64,000 nucleotides of DNA from Christensenellales bacterium (lineage in GTDB: Bacteria; Bacillota; Clostridia; Christensenellales; UBA1431). The notes under the pieces are model-generated. The model had not been told where the DNA came from, made no database searches, and saw only the letters and a program-made list of their open reading frames with translations. Every line of letters starts with the position of its first letter. Positions within the stretch are counted from its first letter, which is position 1. Shown here piece by piece: positions 1 to 64,000 of the stretch. The position numbers were made by a program, and so were the translations under genes. The DNA is taken from the NCBI GenBank assembly GCA_040772545.1, contig JAXGXY010000004.1, forward strand, positions 25,613-89,612, written 5' to 3'.

Positions 1-1
1 T

Positions 2-778
2 ATCCGCTCGAACCCGGCGCAGCCGCGGCGGACGTTCAGCGATCAATCCATCGAGGAGCTGGCGCTTTCCATACGCAGTTACGGGCTGTTACAGCCGGTC
101 TCCGTGCGCATGTGCGGCCAAAACGACTACGAACTCATCGCCGGGGAGCGCAGGCTAAGGGCCGTAAAGAGGCTCGGGGAGAAAAAAATCAGCGCCATCG
201 TATTTCCGGCACAAGAGAAAGAGAGCGCGATCCTCGCCCTGGTCGAGAACCTGCAGCGCGAGGACCTGAACTATTTCGACGAGGCCCAGGCCTATTACGA
301 GATCCTGCGCGAACACGGAATGACGCAGGAGGAATTGGCGCGCTGCCTGTGCAAGAACCAGTCGACCGTGGCCAACAAGCTGCGCCTTTTGCGCGTGGGA
401 AGGCCGGTGCGCGAGGTTGCGGAGAAAAACGGGCTTACCGAGAGGCACGTGCGGGCGCTGCTGCGGCTTGCCGACGAAAAGACCCAGCTTTTGATCGCGC
501 AAAAAGCCGCCGCGCAGACGCTTTCCGTGAAGCAAACGGAAGCGCTGGTCGAACGCGCCGTGGAAGAGGTGACCCGCGGGAAAAAACCCAATGTGCGCCT
601 TATTCACAGGGACTACCGCCTGTTTGTCAATTCGATAAGGAGCACCGTGAAACAGCTGAACACGCAGGGGCTGAACGTGGATTTTACGACGAAGGATTTG
701 GGGGAATCCATTGAGATAAAGGTTGTCGTTTCAAAATCATTGAAAGGAGAGAGTGTGAGAGGTAGGGGGATCCGCTAA
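2..778 (+). CDS. ParB/Noc-family DNA-binding protein (ParB paralog upstream of soj); 5' end runs off the window
   Basis: Frame 2 is open from nt 2. The translation IRSNPAQPRRTF..ELALSIRSYGLLQPVSVR, ELIAGERRLRA and VENLQREDL are ParB N-terminal box motifs. These are followed by an HTH (QEELARCLCKNQSTVANKLRLL). The position directly upstream of soj-parB mirrors noc-soj-spo0J. Track ORF 104..778 is only the internal-Met version. Confidence 0.85.
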   Translation: MRSNPAQPRRTFSDQSIEELALSIRSYGLLQPVSVRMCGQNDYELIAGERRLRAVKRLGEKKISAIVFPAQEKESAILALVENLQREDLNYFDEAQAYYEILREHGMTQEELARCLCKNQSTVANKLRLLRVGRPVREVAEKNGLTERHVRALLRLADEKTQLLIAQKAAAQTLSVKQTEALVERAVEEVTRGKKPNVRLIHRDYRLFVNSIRSTVKQLNTQGLNVDFTTKDLGESIEIKVVVSKSLKGESVRGRGIR

Positions 779-814
779 GATCGGTTCCGCGAAAATTTCA
801 TATCGGGCCTGCCG

Positions 815-862
815 GGAGCCTGTCCACTTCCATGCGAATGGACAGGCTCCGTCTTTGCGTTT
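815..862 (+). terminator. Rho-independent terminator after the ParB paralog
   Basis: GGAGCCTGTCCA (815-826) pairs perfectly with TGGACAGGCTCC (839-850) across a 12-nt loop. A T-rich tail gtctttgcgttt follows. Confidence 0.6.
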
Positions 863-944
863 AGGCCTCGTCCGACAGCCAAAAAAGCGGGCGCGCCCGT
901 CCGCCGCGCGGAGACGTTTTGCCGACGGCCGATGGCTTTTTGCC

Positions 945-973
945 TTGTTGCCGTGCGATTTATATTCTATAAT
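945..973 (+). promoter_or_regulatory. Candidate sigma-A promoter for soj-parB
   Basis: TTGTTG (945-950), a 17-nt spacer, then a perfect TATAAT (968-973), about 50 nt upstream of the soj start. Confidence 0.4.
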
Positions 974-1022
974 AAGTGTGCGGAATAAAAAACCGCCGAA
1001 GTTTGCATTGGAGTGAACGCCG

Positions 1023-1799
1023 TTGTCCAAAGTGATGGCCGTAGCCAACCAAAAAGGCGGTGTGGGGAAGACGACGACCACCGTAAACTGCAGCGCCGCC
1101 CTTGCTCTGCGGGGGAAACGCGTGCTGGTGGTGGACGTCGACCCGCAGGGAAACTCCACGAGCGGACTGGGGCTGAACAGGGACGACGGGCAACTCTCGG
1201 TCTACGACGTGCTGGTGAACGGCGCCCCGATCGAAGACGCGGTATTGCCCACGCAGGTGGAGGGACTTTTCGCCGTCCCTTCGGCGGTGAAGCTAGCGGG
1301 CGCCGAAGTGGAAATGGTTTCGATGGAACGGCGCGAGTACATCGTCAAGAACGCGCTGAGGAAAATCCGCGGCGGGTACGACTTCATCTTCATGGACTGT
1401 CCCCCTTCGCTGGGGCTGTTGACGGTCAACGCCCTGACCGCGGCCGATACGGTGCTGGTCCCCATCCAGTGCGAATACTATGCGCTCGAGGGCGTCACGC
1501 AGCTCATCAACACGATACGCCTGGTAAAAAAGCGGCTCAACCCCGGCCTGGAAATAGAAGGCGTCCTGCTCACGATGTTTGACCCGAGGACGCGGCTGTC
1601 GCTGCAGGTGGTGGACGAGGTGAAGGCGTATTTCAAGCATAAGGTCTTCAGTTCGCTCGTCCCGCGCAATGTGCGGCTGGGGGAAGCGCCCAGCTTCGGG
1701 ATGCCCATCATGCTCTACGATTCCCAGTGCGCCGGGGCGCGCGCGTACGAGTATCTGGCCGAAGAGATCATAGAAAAGAACGAGGAGGCGGCGGTATGA
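1023..1799 (+). CDS. soj: Chromosome partitioning ATPase Soj/ParA
   Basis: Deviant Walker A motif MAVANQKGGVGKTTTTVN, plus VLVVDVDPQGNST and ParA-type C-terminal motifs. The TTG start gives an N-terminal length like Bacillus Soj. GGAG lies 9 nt upstream. Confidence 0.95.
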   Translation: MSKVMAVANQKGGVGKTTTTVNCSAALALRGKRVLVVDVDPQGNSTSGLGLNRDDGQLSVYDVLVNGAPIEDAVLPTQVEGLFAVPSAVKLAGAEVEMVSMERREYIVKNALRKIRGGYDFIFMDCPPSLGLLTVNALTAADTVLVPIQCEYYALEGVTQLINTIRLVKKRLNPGLEIEGVLLTMFDPRTRLSLQVVDEVKAYFKHKVFSSLVPRNVRLGEAPSFGMPIMLYDSQCAGARAYEYLAEEIIEKNEEAAV

Positions 1800-2680
1800 G
1801 CGCAAAGCAGCAGCGGCGGCTAGGAAAGGGGCTCCAGGCGCTTATAGGGTCCGAAGAACCCGTATGGGACGAGCGGCAGCCCGGCGAAAAGGGCGTGCGC
1901 CTCATCGACGTCCTGCGCATCGATCCCAACCCCAAGCAGGCGCGCAAACGCTTCGACAAGGAGGCGCTCGAAGGCCTCGCGCAATCCATAGCGATCCACG
2001 GCGTGATCCAGCCGCTGATCGTCGGGGAACAGGGGGAAAGGTACCGCCTGATCGCGGGCGAACGCCGGTGGCGGGCCGCCAAAATGGCGGGCCTGGACAG
2101 GGTGCCCGCCATCGTGACCGACATGGAGGACCGCGCGCAGGTGGAGGTATCGCTGGTGGAGAACCTTCAGCGCGAGGACCTCAACCCGCTCGAAGAGGCG
2201 GCGGGCATCAGATTCCTGATAGAAGAATACGGCCTGACGCAGGAGTCCGCGGCCGAGCGCGTCGGGAAGAGCCGCAGCGCCATAGCGAACGCGCTGAGGC
2301 TTTTGACGCTGCCTTCGCCCGTACAGGACCTGATCTGGACGGGGGAGTTAAGCGCAGGCCACGCGCGCGCCCTGGTCGGGATCGAAGACCAGGATCTTCA
2401 GCAGCGCATGGCAAAAAAGGCGGTCGAAGACGGGCTGTCGGTGCGCGAGATGGAAGCGCTTAAAAGAGACGTGCAGCCCGCGAGGCGCAGGAAGGCCGGC
2501 GATGAGGCGATCCCGCTGGAACTCTTCGAGATGCAGGAGTGCCTGCAAAAAGCGACAGGGATGCGCGTGCGGATCGTGGGAAGCACAAACAGGGGCAGGA
2601 TCACGATAGAATACTACAACAGGGAAGAGATCGAACGGCTCTACGCGATCTTGCAGGACAAAGACGAATGTTTCACGTGA
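1796..2680 (+). CDS. parB: Chromosome partitioning protein ParB/Spo0J
   Basis: MSAKQQRRLGKGLQALI..IDPNPKQARKRFD..LIAGERRWRAAK..VENLQREDLNPLEEA, HTH and C-terminal dimerisation region. The ATG at 1796 overlaps the soj stop (ATGA). The track start at 1727 is an unlikely extension. Confidence 0.95.
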   Translation: MSAKQQRRLGKGLQALIGSEEPVWDERQPGEKGVRLIDVLRIDPNPKQARKRFDKEALEGLAQSIAIHGVIQPLIVGEQGERYRLIAGERRWRAAKMAGLDRVPAIVTDMEDRAQVEVSLVENLQREDLNPLEEAAGIRFLIEEYGLTQESAAERVGKSRSAIANALRLLTLPSPVQDLIWTGELSAGHARALVGIEDQDLQQRMAKKAVEDGLSVREMEALKRDVQPARRRKAGDEAIPLELFEMQECLQKATGMRVRIVGSTNRGRITIEYYNREEIERLYAILQDKDECFT

Positions 2681-2684
2681 AACG
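2669..2684. promoter_or_regulatory. parS: parS centromere site (15/16 match to TGTTTCACGTGAAACA), overlapping the parB stop codon
   Basis: tGTTTCACGTGAAACg. The 14-bp palindromic core is perfect. The parB TGA (2678-2680) lies inside it. Bacillus also carries a parS inside spo0J. Confidence 0.85.
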
Positions 2685-2686
2685 CG

Positions 2687-3110
2687 CCGGAGCAAACTCC
2701 GCACCATCGTCGGAGCAAACTCCGCACCGCTCACCTTCGCGCAAGCGCAAAGGCTCGCTCGCTCCGTTGCTCCTCCTCTTCCCCGCAAAGCTGCGCTTTG
2801 CGGGGAGTTGTTCGGGCGGAGCTTCGTAGGATTGTCCGGGCGAGGCATCGCGGCAAGTTGCTTGGGTGGGGCTTTGCGGGGGTTGTTCGGGATGGGCTTC
2901 GCTCGTCGGAGCAAACTCCGCACCGCTCACCTTCTCGCAAGCGCAAAGGTTCGCTCGCTCCGTTGCTCCTCCTCTTCCCCGCAAAGCTATGCTTTGCGGG
3001 GAGTTGTTCGAGCGGAGCTTCGTAGGATTGTCCGGGCGAGGCATCGAAGCAAGTTGCTTGGGCGGGGCTTCACGGGAGATGTTTAAGCAGGGCTTCGAGT
3101 GATGGTTCGG
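2687..3110 (-). repeat. Type I hairpin-cassette repeats, two tandem ~196-bp units
   Basis: CGGAGCAAACTCCG hairpins occur at 2688, 2711 and 2907. CCCCGCAAAGC-nnn-GCTTTGCGGGG hairpins occur at 2781-2805 and 2977-3001, giving a 196-bp period. The sequence is the reverse complement of modules in 8994-10161. Confidence 0.9.
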
Positions 3111-3328
3111 ACGGGGCATTGGGGAATTCCTTAGGGAAAGCCTTCGCGAGCGCAGCGCGTTACCTCATCTTCCTGCACAGCGCCGCTATGCTGGGGTTTC
3201 GGCGCGAAGGGCTCTGTAGTATTATTTAAGCGGGGCTGCGAAGGGGTTTGGAAGGCGTAAACAGACACCGCGCAACCCACACTGCACGCGGTTATATGCG
3301 GCGCAAGAGAAGAAACCCGTAAACGGAT

Positions 3329-3358
3329 AGAAGGGCGCGAACCGCGCCCTCTTCTTTT
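3329..3358 (+). terminator. Orphan rho-independent terminator with no CDS directly upstream
   Basis: GAAGGGCGCG-aac-CGCGCCCT(C)TTC GC-rich stem followed by CTTCTTTT. The nearest upstream plus-strand CDS (parB) ends about 650 nt earlier. Confidence 0.5.
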
Positions 3359-3436
3359 ACTTGCCGTCTTAAGCGGTTGATTGTTTCCCCGGGAAGAAGT
3401 TCTCGAGAGTATACGAACGCGTTATTCTGGCACCCG

Positions 3437-3452
3437 CGTTTCACGTGAAACA
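3437..3452. promoter_or_regulatory. parS: Second parS site (15/16), 3 nt beyond the cvpA stop
   Basis: cGTTTCACGTGAAACa. It has the same perfect 14-bp core as 2670-2683. Confidence 0.8.
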
Positions 3453-3453
3453 G

Positions 3454-4155
3454 TCAGAGTACCCCTCCGATCAGGGATAACAGGAAGTTGGAGTTGTAGA
3501 AGAACGGCGCGAGCAAAGACCCGTCGATGTACTGGGCGATGGACTCGCCGGGCAGCACGGTGATGATGATAGGCGCGAGCATGAAGACGGCGAAAACGAT
3601 CAGCACGCCGCGTACGAGCCCGAGCGCGCCGCCGAGCAGCGAATTGAACTGCTTGAGCACGGGCAGGCGCGTGACGTAGTTGGTCGCGTTAATGACGACG
3701 GAGAGGATCAGCCGGAACAACAGGAAAAGGACGACGAAGCTGATGATGCCCAGCAGCACGTTGACGATCGTGACGTTGAAATAGTCGCCGAGCGTGGTCG
3801 CGTTCTGCGAAGCGAGCGCCTGGTTGGCGAGGTTGCTTTGCAGCGCCGATTCGAAGGGCGGCGGCAGGTTCGCGTTGTTCACGACGGTGTCGATCTGTTC
3901 GGGCGTGAGCTTGCTGACCAACTGGGACGCGAGGTCCACGTTGTAGATATGCTCGCTGCCCTCGGCGTATACCGATAAAGAGCTCAGGACGGTGGAGCCG
4001 AGGAAACGTGCGAGCACGGGATGAAGGATGTAGGCCAAAAAGGCCGAAACGAAAAACGAAACGAATCTGAGCAAGGTTATCGTGAACCCGCGCACAGCGC
4101 CCGAAAAAACGGAGAACGCGATGATGGCGATGATGATTATATCCAGCAAATTCAT
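3454..4155 (-). CDS. cvpA: CvpA-family membrane protein
   Basis: The N-terminus MNLLDIIIIAIIAFSVFSGAVRGFTITLLRF is typical of colicin V production protein family members. There are multiple TM segments. Confidence 0.75.
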   Translation of the reverse strand: MNLLDIIIIAIIAFSVFSGAVRGFTITLLRFVSFFVSAFLAYILHPVLARFLGSTVLSSLSVYAEGSEHIYNVDLASQLVSKLTPEQIDTVVNNANLPPPFESALQSNLANQALASQNATTLGDYFNVTIVNVLLGIISFVVLFLLFRLILSVVINATNYVTRLPVLKQFNSLLGGALGLVRGVLIVFAVFMLAPIIITVLPGESIAQYIDGSLLAPFFYNSNFLLSLIGGVL

Positions 4156-4190
4156 CTGATACGAATACCTCCTGTAGCGGGTATGACGCG

Positions 4191-5306
4191 CTAGGGCAGG
4201 GAGACGAGGTAGCAGTCCTGCCCTGAAAAGGCCAGCACCCTGGAGCCGCAGACGGGGCCGACCCGGTCGATCGTGATGCCGAGCGGATAGGATTCGTCCT
4301 GCCGGCCTTCTAAATTATATACATAGACGGTCCCGGGCGTAAAGCAGTAAATCCTGTCGTTTCCCAGAAGCACATGGAAGCATTCGGGAGGCAGATACAA
4401 CAGGGATTCGCTCATTCCGTAGGAAATCAGGCGCGCCATCGGGTATTCGAACGCGTTGACGCCCTCTTTCAGCGGCGGGGTCAGCACGATGAGGGGTTTG
4501 CCGCTCGCGCCCATTTTCACGTCGTGGATGTTCCACCCGTACACCAGCTGCGAGGAGGCCAGGGCGCCCTTGTAGTCGTAGCACATCACGTGGGTGGACC
4601 CGAGGGCGTAGACATCGTCCGGCGTGAAGAGCGCGCCCTTGACCAGATGCGTGTCCACGGTGATGAGCCCGCTTATCGTGCTGCCGCCCGTATAGGTGGA
4701 GATGCGCGAAACGGGCGTGCCGGCCGAAGTGTCCAGCGTAAGGATCCAGATCATCTTCAGCGTGTCGTCCACGCCGAAAGCCACGGCGTGCTGCGCCCCC
4801 ATGTCGATGGTGTTTACGTCGGCGCCGGATGCGTCGATCACGGTCATGTCGGAGCCCTGCGGCGTCCTGCGGCAGACGCACACCAGCGTTTCCGAACAGG
4901 ACACGGCGCTTATGGTGCCCAAAAACTCCCTTTGAAAAAGGGCCTTGCCCTTCATATCGTATACTTTGAGCATGGACGGCGTATATGCGGCCGCCAGCGA
5001 AGGAGAAAGCGCTAGCTTCACGTCGTCTCCCGCGAAGTCCGCATACCACAGCTCGTCGCCGGAGGCGTTGAGCACGTGCACGGCCCCGTCTTTATGGTAT
5101 GCGATCCCGGTATCGCACACGGCGAAACTGTCGCTGGCCGAAAACGGCAGGGCCACGTTGGATTCCGCCAGGTTTGGCTTTCGCGGGAGGAATAAAAACA
5201 GTCCGCCCGCGACCGCGAGAAGCGCGCAAAGGCCGAGAATCAAATATTTAAGCCGCGGTTTCGGCTTTCGTTTCCTCGCAGCCCTCCGGGTCCGCTCCTG
5301 AACCAT
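4191..5306 (-). CDS. Membrane-anchored hypothetical protein with a beta-rich extracytoplasmic domain (possibly DUF5711-like; family not certain)
   Basis: Basic N-terminus (RRAARKRKPKPR) followed by one TM helix (YLILGLCALLAVAGGLFLF). Codon position 3 is GC-rich. It lies 35 nt upstream of cvpA on the same strand. Confidence 0.6.
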   Translation of the reverse strand: MVQERTRRAARKRKPKPRLKYLILGLCALLAVAGGLFLFLPRKPNLAESNVALPFSASDSFAVCDTGIAYHKDGAVHVLNASGDELWYADFAGDDVKLALSPSLAAAYTPSMLKVYDMKGKALFQREFLGTISAVSCSETLVCVCRRTPQGSDMTVIDASGADVNTIDMGAQHAVAFGVDDTLKMIWILTLDTSAGTPVSRISTYTGGSTISGLITVDTHLVKGALFTPDDVYALGSTHVMCYDYKGALASSQLVYGWNIHDVKMGASGKPLIVLTPPLKEGVNAFEYPMARLISYGMSESLLYLPPECFHVLLGNDRIYCFTPGTVYVYNLEGRQDESYPLGITIDRVGPVCGSRVLAFSGQDCYLVSLP

Positions 5307-5427
5307 AAGCTCTCAAACCTCCGTTTTTGCCGTACCGCACACCGCAGCTTGCCGGGCCTGCCTCCCGCAAACCGTCATCGGTCCGCCTGTGTCTATTATA
5401 GTACCAACCGCGTGGTTTCACCAGCTT

Positions 5428-6312
5428 CTATTGGCCGGCGGGCGCGAGGACCGTCACCGCGGAAGGGAGCACCTGTATCGTGAGCGCGGTTTCGACGGAC
5501 ATCTCCCCGTCGGCGTTGGCAAACGCGGGAGCCTCGGCCCGTATCGTCAGGCGGGTGCACGTGTAATGCGACAGCCCGCGCACGTTCTTTTTCAGGTGGG
5601 TGCCCCTGATATAGCTGGGCAGCAGGGAAAGCACCCGAAGGCGCGAGAACCGCTCGGCCAGCACCACGTCCAGCAGCCCGTCGTCCAGGCGCGCGGGGGG
5701 TGCGACGTGAAAGCCGCCGCCGTAATAGCGGCCGTTGCATACGGCGATGAGCAGGATCTCGTGGCGCGTAAACGAACCGTCTTCGTGTTCTAATTCGATG
5801 TTCACGAGCTTAAGCTTGAACAGCGTGATGATCGTCGCTATGAAGTAGGCCGGGAGCCCGCGCAGCAGTGGAATCCTTCGCGCCGTGTTCACGACCTGCG
5901 CGTCGAAGCCGAGGTTGGCCACGTTGAGGAACATGCGGCGGTTGATCTTCCCCGCGTCGATGGTGCGCCGGTTTCCTTCGAGGATGATCTTGAGCGCCTT
6001 GAGCGGGTCCTTGGGGATGCCGAGGGATTTTATGAAATCGTTGCCCGTCCCCGCGGGGATCACGCCGATGACGGCGTTCGAACCGTGCACGCCCTCCAGC
6101 AACTCCCTGAGCGTGCCGTCCCCTCCCACAGAGACGATTGCGTCGTAACCCCGCGCGCTGGCCCTGCGCGCGATGTTGACCGTATGCCCGGGGCGCATGG
6201 AGAACGCGGTGTCGTATTCGACGCCCTGTACGTTGAGATGCGCGCACAGCTTGTCCATGACGCGTACGGACCTGCCGTGGCCCGCGACGGGATTGATGAT
6301 GAAAAACAGCAT
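5428..6312 (-). CDS. Diacylglycerol/lipid kinase family protein (YegS/BmrU-like)
   Basis: MLFFIINPVAGHGRS, VSVGGDGTLRELLEG and IPAGTGNDF are DAGK catalytic-domain motifs. Confidence 0.85.
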   Translation of the reverse strand: MLFFIINPVAGHGRSVRVMDKLCAHLNVQGVEYDTAFSMRPGHTVNIARRASARGYDAIVSVGGDGTLRELLEGVHGSNAVIGVIPAGTGNDFIKSLGIPKDPLKALKIILEGNRRTIDAGKINRRMFLNVANLGFDAQVVNTARRIPLLRGLPAYFIATIITLFKLKLVNIELEHEDGSFTRHEILLIAVCNGRYYGGGFHVAPPARLDDGLLDVVLAERFSRLRVLSLLPSYIRGTHLKKNVRGLSHYTCTRLTIRAEAPAFANADGEMSVETALTIQVLPSAVTVLAPAGQ

Positions 6313-6450
6313 ACGGTCCTTCCCCCGATTGTACCAGATTAGGCCGTTACCCCGGCCTGCCGGCCATGCGCTTCCGTGAAGAGGCGCCGCCGACCTGAAC
6401 TATATGTACAATATGATACGGAACAAAAAGAGGTTTGTACAGCCGTTTTA

Positions 6451-6480
6451 TGTACATTTTTACCAAAAAAGAGGTATAAT
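6451..6480 (+). promoter_or_regulatory. Candidate promoter upstream of dapF
   Basis: Perfect TATAAT at 6475-6480. TGTACA at 6451-6456 is a weak -35 with an 18-nt spacer. This would give a ~190-nt leader. Confidence 0.3.
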
Positions 6481-6674
6481 CAGGATACTCCATCCGGGTT
6501 AAGGAGGTTTTGCTGCGGCCTCCGACCGAAGGCGTCCGGCCCCGGCAGACGGCTTATCCGCCGCCGGCAAACGCCGCAAGGACGCGAAAAAGCGGTTAGC
6601 CGTCCGTTTCGGGGCCGTAAACCGCTATCAGGGTATAATCAAGCCAATCCATACGGAAAATGAGGTGTAGAGGA

Positions 6675-7511
6675 ATGATTCCTTTTACGAAGATGCACGG
6701 CCTGGGGAACGACTTCGTCCTCGTCGAGAGCCGCCACCTGGAAGGCATGGACGTTGCGGAAGCGGCCAGGCGCATGTGCGAGAGGCATACGGGTATCGGC
6801 GCGGACGGCCTGCTGATCGTCACGCCGTCCAAAAGGGCGGACATCGGGATGCGGATCATCAACAGGGACGGGACGGAGGCCGAGATGTGCGGCAACGGCA
6901 TCCGCTGCCTGGCGCGCTACGCCTACGACTGCGACCTCGTGAAGGAAGAGTGCTTCTGTGTGGAAACGCTCGCGGGGATCCTCCGGCCGAGGCTCGGGTT
7001 CGGAAGGGACGGCGAGGTGCTCTGTGTGGAGGTGGACATGGGCGCCCCGGTCCTCGAGCGCGCCATGATACCGATGACGGGGCCGAAAGGCCGCGTGCTC
7101 GACGAACCGCTGGACACTAATATGGGGGCGGTCCGCCTGAGCATGGTGCGCATGGGCGTTCCGCACGCGGTCGTTTTCGTGGACGACATCGGCGACGTCG
7201 GCGTCGAGGCGCTCGGGAGGGCGGTGGAGACGCACCCGGCGTTCCCGGAAAGGACCAACGTCAATTTCGTCGAGGTCCTCGGCGAAGGCGAGATCGCGGT
7301 GCGCACGTGGGAACGCGGCGCAGGCGCCACCCTCGCGTGCGGCACCGGCGTCTGCGCGAGCGCCGTGGCCGCGAACCTTCTGGGGCGCACAGAGAAAAGG
7401 GTCAGGGTCCGGCTCGAGCTGGGCACGCTCGAAATCACCCTAGCAAAAGACGGGCGCGTGCTGATGAAGGGACCGGCCCAGTACGTGTTCGAAGGGGAGT
7501 ACCAGCTTTGA
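6675..7511 (+). CDS. dapF: Diaminopimelate epimerase
   Basis: MIPFTKMHGLGNDFVLVE, catalytic CGNGIRCLARY and a second Cys in ACGTGVCA. AGAGGA RBS precedes the ATG at 6675. The track start at 6660 is less likely. Confidence 0.93.
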   Translation: MIPFTKMHGLGNDFVLVESRHLEGMDVAEAARRMCERHTGIGADGLLIVTPSKRADIGMRIINRDGTEAEMCGNGIRCLARYAYDCDLVKEECFCVETLAGILRPRLGFGRDGEVLCVEVDMGAPVLERAMIPMTGPKGRVLDEPLDTNMGAVRLSMVRMGVPHAVVFVDDIGDVGVEALGRAVETHPAFPERTNVNFVEVLGEGEIAVRTWERGAGATLACGTGVCASAVAANLLGRTEKRVRVRLELGTLEITLAKDGRVLMKGPAQYVFEGEYQL

Positions 7512-8938
7512 TACGGCTTCCGGATTGGACCATCCCGGTCACCGACGCCTTCGCGCGCGCGGGCGTGGACCTTTACGTCGTGGGCGGCGGTGTGCGAAAC
7601 CCGCTCCTCGGCCTTGGCACCTCGGAGCTCGACATGTGCTCGGGGCTGATGCCCGACGGGCTGACGGAGCTTTTAAGGGACGTACAGGGCGTGCGCGCGA
7701 CGGTGATAAGCCGCGAACTCGGCACGGTCCGCATAGACGTAGAGGGCGCAAAAGGCCGATTCATAGAGCATACGGTACTCAGGACGGAAAACTACGGCGG
7801 GGGCGGGCACCACCGCCCAAATAGGGTAAAAACGGGGGTTTCGATCGAAGAAGACGCCGGCAGGCGCGATTTCACCGTCAACGCGGTCTATTACGACGTG
7901 GCGCGCAAAAAGGTCCTCGACCCCGTGGGCGGCCTCAAAGACATCGAAAACAGGCGGATACGGACCGTGCGGGAAGACACGCTGTTTGATGACGCGCTGC
8001 GCATCCTCAGGATGGTGCGCTTCGCCTGCGAACTCGGCTTCACGATAGAGGAAGCGACGTTTAAGGCCGCGGCCCGAAACGTCGACATGCTCCGCGACAT
8101 AGCGCCCGAGCGCAGGGCGGAGGAGCTCTCCAAAATCCTTTTGAGCGACGCGAAGTACGCCCCGCCCGAACAAGCGGACGGGGCGGCCTGCCTGCGCGGG
8201 CTGGAGCTTCTCAGGGACCTGGGCGCGCTTGAGTTTTTGCTGCCCCACCTCGAGGGGGGACGGGGGTTTTCGCAACCGAACGAATACCACCAGTACGACG
8301 TCCTATACCACAACTTCTATACCTGCCGCCACATGCCCCCGGTGCTCCACCTGCGCCTCGCCGGACTGCTGCACGACGTGGGCAAGCCTGAGGCCTATGA
8401 GCAGGACGGCAATTTCTACGAGCACGCCCGTGTCGGCTCGGCGCTTGCCGCCGGGATGCTGGGCCAGGACGGCCTGCGCTTCAAGAAGGCGCTCGTCGAA
8501 AGGGTATGCCTGCTGATAGAAGAACATATGTTCGACCTTGACGGCAGTGCGAAGGAGACCACGGTGCGGCTGCGTTTCGCGACGCTTGGCCTTCCGGTCG
8601 CGTGCGAACTCCTGTGGCTGCGCCGCGCGGACATACTGGGCTCGCGCGAGGGGAACAGCGCCGAGTTCTTCATCCGCAAATGGGGGAGCGTGCTGCTGGC
8701 GCTGCAAAGGGACGGGACGCCGCCTTCACCGGACGCGCTCGAGATAGGCGGCGAGGACATCATGCGGGTCTGCGGCCTCGGCCCCGGCGAACGGGTCGGC
8801 CTGATAAAAGAAAGGCTCTGGCGGCACTGCGTGTACGACCCGCGCCAGAACACGCGCGAGCGGCTCCTTCGGCGGGCCGTGAGCCTGAACCGTGAACTGC
8901 CGCCCGGCATGACGAAGAAAGCCAAAAAGAAGCGATAA
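7508..8938 (+). CDS. cca: CCA-adding enzyme / poly(A) polymerase-family tRNA nucleotidyltransferase with HD domain
   Basis: VVGGGVRNPLLG, RRDFTVNAVYYD and LLHDVGKP (HD) motifs. The TTG at 7508 overlaps the dapF stop. The track ORF start at 7307 lies inside dapF. Confidence 0.85.
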   Translation: MIRLPDWTIPVTDAFARAGVDLYVVGGGVRNPLLGLGTSELDMCSGLMPDGLTELLRDVQGVRATVISRELGTVRIDVEGAKGRFIEHTVLRTENYGGGGHHRPNRVKTGVSIEEDAGRRDFTVNAVYYDVARKKVLDPVGGLKDIENRRIRTVREDTLFDDALRILRMVRFACELGFTIEEATFKAAARNVDMLRDIAPERRAEELSKILLSDAKYAPPEQADGAACLRGLELLRDLGALEFLLPHLEGGRGFSQPNEYHQYDVLYHNFYTCRHMPPVLHLRLAGLLHDVGKPEAYEQDGNFYEHARVGSALAAGMLGQDGLRFKKALVERVCLLIEEHMFDLDGSAKETTVRLRFATLGLPVACELLWLRRADILGSREGNSAEFFIRKWGSVLLALQRDGTPPSPDALEIGGEDIMRVCGLGPGERVGLIKERLWRHCVYDPRQNTRERLLRRAVSLNRELPPGMTKKAKKKR

Positions 8939-8993
8939 TCGGGGCAACAAACCTCGTTTGCGTTTTGCAGGCCGCCGACAAACACGTCATTGG

Positions 8994-10161
8994 TCGACCT
9001 GTTTTCTATGTGGCGGCAGTATTTGCCGCGCACTCCATGGCAAAGTCCATCCCGAACAACTCCCGCAAAGCCTCGCCCGGACAATCCTACGAAGCCCCGC
9101 CTAAAACAAAACCTACGAAGCCCCGCCCGAACAACTTCCGACGAAGCCTATCCTGAAAAATCCCTGCAAAGCCCTACCAGAATGAACCCCCGCAAAGCGC
9201 AGCTTTGCGGGGAAGAGGAGGAGCAACGGAGCGGTGCGAAGAATCCCCGGAGAGCGCGGAGCGCAAAGGGGATTATGAGCGGAGCGAAGTTTGCTCCGAC
9301 GAGGGAGCGGTGCGAAGAATCCCCGGAGCGCGGAGCGCAAAGGGGATTATGAGCGGAGCGAAGTTTGCTCCGACGAGGGAGCGATGCGAAGAATCCCCGG
9401 AGCGCGGAGCGCAAAGGGGATTTTGAGCGGAGCGAAGTTTGCTCCGACGATGGTGCGAAGTTTGCTCCGACGAGCGAAGCCCAGCCAGAGCAATGCCCGC
9501 AAAGCCCCGCTTGGACAAACCTACGAAGCCCTGCCTAAAACAAAACCTACGAAGTCCCGCCCGAACAACTTCCCGCGAAGCCTATCCTGAAAAATCTCTG
9601 CAAAGCCCTACCAGAATGAATCCCCGCAAAGCGTAGCTTTGCGGGGAAGAGGAGGAGCAACGGAGCGGTGCGAAGAATCCTCGGAGCGCGGAGCGCAAAG
9701 GGGATTATGAGCGGAGCGAAGTTTGCTCCGACGATGGTGCGAAGTTTGCTCCGACGAGCGAAGCCCAGCCAGAGCAATGCCCGCAAAGCCCCGCTTTGAC
9801 AATCCTACGAAGTCCCGCCCGAACAACTTCCCGCGAAGCCTATCCTGAAAAATCTCTGCAAAGCCCTACCAGAATGAATCCCCGCAGAGCGCAGCTTTGC
9901 GGGGAAGAGGAGGAGCAACGGAGCGGTGCGAAGAATCCCCGGAGCGCGAAGCGCAAAGGGGATTATGAGCGGAGCGAAGTTTGCTCCGACGAGGGAGCGG
10001 TGCGAAGAATCCCCGGAGCGCGAAGCGCAAAGGGGATTATGAGCGGAGCGAAGTTTGCTCCGACGAGGGAGCAGTGCGAAGAATCCCCGGAGCGCGAAGC
10101 GCAAAGGGGATTATGAGTGGAGCGAAGTTTACTCCGACGATGGTGCGAAGTTTGCCCGACG
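8994..10161 (+). repeat. Type I hairpin-cassette repeat array (nested tandem repeats)
   Basis: There are three super-units, each with a CCCCGCAAAGC-nnn-GCTTTGCGGGG hairpin (9188-9212, 9622-9646, 9880-9904). These are followed by 3, 1 and 3 copies of a 74-bp unit, starting at 9236/9312/9386, 9669, and 9928/10002/10076. Boundaries are approximate. Confidence 0.9.
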
Positions 10162-10180
10162 CATTGGATAATGCTATAAT
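10152..10180 (+). promoter_or_regulatory. Candidate sigma-A promoter of the SBP gene; its -35 lies in the repeat terminus
   Basis: TTGCCC (10152-10157), 17-nt spacer, perfect TATAAT (10175-10180). GGAGGA RBS and the ATG at 10202 follow. Confidence 0.5.
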
Positions 10181-10201
10181 TTCCTAAACACGGAGGAAAC
10201 C

Positions 10202-11026
10202 ATGGTCGATCTGAAAAACATCGATTTTGTGAGACTATTCAAAACCGGCGGGAAAATACTCATCGCGGCAGTCGTGCTCGTGGTGCTGCTGCTGCTTTTC
10301 GGCGGGCCGGCGGAAGACGCCGGGGCTTCGCGCTTCGAACAGCTCCTGGGGCGCGGCGTGCTCCGGGCTGGCGTGAGCGAGGACATGCCCAAACTGGGCC
10401 TCTATACGAACGGCAGCGTACAGGGCCTGGAAGCGGACCTGGCCAGACATATCGCAAAGGACATCTTCGGCGAGGGAAGCGAACCGATGCTTTTGCCTTA
10501 CAACGAGCAGACGCGGCAGTACGCGCTGGATAACGGGGAGGCCGACCTGCTGATCTGCAGGCTGTCCAAAGCCGATGTCCCCGAGGACACGTACATCTTT
10601 TCGGACCCCTATTTCATCGACGCGGTAAGTTTCATGGCCAGGGACGGGGATACGATGACTCTCGAGGACCTCAACGGGAAAAAAGTCGCCTGTATCTACA
10701 ACGCCAGCGCGCAGGACGAGTTCGTCAGCGAGGTGAAAAAACGCGGGCTGACGCTGCAGGTGGTCGAATACGCGTCCTACCCCGAAGCGGTGGAGGCGCT
10801 GCAAAAAGGCGCCGTCGACGCCTTTGCCGAGCATACCCTCGTGCTCAGCAAATACCTAAAATCCGGGTACACGATGTCCGCCGATCGTTTCGCGCCGCAG
10901 GAACTCTGCGTGGCGGCCCTGCCCGGGGACGAGGAACTGATGCAGTGCGTGCAGGAAACGCTGCGTGCCCTGGAGCAGAGCGGACAGATGGGGGCGCTGA
11001 GGAAGAAATGGGGCCTGCTCGGCTGA
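10202..11026 (+). CDS. Family-3 solute-binding protein (amino-acid-type SBP), membrane-anchored
   Basis: N-terminal TM helix (ILIAAVVLVVLLLLF) followed by an SBP_bac_3-like body (GVLRAGVSEDMPKLG..GLEADLARHIAKDI..GEADLLI..DPYF). No permease or ATPase gene is adjacent. Confidence 0.75.
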   Translation: MVDLKNIDFVRLFKTGGKILIAAVVLVVLLLLFGGPAEDAGASRFEQLLGRGVLRAGVSEDMPKLGLYTNGSVQGLEADLARHIAKDIFGEGSEPMLLPYNEQTRQYALDNGEADLLICRLSKADVPEDTYIFSDPYFIDAVSFMARDGDTMTLEDLNGKKVACIYNASAQDEFVSEVKKRGLTLQVVEYASYPEAVEALQKGAVDAFAEHTLVLSKYLKSGYTMSADRFAPQELCVAALPGDEELMQCVQETLRALEQSGQMGALRKKWGLLG

Positions 11027-11074
11027 CGGTGAAAGCGCCATACTTTGGGAACACTTGGGGTGCAGGAGGAGAAC

Positions 11075-11986
11075 ATGTGCGCAAAGCTGAACCTAGCTTC
11101 AAGCGGCCGGTTCGAGGGAGAGGAAGGCTATACTGACGGCCCCGTGGAGGACGAACTCCTCTCGAGGCTGAGGGCGGGCGAAACGCCGGAGCGAATCATA
11201 GCCGGAGACGACCGTTTCCCCGTGCTCTACCATCTTTCCGAGGAACGCCACAACCTGCTCGGCTGGTTTCCCTTCGAAGAGGATGCCGCGCTGCTCGAGA
11301 TCGGCGCGGGGCCGGGCGCGCTCACCGGGCTGTTCGCCGCGCGCGTCAAAAGGGTGGTGGCGGTGGAACTATCGCGCCGGCGTGCCGATATCAACCTCGC
11401 GCGCAACGGCCGGTTCGACAACCTCGAGATCGTCGTCGGGGACTTTTGCGGGATCGACTGGGAAGAACGCTTCGACTACGTCACCCTCGTCGGCGTGCTC
11501 GAATACGCCGGGAGGTTCGGCGCGGGCGGCGCGGACCCCTACACCGGCTTTCTGCGCTGCGTGCGCGAGCGGCTCCTGCCGGGGGGCAGGCTGGTTTTGG
11601 CCATCGAAAACAGGTTCGGGCTCAAATACTGGGCGGGCGCGAACGAAGACCACCTTGGCGTGCCGTTCGCCGGGCTGGAAGGGTACAAGGACAACGTGGG
11701 CGTGCGCACGTTCTCGCGCGCGGAGCTACAGTCCCTGCTTACCGGCGCGGGTTTTACCGAGGCGCGGTTCTATCTCACGCTCCCCGACTACAAATTCCCC
11801 AGCGAGATCATCGCCGAGGACGCGGCGGACCTGCACGCGCTCGCGCGCGCCGTCCCCTACGGGATGGGGGAATACGCGCACCGTCTCTTCGACGAGGGCA
11901 GGGTGCAGCAGGACCTCGCGCGGCAGGGACTCCTGCCCGGGTACGCGAACGGGTTCCTCGTCGTCGCGAGCGGAGGTGAGGGGTAA
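11075..11986 (+). CDS. Class I SAM-dependent methyltransferase
   Basis: Motif I LLEIGAGPGALTG, VVAVELS and LEIVVGDF. GGAGGAG RBS lies before the ATG at 11075. The stop abuts the next ATG (taaATG). Confidence 0.85.
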   Translation: MCAKLNLASSGRFEGEEGYTDGPVEDELLSRLRAGETPERIIAGDDRFPVLYHLSEERHNLLGWFPFEEDAALLEIGAGPGALTGLFAARVKRVVAVELSRRRADINLARNGRFDNLEIVVGDFCGIDWEERFDYVTLVGVLEYAGRFGAGGADPYTGFLRCVRERLLPGGRLVLAIENRFGLKYWAGANEDHLGVPFAGLEGYKDNVGVRTFSRAELQSLLTGAGFTEARFYLTLPDYKFPSEIIAEDAADLHALARAVPYGMGEYAHRLFDEGRVQQDLARQGLLPGYANGFLVVASGGEG

Positions 11987-14900
11987 ATGCGGGTCCTCTA
12001 TGTTAAGTATTCGACCCTCAGGAAGAGGGAATACCGCATCTGCACGCAGATCGTGGAGCGGGACGGCGCGCGGTTGGTGCGCAAGGTGCCCGCCGTGCCT
12101 GAAGCCCTTGCCCACGTGGAGGCGATGGCGCACAACGCGCGGCGCATGCGCGAGCGGACCGTGGGGCTGACGGTCCCGCCCTGCACGGTGGAGGGCGGCG
12201 CGTTCGAGACGCCCTATGTCGAAGGCGCGGCGCTGGATTGCCTGATTACGGAAGCGGCAAAAACGGGCGGCGCGGGCGGCGTTTGCCGTATCCTGGACGA
12301 TTACCGGGAACTGGTAAGGGCCCAGCCGCGGGTCGAAACCGACCCCGGCGCCTGCCCCGGCTTTGCCCGGTGGTTCGGCGAAAGCGTGGGCAGGGCCGAC
12401 TGCCTCGCGCTGGGGATGGTCGACCTCGTGACCGAGAACATCGTGTGCACGCCCGAAGGAAGCTTCGCCGCCATCGATTACGAATGGCTCTGCGACTGCC
12501 CCGTGCCCGTCGATTACGTCTTCCACCGCGCCGTGCGCCTGCTGTACCTGCACCACCGGGACGTATTAGAGCCCGTGATGACTCCGGGCGAAATGCTCGC
12601 GAGGCTCGGCGTAAGCCCCGCTTCCTCCGCCGCGTTCGAAGCCTGGGACAACAGGATGGACGAGCGCATCCAGGGGGACCCGCGCCTGCTCCCCGTCCCG
12701 CCCCAGTACCTGCGCGACAAGTCCCGGCCCTTCGGCGGGGCGGGCAGGCTCTACTACGACACGGGGGAAGGGTACAGCGAAAACAGGAGCATAGACGCCG
12801 AAGGACCCCTTTACCGGTTCGAACTCCCGCCCGGCACGCGGGTGAGGGGCCTCAGGTTCGACCCCTGCGAGGGCGCGTACTGCGCCGCCGTGATCCGCGA
12901 GGCCTGGGCAGAAACCGACGGCGGGCGCGTCCGCCTGCGGTGCGTCGGCGGGAACGCCGCGCTGAAGGAAGGGGACGCGTACGTCTTTGCGACCAGGGAC
13001 CCGCAACTGCTGTTTAATGCGCCCGCCGGCGCCGTTTTCGCGGTCGGTATCGCGGCGGACGTGCGGCGGCCGGAAGCGGACGAGCTAGAACGGGCGCTGA
13101 AAGCGCAGCAGGAAGAGGCGCAGGCGATAGAGGCTGGTCATGGCCGAAACCGGCCGGCGGCGGAAAAGGGGAACCGGGAGCCCGGCGGGGCGCTCCTTCG
13201 GCCGGCGGCGCGCATCGAGGCGCTGGGCCATGGCCGGTATCGCGCGACGGCCCCCGACCCGCAGTTTTGCATCGGGCGCGGGTACGAGCCGGGCATCCTG
13301 CGCGTGGACTGGGCGGGGGACGCGGACTTCATCCTGCCGCTGAGGCTCTACTACGATACGGGCGAAGGGTTTACGGAAAACGGCTTCTTTAACGTCGGCG
13401 CGCTGGGCGCGGAAGCCAAAAGCGGGCATTGCTACCTCCGCCTCGAAAAAAGGGCGTCGCAGCTCCGCCTAGACCCCGGGGAAGGAACGGGCGATTTTAT
13501 TCTGACCGCTTTTTCGGTGACGCGCCCCGCCCCGCGGAGGCTGAAGCGCGACGCAATAAATGCGTACGCCGAGATGCAGGGCGTTCCTTTAAACAAAGCC
13601 CGCAAAGCGTATTCAAAAGACCCGCGCGCGGCGCTGCAGACGCTCATTGACCAGGGGTGCCCGGAGGTTTACGACCCGGAAAGAGCGTACCGCAGCTGGA
13701 TGCGGTACGTGGAAGGCGAAGCGGCGCCGGCGGGCGCGGAAGGGTCCGTGCGCATCTCGGTCGTGGTGCCGGTGTACGAGACCGGCGAGGCCATGCTCCG
13801 GGAGATGATCGGGTCCGTGCGCGCGCAGAGCCACGGGAACTGGCAGCTCTGCATCGCCGACGGCGGCAGCCGTTCGCCCCACGTGCGAAGGGTCCTCGAG
13901 GAAGCCATGCGGTCCGACGCGCGCGTACGCGTCGCGTTCCTCCCCGAAAACCGGGGCATCGCGGGCAACAGCAACGCGGCGCTGGCCCTGGCCGAAGGCG
14001 AATACGTCGCGCTGCTGGACCACGACGACGTCCTCGTGCCATTCGCCCTTTCCGAGGCGGCCCGCGCGATCGCCGGGCACGACCCCGACATGCTGTATTC
14101 GGACGAGGACAAGCTCACGGCCGACGGGAAGAGGCGGTTCATGCCCCACTTCAAACCGGACTGGGACGCCGAGCTTCTGCGCTCGTGCAACTATGTCGCG
14201 CACCTCCTCGTGGCCAGGCGCGCGCTGGTGGAGGCGGTCGGCGGTTTCCGCGAGGGTTTCGACGGGAGCCAGGACCACGACCTGATCCTCAGGCTCAGCG
14301 AAAAGGCTAATAAGATCGTGCACATCCCCAAAGTGCTCTACCACTGGCGGAGCCACGCGAAATCAACGGCCCTGCATGCTGGCGCGAAGGACTATGCGGC
14401 CGAAGCGAGGCGAAGGGCGGTCGGCGAGCACTGCGCGCGCGCCGGTGTCCCCGCGCGGGTGGAAACAGACGGGCGCTACGGCATCCTGCGCGTCCGTTAT
14501 GAGATCAGGCACCGGCCTTTCGTTTCCGTGGTCATAATTGGCGGTGAGGACGGAGACCTGACGCGCCTGAGCGCGGAGGCCGCCGCGCGCGCCGCAGGCT
14601 GGGACGATTACGAGATCGTCGTGCTTTCACGCCGGACAGGCCTGCCCGCCGGCGACGGGCGCGCGCGCTTCGTGGAATGCGCGGGCCGGGGCCGCAAAGC
14701 CGTGCTTTACGCAGGGGCCGAAGCGGCGAAGGGGAACGTGCTCGTGCTGATGGAGGCCGGCGTCGCGCCGGTTTCCGAAGGCTGGATCGGCGCGCTGTAC
14801 GAGCTTGGTCAGCGGGAGGACGCGGGCGCGGTAGGGTGCCTTCTGCGCTACCCGAACGGGGCCCTGCTGCACGCGGGCGTCGTGCCGGGGTTCATAGGCG

Positions 14901-15247
14901 AAAGCGGGTACGTGGGGGACAGGCGCCCCGCGGACGACCCGGGGTACATGGCGCGCGTCCTCTGCGCGCGCGAGACTGCGGCGGTTTCCGCTGCGTGCGT
15001 GATGGTCGGGAAAAGGACGCTGCTTTATGCCCTTCGCGAAACGGAGGGCGACGACCCGGGCGACGTGGCGCTCTTTGCGGCGGTACGCAGATCGGGCAGA
15101 CGCGTCTATTACACGCCGCACGCCCAATGCGTTTGGCACGGCGTGACGGCGCTCCCCGTACAGGGACCGGCGGACGTCGTCGATGACCCGTTTTACAGCC
15201 CGCATTTTACCCGCAGCGTCGAACCCTACAGGATCAGGGAAGAGTAG
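11987..15247 (+). CDS. Multidomain glycosyltransferase: kinase-like N-terminal domain, two copies of an internal repeat, then a GT2 domain plus a second GT-like domain
   Basis: GT2 signature ISVVVPVYETGEAML..IADGGS..NRGIAGNSNAALALAEGEYVALLDHDD. The N-terminus has an APH/kinase-like IDYEW motif. LYYDTGEG(Y/F)(S/T)EN...LR(F/L)DP.EG is repeated at nt ~12749 and ~13346. Confidence 0.85.
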   Translation: MRVLYVKYSTLRKREYRICTQIVERDGARLVRKVPAVPEALAHVEAMAHNARRMRERTVGLTVPPCTVEGGAFETPYVEGAALDCLITEAAKTGGAGGVCRILDDYRELVRAQPRVETDPGACPGFARWFGESVGRADCLALGMVDLVTENIVCTPEGSFAAIDYEWLCDCPVPVDYVFHRAVRLLYLHHRDVLEPVMTPGEMLARLGVSPASSAAFEAWDNRMDERIQGDPRLLPVPPQYLRDKSRPFGGAGRLYYDTGEGYSENRSIDAEGPLYRFELPPGTRVRGLRFDPCEGAYCAAVIREAWAETDGGRVRLRCVGGNAALKEGDAYVFATRDPQLLFNAPAGAVFAVGIAADVRRPEADELERALKAQQEEAQAIEAGHGRNRPAAEKGNREPGGALLRPAARIEALGHGRYRATAPDPQFCIGRGYEPGILRVDWAGDADFILPLRLYYDTGEGFTENGFFNVGALGAEAKSGHCYLRLEKRASQLRLDPGEGTGDFILTAFSVTRPAPRRLKRDAINAYAEMQGVPLNKARKAYSKDPRAALQTLIDQGCPEVYDPERAYRSWMRYVEGEAAPAGAEGSVRISVVVPVYETGEAMLREMIGSVRAQSHGNWQLCIADGGSRSPHVRRVLEEAMRSDARVRVAFLPENRGIAGNSNAALALAEGEYVALLDHDDVLVPFALSEAARAIAGHDPDMLYSDEDKLTADGKRRFMPHFKPDWDAELLRSCNYVAHLLVARRALVEAVGGFREGFDGSQDHDLILRLSEKANKIVHIPKVLYHWRSHAKSTALHAGAKDYAAEARRRAVGEHCARAGVPARVETDGRYGILRVRYEIRHRPFVSVVIIGGEDGDLTRLSAEAAARAAGWDDYEIVVLSRRTGLPAGDGRARFVECAGRGRKAVLYAGAEAAKGNVLVLMEAGVAPVSEGWIGALYELGQREDAGAVGCLLRYPNGALLHAGVVPGFIGESGYVGDRRPADDPGYMARVLCARETAAVSAACVMVGKRTLLYALRETEGDDPGDVALFAAVRRSGRRVYYTPHAQCVWHGVTALPVQGPADVVDDPFYSPHFTRSVEPYRIREE

Positions 15248-15273
15248 CCGCATGGCATCTCGTTGTCATCGAA

Positions 15274-15611
15274 AAACTCCCGGCTGTGCCGCGGGTTTCA
15301 AAAAAGCTTAAATGCAGGGGGTGTGGGGGATAATCCCCCACTTCCAATCCGATCTGACGACTCGCCGGAGCAAAATTTGCACCGCTCATCTTCGCGCGGA
15401 GCGCAAAGGCTCGCTCGCTGCGCTCCACCCCAAGCGGCAAGCCGCGAGGGGACCCCGGTTGCTCCTCCACTTCCCCACAAAGCTCCGCTTTGAGGGGGCC
15501 CCGGAGGCAGAAAAATGCCACATGGAGCGGCATTAAACCACAAAGGAAACCGTCGACAAGCCTCGAAGGGATTTGTCGAGGGCCAGAAACCCCCGGCTGT
15601 GCCGGGGGTTT
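15274..15611. repeat. Composite repeat: type II element (15299-15586) interrupted by a type I segment (~15362-15508), bracketed by a duplicated 25-bp hairpin
   Basis: AAACTCCCGGCTGTGCCGCGGGTTT (15274-15298) versus AAACCCCCGGCTGTGCCGGGGGTTT (15587-15611) match at 23/25. The inner ends align with the reverse complement of 62264-62425. The middle carries the CGGAGCAAA.. and CCCCACAAAGC..GCTTTGAGGGG modules. Confidence 0.85.
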
Positions 15612-15723
15612 ACGATTAATGGGGAATTGCTGTACCGGAAACAACGAAAACCAATAATGCCGCCGTAGCGGTAGTTCGCACAAGAGGAAGAACCGCCGCA
15701 GACATGCGCCGGATAAAGCCGCT

Positions 15724-16722
15724 TTATTCGACGGTCACGCCGAGATTCGGACGCGCGACGTTGATCCAGGTGTTGCCCGGTTGCAGCGGGACCTTCTTGC
15801 CGTCCGCATCGAAGAACACGGTGGGCGAACCGGCGCTCTCGCGCTCCCACGTTCCCTTAACGCACTTGCCGCCGCTGAGGATCCACGCCTCGCCCGAGCC
15901 GATCAGGCCGATGTTGATGTGTTTCTCGTCGATCATGCTGTGGTTCGCGAACTGCAAGACCACGTTCATGACCTGCACCTGCTCGCCGGTGTTGGCGTCG
16001 ATGAACGGCCGGGTGCCGTTGGAGCGCAGGTATGCGCCCAGCTCTTTGTCGTAGGTGTATATGGTCTTGTTCTCCGCGCCGTTGTAGGGGACGGTGAGCT
16101 TCAGGCCGCTGACGGCGTCCTCGCCCAGCCCTTTTTCGGAATAAAGGAAGGCGTGCGGGGCGGGTTCGTAGTCGTAGGCTTCCCGGTCTTTCCCGACGTC
16201 GGTATAGCAGTTGTGCGGGGCTTTTCTCGAATAATCCCGCCACGTGTATTCTCTGTCGGCGTCTATGTGCTTAATGCCCAGGGAACGGAACTTGACGTAC
16301 ACGTTGGACGCGTTGTTCCTCCCCTGCGGGCCGCCGATGTGCACGAAGAGGCCGTCGTACTCCTTGACGATGTCGAGGAAATAGACGCGCGCGCTGCGCA
16401 CGGGCCCTACCTTCTCGGGGAGCTTGTCGTTGAAGACCGCGATCAGGCGCGGGATACGGCCTTCCGCTTCCACTTCGTACACGATGTCCGCGTCCTGTAT
16501 CCCCGACTGCGGCCTTGCCGCCAAAACGTTGTCGATGGAAACGATCACGGGGAGGTAGGCATCGTTGCCGGGCAGCCCTGTCGTATAGGAAACCGGGCCG
16601 GGCGTCGGCGTGGGGGCAGGCGTTGCTAAGGGAGAGGGGCTGGGCTCGGGCTGGGGTGCGCACCCGAGCAGCAAAGCGGGTATGAGCAACACAAAGACAA
16701 GGAGGGGGAAGAACCTTTTCAT
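15724..16722 (-). CDS. DUF3048-domain lipoprotein (YerB-like)
   Basis: Signal peptide plus lipobox MKRFFPLLVFVLLIPALLLGC, a Pro-rich linker, then LPVIVSIDNVLAARPQSGIQDADIVYEVEAEG, which is typical of DUF3048. The alternative upstream ATG is at 16761. Confidence 0.8.
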   Translation of the reverse strand: MKRFFPLLVFVLLIPALLLGCAPQPEPSPSPLATPAPTPTPGPVSYTTGLPGNDAYLPVIVSIDNVLAARPQSGIQDADIVYEVEAEGRIPRLIAVFNDKLPEKVGPVRSARVYFLDIVKEYDGLFVHIGGPQGRNNASNVYVKFRSLGIKHIDADREYTWRDYSRKAPHNCYTDVGKDREAYDYEPAPHAFLYSEKGLGEDAVSGLKLTVPYNGAENKTIYTYDKELGAYLRSNGTRPFIDANTGEQVQVMNVVLQFANHSMIDEKHINIGLIGSGEAWILSGGKCVKGTWERESAGSPTVFFDADGKKVPLQPGNTWINVARPNLGVTVE

Positions 16723-16766
16723 AAGGACTACCTGCTTTCCATATGAGATTGTGAAGAGCATCTATA

Positions 16767-17417
16767 TTAATATGCGCCTTTTCTGGTGTAAGTTACCCAG
16801 ATGGTTTTCACGAATATCTTTATGTCGAGCCACATCGTAATATGGTCAACATAGTGGAGATCTTTTTCCATGCGGCCGTTGAGGGAGAGGTCGTTCCTGC
16901 CGTTTATCTGTGCATAGCCGGTCAGCCCGGGCCGTATCAGCAGGCGCCGCAGGTGTTCGGGGCGGAGCTGCCCGATCTCGGTCTCGACGAAAGGGCGCGG
17001 CCCGATAAAGCTCATTTCCCCCCGGATGATGTTCCAAAACTGCGGAAGCTCGTCCAGGCTAAAGCGGCGCAAAAACGCGCCGACCCGGGTGACGCGCGGG
17101 TCGTTCTCGCGCTGCAGGAAGGGGGAGGAATCGTCCGGCGGGAGCTGGTCGATCATGGCCTCGGCGTCCTTGAGCATGGTCCGGAACTTGTACATCTTGA
17201 AAGGCCGCATGTTCTTGCCGATACGCGACTGGCTGAATATGACGGGGCCCGGAGTGTCCCTCTTGATGGCAATCGCTATGAAGGGGAGAAGTATCACCAA
17301 CAGGACCAAGCCGAGAAAAGAAACGCAGATATCGACCAGACGCTTAAGGACTGGGAAATATATTCCAAAGCGCGGTTTTGTAAATTGCGGCATTTTCAAA
17401 TCGGTCTGCGTCATCAT
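16767..17417 (-). CDS. Polyprenyl-phosphate sugar phosphotransferase (bacterial sugar transferase family, EpsL/WbaP C-terminal type)
   Basis: PGPVIFSQSRIGKNMRPFKMYKFRTM, DELPQFWNIIRGEMSFIGPRP and one N-terminal TM helix. Confidence 0.9.
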   Translation of the reverse strand: MMTQTDLKMPQFTKPRFGIYFPVLKRLVDICVSFLGLVLLVILLPFIAIAIKRDTPGPVIFSQSRIGKNMRPFKMYKFRTMLKDAEAMIDQLPPDDSSPFLQRENDPRVTRVGAFLRRFSLDELPQFWNIIRGEMSFIGPRPFVETEIGQLRPEHLRRLLIRPGLTGYAQINGRNDLSLNGRMEKDLHYVDHITMWLDIKIFVKTIWVTYTRKGAY

Positions 17418-17476
17418 TCTCCAAACCCGGCGGATAAAGCGCTTGCCGCCCGAAACCCCGTGCGCATATCAAAAAA

Positions 17477-17505
17477 ATTATATAGTTTTTTCATGGTATT
17501 GTCAA
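17477..17505 (-). promoter_or_regulatory. Consensus sigma-A promoter for the sugar transferase/DUF3048 operon
   Basis: On the minus strand: TTGACA (17505-17500), a 17-nt spacer, then TATAAT (17482-17477). Both hexamers are perfect. Confidence 0.7.
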
Positions 17506-17973
17506 TTTTAGCACGGTTTTGTAAAAACTTACGGCGGCGGTTAACGCCTCAATTTTCAAACCCGATGAAACGGCGCATCGCAGAATTAAACGCGAAACCA
17601 TAACGGGGGGAAGGGACGCCGATACACGCATGCTTCCGGGCTCGTTTGAACATAACCCTCTTATACGGAAGCGTTCCCCGATTCCTGAGGCTCCATGACA
17701 GTCGGAACAGGATTCGAAAGCCGACCGTTATCCATCCTGTTATCGCGGCCGACCCGCTGTCACCGATCGCGCTGTGCCGCTAAGCGCCGGCGCCGCTTAA
17801 TATCGCCAGAATAAGCTCCATATGTAAATTATTTCAAGGGGCGTTCGTGGAGCGAACCGAATGTATAAGCCGTCCGGTATGCATCTTTTTTTACAAGTTA
17901 CCGGTCCTTGGCAATCGCGCGTTTTGCGCCCGCAGCGCGGGGAAAATCCTTGCCCCCGAACGCCCGTTTATAC

Positions 17974-18002
17974 TTGACACCTTGGAACCAGAGGGTTATA
18001 AT
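17974..18002 (+). promoter_or_regulatory. Consensus sigma-A promoter for hppA
   Basis: TTGACA (17974-17979), exactly 17 nt, then TATAAT (17997-18002). This predicts a ~190-nt leader before the ATG at 18198. Confidence 0.7.
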
Positions 18003-18197
18003 GTCAGACGATTGCGAGACAGTTTAGAGAGTTCCAGACATAAAACTTCATACATCATGTTTTTGCATACGACGTCAGTTTGCGAGCTACCGGCAAAAAC
18101 CGAATACGCAACGCCAAAATTGCGGATCATGGAACAGACCGCCCGTTTGGTTTATTTTATGCGGATGTTCTAAGTTATTTATAGGTGGAGTGGTTTT

Positions 18198-20174
18198 ATG
18201 GACATTCAAACGGTAAGCTACATTCTCATAGCGGTAGCGGCCGTAACGCTGTTGGTGGTTCTCGTATTCTACCTTGCTATCCGAAAGCTAAAGGTTGAAA
18301 ACAAGCGCATGGTAGAAATTTCGGGGTATATCCACGATGGAGCCATGGCTTACCTCAAACGCCAGTATAAAGTGCTGGCGGTTTTTGCGGCCGTGATGTT
18401 CGGGGTGCTGACCTTCCTTCCGGGCCTGGGCCTCAATACGGCCATATGCTTCCTGCTGGGCGGGTGCTTCTCGGTCGCGGCAGGTCACATAGGGATGATG
18501 GGAGCGACCAAGGCGAACGTGCGCACGGCGGCGGCGGCGCAGCGGAGCATGCAGGAGGCGCTGAGCGTGGCGTTCACGGGCGGGTCGCTCCTCGGCCTGA
18601 GCGTCGTGGGCCTGGGCGCGCTGGGCCTCGCGGTGCTGTACCTCGTATTCTGCGACGCGAACATCATAACGGGCTTCAGCCTGGGCGCGAGTTCCATCGC
18701 CCTGTTCTGCAGGGTGGGCGGCGGCATCTACACGAAAGCGGCGGACGTGGGCGCAGACCTGGTGGGCAAGGTGGAGGCGGGAATCCCCGAGGACGACCCG
18801 CGGAACCCCGCCGTCATAGCCGACAACGTGGGCGACAACGTAGGGGACGTCGCCGGCATGGGCGCGGACCTGTTCGAGTCCTACGTGGGCGCGATCCTTT
18901 CCGCCCTGCTGCTGGGCGTATTGGCGGCGTCCGAAAACGGCGCGGTCTATACGCTGCTGGTGGTGGCCGCCGGCATCGTCGCCTCGCTTGTCGCGGTGCT
19001 GACGGTACGCTCGCTGAAGTCGAAGAAAGGGGCGCACGCCACGCTGCGCATCGGGACCTACCTGTCCTCAGCCCTGGCGGTCGCGGCGGCGGGGGTATTC
19101 TCGCATCTGATATTCAACAGCCTGGATTATTTCTGGCCTGTCGTCGGCGGCGTCGTGGCGGGCATGGTGATCGGCCAGGTGACGGAATACTATACGTCCA
19201 GCGAGCACAAACCAGTCAGGACGATCAGCGAGCAGTCCGAGACGGGGGCTGCGACCACGATATTGAGCGGATTCTCGGTCGGCCTCATGTCGACGGTGAT
19301 CCCGATCCTCATCATCGCGGGCGCGCTGTACCTCGCTTTTTCCACCGGCGGCCTCTTCGGCGTGGCGCTGGCGGCGGTGGGCATGCTCTCCACGGTAGGC
19401 CTCACGGTGGCGGTGGACGCGTACGGTCCGATCGCCGACAACGCGGGCGGCATCGCCGAGATGTCCAACCTTCCGCCCGAAGTGCGCAAGGTGACCGACC
19501 ACCTCGATTCGGTAGGGAACACGACCGCGGCCATCGCCAAGGGTTTTTCCATAGGCTCGGCCGCGCTCACGGCGCTGGCCCTGTTCACGTCCTACGCGAG
19601 CACGGCGGGCCTGGACACAGTCAACATCCTCGTCCCCAACGTGATGATAGGCGTGCTGGTGGGCGGCATGCTCGCGTTCTGGTTCAGCGCGCTGACCATC
19701 AACGCGGTGAGCCGCGCGGCCAACAAGATGATCGAGGAGGTGCGCAGGCAGTTCCGGGAGACGAAGGGGCTCATGGAGGGCCTCGCGACCCCCGACTATA
19801 CGCGCTGCGTCGATATTTCCACGTCGGCCGCCCTCCGGGAAATGGTCGTCCCCGGCCTGCTGGCCATCGTGGCGCCCATCCTCACCGGGATCGTGCTCGG
19901 GCCGCAGGCCATAGCGGGGCTGCTGGTCGGCGCGACGGTCACGGGCGTGCTGATGGCGGTGATGATGGCCAACGCGGGCGGCGCGTGGGACAACGCGAAG
20001 AAGTACATCGAATCGGGGACGCACGGCGGAAAGGGCAGCGACGCGCACAAGGCGAGCGTCATTGGCGACACGGTAGGCGACCCGTTCAAGGACACGGCCG
20101 GCCCGTCCATGAACATCCTCATCAAGCTGATGAGCATCGTTGCCCTGGTGTTCGCCCCGCTGTTTATCCAATAG
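18198..20174 (+). CDS. hppA: Membrane-integral ion-translocating pyrophosphatase
   Basis: 658 aa and polytopic. Motifs [40 protein letters not shown] and [14 protein letters not shown] are diagnostic of H+/Na+-PPases. Confidence 0.95.
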
Positions 20175-20208
20175 GCAACGAAATACCGCGGCGAAGGGGG
20201 CTGCTTGC

Positions 20209-20436
20209 TTGAAGATCACGAATATTAAGAACCCGTCCAAATTCTTCGACAGGGTATCAAGGTGCAAGGGCAGCGTCGAGCTCGTAACGTCGGAGGGCGA
20301 CCGCCTGAACCTGAAATCCACGCTATGCCAGTACCTGGCCCTGACGCAGATGTTCGACGAAGCGAAGCTGGATATGGAGCTCGTGCTCTCCGAGCCCGCC
20401 GAAATGGAGATGTTGCAGGCCTATATCGTCGGCTAG
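20209..20436 (+). CDS. Small hypothetical protein (75 aa)
   Basis: TTG at 20209 is preceded by GAAGGGGG 8 nt upstream. The track ORF from 20140 overlaps the hppA 3' end. Family not recognised. Confidence 0.45.
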
Positions 20437-20481
20437 GTCAGGCGCAGATCCGGGATCCGCTGCGACTGCAGGCCTGCGGCG

Positions 20482-20544
20482 GGGCGGCGCGCATTGGCAG
20501 GGACACGCAGGTTGTCCCTGCCAATGCGCGCCGCCCTTCATTTT
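20482..20544 (+). terminator. Very long perfect hairpin / terminator
   Basis: GGGCGGCGCGCATTGGCAGGGACA (20482-20505) pairs perfectly over 24 bp with 20513-20536 across a 7-nt loop. The tail is ttcattttg. Confidence 0.7.
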
Positions 20545-20659
20545 GCGCCGTAACGGGCGCTTTTTTTGACGACGCTATTAAAGTATAATGAAACGTGTAC
20601 AGTCTTCGGCGGGGCAGACCCCCTGTACGACGGAAACGAAGGACGCATAAGGAGGAACC

Positions 20660-23600
20660 ATGCTCACGTACATACTCGGACGGGCGCCTGCGGAAAACCG
20701 CCGCCTGCTTTGCGAGAGGCTGGGGCGGGCCCACGACGACGGCTGCCCTTGCTTCATGATCGTGCCTGAACAGTACACGCTCCAGGCCGAGCGCGACATC
20801 ATCGGCGCCCTGGGCCTCGACGGGCTTCTTAGCATCGAGGTGCTCAGTTTTTCCAGGCTGGCGCACCGTGTGTTCTCGCTCTCGGGCGGGCCGAAAAGGC
20901 CGGTGATCGACGCAAAGGGCCGCGCGATGCTGGTGCGCCGCGCGCTCTTCGAACTGGGGAAAGAAAACGCGTTCTGCGCGCGTTCGGCCGACCGCCCCGG
21001 TTTTTCAACCGAACTGACCAATACGATATCGGAACTCAAGGCCTACGGCGTCACCCCCGAAATGCTGCGGCAGGCCGCCGGGGCCGCCGGCCACGGAAAA
21101 AGCGAGCGCCTGACGGGGATACTGTCGGTCTACGAGAAGGTGGAGCAGGCCATGCGCGGCCAGTTCAGCGACGGCGAGGACCTGCTGGACCTGCTCGCGC
21201 AAAAGCTCCCGCAGACCGCCCTGTTCCGGGAGGCCCGGGTGTTCATAGACGGGTTCGAGTCGCTGTCGCTCAAATGGACCCTGGTCATCCGGCAGCTGCT
21301 CGTCACCTGCAAAGGCGTCGACATCACGTTCTGCATGCCCGCACGCCGCGAAGCGGACGCGTGGATCTTCGAAAGCGAGACGCTCGCGCTCGACGCCGTC
21401 TTGGCCCAGGCGCGCGACATCGGCTGCGGGATCGAGACGATCCGCCCCGGAAAAACGCTCCGGCGCCCGGCTGCGCTCGCGCATCTGGAGCGGAATCTGT
21501 TCGCGCCGGGCGCGCGTTCGTATGCGGGCGACATGCGCGGGCTCGAGATCGCGCGGGCGGCCGGGAAGGAGCAGGAGGCCGACGCCGTCGCGGCGCGCAT
21601 GGTGCGCCTGCACCGGGAGAATAGCTGCGCCTGGCGGGACATGGCCGTGATCGTGCCCGACCTCGCTTCGGACGGGCCGGTGTTCAGGCGTGTGTTCCGA
21701 AACTACAACATCCCGTGCTTCATCGACGAGAAACGGCCGCTTTCGGGGCATCCGCTGGTGCGTCTCGTCGTGCACGCGCTGCGGGCGGCGGAGGCCAACT
21801 ACCCGCAAAAGGACATGGCCGCGCTGATGAAGACCGGCCTCGCGGGCGTCACCCTCGAAGAAACCCACGCGCTGGAAAACTACATGATCGCGCACGGCGT
21901 CAGAGGGAACGCGTATCGTCGCCCCTTCCAACGCGGCTCCGAGGAAGAGGCCGCCGCGGCCGAGCCTCTCAGATTGAAGCTGATGGGTCCCCTTCTCGAG
22001 TTAGAGCAGTCGGTAAAAAAGGACCGCAGGGTCCTTGCGCAGGCGCGGGCCGTGCTCGCGTACCTGGAGCATACGGGCGCAAAAGAGGCGCTGGAGGCCG
22101 TGCACGCGCGGCTCGAACTGGCCGGCGACGCGGCGGCGCTGGAGGCCAGCGCGCAAGCGGAGGACACGCTCAGGGCGGTGCTGGAGCAGGCTGTCGCGCT
22201 GATGGGGGACGTCGCGGCGGCGCGCGGCGAATTCGTCCGGATGCTGCAGAGCGCCCTGCGGCAGGAAGACACTGGCATCATCCCCACCGGTTCCGACGAA
22301 GCGCTGGTCGGGACGTGGGAGCGCACGCGGCTGCCGGCCCTTCGCGCGCTGTTCGTGACCGGGTGCGCGGACGGCGCGTTCCCGCCGCTGCCCGAGCAGA
22401 GCCCCCTGCTCGGCGATCCGGAGAAGGACGCCCTCCTTAAATGCGGCATGAAGACCGGCCCGGACGCGGGGCTCCTGTGGGCGATCGCGCAGCTTCGGGT
22501 CTTCAAGGCGGTCGGCGCGCCGGACACGCTCCTGCACGTGAGCACGGCCGCCGAGGACAGGCGCGGCGCGGCGCTGCAGGACGCGCTGCTTTTCAAGAAG
22601 CTGCTCGCGATGTTCCCCGAAGCGAAGGTGTCCGGGTCCAGCCTGGATACGGAGGAGGCCGGCATCACCAACACGCGCTCGGCGGTATCCGGCCTCGCCC
22701 TGAGGATGGGGAAAGGGAGCCCGCTTAACGAAGAATGGCGCGCGGCGTTTCGGCTCCTTATGGCCGACTTAAACTGGAAGGACCGTGTGGAAAGGCTCGC
22801 AGGCGCCGCCAATCGCGCGCTGCCGCCGCCGCGCCTGCCTTCGGGCAAAACGCTGCTGCCCCGGCGGGTCAGTGTTTCGCGGCTGGAAACGTACGCCGCC
22901 TGCCCGTTCAAGTATTTCGTGCGCTACGCCCTCGCGCCCGTCGAGCGCGAACGGCCCGAATGGACGCCGCTGCACGCCGGCGCGTTCGCGCACGAGGCGA
23001 TGGAGCTGTTCGCAAGGCGGCTGATGCGATCCGGGAAGGACGTCGCGGCGCTGGCCGACGCAGAGATCGAGGCGGCGATCGGCGATGTTTTGCGGCAGGT
23101 CACCGAGCGCGCGGTCGGCTCCCTGCCGGAAGGCGACGCAAAGCCCCGGTACTGGGCCGGGCGGCTGGGCCGGACCGTGCGTTTTTGCGCGTGGCTGCTG
23201 GTAGAACAGCTCCGCGCGAGCGACTTCGTTTTAGAGGACGTGGAACTCGAGCTGCCGGAGGGCGCCTGCATCGAGGCGGCGGGCGCGCGCGTGCCGCTCA
23301 TCGGGCGGATCGACCGCGTGGACGTCCTGCGGTGCGGCGGCAAAACGGTACTCAGGCTGGTCGACTACAAGTCGTCCGGCAGACGCCTTGACTATCACGA
23401 GGTCTACCACGGCCTGAGCCTCCAGCTCCCGCTCTACGCGCACGCGCTTTTACAAAACGGGGCGAAGAGGGGCGAGGACGTGGAGATCGGCGGCATGATG
23501 TTCTTTGCCCTGGACGTCCCGGTGCCGGAGTCGCAGGCGCGCGATGAAGCCGGGGCGAACGCCGAGATCAAAAGAGCGCTGCGATTAAAAGGGAAGGTGC

Positions 23601-23965
23601 ATGCGGACATGGACATACTCACCAGCATGGACCGTACGCTCCTGCCGGGGGCGAGCGCGGCTCATATCCCGGCAAGGCGCAAAAGAGACGGCGCGCTCGT
23701 CAAATCCGGCGACGCGCTGGACGCGGCGGGCATGCGTCTTTTAATCGGGCGCGCCGCCAAGATGGCGGCGCGGATCGTCTCGGACCTGAAAGAGGGCGTC
23801 ATAGCGCCGCGGCCTGTGCAGATCAGAAACGAAAAGCACTGCGGCCTGTGCGAGTACAGGTCCGTATGCCGGTTCGACGAGGCTTTCCCGGGGGCAAGGC
23901 CGCGCCGGGTCGCGACGATGACGAAGGACGAGTTCTTCGCGCGGCTGGCGGGAGAGGAGGGCTGA
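20660..23965 (+). CDS. addB: Helicase-exonuclease AddAB, subunit AddB
   Basis: 1101 aa. It lies immediately upstream of addA. The C-terminus has a PD-(D/E)XK nuclease with an Fe-S Cys cluster (..AACPFKYF.., HCGLCEYRSVCRF). Confidence 0.9.
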   Translation: MLTYILGRAPAENRRLLCERLGRAHDDGCPCFMIVPEQYTLQAERDIIGALGLDGLLSIEVLSFSRLAHRVFSLSGGPKRPVIDAKGRAMLVRRALFELGKENAFCARSADRPGFSTELTNTISELKAYGVTPEMLRQAAGAAGHGKSERLTGILSVYEKVEQAMRGQFSDGEDLLDLLAQKLPQTALFREARVFIDGFESLSLKWTLVIRQLLVTCKGVDITFCMPARREADAWIFESETLALDAVLAQARDIGCGIETIRPGKTLRRPAALAHLERNLFAPGARSYAGDMRGLEIARAAGKEQEADAVAARMVRLHRENSCAWRDMAVIVPDLASDGPVFRRVFRNYNIPCFIDEKRPLSGHPLVRLVVHALRAAEANYPQKDMAALMKTGLAGVTLEETHALENYMIAHGVRGNAYRRPFQRGSEEEAAAAEPLRLKLMGPLLELEQSVKKDRRVLAQARAVLAYLEHTGAKEALEAVHARLELAGDAAALEASAQAEDTLRAVLEQAVALMGDVAAARGEFVRMLQSALRQEDTGIIPTGSDEALVGTWERTRLPALRALFVTGCADGAFPPLPEQSPLLGDPEKDALLKCGMKTGPDAGLLWAIAQLRVFKAVGAPDTLLHVSTAAEDRRGAALQDALLFKKLLAMFPEAKVSGSSLDTEEAGITNTRSAVSGLALRMGKGSPLNEEWRAAFRLLMADLNWKDRVERLAGAANRALPPPRLPSGKTLLPRRVSVSRLETYAACPFKYFVRYALAPVERERPEWTPLHAGAFAHEAMELFARRLMRSGKDVAALADAEIEAAIGDVLRQVTERAVGSLPEGDAKPRYWAGRLGRTVRFCAWLLVEQLRASDFVLEDVELELPEGACIEAAGARVPLIGRIDRVDVLRCGGKTVLRLVDYKSSGRRLDYHEVYHGLSLQLPLYAHALLQNGAKRGEDVEIGGMMFFALDVPVPESQARDEAGANAEIKRALRLKGKVHADMDILTSMDRTLLPGASAAHIPARRKRDGALVKSGDALDAAGMRLLIGRAAKMAARIVSDLKEGVIAPRPVQIRNEKHCGLCEYRSVCRFDEAFPGARPRRVATMTKDEFFARLAGEEG

Positions 23966-23968
23966 GCG

Positions 23969-26900
23969 ATGGCGAGGGAATGGTCGGACAGTCAGCGCGA
24001 GGCCGTTGAGGGTGCGCGCGGGACCAACCTGCTGCTCTCGGCGGCGGCGGGGTCGGGCAAGACGTCGGTGCTGGCCGGGCGCATCGCCGCGCTCGTCAAA
24101 GAAGGCGCGGACATCTCGAACATGCTGGTGGTCACCTTCACCAACGCGGCGGTCGCCGACATGCGCGAACGCATCGTCTCCGAACTCGCCGGGCTCGCAA
24201 AAAACGGCGGGGACGCGGAAAAGGAAAGGCTCTACAGGCAGTCGGCCGCCGCCGAGCGCGCGGACATCAGCACGATCCACGCGTTCTGCCTGGGCGTGCT
24301 CCGCCGCCATTTCCAGGCCGTGGGCCTCGACCCGTCGTTTCGGACGGCGAGCGAAGCCGAGGCGGGGGTGATCGCGGCCGAGGCGCTGGACGCGGTCTTT
24401 ACGGAGAAATACGCCGCGCCCGACGACGGGTTCCGGCTGCTACTGGAGGCGTACGGCCGCAAGGACGACGCCACGCTCCAAAACTGCGTGCTCGCGCTCC
24501 ACCGCCAGCTTTCCGCCCTCCCCGACCGCGAGGCTTATAAAACCCTGTCTCTCGCTAAGTACGACGCCGGGGCGGCCGGCGGCCTCCCGATGGTTTGCCG
24601 GATGCTCGAGGACATCGGGGAGTGCCTTGGGATGTGCCAAAGCAGCCTGTTGGAGGCGGCGAGCATCTGCGGGGACGGATTCCCCGCGACGAGGGCGCAC
24701 CTGCTGCTGGAGGCGGAAGCGGCCGGCGGGCTGATCGAGGCATCAAAAGTATCGCCGGAGGCGTTCGCCGCCGCCGCGAAGGCGCATTCCCTCCCGAGGT
24801 TGCCGCAGGAAAGGCAGGAACCGCAGGAAAGGCGCGCGCGTGCGCTCGCGCTGCGCGAGGCCGCGAAGAAAAGGATCCGGGAGATACTCGACGAGCCGTG
24901 GCTGCGGGACGTCCCCGCGTCGTATGCGGACCTTCCGCTCTGCCGCGCGCAGGCGGCGGCCCTCTTCGACCTCGCGGAAGCGTTCGACGCGGTGTTTTCG
25001 GAGATGAAGCGGGCAAAGAACGTGATCGATTACGCGGACATGGAGCGGATGGCCTACCGTGCGCTGCTCGATCCCGCCATAGCCGCGGAATACCGCGCGC
25101 GTTACGACCACGTCTTCATCGACGAGTACCAGGACACCAGCTTTTTGCAGGAAGCCGTGCTCTCTTGCGTCTGCCGGGAGGACAACTTCTTCGCCGTGGG
25201 CGACGTGAAGCAGAGCATCTACCGTTTCCGGCAGGCGCAGCCCGACCTGTTCATGCGGCGTTACGGGGAGTACGGGCGGGGGCGCGGCGGCAGGCGCATC
25301 GACCTGAACAGGAACTACAGGAGCGGCAGGGCCGTGGTCGAAACGGTCAACGCCGTGTTCGGGCCGATCATGACGCGCGAGGCGGGCGGCGTGGACTACG
25401 GCGAGAACGAGCGCCTGACCGGATGGCGCGACGTCGACGGCGCCTGCGAACTCCTCGTAGTGTGCAACGCCGATCCTGCCGACCCGGCAGACCCCGTCGC
25501 CAAGGTGTCCAACGCCGAGCGCGAGGCCAGGGCAGCCGCAAACAGGCTCATCGCCCTCAAGGCGGGAGGCTCCTACCGCTGGCGCGACATGGTGGTGCTG
25601 ATGCGCAGCGCGCAGACCAACGCGCAGGTGTTCGCCAAGGTGTTCGCGGAAGCGGGGATCCCCTGCTACGCCCAGGCTTCCGAGGCGCACATCGAGACGG
25701 TGGAGGTCGAACTGTTCCTCAACCTGCTGCGCCTGATCGACAACCCGCTCCAGGACCTGCCGCTCCTGAGCGTGCTGCTCGGCCCCGTGTGCGACCTGCG
25801 CTTGGAGCAGCTCCTCGATGTGCGAAAAAGCTTCCCCGGCCTGCCTTTCCACGAGGCGGCGCGAAGGTACGCGTCGGAGGAGGGCGACTATACGGCGCGG
25901 GACCTGGCCGGGTTTTTCGACAGGCTGGAGGAATGGACATTCAACGCGTGCGTGCATACGGTCGACGAACTGATCGAAGACCTGCTGGACAGGACCGGTA
26001 TCCTCGACGCCGTGACCGCCCTGCCCGGCGGGAACGTGCGCCGCAAGAACCTCGAGATGCTTTTGAGCCACGCGCAGGACTTCGCCGCCACCGGGGAAGG
26101 GCTGAGCGGGTTTTTAGGTTTCCTCGACCACGTGCGCGCGTCGGGCGGCAGGGGCGATTCCGCGCACGCGCTGGGCGAGAACGACGACGTCGTGCGCATC
26201 ATGACCGTGCACAGGAGCAAGGGGCTGGAGTTCCCCGTCGTGGTGCTGTCAGGTATGGGCAACAGGTTCAACGTCCGGGACAAGGCGCAGGACGTCGTCT
26301 TCCACGACAGGCTGGGGCTGGGGGTTAGGACCTTCGACCCCGTGCTGAAAACGCGCCGGGCCAATCCGGTGCGCGCGGCCATCGCCCACGCGCAGGCCCG
26401 GGAAGCCCTCAGCGAGGAGATGCGCATACTCTACGTCGGGATGACGCGCGCAAAGGACGTTCTCATCATGACGGGCACCGCCACAGGCCTCGAAAACCGC
26501 CTGACGGCGCTGGCGAACCCCGGCGACGCCGCCGTTTTCGGCGCCGTATGCCCGCTCGATTTCGTGTGCTGCGCCCTGCAGCGCCGGGGCGCGCTCGGAG
26601 ATTTTGCTCTTCGGCCCGGCGAGACGCTGTCCGTGACTGTCGGGCGCACGTCGCTCACGGTCAGGGCGGTGCAACCGGCGCCGGCATCGCCCGCGGACGA
26701 GGCCGCCCCGGCCGGGTGGCGGCAGGCGCTTACGGAGCCCGTCCGCCCGGACGTCCTCGAACGCGTCCGGGCGTCGATGGAGTTTTACCGCCTCGAACCG
26801 CCCGCGCGCGTCCCCGCCAAGCTCCCGGTGAGCAGGCTGCATCCCGTGGCGCCGAAGGCGCCCGCCGCCCGGCCGGTACGGGGCGCCGCGCCGACGCGGG

Positions 26901-27409
26901 CGGCCGAGGAAGGAACGGCCATGCACATCGTGATGCAGCACGTCAACCTGCGGGCCGTGCGCGGTGAGGAGAGCGTTCTGCGCCAGATCGAGGGCATGGT
27001 GGCGCTCGGGCTCCTGAGCGAAGAACAGGCCGGAATGGTGGACGCGGGCGCGGTGGCCGCTTTCGCCTCGGGGGAGCTGGGGACGCGCATGAAACGGGCC
27101 GCTACGTTGCGGCGCGAATGGCCGTTCACGCTGCGAATCGGCGCAAAAGAAGCGATCGACGGCGCGCCGCCCGGCGTGACCGTGCTGGTGCAGGGCGTGA
27201 TGGACGCCTGTTTCGAGGAGGACGGCGCGTGGGTGCTGGTCGACTTCAAGACGGACCGCGTGGCCGGGGAGCCGCTTGAACTCGCGGCGAAAAGGCACGC
27301 GGGCCAGCTCGGTTTCTATGCGCACGCGCTCAAAACGCTCACGGATATGCCGGTGAAGGAGCAGTGGGTGTACCTGTTCCGCGCCAACCGGGGCGTGCGC
27401 ATCGGATAA
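23969..27409 (+). CDS. addA: Helicase-exonuclease AddAB, subunit AddA (UvrD-type helicase plus nuclease)
   Basis: Walker A LLSAAAGSGKTSVL, VDEYQDTS-like FIDEYQDTSFLQ, VGDVKQSIYRFR, MTVHRSKGLEFPVV, and a C-terminal RecB-type nuclease (VQGVMDACF..VLVDFKTD). Confidence 0.95.
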   Translation: MAREWSDSQREAVEGARGTNLLLSAAAGSGKTSVLAGRIAALVKEGADISNMLVVTFTNAAVADMRERIVSELAGLAKNGGDAEKERLYRQSAAAERADISTIHAFCLGVLRRHFQAVGLDPSFRTASEAEAGVIAAEALDAVFTEKYAAPDDGFRLLLEAYGRKDDATLQNCVLALHRQLSALPDREAYKTLSLAKYDAGAAGGLPMVCRMLEDIGECLGMCQSSLLEAASICGDGFPATRAHLLLEAEAAGGLIEASKVSPEAFAAAAKAHSLPRLPQERQEPQERRARALALREAAKKRIREILDEPWLRDVPASYADLPLCRAQAAALFDLAEAFDAVFSEMKRAKNVIDYADMERMAYRALLDPAIAAEYRARYDHVFIDEYQDTSFLQEAVLSCVCREDNFFAVGDVKQSIYRFRQAQPDLFMRRYGEYGRGRGGRRIDLNRNYRSGRAVVETVNAVFGPIMTREAGGVDYGENERLTGWRDVDGACELLVVCNADPADPADPVAKVSNAEREARAAANRLIALKAGGSYRWRDMVVLMRSAQTNAQVFAKVFAEAGIPCYAQASEAHIETVEVELFLNLLRLIDNPLQDLPLLSVLLGPVCDLRLEQLLDVRKSFPGLPFHEAARRYASEEGDYTARDLAGFFDRLEEWTFNACVHTVDELIEDLLDRTGILDAVTALPGGNVRRKNLEMLLSHAQDFAATGEGLSGFLGFLDHVRASGGRGDSAHALGENDDVVRIMTVHRSKGLEFPVVVLSGMGNRFNVRDKAQDVVFHDRLGLGVRTFDPVLKTRRANPVRAAIAHAQAREALSEEMRILYVGMTRAKDVLIMTGTATGLENRLTALANPGDAAVFGAVCPLDFVCCALQRRGALGDFALRPGETLSVTVGRTSLTVRAVQPAPASPADEAAPAGWRQALTEPVRPDVLERVRASMEFYRLEPPARVPAKLPVSRLHPVAPKAPAARPVRGAAPTRAAEEGTAMHIVMQHVNLRAVRGEESVLRQIEGMVALGLLSEEQAGMVDAGAVAAFASGELGTRMKRAATLRREWPFTLRIGAKEAIDGAPPGVTVLVQGVMDACFEEDGAWVLVDFKTDRVAGEPLELAAKRHAGQLGFYAHALKTLTDMPVKEQWVYLFRANRGVRIG

Positions 27410-27491
27410 CGGGGAAAATGGATGTTTGGCGCGCCCGTTTTCTGCGTATTAATCATACGTCGGACAGAAAAAATATTTTAGGAAGTTGGCC

Positions 27492-28880
27492 ATGAAAAGA
27501 ACACTCGCCCTGATCCTCGCGCTGTGCCTCGCCCTGTTAACGGCAGGCTGCGAAAGACCGTCGGCACCGGAAAAAAAGCCGACCGTCCCGCCCGCGCAGA
27601 GCCGGTCCGACGAGTACAGGCTCGTCACTTCCGGCTGCGTGCTGCCCAAAATGGCGGCGTGCGTCGTTCTCGTCGATTTCGCGGACATCGCGTGTTCCAC
27701 CGAAGAAGCACAGTGGGCCGACAGGTTCTTCGGGCACAGGGACAGCCTGAGGGCGTTTTATCTGTCCGCTTCGAAAAAACGGCTCGACATCGTGCCCGCC
27801 GCGGAAACTTACGGGAAAAACGACGGCGTGGTGCGCATCACGCTCGCGGAAAACCATCCGTCCGGCGTGCACCTTGACGATGACGACTTCACGCACAGCC
27901 TGGTGAACCGGGCCCTGCGAAAGGCCGACCCGTATCTCGATTTTTCCGCATACGACCGGAACGGAGACGGGGCGCTCTGGTCGACGGAGTTCACGCCCTT
28001 CATCGTCCTTGCCGGGTACGAGCAGGACTTCGAAGAGTACGCAAACGACCCTTCGGTGGGCGCGCACATGCATTTCACCGACGATGACGGTTCCTCGCTG
28101 GTCCTCGACGGTGTCTCGAACGACGTCTATATCATGATCGGCGAACTCGTCTACGACTACGTGAAAAAGGAGAATATGCTCAACACCGTGGAGATCATCG
28201 CGCACGAGACCGGGCATGCGCTGGGCCTGCCCGACCTGTACGACACCGACGACAGCAGCCTGGGCGTGGGCATCCATTCGACGATGGGGGGCTGCATCTA
28301 CAAGGACCGCAGCGGGAAGATGAACGAGAATCCCGTGGAACTCGATTCCTGGTCCAAGCTGTTCCTGGGGTTCTTAAAGCCGCAGGTGGTGACCAAGGCC
28401 GGGGAATACATCCTCTACGACGACTATACGGGCCTTGGGAACATCCTGCTCATCCCCACGCAGGACCCCGACGAGTTCTTCCTGCTGGAGAACAGGCAGC
28501 TCGTGCATTATGACGCGGTACTTTCAGACTACATGGGCCGCGGCGGCATATCGATATGGCACGTAAACAGCCGGCACATCGACCCGAACGTCTATAACGT
28601 GGACGGGTTCGTGAACGTCAGCGCGGTCAACGATAACGAAGCCAGAAAAGGCGTGGACCTCGAGGAGGCCAACGAAGCGGTGCTGGGCTACGCGCAGCTG
28701 GACCGGCACGAGGAAGAATACTTTAACGACTACGACCATTACTTCTCGGCAGCGGGAAACGACACCTTCGGCCCCAATACCCAGCCTTCGTCGGCGCTGA
28801 CGGACGGCAGGGCGACGGGCATCACCATCCGCGTGCTCTCCGACGGCCTCGCGTCGAAGGTCGAGATCGATTTTGAGTAG
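27492..28880 (+). CDS. M6-family (immune inhibitor A-like) zinc metalloprotease lipoprotein
   Basis: Lipobox MKRTLALILALCLALLTAGC. The zinc motif IAHETGHALGLPDLYD matches M6 HExxHxxGxPDxY. AGGAAG RBS lies before the ATG at 27492. Confidence 0.8.
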   Translation: MKRTLALILALCLALLTAGCERPSAPEKKPTVPPAQSRSDEYRLVTSGCVLPKMAACVVLVDFADIACSTEEAQWADRFFGHRDSLRAFYLSASKKRLDIVPAAETYGKNDGVVRITLAENHPSGVHLDDDDFTHSLVNRALRKADPYLDFSAYDRNGDGALWSTEFTPFIVLAGYEQDFEEYANDPSVGAHMHFTDDDGSSLVLDGVSNDVYIMIGELVYDYVKKENMLNTVEIIAHETGHALGLPDLYDTDDSSLGVGIHSTMGGCIYKDRSGKMNENPVELDSWSKLFLGFLKPQVVTKAGEYILYDDYTGLGNILLIPTQDPDEFFLLENRQLVHYDAVLSDYMGRGGISIWHVNSRHIDPNVYNVDGFVNVSAVNDNEARKGVDLEEANEAVLGYAQLDRHEEEYFNDYDHYFSAAGNDTFGPNTQPSSALTDGRATGITIRVLSDGLASKVEIDFE

Positions 28881-28920
28881 CGCCCTATTATGATGGAAAG
28901 TTCTCTAAATAGAAAAGCAC

Positions 28921-28940
28921 GAGAGGGCGACAGCCCTCTC
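28921..28940. terminator. Hairpin between convergent genes, with a T-run only on the minus strand
   Basis: GAGAGGGC-gaca-GCCCTCTC. It is preceded by aaatagaaaag, which reads as a T-rich tail on the minus strand downstream of the DUF4177 gene. Confidence 0.5.
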
Positions 28941-29016
28941 CCGTATCCAAGCCCTTCCGCGCCGGTATCGTCTTTGTGTGTTCCGATATACGGACAATAG
29001 TTTGCTTGCTGAGGGC

Positions 29017-29214
29017 TTATCGTATTTTACGTTTGAATATCGAGATGATCCACCTCGTGCTGCCGTAGCTTTGAGCGGCGGCAACGGTGCTTACCAATTC
29101 CCAGCCCTGCAATCCATATTCATTCAATTCATTTTGAAATGTGCCACGATCAACCTTCCCACCCAACACTCCTTTGGCGTCTGTAAACAGTGTTCTGTAT
29201 TCATACTTCTCCAT
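29017..29214 (-). CDS. DUF4177-domain small protein
   Basis: MEKYEYRTLFTDAKGVLGGKVD...LNEYGLQGWELVS matches the DUF4177 pattern. The local sequence is clearly more AT-rich than its surroundings. Confidence 0.65.
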   Translation of the reverse strand: MEKYEYRTLFTDAKGVLGGKVDRGTFQNELNEYGLQGWELVSTVAAAQSYGSTRWIISIFKRKIR

Positions 29215-29440
29215 AATGACACCCCCGCAGAATCATCCGATTTTGCTTAGTGAAAGTTTAATAAAAAAACCTGTATTTCAGTAAGCCCTAAACGAACTTC
29301 CATTTGTCTCTTGCAAGCACATCAAAATGAAAGGTGTTCTGCAATAATTCCCAGTGACGGCACATCCTTGCGGGCGCCTTTAATCATTTCAGGGCGGTTG
29401 CCTGTCTGATGAAGCCGGGGCGAACCAACTCTCGCGCCCG

Positions 29441-31219
29441 CTATTCCAATACCGCGCGGATGCGGCGCACGCCCGCAGAGGAACTTTCTTCCTTCTTGAT
29501 CCTGAACCTCCCGAGCGCGCCTGTGCGCTCCACATGCGGCCCGCCGCAGATTTCCCGAGACAAGTCGCCGACCGAGTACACCTTGACGACGTTGTCGTAA
29601 CGCGCGTCGAAAACGCCCGTCGCCCCGCTGGCGCGCGCCTCTTCCACCGGCATCTCCTCGCAGTTGACCTCATGGTCGGCCGCGATGGCCTCGTTGACCA
29701 GCGCCTCCACCTTTGACAGCTCCTCCTTCGTCAGCTTCCTGGGGAAGGAAAAGTCGAAGCGCAGGCGTTCGGCGGTGATGTTGCTCCCCTTCTGGGAGAC
29801 CTCGTCCCCCAGTACCCGGCGAAGCGAGGCGAGCAGGAGATGCGTGGCCGTGTGCAGGCGCGTGGTCATTTCGGAGGCGTCCGCGAGCCCGCCCTTGAAG
29901 CGCTGGGACGCGCCGGCCTGCGAAACCTGCCGGTGCTTTTCGAAGCTCTCGTCGAAACCGGACCTGTCCACCGTAAGGTTGCGTTCGGCCGCGAGCTCGA
30001 CGGTCAGTTCGATGGGGAAGCCGTAGGTGTCGTAGAGCCGGAAGGCGTCGGGGCCTTCTATCACGCTGCCGCGGAGGCGCGAGACGAGCTTGTCGAATTC
30101 CCTGAGCCCGTGCGTGATCGTGTTCGCGAACCGGTCCTCCTCGAGGGTCAGCTCCCGCATGACGGCCTCGCGGTTCTCATTTAGCTCCGGATAAACGCCG
30201 CCGTACTGGTCCACGACCGCGGCGGCCACGTGGATGAGCCCGCCTTTTTCGATACCCAGCTGCATGCCGAAGCGGACGGAGCGCCGTATCAGGCGCCGGA
30301 GTACGTAGCCCTGGTCGACGTTTGAAGGGGTGACGCCGCGCTGGTCGCCCAGTATGAACGTCGCGCAGCGGATGTGGTCGGCGACGATGCGCATCGCGCG
30401 CGTCGTGCCTTCGTCCTGCCCGTAGCGTTTCGCGCAGAGTTCGCCGATCACGCGCATGATCCCGGTGAAGACGTCGGTCTCGTATACGGAAGCCTTCCCC
30501 TGCAGGATGCAGGCCGTGCGGTCGAGGCCCATGCCGGTGTCCACGTTTTTCTGCCGCAGCATCTCGTACTTCCCGTCCGCGGTCTTGTTGTATTCCATGA
30601 ATACGTCGTTCCAGATCTCGAGGTACTTCCCGCAGCCGCAGGCCGGGTTGCACCGCGGGGAACAGGGGGGCTTGCCGGTGTCGATGAACATTTCGGTATC
30701 CGGCCCGCACGGGCCCGTCCGGCCGGCGGGGCCCCACCAGTTGTACTTTTTCGGGAGGTAGAAGATGTGGTCATCCCTTACGCCCATCGCCTTCCAGTGC
30801 CCCGCGGACTCCTCGTCGCGCGGGGCGTCGGCGTCGCCCTCGAACACGGTGAAGAAGAGCTTTTCCGGGTCGAGTGCGAGCCATTTGGGCGAGGTAAGGA
30901 ACTCGTAGCTCCAGGCGATGGCCTCTTTCTTGAAATAGTCGCCCAGCGACCAATTCCCGAGCATCTCGAAGAACGTGCAGTGCGACGCGTCGCCCACCGA
31001 ATCGATGTCGCCGGTGCGCACGCATTTCTGCACGTCGGCCAGGCGTTTGCCCTCCGGATGGGACTGCCCCATCAGGTAGGGGACCAGCGGGTGCATCCCC
31101 GCCGTGGTGAAGAGCACGGTCGGGTCGTTTTCGGGAATGAGCGAGGCGCTCGGGATGATGGCGTGCCCGCGCTCCCTGAAAAAGGTCAGGTACATATCTC
31201 GAAGTTCGTCTGCTCTCAT
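29441..31219 (-). CDS. alaS: Alanine--tRNA ligase, short form (592 aa) ending after the editing domain, with no C-Ala domain
   Basis: FFRERGHAIIPSASLIPENDPTVLFTTAGMHP, HCTFFEMLGNWSLGDYFK, EIWNDVFMEYN, editing-domain HTATHLL and CGGPHV, and a final GVRRIRAVLE. GGAG RBS lies before the ATG at 31219. The track start at 31303 is unlikely. Confidence 0.85.
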   Translation of the reverse strand: MRADELRDMYLTFFRERGHAIIPSASLIPENDPTVLFTTAGMHPLVPYLMGQSHPEGKRLADVQKCVRTGDIDSVGDASHCTFFEMLGNWSLGDYFKKEAIAWSYEFLTSPKWLALDPEKLFFTVFEGDADAPRDEESAGHWKAMGVRDDHIFYLPKKYNWWGPAGRTGPCGPDTEMFIDTGKPPCSPRCNPACGCGKYLEIWNDVFMEYNKTADGKYEMLRQKNVDTGMGLDRTACILQGKASVYETDVFTGIMRVIGELCAKRYGQDEGTTRAMRIVADHIRCATFILGDQRGVTPSNVDQGYVLRRLIRRSVRFGMQLGIEKGGLIHVAAAVVDQYGGVYPELNENREAVMRELTLEEDRFANTITHGLREFDKLVSRLRGSVIEGPDAFRLYDTYGFPIELTVELAAERNLTVDRSGFDESFEKHRQVSQAGASQRFKGGLADASEMTTRLHTATHLLLASLRRVLGDEVSQKGSNITAERLRFDFSFPRKLTKEELSKVEALVNEAIAADHEVNCEEMPVEEARASGATGVFDARYDNVVKVYSVGDLSREICGGPHVERTGALGRFRIKKEESSSAGVRRIRAVLE

Positions 31220-31340
31220 GCAAAATCTCCTTACAGCGTAAAATGAAAACCCCCGTGGCACACGCAAAGGCCTGCCTGTGTCCGGCGGGTGATAAATTCG
31301 CACGTATTAATAATAAAGCATACAAACGGGCGGTTGTCAA

Positions 31341-31412
31341 CGTCGGAGCAAACTCCCCGTTGCATAATCGCCTTTGCGCTTGCGCAAAGGCGAGCGGGTG
31401 CGGAGTTTGCGC
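31341..31412 (+). repeat. Solo type I module (long imperfect hairpin)
   Basis: CGGAGCAAACTCC...CGCCTTTGCGC-tt-GCGCAAAGGCG...GCGGAGTTTGC. It matches the reverse complement of 2711-2760. Confidence 0.75.
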
Positions 31413-31420
31413 AGGCGGGG

Positions 31421-32815
31421 TCAGGTGCAGAGCGTGACGATGGCGTCCGCGATCATGCGCGCGTTGAAACCCAGCATTTCCAGCGGGACGTACTCGTTTG
31501 CCTGGTGCGCCAGATGATCGGCCGTCTCCATGTTCGGCCCGAAGGACACGGCGTTCTTTACGGAACGGGCGTAGGTCGCGCCGCCGATAGAGCGGCAGTA
31601 TGCCTTCGCGCCGGTCTGGCGCGCATAGACCATCAAAAGCTTCTGCACGAGTTCCGAGTCTTCGCTCACGAAATGCGGAGGGAGGCTGTGGCGGATGCCG
31701 ACTTCGAATCCCGGAAGCTCCATAGCCGCCGCGATGCGCGAAAGGATGTCCTCGCTGCCAAAAGAGATGGGGTAACGAATGTCCCACTGCATGGACATCT
31801 CGCGTTGGTCCATTTCCAGCACGCCGACGTTGACGGTGAGCGCGCCCGACACCTCGTCGCGGAGGTCGAGGCCGATGGACTGCCCGCCGAGTTCCCCGGC
31901 CACCCTGCGGGCGAGGAAGGCGATCGCGTTGGCCGGGCCGCCGGGCTGCAGGCCCAGGCCGTAGAGCGCCGACGCGAGCAGGCATATCGCGTTTTTGCCG
32001 AGTTCGGGCGTCGAGCCGTGCGCGCTCACGCCCCTGCACACGAGGCGGGCGCGGCCGTCGGGAAGCACCGCGCATTCGACGCCCTCCGGGAGCGCGGGAA
32101 CGAGGGAATCGGCCGTCAGCGCGGCGCCGTCGCCGCCGGAAACCACGGCTTCGGCGTGGTCGGGCACCATGTTCACGCGGGATCCGCCCCTGAACGAAAG
32201 CACTTTCAGGCCGTCTTCGCCGGGCTTCGCCGAAAACTTCTTCGAAATATCCAGGTGCAGCACGCCCTTCTCGGCGTTGATGACCGGATACTCGCAATCG
32301 GGCGAGAAGGCGAGGTCGGGCATCGGACGGTGGCGCTTGTAGTAGTCCATATCCGCCCAGCCGCTCTCTTCGTCGCACCCGGCCATGAAGCGGACGCGGC
32401 GTTTGAGGCCGATGCCCCGTTCCTTCACCGCCGCGAGGGCATAGAGCGCGCTTATCACCGCGCCCTTGTCGTCGGTCGTGCCGCGCCCGTACATGCGCCC
32501 GCCTTCGATATGGGCCGAGAACGGGCCGAAACCCCATCCGCCGCCGGCGGGCACGACGTCCAGATGCGTCATGATCCCGAGCGTCTCTTCGCCTTCGCCG
32601 TAATCGACCAGCGCCATGTGCCCGTCCAGGTTTTCCGGCTGGAAGCCGAGCGCTCTGCCCAGGGCGAGCGTGTACTCGAGCGCCTCGTTCACGGGCTTTC
32701 CGTACGGCATGCCCGGCAGAGGCGGTTCCTTGACGCTGGGTATCCTGACGAGGCCGGCGAGCGCGCCGATCATTTCCTCATTTTTTTCATCTATATAATC
32801 GTTGATGCGTTTCAT
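31421..32815 (-). CDS. pepV: M20-family dipeptidase (PepV/Sapep-like)
   Basis: MKRINDYIDEKNEEMIGALAGLVRIPSV, GIMTHLDVVPAG and GRGTTDDKG are M20 motifs. The track start at 32872 is a likely over-extension. Confidence 0.85.
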   Translation of the reverse strand: MKRINDYIDEKNEEMIGALAGLVRIPSVKEPPLPGMPYGKPVNEALEYTLALGRALGFQPENLDGHMALVDYGEGEETLGIMTHLDVVPAGGGWGFGPFSAHIEGGRMYGRGTTDDKGAVISALYALAAVKERGIGLKRRVRFMAGCDEESGWADMDYYKRHRPMPDLAFSPDCEYPVINAEKGVLHLDISKKFSAKPGEDGLKVLSFRGGSRVNMVPDHAEAVVSGGDGAALTADSLVPALPEGVECAVLPDGRARLVCRGVSAHGSTPELGKNAICLLASALYGLGLQPGGPANAIAFLARRVAGELGGQSIGLDLRDEVSGALTVNVGVLEMDQREMSMQWDIRYPISFGSEDILSRIAAAMELPGFEVGIRHSLPPHFVSEDSELVQKLLMVYARQTGAKAYCRSIGGATYARSVKNAVSFGPNMETADHLAHQANEYVPLEMLGFNARMIADAIVTLCT

Positions 32816-33077
32816 CCTCCAAGAAGACCTCCTTAAGAATTTCAGTATAGCCTTAACCCGGACCGCTGTCAAACTCCCGCAGATCAGGTTCGCGGGCCAC
32901 AGGTGCCGCCGGCCTCGAGGAAGGCGCGGGCGGCGCCGGGGGAAACGGCGGCGCCAATAGGGGGTCGGAAATGCTGTTAACCGGTATATGATTCGAGGAA
33001 GGATTTTGTGCCCCCGGCGGGGAATATATCGAAAGACTGATATATTCTTTGAAAACTCTGGATTCCCGGGGGAAAAG

Positions 33078-33797
33078 ATGCACGAAGGACATAGAAAACG
33101 GCATAAGGAAAGGTATTTGAAGGAAGGGCTGGAAGGTTTCGGGGACCACGAAGTCCTCGAACTGCTCCTGTTCTACTGTATACCCCGCAGAGACACGAAC
33201 ACGGTCGCGCATAAACTGCTGGACCGCTTCGGTTCGCTTAACGCCGTGCTCGACGCCGACCCCGCCGACCTGCAGGCCGTAGAGGGCATCGGCGAACACA
33301 GCGCCGTGCTGATCTCCCTTATCCCCCACATCGCGAGGCGGTACGAACTTGCGGCGATCGGGGAGCGGCCGCTGCTGGACAGCACCGCCAAGGCAGGGGC
33401 CTACGCCATGGCGCTGTTGAAGGGCGTGCCGGTCGAACGGTTCTACCTCATCTGCCTGGATTCGCAGTGCCGCGTGACCTACGCCGCGCTGCTGCAGGAG
33501 GGCACGATCAACCAGGCCGCGGTCTACCCGCGGATGGTGGTGGAGGCCGCGCTCCGGCACAGGGCCAACAGCCTTATCCTCGCGCACAACCACCCGGGCG
33601 GCGTGCTGAAGCCGTCCAATGCGGACATCCGCGTGACGCGGGCGGTGATGGACGCCGTCAAGCCGCTGGGCATCGACGTGCTGGACCATATCATCGTTTC
33701 GAGCAGGGGATATTTCAGCTTCGTGGCCGAGCGCAGCATGACCGGGATGGACGTGAAACAGGCGCATGCGGGGTACGCCGCCGAGCCCGAAAAATGA
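33078..33797 (+). CDS. radC: RadC-family JAB-domain protein
   Basis: GHRKRHKERYLKEGLEGFGDHEVLELLLFY, HhH (LQAVEGIGE) and the JAMM motif ILAHNHPGG. Confidence 0.9.
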   Translation: MHEGHRKRHKERYLKEGLEGFGDHEVLELLLFYCIPRRDTNTVAHKLLDRFGSLNAVLDADPADLQAVEGIGEHSAVLISLIPHIARRYELAAIGERPLLDSTAKAGAYAMALLKGVPVERFYLICLDSQCRVTYAALLQEGTINQAAVYPRMVVEAALRHRANSLILAHNHPGGVLKPSNADIRVTRAVMDAVKPLGIDVLDHIIVSSRGYFSFVAERSMTGMDVKQAHAGYAAEPEK

Positions 33798-33841
33798 CGA
33801 CCGAACTCCGAGCGTGAGCCGGACGGGGCGGTTCAGACCGC

Positions 33842-33872
33842 AAAACAAAACTCCCTGGCGGTGTGCCGGGAG
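33842..33872 (-). terminator. Terminator of the dnaD-like/dnaC-like operon
   Basis: On the minus strand: CTCCCGGC-acacc-GCC(A)GGGAG followed by TTTTGTTTT. Confidence 0.55.
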
Positions 33873-33890
33873 CCTGAAACGGGTGTTTTG

Positions 33891-34844
33891 TCAGTATTTG
33901 CGGATGTCGCAGCCCCTGAGGTGGAAACGGCGCGTGTGCGCGGCGTCGAGCAGGCGGGAGACCATGCGCTCGCCGTAGCGTTCCTGTATCTCGTGAGGGA
34001 ACAGGTTGGTGGCCACGATGGTGTGCTTCGCCCTCAGGAGCCGCTCGTTGAACAGGGAAACGAAGTATTCCACGGTCACGTTGTTGTACAGGGGCTCGCT
34101 CCCCAGGTCGTCGCAGACCAGCAGGTCGGCGCCATACAGGGGAGAGAGGTCGGTCCCCGCGCCGAGATGCTTTTGCAGGCAGAATTCCCCGAGCGAAAAC
34201 GCGGTGAAGCGCAATACGTTAAATGACCTGTTCAAAAGACAGCCCGTGATGCAGTTGAGCAGGTACGTCTTGCCTAGCCCGGTGTTTCCGTAAAACAGCA
34301 GGTTGGGCTTTTCGTTTTCGGGAAACTCCTTCGCATATTCGAGGCAGATGTCCCGAAGCTGGCGCATGTACTCGCGCTGCGGCGTTTTCGACCCCGGCGG
34401 GATCTCGTTGGGGAACACGCCGAGGTCGAAGTTTTCGAAGCTCTGATTCTTCAATATCTCCTTATCGTTGGGCGCGTACCGCTCCTCGTTCAGGCGGCGG
34501 ACGAAACAGGCGCAGCGCGTCTTGACAGGGTTTCCCACGAAGCCGGTGTCCCGGCAGTCCGGGCAGCGGTAGGCCATCTCGAGGTAATCTTTCGGAAGGC
34601 CGGCGCTTTCGAGCAGCCCGGCGCGTTTTATGTAAAGCTCCTTTAATGCGTCCCCGGTCGCCTGCGCGTCGTCCGCGCCCGGACCGAAAAGGAGGCGCAG
34701 CCGCTCGTTTTCGAGTTCGGCAAGCGCCGGGCAGAGAGAAACGGCGTGGGAAAAACGCTTTTCCTGGGCCAGGCGGTTGCGCCTCTGCCGGGCCTCGAAG
34801 TCCGCGATCACCCGTACAAGCGCCGCATCGGCCATTGTCAACAC
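33891..34844 (-). CDS. DnaC/DnaI-like AAA+ helicase loader
   Basis: Walker A LLFYGNTGLGKTYL, Walker B DLLVCDDLGSE and an N-terminal Cys cluster (CPDCRDTGF..CAC). Confidence 0.8.
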   Translation of the reverse strand: MLTMADAALVRVIADFEARQRRNRLAQEKRFSHAVSLCPALAELENERLRLLFGPGADDAQATGDALKELYIKRAGLLESAGLPKDYLEMAYRCPDCRDTGFVGNPVKTRCACFVRRLNEERYAPNDKEILKNQSFENFDLGVFPNEIPPGSKTPQREYMRQLRDICLEYAKEFPENEKPNLLFYGNTGLGKTYLLNCITGCLLNRSFNVLRFTAFSLGEFCLQKHLGAGTDLSPLYGADLLVCDDLGSEPLYNNVTVEYFVSLFNERLLRAKHTIVATNLFPHEIQERYGERMVSRLLDAAHTRRFHLRGCDIRKY

Positions 34845-34854
34845 TCCTTTTTTA

Positions 34855-36351
34855 TTAGGACGCGCTCAGGTCGTCGAAATCCCTGTCCAGGCCGTTCTGT
34901 TCCGGGGGACGCTGGTCATAGTTCAGGCCGTCCAGCTTCTTGCGGGAGGCGCCAGACTGTCTGTTGGCCGTGTGGGTCCTGCGCTCCGCCCTGGCCTGTT
35001 CGAGCGTGAGCACGCCTTTTTTATGGTAATTGGACAGGAGCTTTTGCAGGAACTGCCAGGGCTGGTTGGCGCCGGCCGAGAGCTCTGCGGCGAAGAGCAG
35101 AAGGCCTTCCTCCATGCCCCACGTGTCGCGCCATTTCGTGTAGGCGGCGCGGTCGCTCTGGCCGGGGGAACGAACGATCCCGGCGCGCCGGAAAACTTCG
35201 CCGAGCGCGCCGTCCAGCGCCCGTTCACATTCGAGCATCTCTTCGGCTTCGGAACAGGAATGGATGTTGCTGTTGTGCCAGCCTTCGAGCAGGCTGTTGA
35301 CGGCGGCGAAGGTGGCCCGCCCGTTTTCCGAGGCCCGGGTACAGGCGGCGAGTACGGTTTCGTGGTCCATGCCCCATTCGCGGGTCCAGCGCGCGTACTG
35401 TATGTTCTGCGCCTGAGTGGGCGAGACGCTCTTTTGGCCGAGGGCCAGCAGCACTTCGCGAAGCTTCGCACCAATCGTATCGCGCGCGGAGAAATGCGCC
35501 TCGATGTCGGCCGCTTTTACGAAGCCCTGTTCATAGAGCGAAGCGAGCACGCGATGGACGTAGGCGAGGTTCGGCTTCTGTATCTTGGTCGTTTCACGGC
35601 AGGCGAGCAGGATCGCGTCCAGCGTGAACCCCCATTCCTCCGTCCATTTGTTGAAAAGCCTGTTTTCGTCGACGGTGGGCGTGCGGAACACGCCTATGTG
35701 GGAGAGGACCTTCTGCGTCTGCGTGCTTTCGGAAGCGTGGCGGGCGATGCGCCGTTCCGCGTCCTCCAGCGTGCGCACCCCGTCGTTTGCCCAGCTGAGC
35801 GCCACCTTGTTCATGTAGGCAAGGCTCACCTGCCGGCCCTTGCGCTCGACGCAGTGGGAGACCATGTGCAGCACGGCCTCGGGTTCCATCCCCAGCACCT
35901 CGATCCAGTCGTAGATCTTCTGGAGGTCCTGCGTGTGCAGCAGCCGCCCGCCGAGCACGGACTGCAGGGAAATGTTGAAATCTGAGTACCGGGCCAGCTC
36001 CGGCGGGGTCTCGTAGTTGTTCTGGTACAGCCGGTTTTTGACGTTATAGAATTCGACGGTGAAAGGGTCCTGGGAGACGATGCGCACCAGTCCGTCCCGC
36101 GCCCAATAGGAAAACGCGTTGTACACCGTCTCGGTCTCGAGGCCGAGCGCGAGGGCGAAGGCTTCCGACGTCGGCTCCGCCGCGCCGGGGTGCAGGCACT
36201 GGTACAGTCCGTAGACGTATACTTTCACGAAATCCCCGGGGGCTTTGGTCAGGAATTCCTGGATGAACAAGTTTTCGAGCGGCGTGACGTCAAAGAGTAT
36301 GGCGCTGTCCGACAGTTTGCAAAAAGCCATGGCTTCTCTCCCGCATGACAT
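34855..36351 (-). CDS. DnaD/DnaB-like replication initiation/restart protein with several DnaD C-terminal repeats
   Basis: A repeated W..WG......I..A motif (YTKWRDTWGMEEGLLLFA, YARWTREWGMDHETVLAA, FNKWTEEWGFTLDAILLA). The alternative start at 36330 has a GGGAGAG RBS. Confidence 0.75.
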   Translation of the reverse strand: MSCGREAMAFCKLSDSAILFDVTPLENLFIQEFLTKAPGDFVKVYVYGLYQCLHPGAAEPTSEAFALALGLETETVYNAFSYWARDGLVRIVSQDPFTVEFYNVKNRLYQNNYETPPELARYSDFNISLQSVLGGRLLHTQDLQKIYDWIEVLGMEPEAVLHMVSHCVERKGRQVSLAYMNKVALSWANDGVRTLEDAERRIARHASESTQTQKVLSHIGVFRTPTVDENRLFNKWTEEWGFTLDAILLACRETTKIQKPNLAYVHRVLASLYEQGFVKAADIEAHFSARDTIGAKLREVLLALGQKSVSPTQAQNIQYARWTREWGMDHETVLAACTRASENGRATFAAVNSLLEGWHNSNIHSCSEAEEMLECERALDGALGEVFRRAGIVRSPGQSDRAAYTKWRDTWGMEEGLLLFAAELSAGANQPWQFLQKLLSNYHKKGVLTLEQARAERRTHTANRQSGASRKKLDGLNYDQRPPEQNGLDRDFDDLSAS

Positions 36352-36502
36352 TGACTCCGTGTGTGTATCCTATCATAGCATAAGCCCGCCTTGGGATGCG
36401 AAACCGGGATGGGGCGAAAAAGAGGATTCTCGTACAAAAATCGCCCGATCGGGCCCCTGTGCGGTAGTTTGGGACGAATCGGGCGAAAACGCTGAAACGG
36501 GG

Positions 36503-37126
36503 TTACCATGCAGCCGCGTCTGCGGCGGGGATCATGCCGGAATGGTTGAGCAGGGCGAAAAGGTACGGTTTTTCCTTGTCAAAACCCGTGAAAAGCCGGA
36601 GTTCCTCGCGATGGCGCACAATGATACCTTTTTTGCGCAGAAGCAACTCGATATGGCCGCTGTTTTCCGCGGCGAACTCGCGCACGTAGACCACCGGCAG
36701 CGCGAGCGCCAGATACTCCCCGGCTTCGGGGTTTTCCTCGTGCAGCGAGGAGATGTCGCGGTAGATGTCCAGCGCGGCGAAAGTCATTTCGGGGAAGATG
36801 TTCACGGTTTCGATCTGATGGTGCTCGCCGCTGTCCGAAGCGGACGTCCCGGCCAGGTAGAGTTCCAGCCCGTCTTCGGAAACGAAGACGCTGAACACGA
36901 CGCCTTCTACGTGTTTGGGAATGGGCGCCTCCTCGAATACGGAGCGGAGCCAGTGCACGAACTGCGCGTAGGACTCCAAAAATTCTTCGTGTTCGAACAA
37001 AGGCGTATCGGCGATGGAAAACCTTGCCTCCAGCTGCCTGTTGAGTAACGCCCACCCGTCCTCGAGACGGGGCAGGGCCGAAATGAGTTCGTCCATGCAT
37101 AAACCGACAGCATCGGGGTCGCTCAT
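36503..37126 (-). CDS. Acidic hypothetical protein (207 aa)
   Basis: The single long ORF has GC-rich third positions. No motif recognised. Confidence 0.55.
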   Translation of the reverse strand: MSDPDAVGLCMDELISALPRLEDGWALLNRQLEARFSIADTPLFEHEEFLESYAQFVHWLRSVFEEAPIPKHVEGVVFSVFVSEDGLELYLAGTSASDSGEHHQIETVNIFPEMTFAALDIYRDISSLHEENPEAGEYLALALPVVYVREFAAENSGHIELLLRKKGIIVRHREELRLFTGFDKEKPYLFALLNHSGMIPAADAAAW

Positions 37127-37410
37127 GGTGTGTTTCCTTTCAATGAATTGTGATTTGAACCAGAATATATCTATTCTTTAACGGCTTTGAAATATCCTTT
37201 TTATTATAACATATTTTTTAAAGGGGTTTCCTTTCTTTTTGCTGAATATTGGTGGAATAATGGTGGAAGACCGGTTAAAATGGCCTCGGGCTTTGCCCGG
37301 AGGGAGGAGCCCTGCCGCGATCCCTTCGATCGCGGTTCGTTTGTGGGGAACGCCGGGGCGTATTGGCCCGGAAGGGCTAAGCGAGACGGCGTTTCTGTTT
37401 GGAGGTGCGC

Positions 37411-38886
37411 ATGCAGGAAAAGATGCCCGTGGTGGACATGCTCGAAAGATGGGCCGGACGAAGCCGCCACCGGCTGCATATGCCCGGCCACAAGGGCGGC
37501 AGGGGCCTTGATAACGCGCCCGGTTTCGACGCGCTTCGTTTCGATGCGACCGAGCTTGCCGACACCGACGACCTGTTCGCGCCGGCCGGCGCGCTGAAAG
37601 AGGCGATGGAGCTGGCCGCGGCGGGGTTTTTCGCGGTCTGGACGCGGTTTCTGACCGCGGGGGCTACGGCCGGCGTCCTCGCGATGCTGCTCTCGCTCGA
37701 ACCGGGGGCGGACGTCGTTGTGGGGCGCGACTGCCACCGGTCGGTGGCGGCGGGGGTCGAACTCGCGGGCCTCAGGCCGGTATTCGTCTATCCTGAGACG
37801 CTAGAAGACGGCCTGCCCGGGTGCGTGCGCCCGGACCGCGTCGAGGACGCGCTGAAAAAGCGGCGCGCAGGCGCGGTGGTTGTCACGTACCCGAACTATT
37901 ACGGCCTGTGCCCGGACCTCGGCGCTATCCGCGCGGCGGCCGACCGCCACGGCGCGCTGCTGCTGGTCGACGGCGCGCACGGCACGCATTTCGCGAGCGG
38001 CGCGCCCGCGCTGCCGCCGTATGCGGGGCGGTTCGCAGACGTTTGGGTGGACGGAGCGCACAAGACGATTGGCGCGATGGGGCAGGGCGCTTTCATGCAT
38101 ATGGGCGCGCGCGCCAGCGACAAGGGGATGGCGCGGGAAACGCTCGAACGCGCGCTCGCGCTGGTGCACACGTCGAGCCCGTCCTACCCGGTGCTCGCCT
38201 CGCTGGACGCGGCGCGGCAGCGGCTCTTCACGAAAGGAGCCGAGTGGCAGGACTTCGCGCTCTCGTGCCAGGAAGCGTTGCGGTCCATCGACGCGCTGCC
38301 CGGCCTCGCCTGCCCCGGCCTTAGCGCAACCGGACGGGCGGGTGTCGCCGCTTACGATCCCACGCGGCTGGTGGCTGACGTGCGCGGGCGGGGCTTGACT
38401 GGCTATGCGGCTGCGCCTATACTAAAATCAGCGGGCATAGAGGTCGAAATGTGCGACGGCGCTCGCGTCGTCGGGATAGCGGCCCCGTGGGACCCCGGCG
38501 CTTTGACGGCTTTGCGCGGCGCGCTGGCCGCGCTAAAAGGGGCCGGGCGCGGCGAATGCCCCCCCGAACCGGCGCTGCCGCCGTTTCGGGCACAGGCGAT
38601 GCGTCCCCCGTCGCGCCGCGTGGAACTCGTGGAGGTCGCCGGCGCGAAGGGCCGTGTGGCCGCGGCCGCCGTCGGCGCGTACCCGCCTGGCATCCCGGCG
38701 CTCTGGCCGGGCGAGGCGGTAAACGCGGATGCGGTGCGGTATCTAAAGGGAGTCCTGAACTCGGGCGGCAGGCTTTTCGGCCTGCAGGACGGCAAACTGC
38801 CCGTATTCGGCGGTCAGGCTCAGGAACGTGGGGGCGGCGGGGAAACCCAGAAAAAGGGCCGCCTTTTTGTTAAGGGAGAAAGATGA
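37411..38886 (+). CDS. Orn/Lys/Arg decarboxylase-family PLP enzyme (YaaO-like)
   Basis: HMPGHKGG motif, PLP-Lys context (DGAHKT), and position immediately upstream of tmk as in Bacillus yaaO. GGAGG lies 5 nt before the ATG at 37411. Confidence 0.8.
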   Translation: MQEKMPVVDMLERWAGRSRHRLHMPGHKGGRGLDNAPGFDALRFDATELADTDDLFAPAGALKEAMELAAAGFFAVWTRFLTAGATAGVLAMLLSLEPGADVVVGRDCHRSVAAGVELAGLRPVFVYPETLEDGLPGCVRPDRVEDALKKRRAGAVVVTYPNYYGLCPDLGAIRAAADRHGALLLVDGAHGTHFASGAPALPPYAGRFADVWVDGAHKTIGAMGQGAFMHMGARASDKGMARETLERALALVHTSSPSYPVLASLDAARQRLFTKGAEWQDFALSCQEALRSIDALPGLACPGLSATGRAGVAAYDPTRLVADVRGRGLTGYAAAPILKSAGIEVEMCDGARVVGIAAPWDPGALTALRGALAALKGAGRGECPPEPALPPFRAQAMRPPSRRVELVEVAGAKGRVAAAAVGAYPPGIPALWPGEAVNADAVRYLKGVLNSGGRLFGLQDGKLPVFGGQAQERGGGGETQKKGRLFVKGER

Positions 38887-39521
38887 GAGGACTGTTTATC
38901 ACATTCGAAGGTCCGGACGGCGGCGGAAAGAGCACGCAGATACGGCTGCTGAACGAGTGGCTCACGGCCTGCGGGCACGAAGTGCTGGTGACGCGGGAGC
39001 CCGGCGGCTGCAAGGTCGCCGAGGAGATCAGGGGGCTTATCCTTGATATCCGCCACACGAGCATGACCCCTGTTACGGAGGCGCTCCTCTACGCCGCGGC
39101 GCGCGCGCAGCACGTGGAGGAAGTCATCGCGCCGGCGCTCGAAGCGGGGAAGACCGTGATTTGCGACAGGTTCCTGGACTCGTCGCTGGCGTACCAGGGT
39201 GCAGGTCGGAAGCTGGGCTTTACGACGGTGGCGGACATGAACCGCCACGCGACGCACGGCCTCGTTCCTGAGATCACCTTCCTTTGCCGGATCAACACGG
39301 AACTCTCGCGCCTGCGGGTGTGGGGGCGATCCGTCCCCGACCGGCTGGAAAGCGAGAAAACGGATTTCCAGGACCGCGTGCTCAGGGGGTTCGACGAACT
39401 TGCGAGGCGTTACCCGGAGCGCATAAAGGAAATCGACGCGGGGCGGGACATACAGGTGGTCTACGACGAGATCATCGGACACGTGCGCGCGCTGCTCGAA
39501 CGGAGGGAGCACGGGGCGTGA
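38883..39521 (+). CDS. tmk: Thymidylate kinase
   Basis: FITFEGPDGGGKSTQ P-loop and DRFLDSSLAYQG. ATGA overlap with the upstream stop. Confidence 0.95.
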   Translation: MRGLFITFEGPDGGGKSTQIRLLNEWLTACGHEVLVTREPGGCKVAEEIRGLILDIRHTSMTPVTEALLYAAARAQHVEEVIAPALEAGKTVICDRFLDSSLAYQGAGRKLGFTTVADMNRHATHGLVPEITFLCRINTELSRLRVWGRSVPDRLESEKTDFQDRVLRGFDELARRYPERIKEIDAGRDIQVVYDEIIGHVRALLERREHGA

Positions 39522-40501
39522 GCATACCGCAACAGACCCTGTTCGTTTCCGTACTGAGCGGACGCGTCCCGCACGCCGTGCTCATCACGGGCGAGAGGGG
39601 CGCGGGCAAACGGAATACGGCCGAGCGCCTCGCCGGGATGCTGCTGTGCACGGGGCACCCGAAACCCTGCGGCGCCTGCCGCGGCTGCAGGCTGCGGGAA
39701 ACCGGGTCGCACCCCGACCTCCTGCGCGTTTCGGAGCAGAAGGGCACGATAAAAATCGAGACCGTGCGCGATCTTATCGAAGAGCTTTCGAAAAAGCCCT
39801 ACGGCGAAGGACACCGCGCCGTCCTCATCGAGAACGCGCAGGCGATGACCGTGCAGGCGCAGAACTGCCTGTTAAAAACGCTGGAGGACCCGCCCGACGG
39901 GACCGTGTTCGTGCTGACCTGCCGCAGCGAGCGGGAACTGCTTCCCACCGTCGTTTCGCGGTGCCGGGTCGTGAGGATCACGGGCGAGGGCGAGGCTGCG
40001 GCGCGCGTGCGCCTGGAAAAGGAGTTGGGGACCGACGCCCGCGAGGCCGCCCTCTTTGCGCGGCTGGGCGAGGGCTATTTCGAAAGGGCGCGGGAATGGG
40101 CGTTAGAAAAAGGGCCGATGGAACTGCGGCACGGGCTGTGGTCCGTGCTGATGAGGCTGTCCGAACCGGGAGCGGATCCCCTCGCCGGTTACGCGCTTTG
40201 CAAGGACCGCGCAGAGGAAGCTGGCCTTATCCTTTCGGTCTTATCCGGGATATTGGCCGAGGTCCTGCTATACAAACAGGGAGGCGGGGCAATCAGCCCG
40301 GACCACGCCCGGGACACGGCGGCCCTTTCGAAGAAGTTTTCGGGCCCCGGCTTGCAGCGGTGCCTGGAGTGCGCCGCGAGAGCGGGCGCGCTGATCGAGG
40401 TCAACGCGCACCGGCAGATGCTCATAGAGGACCTGCTGCTCAAAATAAAGGACGCAATGGAGGATTCACTATATGACCAAAGTGATCGGCGTGCGCTTTA
40501 A
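39518..40501 (+). CDS. holB: DNA polymerase III delta-prime subunit
   Basis: PHAVLITGERGAGKRNTA, a Zn-module-like CGACRGC, and the tmk-holB order. The GTG start overlaps the tmk stop (GTGA). Confidence 0.85.
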   Translation: MSIPQQTLFVSVLSGRVPHAVLITGERGAGKRNTAERLAGMLLCTGHPKPCGACRGCRLRETGSHPDLLRVSEQKGTIKIETVRDLIEELSKKPYGEGHRAVLIENAQAMTVQAQNCLLKTLEDPPDGTVFVLTCRSERELLPTVVSRCRVVRITGEGEAAARVRLEKELGTDAREAALFARLGEGYFERAREWALEKGPMELRHGLWSVLMRLSEPGADPLAGYALCKDRAEEAGLILSVLSGILAEVLLYKQGGGAISPDHARDTAALSKKFSGPGLQRCLECAARAGALIEVNAHRQMLIEDLLLKIKDAMEDSLYDQSDRRAL

Positions 40502-41378
40502 GTGCGCCGGGAAGATATATTATTTCGATCCCGGAGGATGGGACGCCCACAGCGGGGACAACGTGATCGTGGAGACGGTGCGCGGCGTCGAATACGGCGA
40601 AGTGGTGCTGGGCCCCCGCGAAGTGGACGAAGAAGAGCTTAGCACGCCCCTGAAAAGCGTCATCCGCGTAGCTACCCCCGAAGACGGGAAGGTGATGGAA
40701 GCAAACGCCGCGAAGGCGAAGGAAGCGTTCGCGATCTGCGAGGCCAAAATAGCGAAGCACCAGCTCGAGATGAAGCTGGTGGACGTCGAGTATACTTTCG
40801 ACAACAACAAGATCATCTTCTATTTCACCGCGGACGGGCGCGTGGACTTCCGCGAGCTGGTGAAGGACCTCGCTTCCGTGTTCCGCGTGCGGATCGAACT
40901 GAGGCAGATCGGCGTCAGGGACGAGGCCAAGATGCTCGGCGGCCTGGGGGGCTGCGGGCGCCCGAACTGCTGCAGCCAGTTCCTCGGCGAGTTCCAGCCG
41001 GTCTCGATCAAGATGGCGAAGGAGCAGAACCTTTCTTTAAGCCCCACCAAAATTTCCGGCCTCTGCGGGCGGCTCATGTGCTGCCTGAAATACGAGCAGG
41101 AATACTACGAACGCATGTCCAGGTGCATGGTGCGCGCGGGCAAGCCGGTCACGACGCCCGACGGCCCGGGCGTCGTCGTGGACAACAACGCGCTCACCGA
41201 AACCGCCACCGTGCGCGTGGAACTGTCGGACGGCTCGTACGACATGCGCAGTTACCATTATTCCGCCGTGACCCCGCGGAACCGGCACGGCGACGGCGCC
41301 CCGCAGAAGACCCGTACGGGCAAGGACGTTACCGGGAAGGAAGAGGCGGCGGCAGGTCTCGAAGATGATGAAACGTAA
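40473..41378 (+). CDS. ricT: PSP1-domain protein RicT/YaaT (stage 0 sporulation protein)
   Basis: VIGVRFKCAGKIYYFDP, VETVRGVEYG, C-terminal CCSQFLGEF...LCGRLMCCLKYE, and holB-yaaT synteny. Confidence 0.9.
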   Translation: MTKVIGVRFKCAGKIYYFDPGGWDAHSGDNVIVETVRGVEYGEVVLGPREVDEEELSTPLKSVIRVATPEDGKVMEANAAKAKEAFAICEAKIAKHQLEMKLVDVEYTFDNNKIIFYFTADGRVDFRELVKDLASVFRVRIELRQIGVRDEAKMLGGLGGCGRPNCCSQFLGEFQPVSIKMAKEQNLSLSPTKISGLCGRLMCCLKYEQEYYERMSRCMVRAGKPVTTPDGPGVVVDNNALTETATVRVELSDGSYDMRSYHYSAVTPRNRHGDGAPQKTRTGKDVTGKEEAAAGLEDDET

Positions 41379-41404
41379 CGATTCCAAGCCGCGCTGAATA
41401 TTCG

Positions 41405-41455
41405 CGGGGGCCGCCGAAAATCGTTTCAGGATTATCGGCGGCCCCCGTGCTTTGG
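41405..41455 (+). terminator. Terminator after ricT
   Basis: CGGGGGCCGCCG (41405-41416) pairs perfectly with CGGCGGCCCCCG (41436-41447). The tail is tgctttgg. Confidence 0.55.
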
Positions 41456-41475
41456 TCAAGGTCCGGGTTTTAGTG

Positions 41476-42282
41476 TCAAATCCTCTCGTTCAACCACTCG
41501 GTGATGTCCCCGAGGATCATGTCTTTACAGGGTTCATTCAGGATTTCGTGCCACAGGCCGGAGTAAATGAACAGCGACTTATCCTCCGAACCAATTTCAC
41601 CGAAGAAATCGCGCGAATCCTTTTCGGACACGATCATGTCGCTTGCGCCGTGCATGACGATGACGGGGTCCGTGAACAGCGCCGCGTTTTCCTTCATCCA
41701 TGCGTGGCCTTTCTTTACAGCATAAAAAAGGCCCAACGTGACTTTGGGTTGGGTATAGGGGTCGTTCTTGTAGGCTTCCACCACGGCCCGGTCTGAGCAA
41801 ACGGCGTCGGCCAGCGTATTATCGGTTTCGATATTCGGATCGAGGCCGTCCGGGATGCCAATAAGAGCTTCTTTATTGTCCCTTGTCCACGCCCCCGTCG
41901 TTACGAAGCCTTTCACGAGGCCGGGCCATTTCGTGCCGAAGTACGCGGCGGCATAGCCGCCCAAGCTGTGGCCGAGAACGAATACCGGCAAGCCGGGGTT
42001 TTCTTTTAGGGCGAGGTCGACGAACACCTTCGCGTCCTTTATGATCTCTTCCTCGTGGCTATAATATGTCCTCGGACCGCCTGAGCGTCCGTGTCCCCTG
42101 AGATCGAACCGATACGTCCCGAAGCCCTGTCTGTTGAGATAGCCGGCGACATAATCGTACCTTCCTTGGTGTTCGCACAAACCGTGGATCATGACGATGG
42201 CCGCCCTCGGAGTGTCCAAGACATTCACCTTTCCGTACAGTTCAACGCCATCGAACGCCTTTTTCGTAATCTCTCGTTCCAT
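41476..42282 (-). CDS. Alpha/beta hydrolase (lysophospholipase/monoacylglycerol lipase-like)
   Basis: Nucleophile elbow GHSLGG, HG oxyanion (MIHGLCEH) and a C-terminal His region (GLWHEILNE). Confidence 0.8.
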   Translation of the reverse strand: MEREITKKAFDGVELYGKVNVLDTPRAAIVMIHGLCEHQGRYDYVAGYLNRQGFGTYRFDLRGHGRSGGPRTYYSHEEEIIKDAKVFVDLALKENPGLPVFVLGHSLGGYAAAYFGTKWPGLVKGFVTTGAWTRDNKEALIGIPDGLDPNIETDNTLADAVCSDRAVVEAYKNDPYTQPKVTLGLFYAVKKGHAWMKENAALFTDPVIVMHGASDMIVSEKDSRDFFGEIGSEDKSLFIYSGLWHEILNEPCKDMILGDITEWLNERI

Positions 42283-42562
42283 TTAAGGCCCTCCTTCAAT
42301 CCGGCATGCCCGTTCAGAAAAAACCGTGTATCCCGAGGCTTTTTCGCGCCATAGCATTCCCCCTTTTCGACAATAACCGTTATGGTTTGCGAACTCCTGG
42401 TAAGAAGCGGCGGTATCCTCCGCTTGAAACGGACGATATTGGCAAAGGCCGCAGAGAATTTTTAAGGCAAATACAAAGAGCCCATACGCTTTTTTGAAGC
42501 GTACGGACTTCTCTTCTCTCCGGTCCATATTATCTAAAATTCATTTTATTACAGCCGAATGA

Positions 42563-42877
<315 letters not shown>

Positions 42878-43224
42878 GGCGAGGGTTAGAGCCCCCATTC
42901 CGGCTTCCCGCAACGCCGATGAGCCATTTTTAAGGGGCGGTATACGTGATCCTGTGCGGCGCGCACGGACGGCGGGCCGCCCCTTCTGGCGCCAGCGACA
43001 GCCGGCCGGAGCGGCGTTGTCAGGCGCCCAACGATTTTGGTTGAAAAAGGCAGGCTTCGGTGCCGGCGACCCGGGAGGCAGGTTTCTCCTGTGTTTTTGG
43101 TATTAGCTGGATTTTCATCCAATATGTTACAAAAATATTTCCATATAATTACGTTTAAATTAACAATATATAGTCTATTATATTTACTGTAACTTTTTAC
43201 GGGATAAGTCTGCCCAGTAGACGG

Positions 43225-46077
43225 ATGGCGAACACAACGGGGGGGAGCGGCGTGAAGAAACGGGTAGCGACGGTTTTACTCGCATTGCTGGTGATGCTCA
43301 GCGGTTGGACCTTATTGGATCCACAGACGGCATACGCGGCGTTCAATGGAATTATCAAGGTCCGCATATCGCCTTCCAATCACTCGTCCGACATCCGGGT
43401 CATACCCCACGGGAAGTATTTCATCGCCCAGGCGAAAAGCGTACAACTCCTCGACGTCGAGTACAAGGTCCACCGTTCGGGCAGCAACGTGCAGCTCAAG
43501 CACGGCGGCACGGTGCTCTATTCCGGGCCGAAGCTTACTATCACGCGCGCCGCCGGGAACACGGAGGAAAACTTCATCGTGTTTCCCTACAGCCCGACGC
43601 ATAAGACGCGCACGAACTACTACGGGAACATCGAGTTTTCGGTGAATTCGGGCCTGTGCGCGGTGAACCACGTCTACGTCGAAGACTACGTGATGGGCGT
43701 GGCCCCCTACGAGATGAGCCCGAGCTGGCCGGCGCAGGCGCTCAGGGCGCAGGCCGTCTGCGCGCGCAACTACGGCGTTCGGGCGGCGCTCGCGAGCCCC
43801 TCGGGGACCTGGCACCTCGGGGACACGGCAAGTTCGCAGGTCTACAAGGGCGTTCCGGGCGTGAGTTCGTCGGGGACCATCGACTACACCGCGTACAACA
43901 AAGTCAAGAGCGCCGTCGAGGGCACGTCCCGCAAGGTGATGAAGTACGACGGCGCCGTGTTTTCCGCGTACTACTCCGCCTGGAACGGCGGGGAGACGCT
44001 GAACGTACGCGGCTGGACGGGGAACACGTCGTCAGCCTACGGTTATACCGTCGTCAAATCCGACGTGTACGACGACAAGCGCTGCAAGGACGCCTACTGG
44101 ATCACGCGGACCATCAACACATCGCTTTATTCACCGACCGGCAACGACATCAACATGGCCGTGCAGAACATGCTCGTCAAAAAATACAGGGAGCAATACG
44201 GCGTTACGGCTGCCGATGTATACGTCGTGAGCACGACGGGGATCAAAGGGCAGAAGCCGTCCGGCGTGTCCGAAGTTTCGCTCGTCTACGAAAATTTCTA
44301 CTGCGATGTGAGGTTCAATACGGAGTCGGCCACCAAAAAGGTCACGTTCACGGACACTGACCTCAAGCAGGCCCTCGGCATCAGTTCCTCATACATTGCG
44401 TTCAGGATCGAGAATAATTCGGACGGCACGACGACGCTGTACAACGTGCGCTACGGCCACGGGGTGGGGATGAGCCAGCGCGGCGCGCAGCAGATGGCCA
44501 ACGAGGGCATGGGCCACACGGACATCCTGCGCTTCTACTACAACGGGATCACGTTCAGCACGCTTCCCGTTTCTCCGCCTTCGCTGCCGGCCATGCCGGA
44601 CCAGGGGTCGGAAACGGATAAGGAGTACGTCGGGAAAGTTATCAACTGCACCAGCTACGTAAACGTGCGCTCGGGCCCGGGCACCTCCTCGGCGCTGGTC
44701 GGCACGGCCCCGAAAAACGCCATATACCCCGTAAAAAAGGCGTATTATACGAGCGACTGGCATCAGATCGATTACAACGGCAAGACGGCGTACATCCACA
44801 GGGACTATCTCGCGCTGACGCCCGTGCAGCAGGACACGACGGCCAAGGCGGTAGGCAAGGCGACGCGCAGTTCGTACGTGTACGCATCGGCCACCACGAC
44901 GTCCAGCAAGCTGCTGGCGCTGGGAACGGGGAACCTCATGGACATCCTGGACGTTTCCGGCAACTTCTATAAAGTCGTTGCGGCGGGCAAGACGGGTTAT
45001 GTTCCGATTGCCCACGTGACCATCGTATCGGGCAGCGTAGCGGCGCCGACGCCGAAACCGACGCTGAAACCGACGCCGAAGCCGACGCCGAAACCCACGC
45101 CGAAGCCCACGCCGAAGCCCACGCCGAAGCCCACCGCGGCGTCGAAGGCGGTAGCCAAAGCCACGCGCTTCACGTACGTGTACAAGTCCTCCACGACCTC
45201 GTCGGCAAAGCTCCTCCAGCTCGGCCCCGGGAACCTGATGGACGTGCTGGGCACGGCGGGCAAACTCTATAAAGTGGTTGCGGCGGGAAAAACGGGGTAC
45301 GTGCCCATTTCCCACGTGTCGATCGTGTCGGGCAGCATATCGACGCCGAAGCCTACGCCCAAACCGACGCCGAAGCCTACGCCTAAGCCCACCCAGGCGT
45401 CGAAGGCAGTCGCCAAAGCCACGCGCTTCACGTACGTGTACAAGTCCGCTTCGACCTCGTCGACGAAGGTCCTTCAGCTCGGCACCGGAAACCTGATGGA
45501 CGTGCTGGGCACGTCGGGCAGCTACTATAAAGTGGTTGCGGCGGGGAAGACGGGGTACGTTCCGAAATCCCACTTGTCGATCGTATCGGGCAGCATATCG
45601 ACGCCTAAGCCTACGCCAAAACCGACGCCGAAACCCGCCGACACAAAAACAATAGGGAAAGTGGTCAACTGCAACAGCTACGTGAATGTGCGCTCGGGTC
45701 CCGGCACGTCGAAGGCGCTGGTCGGCACGGCCCCGAAGGGCGCGGAATATCCCGTGAAAAAGGCGTTCTATACGAGCAGCTGGCATCAGATCGAATACAA
45801 GGGCAAGACGGCATACATCCACAAGGACTATCTCAAGATTACGACAGCGCCGAAGCCGAAGCCTACCGCGGCGTCCAAAGCCGTGGCCAAAGCCACGCGC
45901 TTCACGTACGTGTACAAGTCCTCCACGACCTCGTCGTCGAAGCTGCTGAAGCTCGGCCCGGGGAACCTGATGGACGTGCTGGGCACGGCGGGCAAACTCT
46001 ATAAAGTGGTTGCGGCAGGCAAGACGGGGTACGTGCCCGTTTCCCACGTGTCGATCGTGTCGGGCAGCGTCAGCTAA
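43225..46077 (+). CDS. Secreted SpoIID/LytB-domain protein with six SH3b-like repeats and (K/T)P linkers
   Basis: Signal-like N-terminus, SpoIID motifs (YVEDYVMGVAPYEM, ALRAQAVCARNYG, YGHGVGMSQRGAQQMA), two NCxSYVNVRSGPGTS SH3b domains, four KATRFTYVYKS...GKTGYVP repeats, and KPTPKPTP linkers. Confidence 0.85.
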   Translation: MANTTGGSGVKKRVATVLLALLVMLSGWTLLDPQTAYAAFNGIIKVRISPSNHSSDIRVIPHGKYFIAQAKSVQLLDVEYKVHRSGSNVQLKHGGTVLYSGPKLTITRAAGNTEENFIVFPYSPTHKTRTNYYGNIEFSVNSGLCAVNHVYVEDYVMGVAPYEMSPSWPAQALRAQAVCARNYGVRAALASPSGTWHLGDTASSQVYKGVPGVSSSGTIDYTAYNKVKSAVEGTSRKVMKYDGAVFSAYYSAWNGGETLNVRGWTGNTSSAYGYTVVKSDVYDDKRCKDAYWITRTINTSLYSPTGNDINMAVQNMLVKKYREQYGVTAADVYVVSTTGIKGQKPSGVSEVSLVYENFYCDVRFNTESATKKVTFTDTDLKQALGISSSYIAFRIENNSDGTTTLYNVRYGHGVGMSQRGAQQMANEGMGHTDILRFYYNGITFSTLPVSPPSLPAMPDQGSETDKEYVGKVINCTSYVNVRSGPGTSSALVGTAPKNAIYPVKKAYYTSDWHQIDYNGKTAYIHRDYLALTPVQQDTTAKAVGKATRSSYVYASATTTSSKLLALGTGNLMDILDVSGNFYKVVAAGKTGYVPIAHVTIVSGSVAAPTPKPTLKPTPKPTPKPTPKPTPKPTPKPTAASKAVAKATRFTYVYKSSTTSSAKLLQLGPGNLMDVLGTAGKLYKVVAAGKTGYVPISHVSIVSGSISTPKPTPKPTPKPTPKPTQASKAVAKATRFTYVYKSASTSSTKVLQLGTGNLMDVLGTSGSYYKVVAAGKTGYVPKSHLSIVSGSISTPKPTPKPTPKPADTKTIGKVVNCNSYVNVRSGPGTSKALVGTAPKGAEYPVKKAFYTSSWHQIEYKGKTAYIHKDYLKITTAPKPKPTAASKAVAKATRFTYVYKSSTTSSSKLLKLGPGNLMDVLGTAGKLYKVVAAGKTGYVPVSHVSIVSGSVS
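44632..46074 (+). repeat. Intragenic domain repeats (near-identical at DNA level)
   Basis: 45139-45335 and 45868-46062 are almost identical nucleotide stretches. The CCGAARCCSACG (KPTP) micro-repeat spans 45049-45132 and recurs at ~45346-45390 and ~45603-45635. Confidence 0.85.
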
Positions 46078-46235
46078 ACCGTGTTGATCCAGTCGAACCG
46101 TCCGAGAAAAGCCTTAGCCGCGTACGCGCCTTTGCCGGCGGGACGACAAAGGACGTCGCCGGGCAATCGGGCAAGACGGCACGCCGGAGGATAAAAAGGC
46201 TCCTGCAACGCGCCGGGTTCTGCCTGGGATTAAAG

Positions 46236-46267
46236 CAAAAAAAAACGGCCACGGGCCGTTTTTTTAT
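46236..46267. terminator. Bidirectional terminator
   Basis: A9 - AACGGCC-acg-GGCCGTT - T7, between the convergent SpoIID-like gene and rsmI. Confidence 0.7.
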
Positions 46268-46313
46268 GTCCGACTGCGGCCGAACGGGGGTACGGGCCCT
46301 TCCCGCCGCGGCT

Positions 46314-47147
46314 TCATTCGTCTTCGAGTTCCAAAAGGCGCCGGTAGAGCGCCCTGCGACTGAGCCCCAGCTCGGCGGCCGCCCGCCGGGCCGCGGAAGG
46401 CTTGTCCGTCCCGCTGTTAAGCAGTTCCGTAAGGAGGGCATCGCGCGTTTCGGCGTCGGCCTGCACGGCGGCGGGCTTCGCTTTCTCGATAACCAGCACG
46501 TACTCCCCGCGCGGGTCCTTTTCTTCGTAGATGCCGGCGAGTTCTTCCGCCGTGCAAAGCAGCGTCTCTTCGTGAAGCTTGGTCAGTTCCCGGCAGCAGC
46601 AGACGCGCCTTTCCGGGTCGGCGTCCGCGATCAAACGAAGCGTATCCTTCAGGCGGTGCGGGCTCTCGTAGAGCACACAGGTCACGGGCTGGTCCATCAG
46701 ACGGCGCACGCGCTCCCCGCGCTTCGCCTTCCCGCGGGGCAAAAAGCCCTCGAACAGGAAACGCGACGCGTCCATCCCCGAAAGGGTGAGCGCGCAGAGC
46801 ACCGCGCTCGGGCCGGGGAGCGAGACCACTTCGACCCCTTCGCGCCGGGCCGCCGCGACCAGATCGGCGCCCGGGTCGGAGATGCAGGGCGTGCCCGCGT
46901 CGCTCACGTACGCCACGGTCTCGCCCGCCCTGATCCGGCGGATGATGGCGCCGATGCCCTCGGCGGCCGAATGCGCGTGGAAGCTGACCAGCGGCTTTTT
47001 CAGCCCGAGGTGGTTTAGAAGCTGCAGGGTGCGGCGCGTGTCCTCGGCCGCGACGGCGTCGGCCGAAGCGAGGGCCTCCCGCGCACGAAGCGTGATGTCG
47101 CCCAGGTTGCCTATGGGGGTGGAAACGAGCATCAGCTTTCCCGGCAC
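46314..47147 (-). CDS. rsmI: 16S rRNA (cytidine1402-2'-O)-methyltransferase
   Basis: LVSTPIGNLGDITLRAREAL, EDTRRT and the tetrapyrrole-methylase fold pattern. Confidence 0.9.
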   Translation of the reverse strand: MPGKLMLVSTPIGNLGDITLRAREALASADAVAAEDTRRTLQLLNHLGLKKPLVSFHAHSAAEGIGAIIRRIRAGETVAYVSDAGTPCISDPGADLVAAARREGVEVVSLPGPSAVLCALTLSGMDASRFLFEGFLPRGKAKRGERVRRLMDQPVTCVLYESPHRLKDTLRLIADADPERRVCCCRELTKLHEETLLCTAEELAGIYEEKDPRGEYVLVIEKAKPAAVQADAETRDALLTELLNSGTDKPSAARRAAAELGLSRRALYRRLLELEDE

Positions 47148-47150
47148 GTC

Positions 47151-47918
47151 TCAGGCCTCCCTGCCGCGGTAGATCCGCATCATTTCTTCCGTATGTTTCC
47201 CGCTTTCGCCGAAGGCATACAGCGGCGGCTCGAAGTACACGCCCGGGCCGCCCAGCTTGACGGCCTCGATCATCACGATCGAGGGCGGCGAACCGGGGCG
47301 AGGGTGCACCATGCGCATGCGTTTGGGTTCGAGCCGGCTAGCGCACAGCGCGTGCACCGCCTCAGCCATGCGCGGCGCCGGGAAGATCACGGCCAGCGCG
47401 CCGCGGTTTTTGAGCAGCAAAAAAGCGCTTTCGCAGACGTCTTTTATCGTGCAGCCCTCTTCCTCCCGCGCCATGCGCCTGCCGGGATGCGGGCTCGAAG
47501 GGCCGGCGCCGCGCCTGCGGTAGGGCGGGTTGCACAGCGCGTAATCGAACGCGCCGTGGCCCAGGACATCGGGGGCGTCCTTGAGGTCGAGCGTAAGCAC
47601 TTCTATCCTGTCCTCCATGCCGGCAAGGAGGACGCTGCGACGCGCCATGTCCGCCATGTCCTCGCGGATCTCGACGCCCGTGACCTGCTCCGGTTCCCTG
47701 CGAGTGCACAGCAGCAGAGGGATCACCCCGGTGCCCGTGCCGAGGTCGACCGCCTTGCAGCCGGGCCGTATGCGCGCGAAATCGGCGAGCATCACGGCGT
47801 CGGTGCCGAAGCAGAAGTCCCCCGGCTTCTGCAGTATGCGGAACCCCAGCAGTTCCAGGTCGTCGAGGCGTTCGCCCGGTCCGACCAGGGCCTGGGCGCG
47901 CATATCGAACGCGCGCAT
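47151..47918 (-). CDS. tRNA (adenine-N6)-methyltransferase-like SAM MTase (YabB/TrmN6-like)
   Basis: DLGTGTGVIPLLL (motif I) and CNPPY (N6-MTase motif IV). It lies 3 nt upstream of rsmI, as with Bacillus yabB-yabC. The start is uncertain (47918, 47903 or track 47999). Confidence 0.8.
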   Translation of the reverse strand: MRAFDMRAQALVGPGERLDDLELLGFRILQKPGDFCFGTDAVMLADFARIRPGCKAVDLGTGTGVIPLLLCTRREPEQVTGVEIREDMADMARRSVLLAGMEDRIEVLTLDLKDAPDVLGHGAFDYALCNPPYRRRGAGPSSPHPGRRMAREEEGCTIKDVCESAFLLLKNRGALAVIFPAPRMAEAVHALCASRLEPKRMRMVHPRPGSPPSIVMIEAVKLGGPGVYFEPPLYAFGESGKHTEEMMRIYRGREA

Positions 47919-47988
47919 ACCTACCACTTCCTTGTCTGCGTCTGCCTGTAGTAAACGTATTATACCATAATTTATGAAGCGGGCACCC

Positions 47989-48276
47989 GGTGCTAGCACC
48001 CGGCCAGACTATAAAACAAGCCGCGCCGCCGGGGTCGAGCGTTGTTTTGTCAAATAGAAGCTTTACCCGGAAGATTTCCACAGCGCTTTACCCAGGCAAA
48101 TCCTTCAAAACCTTGCACGAATGAATCCCACAGGGCCTCACCTGAACAAACCGCACAAAGCGAAGCTTTGGGCGGAAGAGGAGGAGCAACGGAGCGGTGC
48201 GAGGAACCCCCGACGCGCGCAGCGCATAGGGGGTTACGGGCGAAGCGGAGTTTGCTCCGACGTGGGTGCTAGCACC
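47989..48276 (+). repeat. Type I repeat element (48001-48264) bracketed by a duplicated 12-bp palindrome
   Basis: GGTGCTAGCACC occurs at 47989-48000 and again at 48265-48276. The interior carries a degenerate H1 hairpin (48151-48175), AAGAGGAGGAGCAACGGAGCG and the terminal CGGAGTTTGCTCCG (48246-48259). Confidence 0.85.
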
Positions 48277-48310
48277 ATGCATGTGCGCATAACAATATAC
48301 GAAAAAAGGG

Positions 48311-48892
48311 GTGGGAGCCATGCGCATGATCTGGGGCCTGATGATCCTCGCCGGCATCGCGGGCGGCATCATCGGCGGTTCGGGCGACAAGCTCCTCGAC
48401 GCCGCCCTGTCGGCCTGCGGCGACGCCGTCACGATCAGCATCACGCTCGTCGCCGCGTACGCCCTGTGGATGGGGATCATGAACATCGCGAAGGAAGCGG
48501 GCATGGTCTCCGCCCTCGCGCGCGCGCTGAGGCCCGTGACGCGGCGGCTGTTCAAGGGCGTGCCGGAGGGCGCGCCGGCGCACGAATACATTTCGCTGAA
48601 CCTCTCGGCGAACGTCCTCGGGCTGGGGAACGCGGCCACGCCCTACGGCATCAGGGCGATGGAGGAACTGCAAAGATACAACCGGAAGCCGCGCTTTGCC
48701 ACCAACGCGATGTGCATGCTGCTCATCGTCAACGCGTCCTCGGTGCAGGTCTTGCCCACCACGGTGATGGCATTGCGCGCGTCGGCGGGAAGTGCGGAGC
48801 CCGCCGCCATCGCGCTCCCGGCGCTGCTCGCGACCGCCGTAAACACCGTTTTCGCCGTCGCCCTCGCAAAACTGGCGGAGCGTTATCTGTGA
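48311..48892 (+). CDS. spmA: Spore maturation protein A (nucleoside-recognition/Gate domain)
   Basis: MRMIWGLMILAGIAGGII..., polytopic, paired with spmB. Confidence 0.85.
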   Translation: MGAMRMIWGLMILAGIAGGIIGGSGDKLLDAALSACGDAVTISITLVAAYALWMGIMNIAKEAGMVSALARALRPVTRRLFKGVPEGAPAHEYISLNLSANVLGLGNAATPYGIRAMEELQRYNRKPRFATNAMCMLLIVNASSVQVLPTTVMALRASAGSAEPAAIALPALLATAVNTVFAVALAKLAERYL

Positions 48893-49416
48893 TGGATGCG
48901 GTGTTCGTCTTTTCCCTGCTGCCGGTCGCGTTCATCTTCGCGGTCGTCGCGGCGGGGCTTATAAAAAAAGTGGACGTCTACACGGCGTTCGTCGAGGGCG
49001 CGAGGCAGGGCCTGAAAACAGTGGTCAAGGTCCTGCCCTACCTGGTCGCGATGCTGATGGCGATCGCGCTATTCAGGGCCGGAGGCATCCTTCCGCTCGT
49101 GGAGACGGTGTTCAGGCCAGTTTTGAAAGCCGTGGGCGCGCCCGAGGAAGTCGGGCCGCTGTTTTTCATAAGGCCGTTTTCGGGCAGCGCCGCGCTGTCC
49201 ATGCTCGCCGATATCTATGCGCGCGCGGGCCCCGACAGCTTTGCAGGGCAGGTCGCGTCCGTGATGATGGGATCGACGGAGACGGTGTTCTATACGGCGG
49301 CGGTCTATTTTGCGGCGGCCAGGGTCGAGAGGACGCGGCACACCATCCCCGTCGCGCTGCTGGCGTCGGTGGTCGGCCTCATCGCTTCCGTATGGTTTTG
49401 CAGGTGGCTTTTGTAA
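48892..49416 (+). CDS. spmB: Spore maturation protein B
   Basis: MDAVFVFSLLPVAFIF...; its ATG overlaps the spmA stop (TGATG). The track ORF 48121..49416 is an artificial 5' extension in the same frame. Confidence 0.85.
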   Translation: MDAVFVFSLLPVAFIFAVVAAGLIKKVDVYTAFVEGARQGLKTVVKVLPYLVAMLMAIALFRAGGILPLVETVFRPVLKAVGAPEEVGPLFFIRPFSGSAALSMLADIYARAGPDSFAGQVASVMMGSTETVFYTAAVYFAAARVERTRHTIPVALLASVVGLIASVWFCRWLL

Positions 49417-49419
49417 ACG

Positions 49420-49448
49420 TTGTTATGCTATGGCGAAAGTGATATAAT
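49420..49448 (+). promoter_or_regulatory. Candidate sigma-A promoter upstream of comB
   Basis: TTGTTA (49420-49425), 17 nt, then perfect TATAAT (49443-49448). Confidence 0.4.
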
Positions 49449-49568
49449 ATTCGGTGCGAATCAAGAAGCAGGCGTGCGGGCCCCTTTTTTGGACAATCCT
49501 CCGGGTAAGGGGAAGGGTTTAATCCTTAACATATCTGCAAGGCCAAGACTGACAAAGGAGTTAAACCG

Positions 49569-50282
49569 ATGATAATTGAAGTATTCGGCGCATACCACCA
49601 TTTAGCCAGTAAGGACATACGCAACACGCAGTCGGTGGTTATCGACACGCTACGCGCGACCTCGGTGATGATAACGGCGCTCAAGAACGGCTGCCGGCAG
49701 GTCGTTCCCGCTATCGAGATCGAAGATGCGATGCGCCGAAAACGGACGATGTCCGAACAGAACGTGTTGCTGGGCGGCGAACGGGATGCCCTGAAGATAC
49801 CGGGATTCGACCTGGGCAACTCGCCGAAGGAGTATAAAAGGGAAACGGTAGAGGGCAAGGTGCTCGTGTTGACCACGACCAACGGCACGGCGGCGCTGCA
49901 CAAGGCCAGCGGTGCCAAGCGCGTACTCGTCGGCGGGATGATCAACGCCTCCGCAGTGGCAAAGAAACTGGCGCGGGATCCCGGACCCACGTATATCATC
50001 TGCGCCGGCACGCACGGCAAATTCTCGCTCGACGACATATACACGGCGGGCTGCATCCTATCGCGGCTCCGCGAGCTGGTGCCCGCCCTGGAGATCGACG
50101 ACCTGGGCTTCGCCAGCGAGATGATGTATCATAGATACCGGAACAACTGGCGCGACCTCGTGAGCAACGCGTCCCATTACAGCGTGCTGGTCAAATCCGG
50201 ATTTGTGGGCGATATAGACTACTGCATGCAGGAGGACACGGCGGACATCGTCCCCGAATGGACGGACGGCATCGTCATGTAG
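49569..50282 (+). CDS. comB: 2-phosphosulfolactate phosphatase family protein
   Basis: VVIDTLRATSVMITAL, TTTNGTAAL, and overall length and pattern of the ComB family. Confidence 0.8.
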   Translation: MIIEVFGAYHHLASKDIRNTQSVVIDTLRATSVMITALKNGCRQVVPAIEIEDAMRRKRTMSEQNVLLGGERDALKIPGFDLGNSPKEYKRETVEGKVLVLTTTNGTAALHKASGAKRVLVGGMINASAVAKKLARDPGPTYIICAGTHGKFSLDDIYTAGCILSRLRELVPALEIDDLGFASEMMYHRYRNNWRDLVSNASHYSVLVKSGFVGDIDYCMQEDTADIVPEWTDGIVM

Positions 50283-50305
50283 CGCCGGCGGCCGTTTAGC
50301 CAAAA

Positions 50306-50340
50306 ACGGGGGATTATGCTTGAATCCCCGTTTTCTTTAT
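50306..50340 (+). terminator. Terminator after comB
   Basis: ACGGGGGATT-atgcttg-AATCCCCCGT followed by TTTTCTTT. Confidence 0.7.
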
Positions 50341-50422
50341 TATCCGTTCGGAAGAATTTGGTGTTTTCAACACGTATTGCGCAGACTATAGCCTAAGAAC
50401 CGCAAGGAAAGGAAACAGGGAT

Positions 50423-52378
50423 ATGTCCACACCGACGTACTACATCACCACCCCGATCTATTACCCCAGCGACAAGCTGCACATCGGGCACAGCTATACC
50501 ACCGTCGCGGCGGACGCGATGGCGCGGTACAAGCGCCTGAAGGGATACGACGTGATGTTCCTCACCGGCACCGACGAGCACGGCCAGAAAATCGAGCGCG
50601 TCGCCAGGGAGAACGGGATGGAGCCGCAGGCCTATGTGGACGGGATCGTGGCCGGCATCCGCGAGCTGTGGGCGCTGATGGACATCTCGCACGACGATTT
50701 CATACGCACGAGCCAGCCGCGGCACGTAAAGACGGTCCAGAGGATATTCAAGCGCCTGTACGACCAGGGGGACATCTATAAATCCGCGTACAGCGGCTGG
50801 TACTGCACGCCCTGCGAATCGTTCTGGCTGGAGCGCCAGCTGAAGGACGGGTGTTGTCCCGACTGCGGGCGCCAGGTGGAGATCGTTTCGGAGGAGAGCT
50901 ATTTTTTCAGGCTGAGCAAGTACGCGCCCAGGCTTATCGAGCACATTGAGACGCATCCGGAGTTCATCCAGCCCGCCTCGCGAAAAAACGAGATGATGGG
51001 TAACTTCCTGCTGCCCGGCCTCGAGGACCTGGCGGTGTCGCGCACCGGGTTTACATGGGGCGTCCCCGTGGAATTCGACCCCGGGCACGTGGTCTACGTG
51101 TGGCTGGACGCGCTTTCGAACTACATCTCGGCGCTCGGCTACGAGTCGGAAGACCCGTCGCGTTTCGACCGTTACTGGCCGGCAGACGTGCACCTGGTCG
51201 GCAAGGAGATCGTGCGGTTCCATACGATCATCTGGCCGATCATGCTCATGGCGCTGGGACTGCCCCTGCCCAAGCAGGTTTTCGGCCACGGCTGGCTGAT
51301 CCTCGAAGGCGGGAAGATGTCCAAGTCCAAAGGCAACGTAATAGACCCCAAGGTGCTCTGCGAGAGCTATGGCGTGGACGCGATACGGTATTTCCTCCTG
51401 CGCGAGGTGCCGTTCGGGAGCGACGGCGTGTTCTCGAACGACGCGCTGAGGATCCGCACCAACGCGGACCTCGCCAACGATCTGGGGAACCTTTTGTCGC
51501 GTACCGTCGCGATGGTCGAGAAATACTTCGGCGGCGTTCTGCCAGCGCCTTCGCAGCCTGTTGCCGCGGAGGACGACGCGCTCGTACAAACGGCCGCAAG
51601 CCTGCATCTCAGGGTGGACGAGCAGATGGACAGGCTCAACATCCCCGAAGCGCTCGCCGAGATCTGGACGCTGGTCGGGGCGTGCAACAAGTACATCGAC
51701 GTGACGATGCCCTGGATCCTCGCGCGGGACGAGGCCAACAAGGCGCGGCTGGGCACGGTGCTCTACAACCTTGCCGAGTGCCTGCGCATCGTTTCGGTCC
51801 TGATCTCCCCGTTCTTGACGCGCACCTGCACAGCGATGCAGGAGCAGCTGGGCGTGCACGGGGAAGCTCAAACAGGCTATTTGAGCGCCACGCGCTTCGG
51901 CGTGATCAGCCCGGGCACGAAGGTCCGAAAAGGCAGGCCCCTGTTCTCGCGCATCGAAACGGAAAAAGCGCCAAGCCCCGACAACCCGGGCAAAGCGGGT
52001 AAAAAGGCCGCGAAACAGGCCGAAAAGCAGGACGGGAAGGGCAAAACCGGCGAGATAAGCATCGGGGAGTTTTCGCGCGTGCAGCTCAGGACCGCGACGG
52101 TGACGGCCTGCGAAGCCGTGGAAGGGTCTGATAAACTGCTCAGGCTCGCCGTGTCGATGGGTGGCGAGGAACGGACCATCGTATCGGGCATAGCCAAGTG
52201 GTACAGACCGGAGGAGGTCGTCGGGAAAACGGTCGTCGTCGCGGCGAATCTGAAGAAGGCCAGGCTCAGGGGCATCGTTTCGGAGGGCATGGTGTTGAGC
52301 GCCGAGGACGCGAACGGAGACCTGGCGCTGGTCACGATCGACCGCCCCCTGAGCGGCGACGGGTGTTCGATCTCATGA
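50423..52378 (+). CDS. metG: Methionine--tRNA ligase (with C-terminal tRNA-binding domain)
   Basis: HIGH-type PIYYPSDKLHIGHSYT, Zn knuckle CTPCESF..CPDCG, KMSKS, and a C-terminal EMAP/Trbp111-like domain. Confidence 0.95.
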   Translation: MSTPTYYITTPIYYPSDKLHIGHSYTTVAADAMARYKRLKGYDVMFLTGTDEHGQKIERVARENGMEPQAYVDGIVAGIRELWALMDISHDDFIRTSQPRHVKTVQRIFKRLYDQGDIYKSAYSGWYCTPCESFWLERQLKDGCCPDCGRQVEIVSEESYFFRLSKYAPRLIEHIETHPEFIQPASRKNEMMGNFLLPGLEDLAVSRTGFTWGVPVEFDPGHVVYVWLDALSNYISALGYESEDPSRFDRYWPADVHLVGKEIVRFHTIIWPIMLMALGLPLPKQVFGHGWLILEGGKMSKSKGNVIDPKVLCESYGVDAIRYFLLREVPFGSDGVFSNDALRIRTNADLANDLGNLLSRTVAMVEKYFGGVLPAPSQPVAAEDDALVQTAASLHLRVDEQMDRLNIPEALAEIWTLVGACNKYIDVTMPWILARDEANKARLGTVLYNLAECLRIVSVLISPFLTRTCTAMQEQLGVHGEAQTGYLSATRFGVISPGTKVRKGRPLFSRIETEKAPSPDNPGKAGKKAAKQAEKQDGKGKTGEISIGEFSRVQLRTATVTACEAVEGSDKLLRLAVSMGGEERTIVSGIAKWYRPEEVVGKTVVVAANLKKARLRGIVSEGMVLSAEDANGDLALVTIDRPLSGDGCSIS

Positions 52379-53172
52379 AGGCGAGGTATTTCGATTCGCA
52401 CGCGCATCTCACCGACGAGAACGCCGCCAAACTGGAGGCGGTGCTATCGGCCTGCGACGACGCCGGCGTGCGCCATATCCTGGACGTGGGGAGCAACCTT
52501 GCCGACAGCGCCCTGTGCGTCGCGCACGCGAAGGCGCAGGGCTGCATACACGCTGCCGCCGGGGTGCATCCGCACGCAGCGACGGACATTCCGCCCGGCG
52601 AGGGCATGGAGCGCCTGCGCGCGATGGTGTCAGGAGGCGGCGTGACGGCGATCGGCGAAACCGGGCTCGACTACCACTACGACCGCGACTGGCGAGACGC
52701 GCAGCTCGAATGGTTCGAGGCGCAGCTCGGCCTGGCCGCCGAAACAGGGCTCCCGGTCGTGGTGCACGACCGCGAGGCGCACGGGGACGTCCTCGACGTC
52801 CTCAGGAGGCACAGGGGCAGGGTGACGGGCGTGCTCCACTGCTTTTCGGGGTCCTACGAAATGGCGATGGAATGCATTAAACTGGGCTTTTACATCTCGT
52901 TCTCGGGCAGCGTGACGTTCAAGAACGCCCGGCGGCTCCAGGAGACGGCATCCAGGCTGCCGCTTAGCCGGCTGCTGATCGAGACCGATTCGCCCTACCT
53001 GACGCCAGAGCCGATGCGCGGCCGCCGCCCCAATCAACCCGCGTACGTGGTGCACGTGGCCGAGGCCATCGCGCGGCTGCAGGGTACGGACGTCATAAAT
53101 GTGGCCGAAACGACATTTGGAAATGCGTGCGCCCTCTTCGGCATACGGGAAAAGGACGGGGAAAACACATGA
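52375..53172 (+). CDS. tatD: TatD-family metal-dependent hydrolase/DNase (YabD-like)
   Basis: FDSHAHL, GETGLDYHY, HDREAH and ETDSPYL. ATGA overlap with metG. Confidence 0.92.
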   Translation: MKARYFDSHAHLTDENAAKLEAVLSACDDAGVRHILDVGSNLADSALCVAHAKAQGCIHAAAGVHPHAATDIPPGEGMERLRAMVSGGGVTAIGETGLDYHYDRDWRDAQLEWFEAQLGLAAETGLPVVVHDREAHGDVLDVLRRHRGRVTGVLHCFSGSYEMAMECIKLGFYISFSGSVTFKNARRLQETASRLPLSRLLIETDSPYLTPEPMRGRRPNQPAYVVHVAEAIARLQGTDVINVAETTFGNACALFGIREKDGENT

Positions 53173-53789
53173 GCGGGCACAAGGACATATACGCCTACGA
53201 TTATTTCGGGCAAGGCACATATATCAACCTGACCAACCGCTGCACCAACCGCTGCACGTTCTGCATCCGGTCGACCGAGGAAGGCGTCGGCGGGCACGAT
53301 CTCTGGCTCAGGCACGAGCCGGACGCCGGGGAGGTGCTCGAGCAGCTCTGGGCCCTGCCGCCCTCGGACGAAGTGGTCTTCTGCGGCTACGGCGAGCCGA
53401 CCGTCCGCCTCGGCGTGCTGCTCGAGGTGGCGCGCGCGGTCAAGGCGAAGGGGAAGCGCGTGCGCCTGAACACGAACGGCCACGGGAACCTGATCCACAA
53501 ACGCAACATCGCGCCCGAGCTGAAGGGCCTGGTGGACACGGTATCCATCAGCCTCAACGCCCCGGACGCAGAAAGCTACGACGCGCTCTGCCGGCCGCAG
53601 GTGGACGGCGCCTTCGAGGCCGTGCTCGACTTTGCGCGGGCCTGCGCGGGCGTGATCCCCAGGGTCGTGCTTACGGTGATGGACATCATAGGGGAAGAGG
53701 CGATCGAGAAATGCCGCGCGCTCGCCGAGGAATCGGGAGCCGAGCTGCGCGTACGCCAACTCGTCGGCGAGCCCGCCGAAAACGGTTAA
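53169..53789 (+). CDS. TatD-associated radical SAM protein
   Basis: CTNRCTFC (CX3CX2C), then FCGYGEP. ATGA overlap with tatD. The track start at 53127 is an extension. Confidence 0.8.
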   Translation: MSGHKDIYAYDYFGQGTYINLTNRCTNRCTFCIRSTEEGVGGHDLWLRHEPDAGEVLEQLWALPPSDEVVFCGYGEPTVRLGVLLEVARAVKAKGKRVRLNTNGHGNLIHKRNIAPELKGLVDTVSISLNAPDAESYDALCRPQVDGAFEAVLDFARACAGVIPRVVLTVMDIIGEEAIEKCRALAEESGAELRVRQLVGEPAENG

Positions 53790-53820
53790 AAATCTATAAT
53801 GATTCTGAATAATTCGGACA

Positions 53821-53855
53821 GCCCGTGTGGGGATTCCTGCGCGGGCATTTTTTTA
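53821..53855 (+). terminator. Terminator of the metG-tatD-rSAM operon
   Basis: GCCCGTGT...GCGCGGGC stem (two G-U pairs) followed by T7. Confidence 0.6.
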
Positions 53856-54017
53856 TTCTCCGTTGTGAAAGCAGCAGCGTGCCGGCGCATATACGGTTAT
53901 TGTTGCGCCAAGGTTTCGAAAAAAAGACAGGAGAAGTTTAATGTCGTCAAGGTGGGGGAACAAATGTGAAAAGGATGCATATGTTGTGCAATGTGGGAGC
54001 GGAAGTGGAGGCAAGGT

Positions 54018-54046
54018 TTGACAAAGTAAGAAATCTGTAATAAACT
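54018..54046 (+). promoter_or_regulatory. Candidate sigma-A promoter of the yabE-like gene
   Basis: TTGACA (54018-54023), 17 nt, then TAAACT (54041-54046). AAGGAGGA RBS lies before the ATG at 54096. Confidence 0.45.
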
Positions 54047-54095
54047 TGTAAAACACCTGAGGGCCGCTCGGAACGGCCTGACAAGGAGGAACAAG

Positions 54096-55544
54096 ATGAG
54101 ACGTCATCGCAGGTCGGGTTGGGGAGATATCAGAGTCGACTCGGCAAGCTATATGAACGGCGTTTTGTATTCGAAGCGTAAGACCGGCAGTGTCCATGCG
54201 CCAAAGACGAAGAAAGCGCTGGGGAATGCCTTTTCGCGGCTGAAGGCCGTTTTTAGGCTATTGCTCCTGCCGCTGGGCCTTTTGGGGCAGTTGATACAGA
54301 GCCTGATCAACAGCAAGGCGGCTCGCAAGAAGATGCCGTCGCGGGTCCGGCTGGCGACCAAGGAACTGAAGAAACCCACCAGACTCAGGCAGGCCGAACA
54401 CATCACCGTCCAGATGGACCTGGGCAGACCGGCCACGGTGCGGGCGGTCGCGGCGATCGCGGGGGAGCGCCCGCGCCGCCGTGGAGTCCTGTTCGGCGCG
54501 GCCTGTTTCGTACTGTGCGTGCTGTCGGCGGCGGTCGCGCCCGCGCTTGCGGCTCCGCCGGAAGGATCGACGATCTTCACTTTCTGCGACAACGGCCGCG
54601 TCATCAACGCCGTTTCCAGCGCGGGCACCGTACAGGACTTCCTCAAGGAAAACGGCGTGGAACTGTCTGTCGGGGACGAGATGAACGTCAAAAAAGACGC
54701 CCCGCTGCTAGAGGGCATGGTTGTTTCGATCGACAGGGCGATTCCCGTCACGGTAGTGAGCGGGGGCCGGAGGCTGGCGGCGGGCATACGGTCGGGCACG
54801 GTGGCCGATGCGCTAAAATCGGCCGGCGTCAGGCCTGACGAAAACGACCGCGTTTCCCCGTCGCTGGATACGAAGGTGCGCGCGGGGATGACCATCAACC
54901 ATACGGTCGTCGAGGTGGCCTATATTTCCCGTACGGAGCTTGTGCCCTACAAGACGGTGTACAAACGAACATCCTCGCTGAGCAAAGGAAAAGAAAAGAT
55001 CGAAAAGTACGGCGTCAACGGCAAGGTAAGCCATAAGATAAGGATAAACTACGAGGACGGCAAGGAGGTTTCCCGCTACGAGATCGATTCGAGCGTCGTA
55101 AGAAACCCCTCCGACGAGGTGGTGCTGATAGGCACCAAGGTGGCGTCCGTTGCCACGTCCGGCGGTTCGGGTTCGTCCGGATCGTCCAGCAGTTCGGGTT
55201 CGACCGGATCGTCTTCCTCGGGCTCTTCGGGGAGCGGGGCGGTCTCGGGCGTCCTTTCCCCCAGCAAGATCCGCACGACGAAGCGCATGAGCGCGACGGC
55301 CTATACGTTCACGGGGCACAGGACCGCGACCGGCACGTATCCGCGCCGCGGCACCGTGGCGGTGAATCCGTCCGTGATCCCGTACGGCACCAGGCTCTAT
55401 ATCGAAGGCTACGGCTACGGCGTCGCCGAAGACACCGGCTCGTTCATCTACTCCCACTCCAACAGGATCGACCTGTTCATGGAATCCCTCGGCCAGTGCT
55501 ACAGCTGGGGCTGCCGGACGGTAAATGTCTATATCCTCAAATGA
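54096..55544 (+). CDS. YabE-like cell-wall protein (DUF348 repeats, G5 domain, Ser/Gly linker, C-terminal 3D/RlpA-like domain)
   Basis: TM anchor, DUF348-like (VQDFLKENGVELSVGDEMN; VADALKSAGVRPDEND), G5-like (KIEKYGVNGKVSHK), 3D domain (ATAYTF..GTVAVNPSVIPYGTRLYIEGYGYGVAEDTG). metG-tatD-yabE-ksgA synteny. Confidence 0.85.
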   Translation: MRRHRRSGWGDIRVDSASYMNGVLYSKRKTGSVHAPKTKKALGNAFSRLKAVFRLLLLPLGLLGQLIQSLINSKAARKKMPSRVRLATKELKKPTRLRQAEHITVQMDLGRPATVRAVAAIAGERPRRRGVLFGAACFVLCVLSAAVAPALAAPPEGSTIFTFCDNGRVINAVSSAGTVQDFLKENGVELSVGDEMNVKKDAPLLEGMVVSIDRAIPVTVVSGGRRLAAGIRSGTVADALKSAGVRPDENDRVSPSLDTKVRAGMTINHTVVEVAYISRTELVPYKTVYKRTSSLSKGKEKIEKYGVNGKVSHKIRINYEDGKEVSRYEIDSSVVRNPSDEVVLIGTKVASVATSGGSGSSGSSSSSGSTGSSSSGSSGSGAVSGVLSPSKIRTTKRMSATAYTFTGHRTATGTYPRRGTVAVNPSVIPYGTRLYIEGYGYGVAEDTGSFIYSHSNRIDLFMESLGQCYSWGCRTVNVYILK

Positions 55545-55596
55545 AATCCGGCTCAGACGGTGGCCTTGGGGCCTACAGTCTGGCCAACGAAAAAAA

Positions 55597-55621
55597 AACG
55601 GCGCGAAATGCGCCGTTTTTC
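55597..55621 (+). terminator. Terminator after the yabE-like gene
   Basis: AACGGCGC-gaaat-GCGCCGTT followed by TTTT, preceded by A9. Confidence 0.7.
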
Positions 55622-55739
55622 CGACGATACGCTGTGTTGGCCTCCGGCGCCATTGTACGGAAGACGGAGGCCGCGGCGCCCAACCACGGGGCATCTGCCG
55701 GCGCCGTGCGTTAACCAAGATGCAGGGAGAGACGTTATC

Positions 55740-56612
55740 ATGCGGGAATTCACCGGGTCCCTGACCTCGCCCGCCGTGCTGGCCGGGCTGTTTCGCGAAT
55801 TCGGGGTCGTCCCCCTCAAGAAGCTGGGCCAGAATTATCTGGTGGACGCCAACGTCCTTTCGAGGATAGCGTCGGCCGCAGACCTCGGCGAAGAATCCTT
55901 CTGCCTGGAGATCGGGCCCGGCGCGGGCGCGCTCACGGCCCAACTCGCGCTAAGGGCCGCCAGGGTGGTGGCGGTGGAAGTGGACAGGGGGCTGATCCCG
56001 CTGCTACGGTTCACCCTCCAGGCCTTCGACAACGTGCGCATCGTGCACGGCGACATCCTCAGGCAGGACCTGCACGCGCTCGCCGACGAGCATTTTGGCG
56101 GCGCGCCGTTCGCGGTCGCGGCGAACCTGCCCTACAACATCACGACGCCGGCCATAATGCTGCTGCTCGAAAGCGGGCTGCCGGTGACGCATATGGTGCT
56201 TCTCGTCCAGCGGGAAGCGGGCGAAAGGCTGAACGCCAAGCCGGGCACGAAGGAGTACGGGGCGCTGTCCGTCGTGGCGCAGTGGGCTTATACGGCGCAA
56301 ACCCTGTTCGCCGTGAGCCCGAACTGCTTCATGCCAAAGCCCGGGGTGGAGTCGGTGGTCGTGCGGCTGCAGGCGAGAGAGCGCCCCGTGGCCGACGTGG
56401 ACGACCGGCGGGCGTTTTTCGGCATGGTCCGCGCGCTGTTTGCGATGCGCAGGAAGACGGTCTTGAACAACCTGCTCGCATACCGCAGGGATATGGGGAG
56501 GGAAGCGGCGCTTTTTGCCCTCGAAACCGCGGGCATCCGCCCCGGCGCCCGGACCGAAACCCTCCCGATCGCCGCGCTTGCGGAGCTTTACGCCGTAGTG
56601 CACGGGAAATGA
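55740..56612 (+). CDS. rsmA: 16S rRNA (adenine1518/1519-N6)-dimethyltransferase
   Basis: KKLGQNYLVD, LEIGPGAGALT, ANLPYNITTP. GGGAGAG RBS lies before the ATG at 55740. The track start at 55560 is an extension. Confidence 0.93.
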   Translation: MREFTGSLTSPAVLAGLFREFGVVPLKKLGQNYLVDANVLSRIASAADLGEESFCLEIGPGAGALTAQLALRAARVVAVEVDRGLIPLLRFTLQAFDNVRIVHGDILRQDLHALADEHFGGAPFAVAANLPYNITTPAIMLLLESGLPVTHMVLLVQREAGERLNAKPGTKEYGALSVVAQWAYTAQTLFAVSPNCFMPKPGVESVVVRLQARERPVADVDDRRAFFGMVRALFAMRRKTVLNNLLAYRRDMGREAALFALETAGIRPGARTETLPIAALAELYAVVHGK

Positions 56613-56677
56613 AGGGAAATCGCAAACAAACGCTCGCAGCGGACGGTTGAGGGCATTTAACGCAATAGAAGCAAAAA

Positions 56678-56708
56678 CCCCGGCAGGCAGACGCCGCCGG
56701 GGTTTTTT
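56678..56708 (+). terminator. Terminator after rsmA
   Basis: CCCCGGC...GCCGGGG stem followed by T6. Confidence 0.65.
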
Positions 56709-56791
56709 GTGTGGGCTTCGGGCCTTTTTGTTCGTTTTAGGAGAACAACCCGGCGGCGTGCATATACTGACAGGGGGAACGCAATATTCGT

Positions 56792-58162
56792 TTGGGAGGC
56801 GTTGGTACATTGCAGATATTCAAGAAAATGCTCATGTTACATACGAAAGGAGGCAAAATCGCCGGATGGTGCGGCCTGAACGACGGTCCCAACGGGGTCG
56901 CGGTCCTTGTTGAAGTGCACGGGGCGCCACAGGGACGGCTGGAGGCGGTCCTTTTCACGAAAACCGGCGAACACGCGCTCGGAACGATGGAAGCGGCCGG
57001 CCGAAGCGCCAAGGGGAACTGGCGATACACCGGGAAGACCGGGGAAATCGAGGGGATCAGGATCGCGGATCCGGCCGCGCAGTATGTGGCTAGGGGCGGC
57101 ATGGCACCGGCACGTGCGAGGCCGGCCGCAAAGGCGGATGAGGGCGCCCCGAAGGAACCAAAGGCCGTCCCGATCCCCGTCGTGCCCGAACCCGCCGAGA
57201 AGCGGTTAGTGACCAAAACCGAAACAACGCCGGCGCGTGAAGTCATCGCCCGCGAAGCCCGGGCCCCCTCGCCGGAAGACCGGGCGCCCGTGCCGCCTGC
57301 GGCAGCCGCTTTGCCGGAACCGATCGCCCTGCCGGAAACGGCCCCGGCCGAAGCGGCGCTGCCCCCGGCCTCGACAGTACCGTCCGAAGCGGCACTGCCG
57401 TCCGCCGCGCCGGAGCCGCTGGCGGTATACGATGAAAACAACGTCGATAGCGCTTTTTTGGCGCGGACCGAAATGCGGCTGTATGACGGAGGCCGCGGAA
57501 GCGGACGGCAGTCGCGCCCCGCGGAAAAAACGTCCCCGTCCGCGGCCGTAACTGGCGGAAAAACGAATGCGCGCGGGACCGAAAGCGCTAAGCGGCCGCC
57601 CCGGGCCGCCAACGCCGCAGCCCCGTCCTGGACAGACGCGCCGCTCCCCCTGATGGAAATTCCTGATGGACTTGAAGCGGAGCCGGAAGCGGCGGCCGCT
57701 CACGAAACGGACGGGGAAGCGGGGGAAAGGGACGCGCGCATAAAAACGCTGCTCGAGAGCGCTATGGAGCCCGCCGGGGAAGAGGCGCCGCCTGAGTTGC
57801 CCAACGATAAGGAAGCGCCGGAACCGAAAAAAAAGGCCCCCGACCTTATCGAGGTGCTTTCGTTATCGGACGTTCCCCGTTCCGGTGCGGAAGAAAGCGC
57901 GCTGGGCGAGGGCAGCGGCAAAGAGGGCGTGCTGGGCAAAGGCGCATGGTGGCGCGTGGAGCAGCCGGGGGTCGACGGCTGGCATTATCTGGCCGGCGAG
58001 CTGACGGCCAAGAACGGGGCCCGCGTGCGCGCGATCGCGCTCGAGGCGGAATGCGACCGGCTTCCGGAACATCTCAGGGGCTGGGCGCAGAAGGTCGACG
58101 ATTATTTCGTGGTCCTCATCGACGCGAAAACGGGCGCGGTCCTGCCTGACGACGCGTGCTAA
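56792..58162 (+). CDS. Hypothetical bipartite protein with a long Pro/Ala/Glu-rich linker
   Basis: GC-rich third codon positions persist throughout, unlike the antisense 56737..57612 shadow. The N-terminal ~110 aa and C-terminal ~90 aa look globular. The start is uncertain (TTG 56792, ATG 56828/56834). Confidence 0.6.
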   Translation: MGGVGTLQIFKKMLMLHTKGGKIAGWCGLNDGPNGVAVLVEVHGAPQGRLEAVLFTKTGEHALGTMEAAGRSAKGNWRYTGKTGEIEGIRIADPAAQYVARGGMAPARARPAAKADEGAPKEPKAVPIPVVPEPAEKRLVTKTETTPAREVIAREARAPSPEDRAPVPPAAAALPEPIALPETAPAEAALPPASTVPSEAALPSAAPEPLAVYDENNVDSAFLARTEMRLYDGGRGSGRQSRPAEKTSPSAAVTGGKTNARGTESAKRPPRAANAAAPSWTDAPLPLMEIPDGLEAEPEAAAAHETDGEAGERDARIKTLLESAMEPAGEEAPPELPNDKEAPEPKKKAPDLIEVLSLSDVPRSGAEESALGEGSGKEGVLGKGAWWRVEQPGVDGWHYLAGELTAKNGARVRAIALEAECDRLPEHLRGWAQKVDDYFVVLIDAKTGAVLPDDAC

Positions 58163-60864
58163 CGCGAAAGGCCGGCGCGGGGCGTGAGGGGGGTGCCCGT
58201 TCCCCGGTCGAAGCAGGCTTCCAGTATGGCGCGGCCCACGGGCGCGGCGTACGTTCCCTGCCCGCCCTGCGCGATGACGACGGCTACGGCGATCTGCGGG
58301 TCGTCGGCGGGTGCGTAGCCGACGAACCAAGCGCAGGCGTCCTTGCCGCTCATCTGGGCGCTGCCGGTCTTTCCCGCAACCGACAGAGCACAATTCCTGA
58401 ATGCCGAGGAGGCGGTGCCATAAGACACCGCTTTTTCCATGCCCGCGCGTATCGTTGCCAGCACGGACTGCCGCACGCCGAGGGAACCGGTGTTAGCGGG
58501 GGCCGGCGCCGCCGGCATGTCGCCGGCCGTGCCCGCGAAGAGCCGCGGGACGACGCGTGTGCCGCCGTTGGCGATCTGGGCCGTGTAGGACGCCATCTGT
58601 ATCAGGGTCGTCGTGTGTCCGCCCTGGCCGATGGCCGAGCTCAATACGTTGGCCGGCCGGTAGCGGTATGCCTGAATAAGGTCGTTCAGCCCGCGCTGCA
58701 ACGTTTTGTCGGTTACGTTCAAAGCTTTGAGCTTTTTTACGACCTGGGTAAAAGACGTATATCCGGCCATTTCCCTGGAAGCGCGGCGAAGCGAAGCGTC
58801 GTCCAGCATGGGGAGCGCGCTCTTTAGGCGGCTGTAGATCCTCTTTTCCAGGCTGGCAACGTAGTAGCCGGCGGAGTCCACGCTGCCCGCGGCTTCGCTG
58901 GGCAGGTCGATGCCGGTCTTTTGCCCCATGCCGTATTTGCGCGCGTATTTTTCTATGGCGTCCGCGCCCAGCCGGTCGCCGAGCGCGTAGAAGTAATAGT
59001 TGCAAGAGACGGCAAGCGCTTCTTCCATGTCCACTTTTCCGTGCGTCCCTCCTCCGCTCGTGTAAAGCCAACAGGCCGGCGCGTTTACTTGCGAGTATTT
59101 CGTGTAGCGCCCCTGGTCTTCGATTTGTTCGCCAGCTTTTATGGCGCCTTCCGCGAGCCCGGCCGTCGCCACCACCATCTTGAAGGTAGAGCCGGGCGGG
59201 AGGGCGGTGCTCACGGCGTTGTTTACGAGCGGCCGGGAAAGGGTCGGGTCGGTGGACTCAAAAAGGGTGCCGTCCTCGAAATAGCGCGGGGAAAGGGCTT
59301 CCCATGCGGCGCGGCTGATCGTCCCCGCCGCGAAAAGGTTCGGGTCGTAATTGGGCAGGCTGGCCATGCATATGACTTCCCCGGTATGGACGTTTATCGC
59401 CACGGCGGCGCCGACGTTTGCCCATCTGTACGCCTGCCCCAGCCGCCCGCTCTGTATGTCCTTCATCGTCTGCGCGAGCGATTCCTCGGCGACGCGCTGC
59501 ACGTCCGAATCGATAGTGAGGATGATGTCCTGTCCGGCCTCCCCGTAGGACAACCGCCGTTCGTTGACCGGCCGTCCCCATGCGTCCACATCCACGCAGA
59601 TGACGGACGGCACGCCACGCAGGAACGCTTCGTACTGTTTTTCGAGGCCGTCGCGGCCGACGAGATCGGCGTTGAGGTCGTATCCCAGGGCTTTGTAGGC
59701 TTCAGCATGTTCCGCGGTAATGCGTCCGATATGGCCGAGGACCGGCGAAAGGAGGGTGCCTTGGGGATACTCGCGCACCCAACCCTGTTCGATCCGGATG
59801 CCGGGCAGGCCTTCTTTGAACCGCTCCACGGCCGCTATGGCCGTATCGGAAACGTCGGTCGCCAGCGTTATCGAATGGTTGGCCGGCGTGCCGAGGCGGG
59901 ACGCTTCGAGACGCACGGCGGCCACCGCCAGCGCGCCCCGGGTGCCTGTGTTTTCCGGTATGCCGTAGCGTTTAACCAGCGCCGCGAGGCAGTCCCTGGC
60001 CGTGGCCGCCGCGTGCAGGCCCAAGTCGTTTCGGAGCCGTTTGATCTCCGGCGTTTCCCAGGCCGCCTTGCCCGTTAAGGCGTCCCAGACCATGGGGAGA
60101 CAGGCACTGCCCGGACCGCAGGCGACGGGATGTTTTTTTTCGATCATGTTATAAAGCCCGAGCGCGTCCCGGGCGTCCAGGGTTTCCGCCGTATCGGGGT
60201 TGAGGACGATGTCGTAGTTCCCGGGAAGATCGCCGGGTTCGAGCCGGAGACGGGAAAACTGCCTGCTGCCCGCCTGGAGCGAACGGACGTCGTCGGCGGT
60301 CGCCTCGTTGACGAGCACGGTCTTCGGGTCGCGCGCCGCAAGCAGCACGGCGGCCGCCGACAGCGCCTCCTGCGGCGTGAAGGAAGCGGGGACGTCCAGC
60401 TTCTTGCGCAGGATCCCCAACGCGTCCGACGCGCTTTGGCCGGGCGATATCCCCAGCGCGGTCTGAAAGTCGCTGAGTTCCTGCGTATCAAAGGCCACGT
60501 CCTGGCCGTCGCTTGCCGCAGGTGCCAGCGGCAGCGTGCACGAGAGCGTTTCGCCCGCGGAAACGAGCAGCGTGCAGGCGTCGAGGATGGTCCCGTTCAG
60601 GTTTTCCCGCGGCAATTCGGACGGATGGAGGCGGATCTCGGGAACGCCGGCGCTTCGTGCGAGCACCCGCCCGTAACGGTCCAGTATGTTCCCGCGGGGG
60701 GCGGCGTTATAAACGAGGCGGCCGGATTGGGAAAGCGCGATCTCCGTGAGTTCGGCGCCTTCCACGCACTGAAGGTGGAAAAGACGCAGCGAAAGGATTC
60801 CGAACAGGACCGCGCAGATCATGAATTGCAGGCGTTTGCGTCGCCAGTTTTTTCTCCGTGGCAT
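58159..60864 (-). CDS. Class B penicillin-binding protein (PBP2/SpoVD-like transpeptidase) with an enlarged N-terminal module
   Basis: TM anchor, RGNILDRYGRVLA, REYPQG..LGHIG, the SxxK motif STFK, the SxN motif SCN, and KTGSAQ. GGAGGG RBS lies before the ATG at 60864. The track start at 61098 is an extension. Confidence 0.88.
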   Translation of the reverse strand: MPRRKNWRRKRLQFMICAVLFGILSLRLFHLQCVEGAELTEIALSQSGRLVYNAAPRGNILDRYGRVLARSAGVPEIRLHPSELPRENLNGTILDACTLLVSAGETLSCTLPLAPAASDGQDVAFDTQELSDFQTALGISPGQSASDALGILRKKLDVPASFTPQEALSAAAVLLAARDPKTVLVNEATADDVRSLQAGSRQFSRLRLEPGDLPGNYDIVLNPDTAETLDARDALGLYNMIEKKHPVACGPGSACLPMVWDALTGKAAWETPEIKRLRNDLGLHAAATARDCLAALVKRYGIPENTGTRGALAVAAVRLEASRLGTPANHSITLATDVSDTAIAAVERFKEGLPGIRIEQGWVREYPQGTLLSPVLGHIGRITAEHAEAYKALGYDLNADLVGRDGLEKQYEAFLRGVPSVICVDVDAWGRPVNERRLSYGEAGQDIILTIDSDVQRVAEESLAQTMKDIQSGRLGQAYRWANVGAAVAINVHTGEVICMASLPNYDPNLFAAGTISRAAWEALSPRYFEDGTLFESTDPTLSRPLVNNAVSTALPPGSTFKMVVATAGLAEGAIKAGEQIEDQGRYTKYSQVNAPACWLYTSGGGTHGKVDMEEALAVSCNYYFYALGDRLGADAIEKYARKYGMGQKTGIDLPSEAAGSVDSAGYYVASLEKRIYSRLKSALPMLDDASLRRASREMAGYTSFTQVVKKLKALNVTDKTLQRGLNDLIQAYRYRPANVLSSAIGQGGHTTTLIQMASYTAQIANGGTRVVPRLFAGTAGDMPAAPAPANTGSLGVRQSVLATIRAGMEKAVSYGTASSAFRNCALSVAGKTGSAQMSGKDACAWFVGYAPADDPQIAVAVVIAQGGQGTYAAPVGRAILEACFDRGTGTPLTPRAGLSR

Positions 60865-61115
60865 CCCTGTCCCTCCGTGAGCGCAGTTTGTCTTCAGTAT
60901 TCCCCGTATCGTATGAATATAAGCGGGTTGGCCGAAGACAAAGCGCAGTGTTTTGGCTGTTTTTTGACGCGCGCCACGGAAGCTTACAGTCATCGAAATG
61001 GCCGGTTTTAAGGAGGATGAAGGCGGTATCCCGTACCCTTTTACGGGGAAATAAAGACAAATTTGCGAAAGTTTGTCGCCGTTCCAATTTTTATGCACTC
61101 ATTCATAAATGCGAA

Positions 61116-61122
61116 TGTCGAA
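61116..61122 (+). promoter_or_regulatory. Consensus Spo0A box (TGTCGAA) upstream of spo0A
   Basis: An exact 7-mer in aatGCGAATGTCGAAtc, ~310 nt upstream of the spo0A start in an AT-rich intergenic region. Spo0A autoregulation through 0A boxes is known in Bacillus. Confidence 0.4.
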
Positions 61123-61433
61123 TCACGCGATATTTCAAATAAATTGAAGAAACGGCGATTCCGCACAGCAAAATCGTCAAGGATTGGGTGAAATCAATAG
61201 AAAATGGGAAGTAGTGGCATCAAATGTGATAATGTATCAATATTTTTTGCCATTAACGCAGGTTTTGACATTGGAAAAGTTACCCGTTATTTCATAAAAT
61301 ATAAACAGCCAGCAAGGTATATTTTTCAAAAGGTCATACGACGTAATGTGATAAATAAACTTCGATATAATGGTAGCTTTTGGGTCCGGAGCGGCACTAA
61401 AGGGGAAGAGCATTATATTTGGGGGGTTGTATC

Positions 61434-62219
61434 ATGGGAAACAGGGTGAAAGTACTCATCGCAGACGACAATTCTCATCAGCTGGCGCAGTGCATGACCT
61501 ACCTCAAGGAGCAACAAGATGTAGAAGTCGTGGGCGTGGCTTCCGACGGGGTTGCCGCGTGGGATGCGTTGGAGAACAATGCCGTAGATGTGTTGATAAT
61601 GGACCTGATCTTACCTAAGCTGGACGGGTTTGGCGTGCTGGAAAGGCTGATTACCAGGACGGACATGCCCAAACCCGACGTCATGGTCCTCTCCGCCTTG
61701 TCGCAGGAGAGCGTTATTCGCCGCGCGTGCGAAATGGGCGTAAAATACTATATGATTAAGCCGTTTGACATCGAAACGCTCTATCACCGGATCATAGACC
61801 TGCACAACGGGCAGACGCCCATTCGAAAGCCCCAGGTCATGGCAGAGCCCAGCCTGCGGTCGAAGCCTTGTTCCAGGGACGAGAAGATTACCGGCGTGTT
61901 CCTTACCATTGGCATCCCCGCCCACATCAAGGGCTACCACTACCTGCGCGAAGCCGTGAAGGCGGTGATGGACGACGGAGACATTATCAACCGGATCACG
62001 AAAGAGCTGTATCCGACGGTGGCAAAACGGTTCAGCGCGACGCCGAGCAAGGTCGAGCGCGCGATACGCCATGCGATAGAGGTGGCCTGGGCCCGAGGGC
62101 GTATCGAGAACATCAACGGAATTTTCGGATATAATATCTATAACAAACACGACAAACCGACCAACGGAGAATTCATCGCGTTGATCGCGGACAAGCTTAA
62201 ACTGGAGATGACGGCTTGA
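61434..62219 (+). CDS. spo0A: Sporulation master regulator Spo0A
   Basis: Receiver domain (KVLIADDN..DVLIMDLILPKLDG) plus the diagnostic Spo0A C-terminal region (GIPAHIKGYHYLREAV...ITKELYPTVAKRF.TPSKVERAIRHAIEVAW). Confidence 0.97.
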   Translation: MGNRVKVLIADDNSHQLAQCMTYLKEQQDVEVVGVASDGVAAWDALENNAVDVLIMDLILPKLDGFGVLERLITRTDMPKPDVMVLSALSQESVIRRACEMGVKYYMIKPFDIETLYHRIIDLHNGQTPIRKPQVMAEPSLRSKPCSRDEKITGVFLTIGIPAHIKGYHYLREAVKAVMDDGDIINRITKELYPTVAKRFSATPSKVERAIRHAIEVAWARGRIENINGIFGYNIYNKHDKPTNGEFIALIADKLKLEMTA

Positions 62220-62263
62220 ATTGGCAAAAACCGGGTCGCACCATCGTATGCTTCGGGCACGTT

Positions 62264-62425
62264 AGGCCGTCGACAAACCCTTCGGGATTTGTCGACGGTT
62301 TTCTGTGCGGTTAAAATGCCGCTATTAGGCGGCATTTTAACCGCCAATCTGATGCACATGTCGTCAGATTGGATTGAAAGCGGGGGATTGCATCCCCCAC
62401 ACCCCCCTGCTAGTAGGCTTTTTTG
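62264..62425. repeat. Type II hairpin-cassette element (four consecutive perfect hairpins); the first hairpin doubles as the spo0A terminator
   Basis: Stems at 62267-62277/62288-62298 (11 bp, then TTTT), 62307-62322/62329-62344 (16 bp), 62346-62352/62364-62370 (7 bp) and 62382-62388/62392-62398 (7 bp). The reverse complement aligns with 15299-15361 and ~15510-15586. Confidence 0.85.
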
Positions 62426-62433
62426 ACAAGCTG

Positions 62434-62462
62434 GGCGGCCGTCATTATAACGGCCGCCTTTT
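62434..62462 (+). terminator. Additional plus-strand terminator hairpin
   Basis: GGCGGCCGT-cattata-ACGGCCGCC followed by TTTT. Confidence 0.55.
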
Positions 62463-62480
62463 CGTATTCTCGTATTCCGT

Positions 62481-63866
62481 TTATTCCTGGATGCCGGGGA
62501 GGCTGGGGATCGTAGCGAAGCCCTGTTCGAGTTCCTCGTCGCTGGGCGCGAAATCGTCCATGCTGCCTTCGTGGTACTGCATGTACGCGCCGATGTCGAA
62601 GGTTCCGTTTCCGGTCAGCCCGAACATGATCGTCTTAGCTTCGCCCCGTTCCTTGCACTCGAGCGCCACGTCGATCGCTGTGCGTATCGCGTGCGCGGAC
62701 TCGGGGGCCGGCAAAATCGCCTCGTGCTTGGCGAACAGCGTTGCCGCCTCGAACACTTCGCGCTGGTAGACGGCGCGCGCTTCGTCGAGGAAGCCGTCGT
62801 TGTACAGCTTGCAAAGCATAGGGGACATGCCGTGGTACCTGAGGCCGCCCGCGTGGATGCTGGCGGGGGTAAAGCTGTTGCCCAGCGTGAACATTTTGGC
62901 AAGCGGCGTCACGTGGCCGACATCGCAGAAATCGTAGGCGAATCTGCCGCGCGTGAACGTCGGGCACGCCGCGGGCTCGACCGCGATGAAGTACGGGTTG
63001 CCCTTGCCGGTCAGCCGGTCCTGCATATAGCCCGCGATCAGGCCGCCGAGGTTGGAGCCGCCGCCCGCACAGCCGATGACGTAATCCGGATACTCATCCA
63101 CCATATCCAGCTGTTTCTTGGCTTCCAGTCCGATGATGGACTGGTGCAGCAGCACGTGGTTCAATACCGAGCCCAGGCCGTAGCGGGTGTTGGGGGTGCT
63201 GGTGGCCGTCTCGACGGCCTCGCTGATGGCCGTCCCCAGGCTGCCCGAATTCTCGGGATCGGCATTCAGCACCGCGCGGCCGCTGTCGGTGAGGTCGCTC
63301 GGGCTCGCGTACACGGTCGCGCCGTAGGTTTCCATAACGCCTTTCCGGTACGGCTTCTGCATGAAACTGCACTTGACCATGAAAACCGTCAGGTCCATAT
63401 CGAAATAGGCGCACGCCATCGCAAGGGCGGTGCCCCACTGGCCGGCGCCCGTTTCGGTGGTCATACGGTTGATGCCCTGCGCCTTGTTGTAGTAAGCCTG
63501 CGCGACGGCGGTGTTGAGCTTATGGCTTCCCGAAGTGTTGTTTCCCTCGTATTTGTAGTAGATGCGCGCCGGCGTGTCCAGCGCTTTTTCGAGGCTGTAG
63601 GCGCGTACCATCGGGGAAGGCCTGTACATCTTGAAATAATCGAGGACAGGGCCCGGGATATCGATGTAGCGCTCCAGGGTCCCTTCCTGCATGCAAAGCG
63701 CTTCTGCAAATATAGGCGTCAGGTCGTCGGGGCCGACGGGCTGCAGGGTGCCGGGGTGCAGATACGGGTCGTGGTCCTCCGGCATATCGGCCCGGATGTT
63801 GTACCACTGCGTCGGGATCTGGTCTTCCGTTAATACGATGCGGTTGGGAATCTTGGTTGATGCCAT
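62481..63866 (-). CDS. TrpB2-type tryptophan synthase beta-like PLP enzyme
   Basis: The N-terminal extension (PTQWYNIRADMPE) and YKYEGNNTSGSHKLNTA (PLP-Lys) are typical of TrpB2. No trpA or other trp genes are adjacent. GAGGAG RBS lies before the ATG at 63866. Confidence 0.85.
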   Translation of the reverse strand: MASTKIPNRIVLTEDQIPTQWYNIRADMPEDHDPYLHPGTLQPVGPDDLTPIFAEALCMQEGTLERYIDIPGPVLDYFKMYRPSPMVRAYSLEKALDTPARIYYKYEGNNTSGSHKLNTAVAQAYYNKAQGINRMTTETGAGQWGTALAMACAYFDMDLTVFMVKCSFMQKPYRKGVMETYGATVYASPSDLTDSGRAVLNADPENSGSLGTAISEAVETATSTPNTRYGLGSVLNHVLLHQSIIGLEAKKQLDMVDEYPDYVIGCAGGGSNLGGLIAGYMQDRLTGKGNPYFIAVEPAACPTFTRGRFAYDFCDVGHVTPLAKMFTLGNSFTPASIHAGGLRYHGMSPMLCKLYNDGFLDEARAVYQREVFEAATLFAKHEAILPAPESAHAIRTAIDVALECKERGEAKTIMFGLTGNGTFDIGAYMQYHEGSMDDFAPSDEELEQGFATIPSLPGIQE

Positions 63867-64000
63867 GACAAAAACTCCTCTCATCTCTTCAAATCTCGTC
63901 GTTTCTCACGATGCAGGCGATTTTCTGCACCTAATATAGCATATGAAAAAAAGGCGGCGATGTCAACCTGTATATTCAAACCAAAGAAGTATCCGTCCGA

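Follow-up and report, generated by a model that had tools for sequence, protein, structure and literature searches.

How an intergenic spacer comes to hold several hairpin-forming repeats, with one lying inside another, is the question raised by a 338-bp feature in the window, as the whole analysed stretch of 64,000 nt is called here. The host is a high-GC, spore-forming Clostridia bacterium, in which spo0A and parB, together with a parS site at 2669-2684, are present. The feature forms the core of a 476-nt spacer, which begins at the stop codon of a glycosyltransferase gene and separates it from a convergent DUF3048 gene; the true start of the latter is probably internal, which would give a protein of 332 aa, and its homologues are 330-336 aa long. 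Other loci are numbered with L, and three of them recur throughout: L079 and L080, which represent the same species in independent JGI assemblies (99.76% and 98.6% identity, respectively) and whose arrangement is base-for-base equal to that of the window, and L073, a 258-kb JGI contig found by a metagenome scan with the hairpin sequence, which has 92-93.5% nucleotide identity and is syntenic over window positions 7734-16046. The parts of the locus and the reference copy of one of its repeats, type II, are given below.

11987-15247, plus strand: family 2 glycosyltransferase gene, 1086 aa (open reading frame list; Pfam PF00535, E 9e-26)
15274-15298, unstranded: left hairpin copy AAACTCCCGGCTGTGCCGCGGGTTT, a 25-nt palindrome with one C-C mismatch and one G-U pair, followed on the minus strand by TTTTT
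15299-15322, plus strand: type II 5′ leader CAAAAAAGCTTAAATGCA and invariant GGGGGT run (pairwise and family alignments); the leader is common to the copy at 62 kb (TGTCAAAAAAGCCTACTAGCA)
15323-15341, plus strand: type II hairpin H1, GTGGGGGA-TAA-TCCCCCAC (family alignments), deleted in L073
15348-15361, plus strand: 5′ arm of H2, TCCGATCTGACGAC, with loop and 3′ arm absent (comparison with the 62 kb copy and L073)
15362-15511, plus strand: one type I unit of 150 nt within the H2 loop, replacing 21 nt of type II and absent from L073
15512-15537, plus strand: type II hairpin H3, AAAATGCCAC-ATGG-AGCGGCATTAAA, with one A-C mismatch (alignments and L073 comparison)
15538-15586, plus strand: type II linker CCACAAAGGAAA and hairpin H4, CCGTCGACAAGCC..GGGATTTGTCGAGGG, then CCAG (alignments and fold)
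15587-15611, unstranded: right hairpin copy AAACCCCCGGCTGTGCCGGGGGTTT, whose 10-bp stem is perfect and whose sequence does not vary among the window, L079, L080 and L073
15612-15723, unstranded: distal spacer up to the DUF3048 stop codon, which a small hairpin adjoins; kept in L073, L079 and L080
15724-16761, minus strand: DUF3048 gene, convergent with the glycosyltransferase gene (Pfam PF11258 and PF17479)
62261-62433, minus strand: intact reference type II element with leader and H1-H4 (131 bits by the covariance model; fold z −9.2)

The first-pass annotation had read the feature as a type II element whose two halves, contiguous in a copy at 62264-62425, are held apart by about 150 bp of type I repeat. 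Pairwise alignment to the reverse complement of 62264-62425 recovered both halves, 15298-15361 at ~86% and 15512-15584 at ~80% identity. Simple contiguity did not hold: 21 nt of the 62 kb copy, ATGTGCATCAGATTGGCGGTT, which span the loop and 3′ arm of H2 and the junction, lack a counterpart at 15 kb. The segment between the halves is indeed type I: its 150 nt match type I arrays at 89-90%, with insert positions 5-58 matching 2711-2763 at 89%, and positions 97-137 matching both 2766-2805 and the array at 9.2-9.9 kb at 90%. This unit is composed of module a (CGCCGGAGCAAAATTTGC), module b, an extra 38-nt hairpin module (15420-15457) that recurs in the L094 array, and module c, a long hairpin (CCCCACAAAGC..GCTTTGAGGGG). 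Had the middle segment been common to most type II copies, it would belong to the element; among the 15 members of our covariance model, only the 15 kb copy has type I in H2. In the distal spacer, a weak stretch resembling H3 plus linker (~15655-15700) is only suggestive of a second type II remnant, an equal local-alignment score being reached in 7 of 500 shuffles.

Comparison of alleles gave the order of events. The L073 spacer has the two hairpins and type II but lacks type I; its order is left hairpin, leader TGTCAAAAAGCTTAA, a 42-nt deletion removing H1, an intact H2 (CTGACGAC ATGTG CGTCAGATCGG), CGGTT, H3, H4 and a perfect right hairpin; where L073 reads CTGACGAC-ATGTGCGTCAGATCGG-CGGTT-AAAATGCC, the window reads CTGACGAC-(150 nt of type I)-AAAATGCC. 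Because H2 is uninterrupted in L073 and equals the type II family consensus, the type I unit at 15 kb is, as judged from these alleles, a derived insertion into the H2 loop. The earlier proposal that one family had inserted into the other is thereby upheld, with type I as the incoming one. On the same comparison, the insertion dates to after the split from the L073 lineage (~7% nucleotide divergence) and before the divergence of L079 and L080, in both of which it is fixed. Since 21 nt of type II were lost, the event was an insertion plus deletion and not a clean insertion. Neither a target duplication nor a terminal inverted repeat was found at the 15 kb junctions, and the start (TCGCCGGAGC) and end (CCGGAGGCAGA) of the insert are not inverted with respect to each other; a possible microhomology can be read between CCGGAGCAAAAT at the type I start and CCGGAGGCAGAAAAAT at the right junction.

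In L001 and L002 the spacer is different altogether. L001, whose flanking genes have 97.6% nucleotide identity, has 184 nt of unrelated sequence as its spacer, with breakpoints within 1 nt of both stop codons, and the spacer of L002 (69% amino acid identity) is likewise unrelated to that of the window; both spacers were compared with the other loci of this analysis and no matches were found. The L001 sequence stops 230 nt beyond the gene. Three spacer states can therefore be set side by side: unrelated (L001 and L002), type II without type I (L073), and type II plus type I (window, L079 and L080). Repeats do break assemblies, and that end of L001 close to the gene might raise the suspicion of a chimeric repeat join, in which the nested arrangement would be an assembly or alignment artefact. 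Such an origin is refuted, and we give it practically no credence, by the identical 476-nt spacer in three independent assemblies (window, L079 and L080) and the related pre-insertion form in a fourth.

The loop of H2 has received foreign sequence elsewhere. In L066, an unrelated 64-nt insert occupies the same loop with both arms retained, and the H2 loop has thus been struck more than once, independently in two genera (the window lineage and that of L066). Because of these two independent hits, hairpin loops are seen as recurrent insertion points. The case also shows that repeat families insert into each other's hairpins.

To place the inserted unit among its relatives, the type I loci of the window are listed here, the fourth being the unit at 15 kb given above.

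2681-3100, plus strand: type I tandem array of 2 units of 196 nt, beginning right at the parS palindrome, which the parB stop codon overlaps
9040-10160, minus strand: large type I array of 1.1 kb with 74-nt and 258/434-nt periodicities, ~660 nt longer than the L073 array
47989-48276, minus strand: type I singleton with extra DNA (48001-48264) between direct GGTGCTAGCACC palindromes at 47989-48000 and 48265-48276

Type I consists of hairpin modules in mosaic combination, namely a (CGYCGGAGCAAAYT), b, alternative central hairpins, c (a long CCCCGCAAAGC hairpin) and d. It occurs at four loci in the 64 kb and in relatives down to 87% protein identity; its arrays vary by whole units among the window, L073 and L094, and the site of the 9040-10160 array is occupied in the relatives L002 and L003 by an FGGY kinase gene. 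Type I is a modular repeat specific to this lineage, and tandem arrays of it occur as well.

The 48 kb locus offers an empty-site allele. The orthologous 131-nt spacer of L096 has a single GGTGCTAGCACC with matching left and right flanks, and in the window 264 nt, including a type I unit, lie between the two palindromes. As ACTATAAAA recurs after the left palindrome copy, the duplication at this site probably reaches ~37 nt.

These loci bear on whether type I might be a non-autonomous, MITE-like transposon that is moved in trans by a transposase and prefers hairpins or palindromes as targets, a reading that we consider improbable. Its dispersal over four loci in 64 kb and into relatives would suit such an element, as would the position of its 'a' end (CGYCGGAGCAAA), which adjoins a palindrome in three places: parS (2669-2684), the GGTGCTAGCACC copy at 48265, and the H2 arm (15348-15361). 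Nevertheless, neither terminal inverted repeats nor a target duplication of constant length was found at the type I loci in the window, the 15 kb junction involves a 21-nt deletion, the units are mosaics of interchangeable modules that grow mostly as tandem arrays, and a search of viral contigs with the type I pattern gave no match. Recombination or template switching would fit type I better than transposition because the units are mosaic, inverted repeats and a constant duplication are missing, sequence was deleted, and microhomology is possible.

We then turn to the host repeat, type II. When GTDB species genomes were scanned for the H1 motif, 63 loci came back, and in Bacillota/Clostridia MAGs the matches cover the full element. 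These MAGs and their loci are as follows.

Betzabe_MAG021: L018, L046 and L049
OH_HFB_122: L058, with two copies
ZNE14_Bin7: L014, plus L064 with two copies
OH_CBB_215: L060
OH_SBB_106: L032
OH_HFB_328: L066
Feifaniaceae MAG: L063
Oscillospiraceae MAG: L025

Type II is an element of ~155-175 nt, consisting of a leader and four hairpins (H1-H4), and is present in at least eight Clostridia/Bacillota MAGs. RNAalifold applied to a MAFFT alignment of 8 copies returned H1-H4 and a possible closing stem (GGGGGT/TAACC), with 18 covarying pairs. In the alignment of the 15 members of the covariance model R1, which is itself fitted to that model, 95.1% of the cells are paired and compensatory changes occur at 34 of 51 pairs; none of 500 shuffles reached this level, and slid controls were ~40% paired. 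Type II thus shows conserved structure with compensatory changes in independent sequences, by which a structured RNA is recognized. The closing stem would possibly turn H1-H3 into a four-way junction in the predicted fold; covariation does not support this stem because it is invariant in the copies compared. Several unpaired stretches, GGGGGTGT, TTTTAACC and CAGAAA, are also invariant across genera, and this conservation of unpaired nucleotides exceeds the expectation for a neutral repeat.

In approximately 12 of the 15 members, the copy lies in a spacer 10-100 nt past the stop codon of a co-oriented gene, and copies are often followed by another hairpin; as a rule, a terminator comes on the far side of the element from that stop codon. 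On the antisense strand, H4 and the conserved linker CAGAAAA read as a stem followed by TTTTCTG, and the terminator scan flagged the case in L064; at 15 kb, the H4 stem on the minus strand is followed by TTTCCTTTG and is terminator-like. The reference copy at 62 kb stands within the 3′ region of a TrpB-like PALP gene, its antisense H4 plus TTTTCTG facing the stop codon of spo0A. The genes adjoining type II copies are functionally unrelated, two copies from one genome differ as much as copies from different genera, and the element ends, TGTCAAAAAAGC and GTCGACGGCC, are not inverted.

These features could also be those of a genuine structured non-coding RNA family, either a 3′-UTR element or a small RNA, that folds into a four-way junction and has a sequence-specific partner; the 62 kb copy would be its working member and the 15 kb copy a pseudogene disabled by type I. 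We regard this as possible, though on balance doubtful. It draws on the strong covariation across four helices, the unpaired stretches invariant across genera, the orientation bias with respect to the upstream gene, and a promoter-like site close to consensus (TTGACA-17-TATGAT) that immediately precedes the partial copy in L049. Divergence within genomes equal to that across genera speaks for old paralogues over a recent burst of transposition, and the expansion tolerated by the H2 loop in L066 resembles the variable regions of structured RNAs. Against it, G-U and A-C counts in H2-H4 (10 vs 11) carry no strand signal that would tell RNA from DNA folding, the neighbouring genes share no function, copies have been lost or are decaying without replacement (L073, L075 and L076), and the head-to-head pair in L064 has neither an upstream co-oriented gene nor a promoter-like site. 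No known family accounts for the element either: with the 4227 models of Rfam 15, the window gave no match at the gathering score and 16 loci gave only tRNAs, the scores nearest to type II being 16.1 bits for Clostridiales-2 (RF02937; gathering score 58.6) and, on L064, 26 bits for sraL (RF01408; 39). A literature search on the H1 sequence and Clostridiales-2 returned nothing useful.

Searches for type II in phage and plasmid collections, and for the H2 pattern in viral contigs, gave no match. Many phyla share the opening motif, GGGGGTGTGGGGGAT..ATCCCCC, which is also present in phage contigs and giant-virus MAGs. An origin of the H1 motif as an IS200/IS605-type subterminal hairpin or a TnpB guide RNA was considered for the SAR324 copies and rejected, the upstream frame being acyl-CoA synthetase-like and the repeat short and intergenic.

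Orthologous sites show how single copies come and go. After the PALP gene, type II is present in the window and in L074 (98.8% identity) and absent from L075 (88% amino acid identity) and L076 (83%), both of which have plain terminators there. Homology between L074 and the window ends exactly after H4, where L074 continues with TTTTCTTTATG and a beta-lactamase-family gene in place of spo0A. In L094, a divergent type II-like copy (37 bits) separates the stop codon of rsmI from its terminator, and the same site in the window and L093 has the terminator only. These comparisons indicate that individual type II copies are gained, lost and left to decay.

The copy at 15 kb is in the last of these states. 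Its halves score 22 and 27 bits with R1, and the L073 orthologue scores 61 bits, vs 131 for the 62 kb copy; the lesions differ by lineage, being the 42-nt deletion of H1 in L073 and the disrupted H2 plus a broken H4 pair in the window. Because the two lineages were damaged independently, their sequences argue that the 15 kb copy is a decaying relic, free of selection.

The remaining component is the pair of 25-nt hairpins. Alignment confirmed that 15274-15298 and 15587-15611 are direct repeats with 23 of 25 positions identical, and they are the only copies in the 64 kb at up to three mismatches, where shuffles lead one to expect none. Their folding energies are −21.5 kcal/mol (z −4.8) for the right copy and −11 kcal/mol (z −1.8) for the left. 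The left copy, of whose 3′ arm L073 has lost 3 nt, is decaying. The hairpin had been taken for a bidirectional terminator serving the two convergent genes. For the right copy this is plausible, as it is stable and conserved in the window, L079, L080 and L073, with tails of TTTACGATT on the plus and TTTCTGG on the minus strand, and it is likely a working terminator usable from both sides. A consensus terminator scan of 14800-16200 qualified neither copy, because their T-tracts are short. At 15 kb, the right hairpin alone looks to be constrained, probably as a terminator.

With the L073 sequence, the repeat can be read as ~29 nt (GAAAC to TTT(T)AC); extension into the flanks gave nothing significant past 25 nt, or ~29 nt when the L073 TTTTAC is used. 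Since the duplication is already present, and decaying, in L073, it is older than the type I insertion. The first-pass picture of hairpins flanking the nested insertion as one event therefore does not stand, and flanking repeats are not a trait of the type II family: the 25-nt repeat occurs only at the 15 kb locus and its orthologue L073, and at 11 other copies the longest word shared by the flanks is 5-7 nt, the level of shuffles. Nor did an empty site with a single hairpin between the glycosyltransferase and DUF3048 genes, as had been predicted for relatives, turn up among the alleles recovered (L001, L002, L073, L079 and L080).

Two origins of the pair were weighed. In the unrelated contig L067, an identical 25-mer stands 3′ of an H4-like hairpin (GTCGACAAAGCC..GGCTTTGTCGAC), because of which the right hairpin may be a 3′ module of the type II element rather than target sequence. 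By analogy with the palindromes of the 48 kb locus, we weakly favour the alternative that the duplication arose when type II arrived, although the 11 other copies without flanking duplication speak against such a scar as the general rule.

In a third and quite unlikely scenario, the whole hairpin-to-hairpin block would be a single cassette, integrated at a hairpin that it also carries, so that the two copies would be attL/attR-like products of site-specific or folded-strand recombination. The exact conservation of the right hairpin and the same 25-mer after an H4-like hairpin in L067 could be accommodated in this way. The hairpin copies can also pair with each other, direct repeats of a palindrome being inverted repeats as well, and do so in the minimum-energy fold, and it is exactly where the 62 kb copy ends on its 3′ side that the window and L074 cease to be syntenic. 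Nevertheless, the 62 kb copy and 10 others are not flanked by a hairpin pair, and no recombinase gene was found next to any type II copy seen. At 48 kb, the palindrome is already present in the empty site of L096 and so derives from the target, and the duplication seems to exceed the palindrome.

Taken together, stepwise assembly of the spacer, with type II as a 3′-region repeat and type I copied in by recombination or template switching, is the explanation that we hold, as a whole, to be somewhat more probable than its negation. Three kinds of intergenic repeat that form hairpins would have been added to the spacer one after another, and it would not be one mobile unit. Type II, which we take to be a structured 3′-region repeat of the REP/BIME/ERIC/BOX kind that would be co-transcribed with the upstream gene, lies 3′ of the glycosyltransferase gene with a GC-rich hairpin copy on either side, and the 25-29-nt duplication of that hairpin would be the scar of its arrival, a long, palindrome-bearing direct duplication as at 48 kb. 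The apical loop of H2 would then have received one type I unit, copied from an array of that repeat, and the loop and the 3′ arm were destroyed; the route would presumably be hairpin-provoked illegitimate recombination or template switching during replication, and a transposase making fixed target duplications would have had no part in it.

A bolder reading would go beyond this stepwise assembly and take type II (GGGGGUGU, H1-H3 closed by GGGGGU/UAACC, and H4) as an undescribed class of structured RNA in the 3′ regions of Clostridia genes, with a dedicated partner that is protein or RNA, add a structure-directed insertion of repeats that duplicates the palindrome, and make of the opening motif a shared recognition module; in our estimate this is rather unlikely. 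The palindrome duplications measure 25-29 nt at 15 kb and at least 12 nt at 48 kb. To our knowledge, structure-directed insertion that duplicates a whole palindrome is used by no known bacterial transposition system, and if these duplications are regular, they would point to an undescribed, hairpin-directed insertion process in spore-forming Firmicutes. The case provides a dated, allele-supported example of how a bacterial intergenic spacer is constructed. It also adds a covarying, cross-genus element of four hairpins that is absent from Rfam, for which the R1 model can be used in annotating Clostridia MAGs.

Compared with known systems, both repeats have partial counterparts. The BIMEs and REP clusters of Enterobacteria and Pseudomonas are likewise extragenic hairpin repeats, often at 3′ ends or between convergent genes, with mosaic combinations of motifs, co-transcription with neighbours, and a role as hot spots of insertion and rearrangement. 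They differ in that a REP is a 35-nt palindrome, whereas type II has ~155 nt, four different hairpins and a possible junction; the GTAG head is absent here, the host is a Clostridia lineage, and no RAYT gene was seen among those ORFs of the window that were scanned. REP/BIME sequences are recognized as imperfect palindromes of 20-40 nt with a GTAG-type head and many copies, and the hairpin of the spacer, found only twice in 64 kb, is not of this description. ERIC/IRU sequences of Enterobacteria are transcribed, intergenic imperfect palindromes of ~127 nt, of which enlarged forms carry extra blocks at fixed internal sites; these forms are the closest precedent for a repeat within a repeat at a preferred spot. 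There is no sequence relation, however, and ERIC is one long hairpin, whereas the block inserted here belongs to a separate, array-forming family.

For type I, a good analogue is the BOX element of Streptococcus pneumoniae (boxA-boxB(n)-boxC), a modular Firmicute intergenic repeat with variable tandem internal modules, stable predicted RNA folds and no transposase of its own, although type I is unrelated in sequence, forms arrays of up to 1.1 kb and has a less fixed module order. The bcr1 repeats of the Bacillus cereus group and the Correia elements of Neisseria resemble type II as structured 3′-region repeats of ~150 nt that are transcribed with their neighbours and can terminate transcription, but they have terminal inverted repeats and fixed short duplications (TTTAT and TA), neither of which is found here; by the same two features, terminal inverted repeats and a constant short target duplication, type I and type II fall outside the MITEs. 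Clostridiales-2 (RF02937) shares the opening GGGGGUG followed by a G5/C5 hairpin, while the rest of its 82-nt model does not fit, and type II is not a member. As an analogy only, the repeat duplications of CRISPR spacer integration and of casposons, in which the inserted DNA lies between two copies of a segment, often a palindrome, that is tens of base pairs long, would cover the duplications of 25-29 nt and ~12-37 nt seen here; in contrast, there are no cas genes and no array at these sites, and the inserted repeat DNA measures 264-290 nt. The feature is accordingly a case of intergenic repeat turnover like that of REP, BIME, ERIC and BOX elements, taking place in uncultured Clostridia, with type I and type II as new repeats of that sort.

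Comparison of the 15 kb locus with L001, from a strain whose flanking genes are 97.6% identical, found a 184-nt spacer (L001 2603-2786) wholly unrelated to the window spacer (15248-15723), with each of the two breakpoints lying no more than 1 nt from a stop codon and no extra divergence in the flanking sequence compared beside them. In the distal part of the window spacer, past the right copy of the 25-nt hairpin, positions 15655-15700 resemble type II H3 plus linker (AATGCCGCC..AGCGGTAGTT..CGCACAAGAGGAAGAACCGCCG), a likeness whose score was equalled in 7 of 500 shuffles, and this segment may be the leftover of a second type II copy.

A second insert between duplicated palindromes was located at 48 kb:

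Window 48001-48264: type I singleton plus extra DNA, with direct copies of the palindrome GGTGCTAGCACC at both sides (47989-48276 overall).

The empty site, having one palindrome GGTGCTAGCACC and flanks matching those of the window, was found in Betzabe_MAG021 (L096 2370-2500), and in L094 the same palindromes enclose two type I units. L093 was a further locus compared at this site, alongside L096 and L094. The palindrome duplication may extend to approximately 37 nt.

Type II copies were also examined at other loci. When the intact copy at 62 kb (window 62219-62481) was compared with L074 4386-4680 of strain GCA_002329665.1 (98.8% identity), synteny was observed to stop exactly at the type II 3′ end; in L074, H4 is followed by TTTTCTTTATG and the convergent neighbour is a beta-lactamase-family gene, while in the window it is spo0A. 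Type II here is the mark of a rearrangement breakpoint. In another MAG (L066 2464-2681), a 64-nt insert containing two small hairpins occupies the H2 apical loop of a type II copy, the very position at which type I is inserted in the window; the two insertions are independent. At L064 7197-7541, a head-to-head pair of type II copies separated by 50 nt is enclosed by convergent genes, and the antisense H4 face of each copy, which is terminator-like, points at the nearest gene. Among three rsmI loci compared, an element that resembles type II but is divergent (37 bits) was present only in the 87% lineage (L094 4105-4400), between the rsmI stop codon and the rsmI terminator; the other two were window 46230-46315, a bare terminator without the element, and L093 4115-4200.

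Repeats were also identified inside an ORF of the window:

Window 44630-46080: repeats with a 12-nt period (CGACGCCGAAAC/GCC type), together with repeats of 258 nt, within a 950-aa ORF (43225-46077).

This ORF probably encodes a repetitive Gly-rich protein.

The opening hairpin motif of type II, GGGGGTGTGGGGGAT(0-4)ATCCCCC, occurs far above chance given its 22 specified bases, and was found in unrelated short repeats (L004-L066 and L082-L092; e.g. L008, L006, L009, L048, and L088). SAR324 carries approximately 35 copies, many located at contig ends, a giant-virus MAG has the motif in tandem repeats, and other carriers include Alphaproteobacteria, Dehalococcoidia, Bacillus fungorum, CPR, Actinomycetota, and phage contigs. 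At L048 7288-7560, a tRNA gene precedes an H1-motif repeat, after which the 3′ end of the tRNA (GGTTCGAATCCAGATAGGCCCAC) occurs a second time; this arrangement looks like a small integrated remnant. The exact 25-mer AAACCCCCGGCTGTGCCGGGGGTTT is likewise present in unrelated metagenome contigs (L067 1-150, L068, and L070/L072), in one case after an H4-like hairpin and in two at the centre of a longer, perfect palindrome.

The 1.1-kb type I array (window 9040-10160), whose counterpart in the syntenic relative L073 is approximately 660 nt shorter, stands where a gene was lost: the corresponding position in more distant relatives holds an FGGY sugar kinase gene (L002 6853-8361; L003 6574-8082), broken into fragments in L003. 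Another type I array begins with the last bases of a parS site, TGTTTCACGTGAAACG (window 2669-2684), which overlaps the parB stop codon and matches 15 of 16 positions of the B. subtilis consensus.

Follow-up and report, generated by a model that had tools for sequence, protein, structure and literature searches.

A composite non-coding repeat between two copies of a locus-specific palindrome in a divergent intergenic region of a Christensenellales bacterium, and its relation to a widespread two-hairpin unit

Introduction

REP sequences are imperfect palindromes of 20-40 nt that are characterized by a conserved tetranucleotide head and a link to RAYT transposases, and REP/BIME elements of enterobacteria and pseudomonads are often located at gene 3' ends and between convergent genes. 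The repeat analyzed here was studied in a 64-kb stretch of a Christensenellales genome (hereafter the window, that is, the whole stretch) and at 137 further loci; its unit is a strand-specific two-hairpin module built around GAGGAGGAGCAACGRAGCG. Like REP/BIME elements, its copies are hairpin repeats of intergenic DNA, arranged as mosaic clusters in which both orientations occur and the number of modules varies. However, at ~105-130 nt, the unit is much longer, consisting of two hairpins and two invariant purine-rich strands; it has no GTAG-type head, and no RAYT-like or HUH-type gene was found near 55 loci.

The pneumococcal BOX elements (boxA-boxB(n)-boxC) resemble the unit in being modular and containing an internal module whose copy number varies, in having a stable predicted RNA structure, and in lacking an adjacent transposase. 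There is, however, no sequence relationship between the two, the unit is far more widespread (many families of Clostridia, conjugative-element-like regions, predicted viral contigs and Myxococcota), and we know of no palindrome-spanning duplications reported for BOX.

MITEs of the IS630/Tc1-mariner type are similar to the unit in that they are short, non-coding, multi-copy, intergenic and strongly self-pairing, and the Myxococcota elements with the GAGGAGGAGCAACGAAGCG core are textbook MITEs, with terminal inverted repeats of ~25 bp and CTAG or TTAG targets. A TA duplication at CTAG-like targets was found for these Myxococcota elements only, in the form (C)TAGTGCACCGCCGTCGAAATAGC ... GCTATTTCGACGGCGGTGCACTAG with CTA and TAG flanks, and not for the Clostridial copies. 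Unlike MITEs, the Clostridial units lack terminal inverted repeats, terminate in CGACGA without any TA preference, and are strand-specific; their duplication, when present, is 12-27 bp long and spans a palindrome or hairpin. In place of the short target duplication of fixed length that is typical of classical MITEs, we observed 12, 14-16, 21 and ~27 bp at different loci. At the locus that is the main subject of this work, the ends of the insert, CGGCCAGAC... and ...CTCCGACGTG, are only weakly similar to each other, and terminal inverted repeats of the classical MITE kind are obtained only when each half of the palindrome is taken to be part of the element.

Two other processes are comparable in mechanism. 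During CRISPR spacer acquisition, Cas1 performs strand transfers at both borders of the often palindromic repeat, on opposite strands, and the whole repeat is duplicated; casposons generate duplications of 14-15 bp and use tRNA gene ends. The likeness of Cas1-type integration to the insert described here is one of geometry, a mechanistic analogy only: the inserted DNA is a structured repeat rather than a spacer, the targets are unrelated in sequence, and an unsystematic look at the proteins encoded near the window elements revealed no cas1 or casposase gene. Target-primed reverse transcription of LINEs and SINEs shares with the Clostridial copies a defined 3' end, a variable 5' end, duplications of variable length, 3' junctions that sometimes display microhomology, and RNA-like selection on a single strand. 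It differs in that no linked reverse transcriptase is encoded near the 55 loci and that there is no poly-A or comparable tail; to our knowledge, this process has not been described for bacterial non-coding repeats.

Taken by its features, the element is best filed as a variant among the small non-autonomous bacterial repeats of the MITE, REP and BOX kind, and is unusual for its palindrome-spanning duplications of variable length, its strand-specific structured core and its very wide distribution.

The locus and the insert

The sequence GGTGCTAGCACC, an exact 12-bp palindrome, occurs at 47989-48000 and again at 48265-48276, with 264 bp between the two copies. No third match with at most one mismatch is present within the 64-kb window, where 0.16 would be expected; at up to three mismatches, there are 27 matches, compared to 27.6 expected, which indicates that the palindrome belongs to no family of related sites or dispersed motifs. 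Compared as a direct repeat, the two copies match over exactly 12 bp; compared as an inverted repeat, they match over 13 bp, because the inner neighbors are C and G. The features of the locus outside the insert are as follows.

46314-47147, minus strand: rsmI, the next gene after the MTS-type methyltransferase gene in the operon
47151-47918, minus strand: gene for an MTS-type methyltransferase, at the head of the leftward operon (Pfam PF05175 MTS, E=4.5e-08)
47959-47967, minus strand: extended -10-like box, TGGTATAAT on the minus strand (ATTATACCA on the plus strand), read by eye and kept in all relatives, whether their spacer is empty or filled
47989-48000, no strand: left palindrome copy, GGTGCTAGCACC, the outer side of which adjoins the ancestral left flank
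48265-48276, no strand: right palindrome copy, GGTGCTAGCACC, 2 nt past the element end and adjoining the ancestral right flank (atgcatGTGCGCATAACAAT)
48287-48293, plus strand: GCATAAC box between the palindrome and the spmA ribosome-binding site, with GCATAA present in all relatives
48320-48892, plus strand: spmA-like gene encoding a nucleoside-recognition 'Gate' domain (JGI homologues are named 'spore maturation protein A')
48889-49416, plus strand: spmB-like gene, directly after the spmA-like gene

With the methyltransferase/rsmI operon starting at 47918 on the minus strand and spmA/spmB starting at 48320 on the plus strand, the spacer is a divergent intergenic region. The gene order is identical in the related loci L002-L008 and L137. 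The TGGTATAAT box is likely to be a promoter element of the leftward operon, and the GCATAAC box is a possible -10 element of the rightward, spmA promoter. A simple sigma-70 scan, which requires a -35 element, identified no promoter in the spacer. The palindrome is probably a binding site for a symmetric regulator.

The insert (48001-48264) comprises 264 bp of repeat DNA in three parts, namely, a 5' segment, an array of sub-repeats, and one complete type I unit.

48001-48059, plus strand: 5' segment of 59 bp, which starts with CGGCCAGAC and contains an AAAACAA...TTGTTTT inverted repeat
48060-48147, plus strand: four sub-repeats of ~22 nt, of the nnAGCnTTACCCnGnAnnATnCC type (sequence compared with 9040-9190 and with loci L117-L130)
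48151-48262, plus strand: complete type I unit, 84% identical to the copy at 9619-9740
48151-48175, plus strand: hairpin 1, CCGCACAAAGC GAA GCTTTGGGCGG (RNA fold; z = -4.5 for the whole unit)
48178-48196, plus strand: strand s2, GAGGAGGAGCAACGGAGCG, conserved across copies as the family's invariant core
48197-48241, plus strand: hairpin 2 region, with an AACCCCC/GGGGGTT stem and an inner GCGC...GCGC stem (fold prediction)
48242-48262, plus strand: strand s1, GAAGCGGAGTTTGCTCCGACG, conserved and forming the sharp 3' end of the element (alignment of 39 units)

Within the unit, GGAGCAAC of s2 is predicted to pair with GTTTGCTCC of s1. Two bases, TG, separate the end of the unit (48262) from the right palindrome copy; at further loci, the s1 end also abuts parS, the 3' ends of tRNA and tmRNA genes, and other flanks. 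A similar array of ~22-nt sub-repeats precedes the unit in other composite copies. The 5' segment (48001-48059), for its part, has no second copy in the window or among the retrieved loci, and no family consensus delimits the insert at its 5' end.

Empty and filled sites among relatives

Relatives of the locus were retrieved through the SpmA protein, at graded distances. Contigs of the same species (L001-L004) contain a filled spacer that is 99% identical to that of the window, and the insert is also present in a sister lineage (L005, L120 and L128; SpmA 98%, ~95% nucleotide identity). In L006 (SpmA 86%), the 130-bp spacer reads ...ATTATACCATATCTGCGGACCGTTAAC GGGTGCTAGCAC AAAGCGTGTGCGCATAACAAT..., with one palindrome and no repeat; L007 (SpmA 85%) has a 128-bp spacer of similar layout, also with a single GGGTGCTAGCAC and no repeat. 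In both, GGGTGCTAGCAC is located between the conserved ATTATACCA and GTGTGCGCATAACAAT boxes. Such single-copy empty sites, bounded by the same boxes, indicate that the repeat was inserted and the palindrome duplicated, and the pre-insertion site was reconstructed as ...GGGCACCC GGTGCTAGCACC ATGCATGTGCGCATAACAAT.... Because the insert is common to the species and its sister lineage and is absent from L006 and L007, it arose after the split from the latter two. The more distant L008 (SpmA 76%) carries one palindrome copy (GGGTGCTAGTACCC) and, further downstream, a partial element that is different and is not accompanied by a duplication, which points to an independent invasion of that spacer. 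In L137 (SpmA 70%), the spacer is 117 bp long, and a different inverted repeat occupies the position of the palindrome.

By these comparisons, the palindrome is ancestral, single-copy and specific to this locus. It was kept while the adjacent bases diverged (window, L006, L007 and L008), which argues for a functional site, as expected of a site bound by a protein. Among the insert-carrying contigs, the right, spmA-proximal copy is intact in 9 of 9; the left copy in L005 and L128 is GATGCTAGTACC, with 2 substitutions, and the right one is unchanged. This asymmetry would fit a requirement for the site by the rightward gene pair and is a weak hint only, because the divergence within this spacer is ~8%.

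An earlier note on this DNA, made from the window sequence by itself, had reported an exact 12-mer on both sides of a type I repeat, had treated it as a property of the locus rather than of the element consensus, and had suggested that empty sites be sought in related genomes. The repeated 12-mer was confirmed. Derivation of the palindrome from the element was rejected, given that no other element copy in the window or the 137 loci carries the palindrome, whereas the empty sites do, once in each of the short spacers of L006 and L007. L008 also has it once, followed by a different insert.

The same comparisons bear on the idea that there is no mechanistic link at all, so that two operators were selected independently, one for each promoter, and the repeat merely lies between them. 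A divergent promoter pair could use two operators, and parS sites, which are discussed below, are normally present in several copies. We nevertheless find this scarcely credible: it is contradicted by the empty sites, in that the relatives with short spacers carry one site; the copies are identical over exactly 12 bp, with the right one only 2 nt past the element end; and the arrangement recurs at unrelated palindromes.

Duplications at other palindromes

One such recurrence is a pair of parS sites in the window. The first, at 2669-2684 (TGTTTCACGTGAAACG), is located at the parB stop codon, and the second, at 3437-3452, is CGTTTCACGTGAAACA; each has one mismatch to the 16-bp consensus TGTTNCACGTGAAACA. 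Given that 0.1 such matches are expected by chance, both are identified as parS. The outer bases of the pair are T...G and C...A, that is, the T and A of the consensus are retained on the outer sides only, which is the pattern that duplicating 14 bp of a single 16-bp parS would leave. The first site is abutted by the end of a reversed unit, where an end-like variant, CCGGCG, is found. Locus L134, which is from a second species and encodes a ParB 76% identical to that of the window, displays the same layout in a cleaner form: both parS copies are CGTTTCACGTGAAACA, and each is touched on its inner side by a facing unit end (...AAACA/CGTCGGCG... and ...GCTCCGACG/CGTTTCAC..., with the slash marking the junction). 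At the parS locus of the window, a 98% strain carries one composite unit in place of two. No empty site was found for the parS locus among the relatives, of which L136 stops ~90 bp past parS and L134 is filled.

The second recurrence is at 15274/15587, where a terminator hairpin of ~27 bp, AAACCCCCGGCTGTGCCGGGGGTTTAC, is duplicated around a type II element. The case is clearest in L130 (~95% nucleotide identity), in which the type II element is present without the nested type I fragment and is flanked by AAACCCCCGGCTGTG--TGG-TTTAC on the left and by a perfect AAACCCCCGGCTGTGCCGGGGGTTTAC on the right. The left hairpin copy of the window has three substitutions, and the right copy is identical to that of L130. 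The left copy is thus decaying independently in the two lineages. No empty site was found for this locus either, as the spacers of L131 (69% DUF3048) and L133 (98%) are unalignable with it and contain different terminators.

Elsewhere, L079, from an unrelated Bacillota genome, contains a 21-bp duplication that abuts the element end and corresponds to one hairpin arm only, not to a whole palindrome, and L089 contains a 26-bp duplication (~38 bp with mismatches) that includes a -10-like box and a palindrome. A 49-bp flank repeat in L054 was also considered as a target duplication and rejected, because an identical module ends the L050 copy, making the repeat element-internal. The sharp 3' end, ...GTTTGCTCCGACG, lies 0-3 nt before a duplicated copy at five junctions, namely, the target locus, the first parS of the window, both parS copies of L134, and L079.

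For a systematic flank test, all copies in the window and the 137 loci were assigned to 50 distinct element groups. In the first pass, exact flank-flank matches of at least 10 bp were collected; in the second, the 45 nt past the last unit end were scored against 770 nt upstream, with segments of the same locus as controls. The control segments scored ~7.6, with a maximum of 10, except at two loci whose controls include duplicated sequence. Non-internal matches of at least 12 bp were obtained for 4 of the 50 groups (~8%), with 21 bp at L079, 16 bp at the L134 parS, 14 bp at the window parS and 12 bp at the target. Three of the four begin 0-3 nt past ...CCGACG; the window parS match begins 24 nt past the last matched unit end. 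In ~90% of the groups, including every tRNA-adjacent copy, no flank duplication was detected. Long flank duplications are therefore real and enriched, at only about one copy in ten. The earlier note had presented the parS and hairpin loci as parallel cases, both of which stand, had proposed comparing flank duplications with controls, which they exceed (12-21 bp in 4 of 50 groups versus ~7.6), and had cautioned that the rule is not universal, as is now apparent from the ~90% of copies that lack such a duplication. Its interpretation is supported by these results.

Proposed routes of insertion: staggered breaks or template switching

The repeat was inserted into an ancestrally single-copy site, its sharp 3' end lies by a duplicated copy, and the arrangement recurs at other palindromes. 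Our preferred reading, to which we assign a probability of roughly 0.55, is that the 264-bp composite non-coding repeat entered the conserved palindrome of 12-14 bp through staggered breaks at its borders, followed by fill-in; it is the staggered geometry and the nature of the enzyme that we infer here. The target would be opened by a nick in one strand at one palindrome border and a nick in the other strand at the opposite border, such that each flank keeps a full single-stranded copy of the palindrome. The element would then be joined between the overhangs, and gap filling would convert both overhangs into complete copies, producing the 12-bp target duplication. The length of the duplication would be set by the palindrome or hairpin (12, 14-16 and ~27 bp) rather than by a fixed spacing of the enzyme. 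That it follows the structure of the target suggests that it is not a sequence that is recognized but a structure or a symmetric protein bound there. Since the targets share no sequence, the feature recognized would have to be a cruciform or hairpin, or else the margins of a symmetric protein on its site, for example ParB at parS or a regulator at the palindrome. The lack of duplications at ~90% of copies implies that a long duplication is not obligatory or that older ones have decayed.

The right junction can, however, be read in another way. The right palindrome copy begins with GGTGC, the same five bases that usually come after the element end where units form arrays in this lineage (CCGACGATGGTGCGAAG), so the junction could be one of microhomology. 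The main rival to staggered breaks is accordingly template switching, whereby a growing strand copies the palindrome, stalls or dissociates at the hairpin or bound protein, anneals through a few bases to a repeat elsewhere, copies ~264 nt, returns via the GGTGC microhomology and copies the palindrome again. We regard this as a serious rival, possible although with odds well short of even. Array length varies between close relatives (3 versus 1 and 2 versus 1 composite copies), an expansion and contraction that shows the repeats to be recombinogenic; the variable duplication length (12-27 bp) and the lack of any duplication at most copies also speak for it. Moreover, the insert and other composites open with a degenerate version of the end motif in direct orientation (GCCAGAC or GCCGAC versus TCCGACG), as if a whole array period had been copied out. 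Template switching accounts less well for the parS loci and L079, where the canonical end lies directly against the duplicated copy and the two have no bases in common, and for the absence of microhomology at the left junction of the target and at either junction of the 27-bp case. A far-from-complete search yielded no donor of the 264 bp: with a lineage-specific 25-mer as the query, 14 metagenome stretches were recovered, and the insert sequence was found at the same locus only.

Structure and distribution of the unit

The build of the Clostridial unit is constant: a variable hairpin, s2, a second variable hairpin, (R)AGCGNAGTTTG(C/T)(TC/GA)CGACGA, and then unique flank. As read from the sequences and predicted folds, GCAAC pairs with GTT(T)GC between s2 and s1, flanked by G.A/A.G mismatches and closed by G-C; in a TCC variant of the unit, three of the G.A/A.G mismatches are replaced by Watson-Crick pairs. 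At least 7 pairs are formed in 59 of 59 variants of hairpin 1 and in 60 of 60 variants of hairpin 2, although the stem sequence varies between genomes. The z-scores of the folds range from -4.5 to -5.8 across units, that of the target unit being -4.5. The forward, GAGGAGG strand folds better than its complement in 65 of 67 units, a gap that is partly due to base composition, and the predicted stems contain 112 G.T pairs versus 2 A.C single mismatches. The stems are thus kept, with wobble pairs on one strand, as in a structured single-stranded element, and the G.T versus A.C asymmetry implies selection on one single strand, RNA or ssDNA. Covariation in a MAFFT alignment was uninformative (9 pairs, 0 covarying), with the variable stems misaligned, and the structure was instead judged from per-sequence folds and wobble counts.

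Assignment of the unit to a known RNA family was rejected. At the gathering thresholds, Rfam yielded no match in the 64-kb window, and at E<=1, the matches in five other unit-carrying loci were all outside the unit (one to tRNA, one to the end of a group II intron, which was weak, and one to a snoRNA, attributed to chance). A literature search with strings of the core sequence returned nothing but one unrelated paper, and nothing specific was found in the literature on palindromic targets with long duplications.

These properties leave room for a different view of how the copies spread, which we consider unlikely: the unit would be an undescribed, widespread structured RNA or ssDNA module, and the copying of the Clostridial elements would depend on a primer or on structure, by a bacterial counterpart of SINE-like retroposition or by a structure-guided integrase without a fixed spacing. 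For example, reverse transcription or strand transfer could be primed at nicks or free 3' ends where there is a hairpin, a palindrome occupied by protein, or the end of a tRNA or tmRNA gene. Copies made in this way would be precise at the 3' end and ragged at the 5' end, and their target duplications would be of hairpin length.

The 19-mer core was found in more than 108 stretches among species-representative genomes. Among the matches listed, the hosts are many Clostridia (including Oscillospiraceae, Acutalibacteraceae, Lachnospiraceae, Christensenella and Flavonifractor) and Myxococcota, the latter with several copies of the core per genome. Units are also present in 15 predicted viral contigs of IMG/VR. 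In composite copies, a sub-unit of 74 nt is present 1-3 times. One unit lies in frame within an ORF that is common to gut Clostridia of several genera, with a weak group II intron match nearby; the adjacent gene reads as TraG/VirD4-like, suggestive of a conjugative-element-like region. A related protein of 471 aa is encoded at three unit-carrying loci, in L124 by a gene that starts just downstream of the unit, and reads as a phage terminase large subunit. Clustering of the ORFs around 55 Clostridial loci revealed only conjugation genes, phage terminase, ABC ATPase and similar. No gene for a transposase, a recombinase or a reverse transcriptase recurs there, in keeping with an element that is non-autonomous.

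Some units are located 0-1 nt from the 3' ends of tRNA or tmRNA genes, on the opposite strand. As tRNA and tmRNA 3' ends are classical integrase targets, these copies, along with the GGTGC that tRNA ends (TGGTGC) share with the palindrome and the array continuation, are compatible with site-specific recombination, in which a circular element would have recombined with a chromosomal site containing the same core, leaving the core on both sides. We consider this very unlikely. The duplicated sequences are wholly different from locus to locus (an operator-like palindrome, parS and a terminator), so each copy would need a matching core of its own; the tRNA-adjacent copies lack a second copy of the tRNA end; and no integrase recurs near the 55 loci.

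In Myxococcota, the core, the preceding GCGACGACGAGG and a hairpin occupy the middle of MITEs of ~210 bp, an arrangement that is a circular permutation of the Clostridial one. This connection suggests a further route to the target locus, one via an IS630/Tc1-like MITE inserted at TA into the CTAG at the center of the palindrome. The element would then be GCACCC...GGGTGC, with a terminal inverted repeat of 6 bp, and the apparent 12-bp duplication would consist of a half-site of the flank, TA, and an element end equal to the other half-site. The core-sharing Myxococcota elements are indeed classical MITEs, with GTGCACC...GGTGCAC ends and CTAG or TTAG targets; their right end, TTTCGACGGCGGTGCAC, resembles TTTGCTCCGACGTGGGTGC of the target, and the inner C and G extend the inverted match of the palindrome pair to 13 bp. 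Still, this route appears improbable: it requires a chance identity between the element ends and the half-sites of the target (probability ~1 in 1000 or less), 11 other composite copies of the lineage do not end in GGTGC/TA, and ~20 Clostridial units end in CGACGA without a TA preference. The parS, terminator and L079 duplications would also be left unexplained.

Implications

After the insertion, each promoter would retain one copy of the palindrome, and the promoter regions would be 276 bp further apart. The insertion rewires a divergent promoter pair with each side keeping the shared site, such that regulatory DNA is split without being destroyed. If the staggered-break reading is true, the target duplication is set by the structure of the target and not by the enzyme, which would be unusual for bacterial repeats, and this would explain why regulatory palindromes, parS sites and terminators are found duplicated on either side of repeat clusters. 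The core of the unit is a candidate for a new motif of RNA or ssDNA: it has no Rfam match, and its 19-mer is common to many families of Clostridia, Myxococcota MITEs, conjugative-element-like regions and predicted viral contigs.

Array and spacer differences between close relatives

Composite units, in which short sub-repeats precede the type I two-hairpin repeat, vary in copy number between close relatives. Three composite copies lie at window positions 8994-10161, compared with only one in a relative of ~95% nucleotide identity (L130:1190-1760), and the parS locus holds two (window 2683-3100) versus one in a strain with a 98% ParB match (L138:3790-3990). The number of 74-nt sub-units is likewise unequal among close relatives. 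The repeat arrays grow and shrink quickly.

On the plus strand between the repeat cluster of the parS locus and its second parS copy, window 3215-3365 contains a -10-like GTAGTATTAT, followed ~120 nt further on by a strong terminator-like hairpin, GAAGGGCGCGAACCGCGCCCTTC, with a T run. The segment, conserved in L138, is possibly a small RNA gene; it had no Rfam match.

At the 15274 locus, the spacers of the window (15248-15723) and of a very close relative (L133:2603-2790) are wholly different, the DUF3048 protein being 98% identical; the L133 spacer contains another terminator and no repeats. Between very close relatives, entire intergenic regions are replaced. The gene for the SpoIID/SH3-domain protein (window 43225-46077) has internal 258-bp repeats and 12-nt-period runs resembling GACGCCGAAACC (families D3 and D4 of the repeat search); its counterpart in L005, from the sister lineage, exceeds it in length by ~170 nt.

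Insertion sites and flanks

The methyltransferase/spmA spacer of L008, a relative with 76% SpmA identity, contains a partial element (L008:4195-4432) that consists of sub-repeats and a hairpin-1-like CCGTAAAGCGCAGCTTATGG and is located downstream of the GCATAA box. The 12-bp palindrome is present there as a single copy, without duplication. The L008 spacer was invaded independently of the insert in the window.

The mini-element at window 31341-31412 combines the hairpin CGCCTTTGCGC TTGCGCAAAGGCG with two unit ends, CGTCGGAGCAAACTCC in reverse and GGTGCGGAGTTTGCGC in forward orientation. The sequences that flank it, GGCGGTTGTCA and GGCGGGGTCA, are alike, a likeness that alone is not significant, and may represent a decayed ~11-bp duplication.

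Other units have their 3' end within 0-1 nt of the CCA terminus of an opposite-strand gene for a tRNA (Leu, Val or Ile) or for tmRNA.

Units adjacent to tRNA or tmRNA genes
L053:1729-1931, unit at a tRNA or tmRNA end
L121:5815-6009, unit at a tRNA or tmRNA end
L123:2476-2700, unit at a tRNA or tmRNA end
L044:6340-6807, unit at a tRNA or tmRNA end

On the far side of these four units, the tRNA end was not found a second time. L123 also contains a 37-nt hairpin repeat, CCTTTGCCGCATTCGAACCTTCGGTTCTCTGCGGATT, a relative of the type II element's first hairpin, with four tandem copies beside tRNA-Ile/tRNA-Ala (L123:2100-2290) and one further copy past tRNA-Ala (L123:2955).

Viral and coding contexts

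Complete units were detected in 15 predicted viral contigs (IMG/VR, L139-L153), in several of which a start codon follows the unit end by ~15 nt. At three other loci (L124, L127 and L032), units occur near a gene predicted to resemble the phage terminase large subunit.

A 477-aa ORF (L012:340-1773) holds a complete in-frame unit in its N-terminal, low-complexity part, which is reminiscent of the Rickettsia palindromic elements that reside inside genes. The region of this ORF, also represented in L031, L049, L052, L065, L071 and L102, is common to gut Clostridia from several genera, adjoins a predicted TraG/VirD4-like gene, and begins ~440 bp past a weak match to a group II intron 3' end.

A core shared with Myxococcota

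The matches listed from the genome scan for the 19-mer core (L009-L116) include ~210-bp MITEs of Myxococcota/Polyangia, with Labilithrix luteola among the hosts.

Examples of core-bearing Myxococcota MITEs
L041:4360-4560, MITE with the 19-mer core
L016:1540-1740, MITE with the 19-mer core

These MITEs have terminal inverted repeats of ~25 bp and CTAG/TTAG targets, and at their centre lie the core, the preceding GCGACGACGAGG and a hairpin, arranged as in the Clostridial unit but circularly permuted. A single structured core is thus common to two phyla.

Follow-up and report, generated by a model that had tools for sequence, protein, structure and literature searches.

A modular non-coding repeat adjoining terminator palindromes in an uncultured Bacillota lineage

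The stretch of DNA analysed here, 64,000 nucleotides in all and referred to below as the window, contains spo0A, recognised from the Pfam domains Response_reg and Spo0A_C on an identical protein, followed on the opposite strand by a gene for a TrpB-like PLP enzyme (PF00291); the two genes are convergent only in the window. The 261-nt spacer that separates them contains all four of the consecutive stems that a preliminary description had placed downstream of spo0A, the first followed by TTTT. The spacer folds to a minimum free energy of -122.3 kcal/mol, against -81.1 +/- 4.6 kcal/mol for 200 dinucleotide shuffles (z -8.9), and the antisense strand folds almost equally well (z -7.9), as expected for DNA palindromes. 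The stems belong to a 169-nt non-coding interspersed repeat, copy A, which does lie in the range first given for it (62264 to 62425) and runs past its right-hand limit, from 62265 to 62433. The features of the locus are as follows.

61434 to 62219, + strand: spo0A, upstream of copy A
62265 to 62433, + strand: copy A, short form (A module plus C module, no Type I unit), with ends taken from an alignment of seven copies with unrelated flanks
62267 to 62307, + strand: hairpin hp1 (62267 to 62298) and T-run (62299 to 62307), TTTTCTGTG, terminator-like and facing spo0A, -21.0 kcal/mol
62307 to 62344, + strand: hairpin hp2, a perfect 16-bp stem (62307 to 62322 with 62329 to 62344), core AAAATGCCGC/GCGGCATTTT
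62346 to 62370, + strand: hairpin hp3, AATCTGA/TCAGATT, 7 bp (62346 to 62352 with 62364 to 62370)
62364 to 62398, + strand: C-module core TCAGATTGGATTGAAAGCGGGGGATTGCATCCCCC, including hp4, the best conserved part, with invariant columns in an alignment of ten copies
62382 to 62398, + strand: hairpin hp4, 7 bp (62382 to 62388 with 62392 to 62398)
62399 to 62433, + strand: tail ACACCCCCCTGCTAGTAGGCTTTTTTGACAAGCTG, comprising a C-run, T6 and the 3' terminus of the repeat
62434 to 62464, + strand: host terminator palindrome GGCGGCCGTCATTATAACGGCCGCC followed by TTTTCG, belonging to the TrpB-side locus and adjoining the element (terminator scan)
62481 to 63866, - strand: TrpB-like PLP enzyme gene

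The stem of hp1 is CCGTCGACAAACCC/GGGATTTGTCGACGG, 11 + 3 bp with a single bulged A, and its 14 pairs are followed by UUUUCUGUG, a combination of long stem and U-rich tract like that of the SPRITE repeats discussed below. Situated 47 nt past the spo0A stop codon, hp1 with its TTTT has the sequence features of an intrinsic terminator. In a simple terminator scan hp1 went uncalled, since with the bulge its loop is larger than the scan allows; the scan did call the next hairpin, at 62433 to 62459. Judged by its sequence, hp1 plus UUUU is the first terminator-like structure that transcription would meet after spo0A, and in carrier strains it probably ends the spo0A mRNA early, at this point. A scan also found a promoter-like site, TTGTCG-17-TAAAAT (62289 to 62317), overlapping hp2. 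Two further candidates were set aside: a 36-codon open reading frame (62316 to 62426) is preceded by no Shine-Dalgarno sequence and loses its frame in other copies, and the resemblance of part of hp1 to a Spo0A "0A box" (TTTGTCGAC, which fits TGTCGAA at six of seven positions) is at chance level for a 7-mer and is not conserved among the copies in Bacillota bacterium MAG021.

Copy A, which gives a full-length nhmmer match (E 8e-59), represents one of 11 insertion sites, three of them in the window and the others in related MAGs or metagenome contigs from a single uncultured lineage of Bacillota. At eight loci of this lineage the sequence measures 155 to 169 nt and is 90 to 97% identical within unrelated flanks; at three sister-MAG loci it is diverged. 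At this level of identity, seven short-form copies with unrelated flanks can be aligned over their full length, and four further copies are diverged or long. The earlier view of the element as a portable cassette is therefore borne out, the more so as strains that share an identical Spo0A differ in whether they carry it downstream of spo0A (see below). In species-representative genomes, a scan for the conserved 3' motif gave two matches, L001 and L002, both in MAG021 and both long forms with one Type I unit (a separate repeat, described below) at the same internal position. A scan of metagenome contigs gave five more loci (L012 to L016), on contigs of 50 to 258 kb, and look-ups of flanking proteins brought in further assemblies of the spo0A locus (L003 to L011), the TrpB locus in GCA_002329665.1 (L017) and a third MAG021 copy, L022, which has two Type I units and lies between veg and sipL. 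Several other look-ups of exact proteins gave no match. The amino-acid identity between the lineage and MAG021 is 88% for TrpB and 92% for Spo0A. Phages, plasmids and viral contigs contained no match to the element, and profile searches of 217 kb of lineage sequence revealed no further sites and no other match to the element ends.

Alignment of the seven copies defines sharp ends, 5' GGCCGTCGAC... and 3' ...GCTTTTTTGACAG(Y)CTG (GACAGYCTG); the 3' end GACAG(Y)CTG is common to L013, L014, L016 and L022, and the tail of copy A ends in GGCTTTTTTGACAAGCTG at 62433. The aligned copies have no terminal inverted repeats, and no target tetranucleotide is conserved 5' of the element, the preceding bases being TTA, CTA, TTT, TCT, GGC and GCA. 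The terminal TTGACA has no consistent -10 partner in the flanks with which to form an outward promoter, and a terminator hairpin comes next. Between its ends the element is modular. Module A comprises hp1, the T-run and hp2; module B consists of zero, one, two or many Type I units; and module C comprises hp3, GGATTGAAAG, hp4, the C-run and the T6 tail. Type I units are lacking in copy A, L004, L012, L013, L015 and L016, number one in the second window copy (copy B), L001 and L002, and two in L022, and form an array at the 8970-10150 site. This arrangement of fixed end modules around a variable number of internal units recalls BOX elements. The C core is 88 to 98% identical to the MAG021 copies and the A module only 64 to 71%. 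The hp2 stem is imperfect in L004, L012, L013, L015 and copy B and deleted in L016, and hp3, a perfect 13-bp palindrome in L004, is missing from copy B.

Besides copy A, the window holds one inverted copy, which had been thought to be the only other one (at 15299 to 15586). That copy is real and ends at 15584; a degenerate module is also present.

15299 to 15584, - strand: copy B, long form (A module 15506 to 15584, nested Type I unit about 15362 to 15505, C module 15299 to 15361)
15587 to 15611, - strand: host palindrome AAACCCCCGGCACAGCCGGGGGTTT, the left copy in element orientation, 23/25 identical to 15274 to 15298, -20.9 kcal/mol
15274 to 15298, - strand: host palindrome AAACCCGCGGCACAGCCGGGAGTTT (element orientation), the right copy, from flank alignment
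8970 to 9035, + strand: degenerate A module GGCCGCCGACAAA...TGGTCGACC TGTTTTCTATGTGG with an hp2-like GCGGCAgtatTTGCCGC, nhmmer E 0.006

A gapped alignment and a survey of repeats showed that copy B corresponds to copy A interrupted, between hp2 and the 3' module, by about 145 nt from a second repeat family. Copy B shares the A and C modules and is to that extent the same cassette as copy A, as had been proposed, but it is a long, nested variant without hp3, and its hp1 has one mismatch and folds to -11 kcal/mol. The nested family, Type I, is a different, abundant repeat with further copies at 2685 to 3100, 9040 to 10150 and about 48040 to 48262, and its units also form independent arrays without the end modules. 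The degenerate A module lies 31 nt past the stop codon of the gene at 7307 to 8938 and precedes a 1.1-kb Type I array (9040 to 10150). Other palindromes, GGTGCTAGCACC and a parS-like one, bracket Type I insertions in the window.

Comparison of strains shows that the element is polymorphic downstream of spo0A. Eleven contigs encode a Spo0A identical to that of the window. In L003, L005 and L006 the spacer between spo0A and veg is 128 bp long and lacks the element; in L004, L007 and L009 it is 344 bp long and contains the element at exactly the left junction seen in the window, which independently confirms the adjacency of spo0A and hp1. L003 and L004 have flanks that are 97 to 98.4% identical and differ by a single indel of 213 to 216 bp with TCGG at both junctions. 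In the outgroups L022 and L023 the spo0A spacer is 72 bp long, with one bidirectional terminator and no element. At this locus insertion is a simpler reading than loss. The "empty" strains could nevertheless have undergone a microhomology deletion, since the indel includes 8 nt and 40 nt beyond the ends of the core and has TCGG on both sides.

The left flank of copy A and its first 70 nt or so match the spo0A/veg locus (L004, 99.6% identity up to 62428), and the whole of copy A together with its right flank matches a bla/TrpB locus (L017, 98.9% over 62264 to 63994). In L012 and L017 the gene across the element from the TrpB-like gene belongs to the beta-lactamase family and is not spo0A, and the join between spo0A and TrpB is absent from every other assembly compared. 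Because the two flanks match different loci and the join occurs in no other assembly, the spo0A-element-TrpB arrangement of the window results either from recombination between two copies or from a chimeric assembly. Several other contigs stop at the element.

The palindrome that adjoins copy A (62434 to 62464) has a folding energy of -19.1 kcal/mol, which places it at the 0.6th percentile among window controls, and in the relative L012 it flanks the element on both sides, with 25/25 positions identical. The L012 element stands between identical copies of GGCGGCCGTCCTTGGACGGCCGCCT, with an A6 tract at the far left and a T6 tract at the far right, the two tracts being those of the original bidirectional terminator. 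Duplicated palindromes were also found at L013 (22/24 identical) and at copy B (15587 to 15611 and 15274 to 15298, 23/25), and at L014 the two palindromes have the same stems and A/T tracts with different loops. Local alignment of left against right flanks gave scores of 25 for L012, 20 for L013, 15 for L014 and 21 for copy B; 102 cross-site control pairs had a mean of 6.6 and a maximum of 13. At these four sites the duplicated segment is about 25 nt long, covers the entire palindrome and is specific to the locus, and the repeats are direct and not inverted, since the orientation of the loop is kept. In L016 and L004 the duplication is partial, with only the 5' arm (10 to 14 nt) on the left. 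L015 has the left palindrome copy only, and the sequence at its 3' junction looks like the outcome of a deletion joining the T-run of the element to that of the terminator; in L017, which represents the L012 locus, the left copy is missing. Overall, duplications of about 25 nt occur at four sites and of 10 to 14 nt at two, and five sites have none.

In folding, the abutting 34-nt flanks ranked at the 5th percentile or lower among 2782 window controls at seven of the eight lineage loci. By the same measure, flanking hairpins accompany none of the three MAG021 copies. These data support the conclusion that the element lodges in intrinsic terminators, and they sharpen the earlier suggestion that it targets gene 3' ends: it adjoins terminator palindromes, which are duplicated at four sites and partly duplicated at two. 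Among the loci whose palindrome is fully duplicated, none yielded a clean empty site. For copy B, every strain found with an identical DUF3048 protein carries the copy and in L028, a relative at 98%, the spacer is unrelated, and for the TrpB locus relatives at 83 to 88% identity have different neighbours. We found no description in the literature of the duplication of terminators by repeats.

We consider it fairly likely that the element is a lineage-restricted, non-coding, non-autonomous modular repeat whose copies were inserted at terminator palindromes with duplication of the palindrome. In such an event the palindrome, in cruciform or hairpin form, would be cut at its two feet by an enzyme encoded elsewhere; repair or fill-in would then duplicate the whole palindrome, in the manner of an unusually long target-site duplication; and one of the two palindrome copies would be eroded later, direct repeats of a palindrome being unstable. 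Cuts at the feet of an extruded palindrome are suggested by the sharp ends of the element, by palindrome copies of purely recipient sequence and by a duplicated length equal to that of the palindrome. Against this scheme, the duplicated length varies (0, 10, 14 or 25 nt), terminal inverted repeats are lacking, no partner gene was found in the 217 kb of lineage sequence, L016 and L013 carry an extra GGCGGCCGTC/GGCCGTCG beside the left flank, and the MAG021 copies lack flanking hairpins, one of them lying between divergent genes. In addition, a purely parasitic nature would leave the near-invariance of the C core across lineages without explanation, except if that core is the recognition site. 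It is conceivable, if doubtful, that the element follows an insertion route not described for bacterial small repeats, in which an extruded palindrome (terminators, possibly also parS-like sequences) is recognised and duplicated whole, over some 25 bp, with the C core TCAGATYGGATTGRAAGYGGGGGATT as the recognition site of the enzyme. Type I repeats perhaps share such a palindrome-recognising route.

The same repeat might also have spread with no dedicated enzyme, if replication or repair synthesis stalled at a terminator palindrome, was led by microhomology to another locus where a copy adjoins a palindrome, copied the element there and returned to its first template, with the host palindrome copied again on the way. 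Such a process would accommodate the variable length of the duplications and the lack of terminal inverted repeats, and the extra GGCGGCCGTC/GGCCGTCG looks like carried-over donor sequence, which fits template switching better than insertion. AAGGCG in L016 gives GGCGGCCGTCGAC, as in the palindrome arm of L012; L013 carries GGCCGTCG on both sides of its left hairpin; the hairpin with which L014 starts stands midway between hp2 and the host hairpin beside it; the 8 + 40 nt at the spo0A site have the appearance of a donor flank; L017 and L015 resemble microhomology deletions; and the palindromes bracketing the window Type I insertions point the same way. On the other hand, both palindrome copies of L012 are purely recipient (25/25) with no hybrid junction, the element ends at the same nucleotide in most copies, and the terminator stems share little sequence across loci that could guide a switch. 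We regard template switching as unlikely, though it is the main alternative to insertion with palindrome duplication.

The preliminary description had seen in the two window copies, each presenting its terminator-like end to a gene 3' end, a sign of either targeting of 3' ends or selection for elements that supply termination. The orientation of these two copies carries no information, because both lie between convergent genes, where either orientation faces a 3' end. We extended the comparison to all 11 sites, identifying flanking genes from open reading frame length and GC3 and from called genes.

Convergent genes, five sites: spo0A/veg, bla/TrpB, GT/DUF3048, L014, L015
Tandem genes, element co-oriented with the upstream gene, four sites: the 8970 site, L013, L016, L001
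Tandem genes, element antisense, one site: L002, in the leader of a lipoprotein gene
Divergent genes, one site: L022

Five of the 11 sites are convergent and a gene 3' end lies on at least one side at 10, which is not a significant enrichment (binomial p about 0.1 to 0.2 with n = 11), and the small number of sites leaves the orientation statistics underpowered. At the informative tandem sites, four of five copies are co-oriented with transcription, as would be expected if the element were a host-selected module, serving as a terminator or insulator cassette or as a 3'-UTR stabiliser for the neighbouring mRNA, but this count is not significant (one-sided binomial p = 0.19), and copies are also found antisense in a 5' leader (L002) and between divergent genes (L022). 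The strength of hp1 with UUUU as a terminator-like structure, the presence of several more such structures on the sense strand, and the enrichment of SPRITE repeats at the 3' ends of convergent genes (PMC3049150) all lend such a module some plausibility, and at L012 the left palindrome has lost its T-run, so that hp1 would be needed there. At copy B, L013 and L015, however, the left host terminator precedes hp1 and still has three or four T's. In particular, transcription of the DUF3048 gene at copy B reaches the hairpin CCCCCGGCACAGCCGGGGG + TTTCT (15587 to 15611) ahead of hp1. Covariation is likewise absent: in an alignment of ten copies, standard pairs fill 87.9% of pair cells, where shuffles give 87.0%; double changes number three, with 1.9 expected, a level reached by 132 of 500 shuffles; and departures from pairing are mostly broken pairs. 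In diverged or older copies hp1 is less stable, at -8 to -19 kcal/mol compared with -21. The palindromes of the element are thus inherited and decaying and are not kept by compensatory change. Since, moreover, strains that are 97 to 98% identical can do without the element at spo0A, and since left host terminators usually keep three or four T's while hp1 decays uncompensated, selection for termination is improbable; termination of spo0A by hp1 looks like a by-product of the site and manner of insertion and not a selected function.

It is very improbable that the element is a small RNA gene about 105 nt long, with TTGTCG-17-TAAAAT as its promoter and the T6 tail as its end, or a cis-regulatory RNA related in antisense to the Clostridiales-2 motif, for although the C core is near-invariant across lineages whose A modules are much less similar, a promoter-like site was found by scanning, and the tail can form a closing stem followed by U's, there is no covariation, the hp2-hp3 region tolerates deletions and anything from no inserted unit to many, presence is polymorphic and the genomic context inconsistent. 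The antisense C module of three copies resembles RF02937 (Clostridiales-2) in AGGGGGUG and a GGGGG/CCCCC hairpin, and RF02937 is their top sub-threshold Rfam match, but its scores of 16.1, 22.4 and 22.7 bits stand against a gathering score of 58.6, rest on the G/C-run hairpin and leave the 3' half of the model unmatched, so that membership was rejected. No Rfam family matched the window at its gathering score, and no description of the Clostridiales-2 motif was found in the literature.

If the palindrome duplication is a true footprint of insertion, the repeat seeks out terminators and leaves itself flanked by a rebuilt one at either end, which would explain how such elements multiply at little cost to the host and would constitute a new mode of target recognition for bacterial mobile DNA. 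The element also reshapes 3' UTRs, marks polymorphism at the level of strains, and causes breaks or false joins when this uncultured lineage is assembled from short reads, of which the window may itself be an example.

Several known classes of mobile or repeated DNA share single traits with the element. Group IIC introns are ribozyme-RT retroelements of about 2 kb that insert after a hairpin without duplicating it. Their targeting of Rho-independent terminators (PMC4748821) resembles that of the element, which is 169 nt long without an open reading frame, and the window has no Rfam group II match; a group IIC intron was rejected accordingly. The element is small, non-coding and multi-copy in unrelated flanks (155 to 169 nt, 11 sites, no conserved open reading frame), as MITEs are, and was not classed as one because it has no terminal inverted repeats. 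Derivation from IS200/IS605 as a PATE was also rejected, since the bases before the 5' end differ and duplications are present. REP units are palindromes of 20 to 40 nt that are spread by RAYT transposases. Enterobacterial REP/BIME sequences are, like the element, palindromic mosaics at gene ends, lying at 3' ends or between convergent genes and affecting termination and mRNA stability (background in PMC3049150), but the unit of the element is about 169 nt long and contains four different hairpins. Insertion sequences of the IS1202 group make long target-site duplications of 16 to 28 bp, a range that includes the duplications of about 25 nt described here; they are 1.5 kb long, have 24- to 26-bp terminal inverted repeats ending 5'-TGT/ACA-3' and a DDE transposase, and no preferred target is reported for this long-duplication group (PMC10132070). 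The element lacks such inverted-repeat ends, and no such insertion sequence was seen.

In build, the element comes closest to BOX of Streptococcus pneumoniae, an intergenic, highly base-paired repeat of composition boxA-boxB(n)-boxC whose mobilising enzyme is unknown (PMC3049150): both are intergenic and highly base-paired, with fixed end modules and from zero to several internal units. They differ in that Type I units also form arrays alone and in that BOX has pairing terminal inverted repeats, of which the element has none. In working, the closest system is the pneumococcal SPRITE, a non-coding repeat of a Firmicute with a single 18-bp duplex and a U-rich tract, located mainly at 3' ends, above all between convergent genes, and suspected of acting as a terminator (PMC3049150). 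The two share small size, absence of coding capacity, an interspersed distribution and a long stem followed by a U-rich tract; in this comparison by description, the element differs in its four hairpins, in its modularity and in its position, at several sites, between two copies of a host terminator, a duplication absent from the passages of PMC3049150 that were searched. The element is thus a new family of small interspersed bacterial repeats and not a new kind of system.

In the window, the spo0A flank is connected to a TrpB-like flank through the Type II element (62220-62480, with the junction inside 62265-62335). In every other assembly (L003-L007 and the sister MAG021 locus L022), the next gene after spo0A is veg, and the partner facing the TrpB-like gene is a beta-lactamase-family gene (L012, a metagenome contig, and L017, from GCA_002329665.1). 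Either two copies of the element have recombined to create the join, or the assembly is chimeric at the repeat. Three other spo0A contigs (L008, L010, and L011) terminate at the element, 16-30 nt past the spo0A stop codon, and two contigs from the DUF3048 locus (L025 and L026) terminate inside copy B. Contigs from several public assemblies stop at or inside the element, which shows that short-read assemblies of this lineage break at the repeat.

In strain L028 (2500-2700), where the DUF3048 protein is 98% identical, the DUF3048-glycosyltransferase spacer is 195 bp long, is wholly unrelated to window 15248-15723, and contains only one bidirectional terminator. The difference is one of replacement of the entire spacer, not a simple indel. 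The terminator hairpin at window 62434-62458 and its orthologue in L012 (4784-4808) have identical stems but wholly different loops (CATTATAA versus CCTTGGA) in relatives that are 95.7% identical overall. Similarly, the two hairpin copies in the metagenome contig L014 differ in the loop only.

A second noncoding repeat family, Type I, is commoner than the Type II element. Its building blocks are CCCCGCAAAGCGnAGCTTTGCGGGG and GGAGCGAAGTTTGCTCCGAC hairpins, and it occurs as tandem arrays whose periods are 74, 196, and ~258 nt. The repeat is found alone or nested within the Type II element, where its internal position and relative orientation are constant. Type I sequences and the parS-like palindromes discussed below are as follows.

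Window 2685-3100, minus strand, Type I
Window 9040-10150, plus strand, Type I
Window ~48040-48262, plus strand, Type I
Window 15362-15505, nested Type I
L001 (sister MAG021) 251-376, Type I
L015 (metagenome contig) 2928-3066, Type I
L022 2900-3150, Type I
Window 2669-2684 and 3437-3452, parS-like palindromes (TGTTTCACGTGAAACG and its reverse complement)

The 12-nt palindrome GGTGCTAGCACC stands on either side of the isolated Type I unit at 48 kb (47989-48000 and 48265-48276; 13 nt when taken as an inverted repeat), an arrangement that may be comparable to the duplicated palindromes surrounding Type II copies. A parS-like palindrome lies on each side of the 770-bp spacer containing a Type I array; the two form an inverted repeat with 18 identical nucleotides, and the stop codon of a ParB/Spo0J-like gene (1727..2680) falls within the first of them. 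There are four matches to TGTTTCACGTGAAACG, against 0.03 expected. This places the window near the replication origin region. Elsewhere, window 44600-46100 is a long internally repetitive stretch with periods of 12 and 258 nt (CGACGCCGAAAC...), presumably a repetitive coding region, and L001 carries a six-tRNA gene cluster (552-1131, minus strand) ~6 kb away from where the element sits in this sister MAG.

TTGTCG-17-TAAAAT, a promoter-like sequence, runs across hp1 and hp2 (window 62289-62317), and the C tail (62371-62428) can fold, GAAAGC pairing with GCUUUU ahead of a run of U's; together they could specify a candidate element-borne transcript of ~105 nt. Among known RNAs, RF02937 (Clostridiales-2 RNA) was a recurrent subthreshold Rfam match (16-23 bits, against a gathering score of 58.6).

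Window 15309-15375, plus strand, RF02937 subthreshold match
Window 62275-62414, minus strand, RF02937 subthreshold match
L015 11646-11723, minus strand, RF02937 subthreshold match

In all three cases the weak RF02937 match is antisense to the C module.
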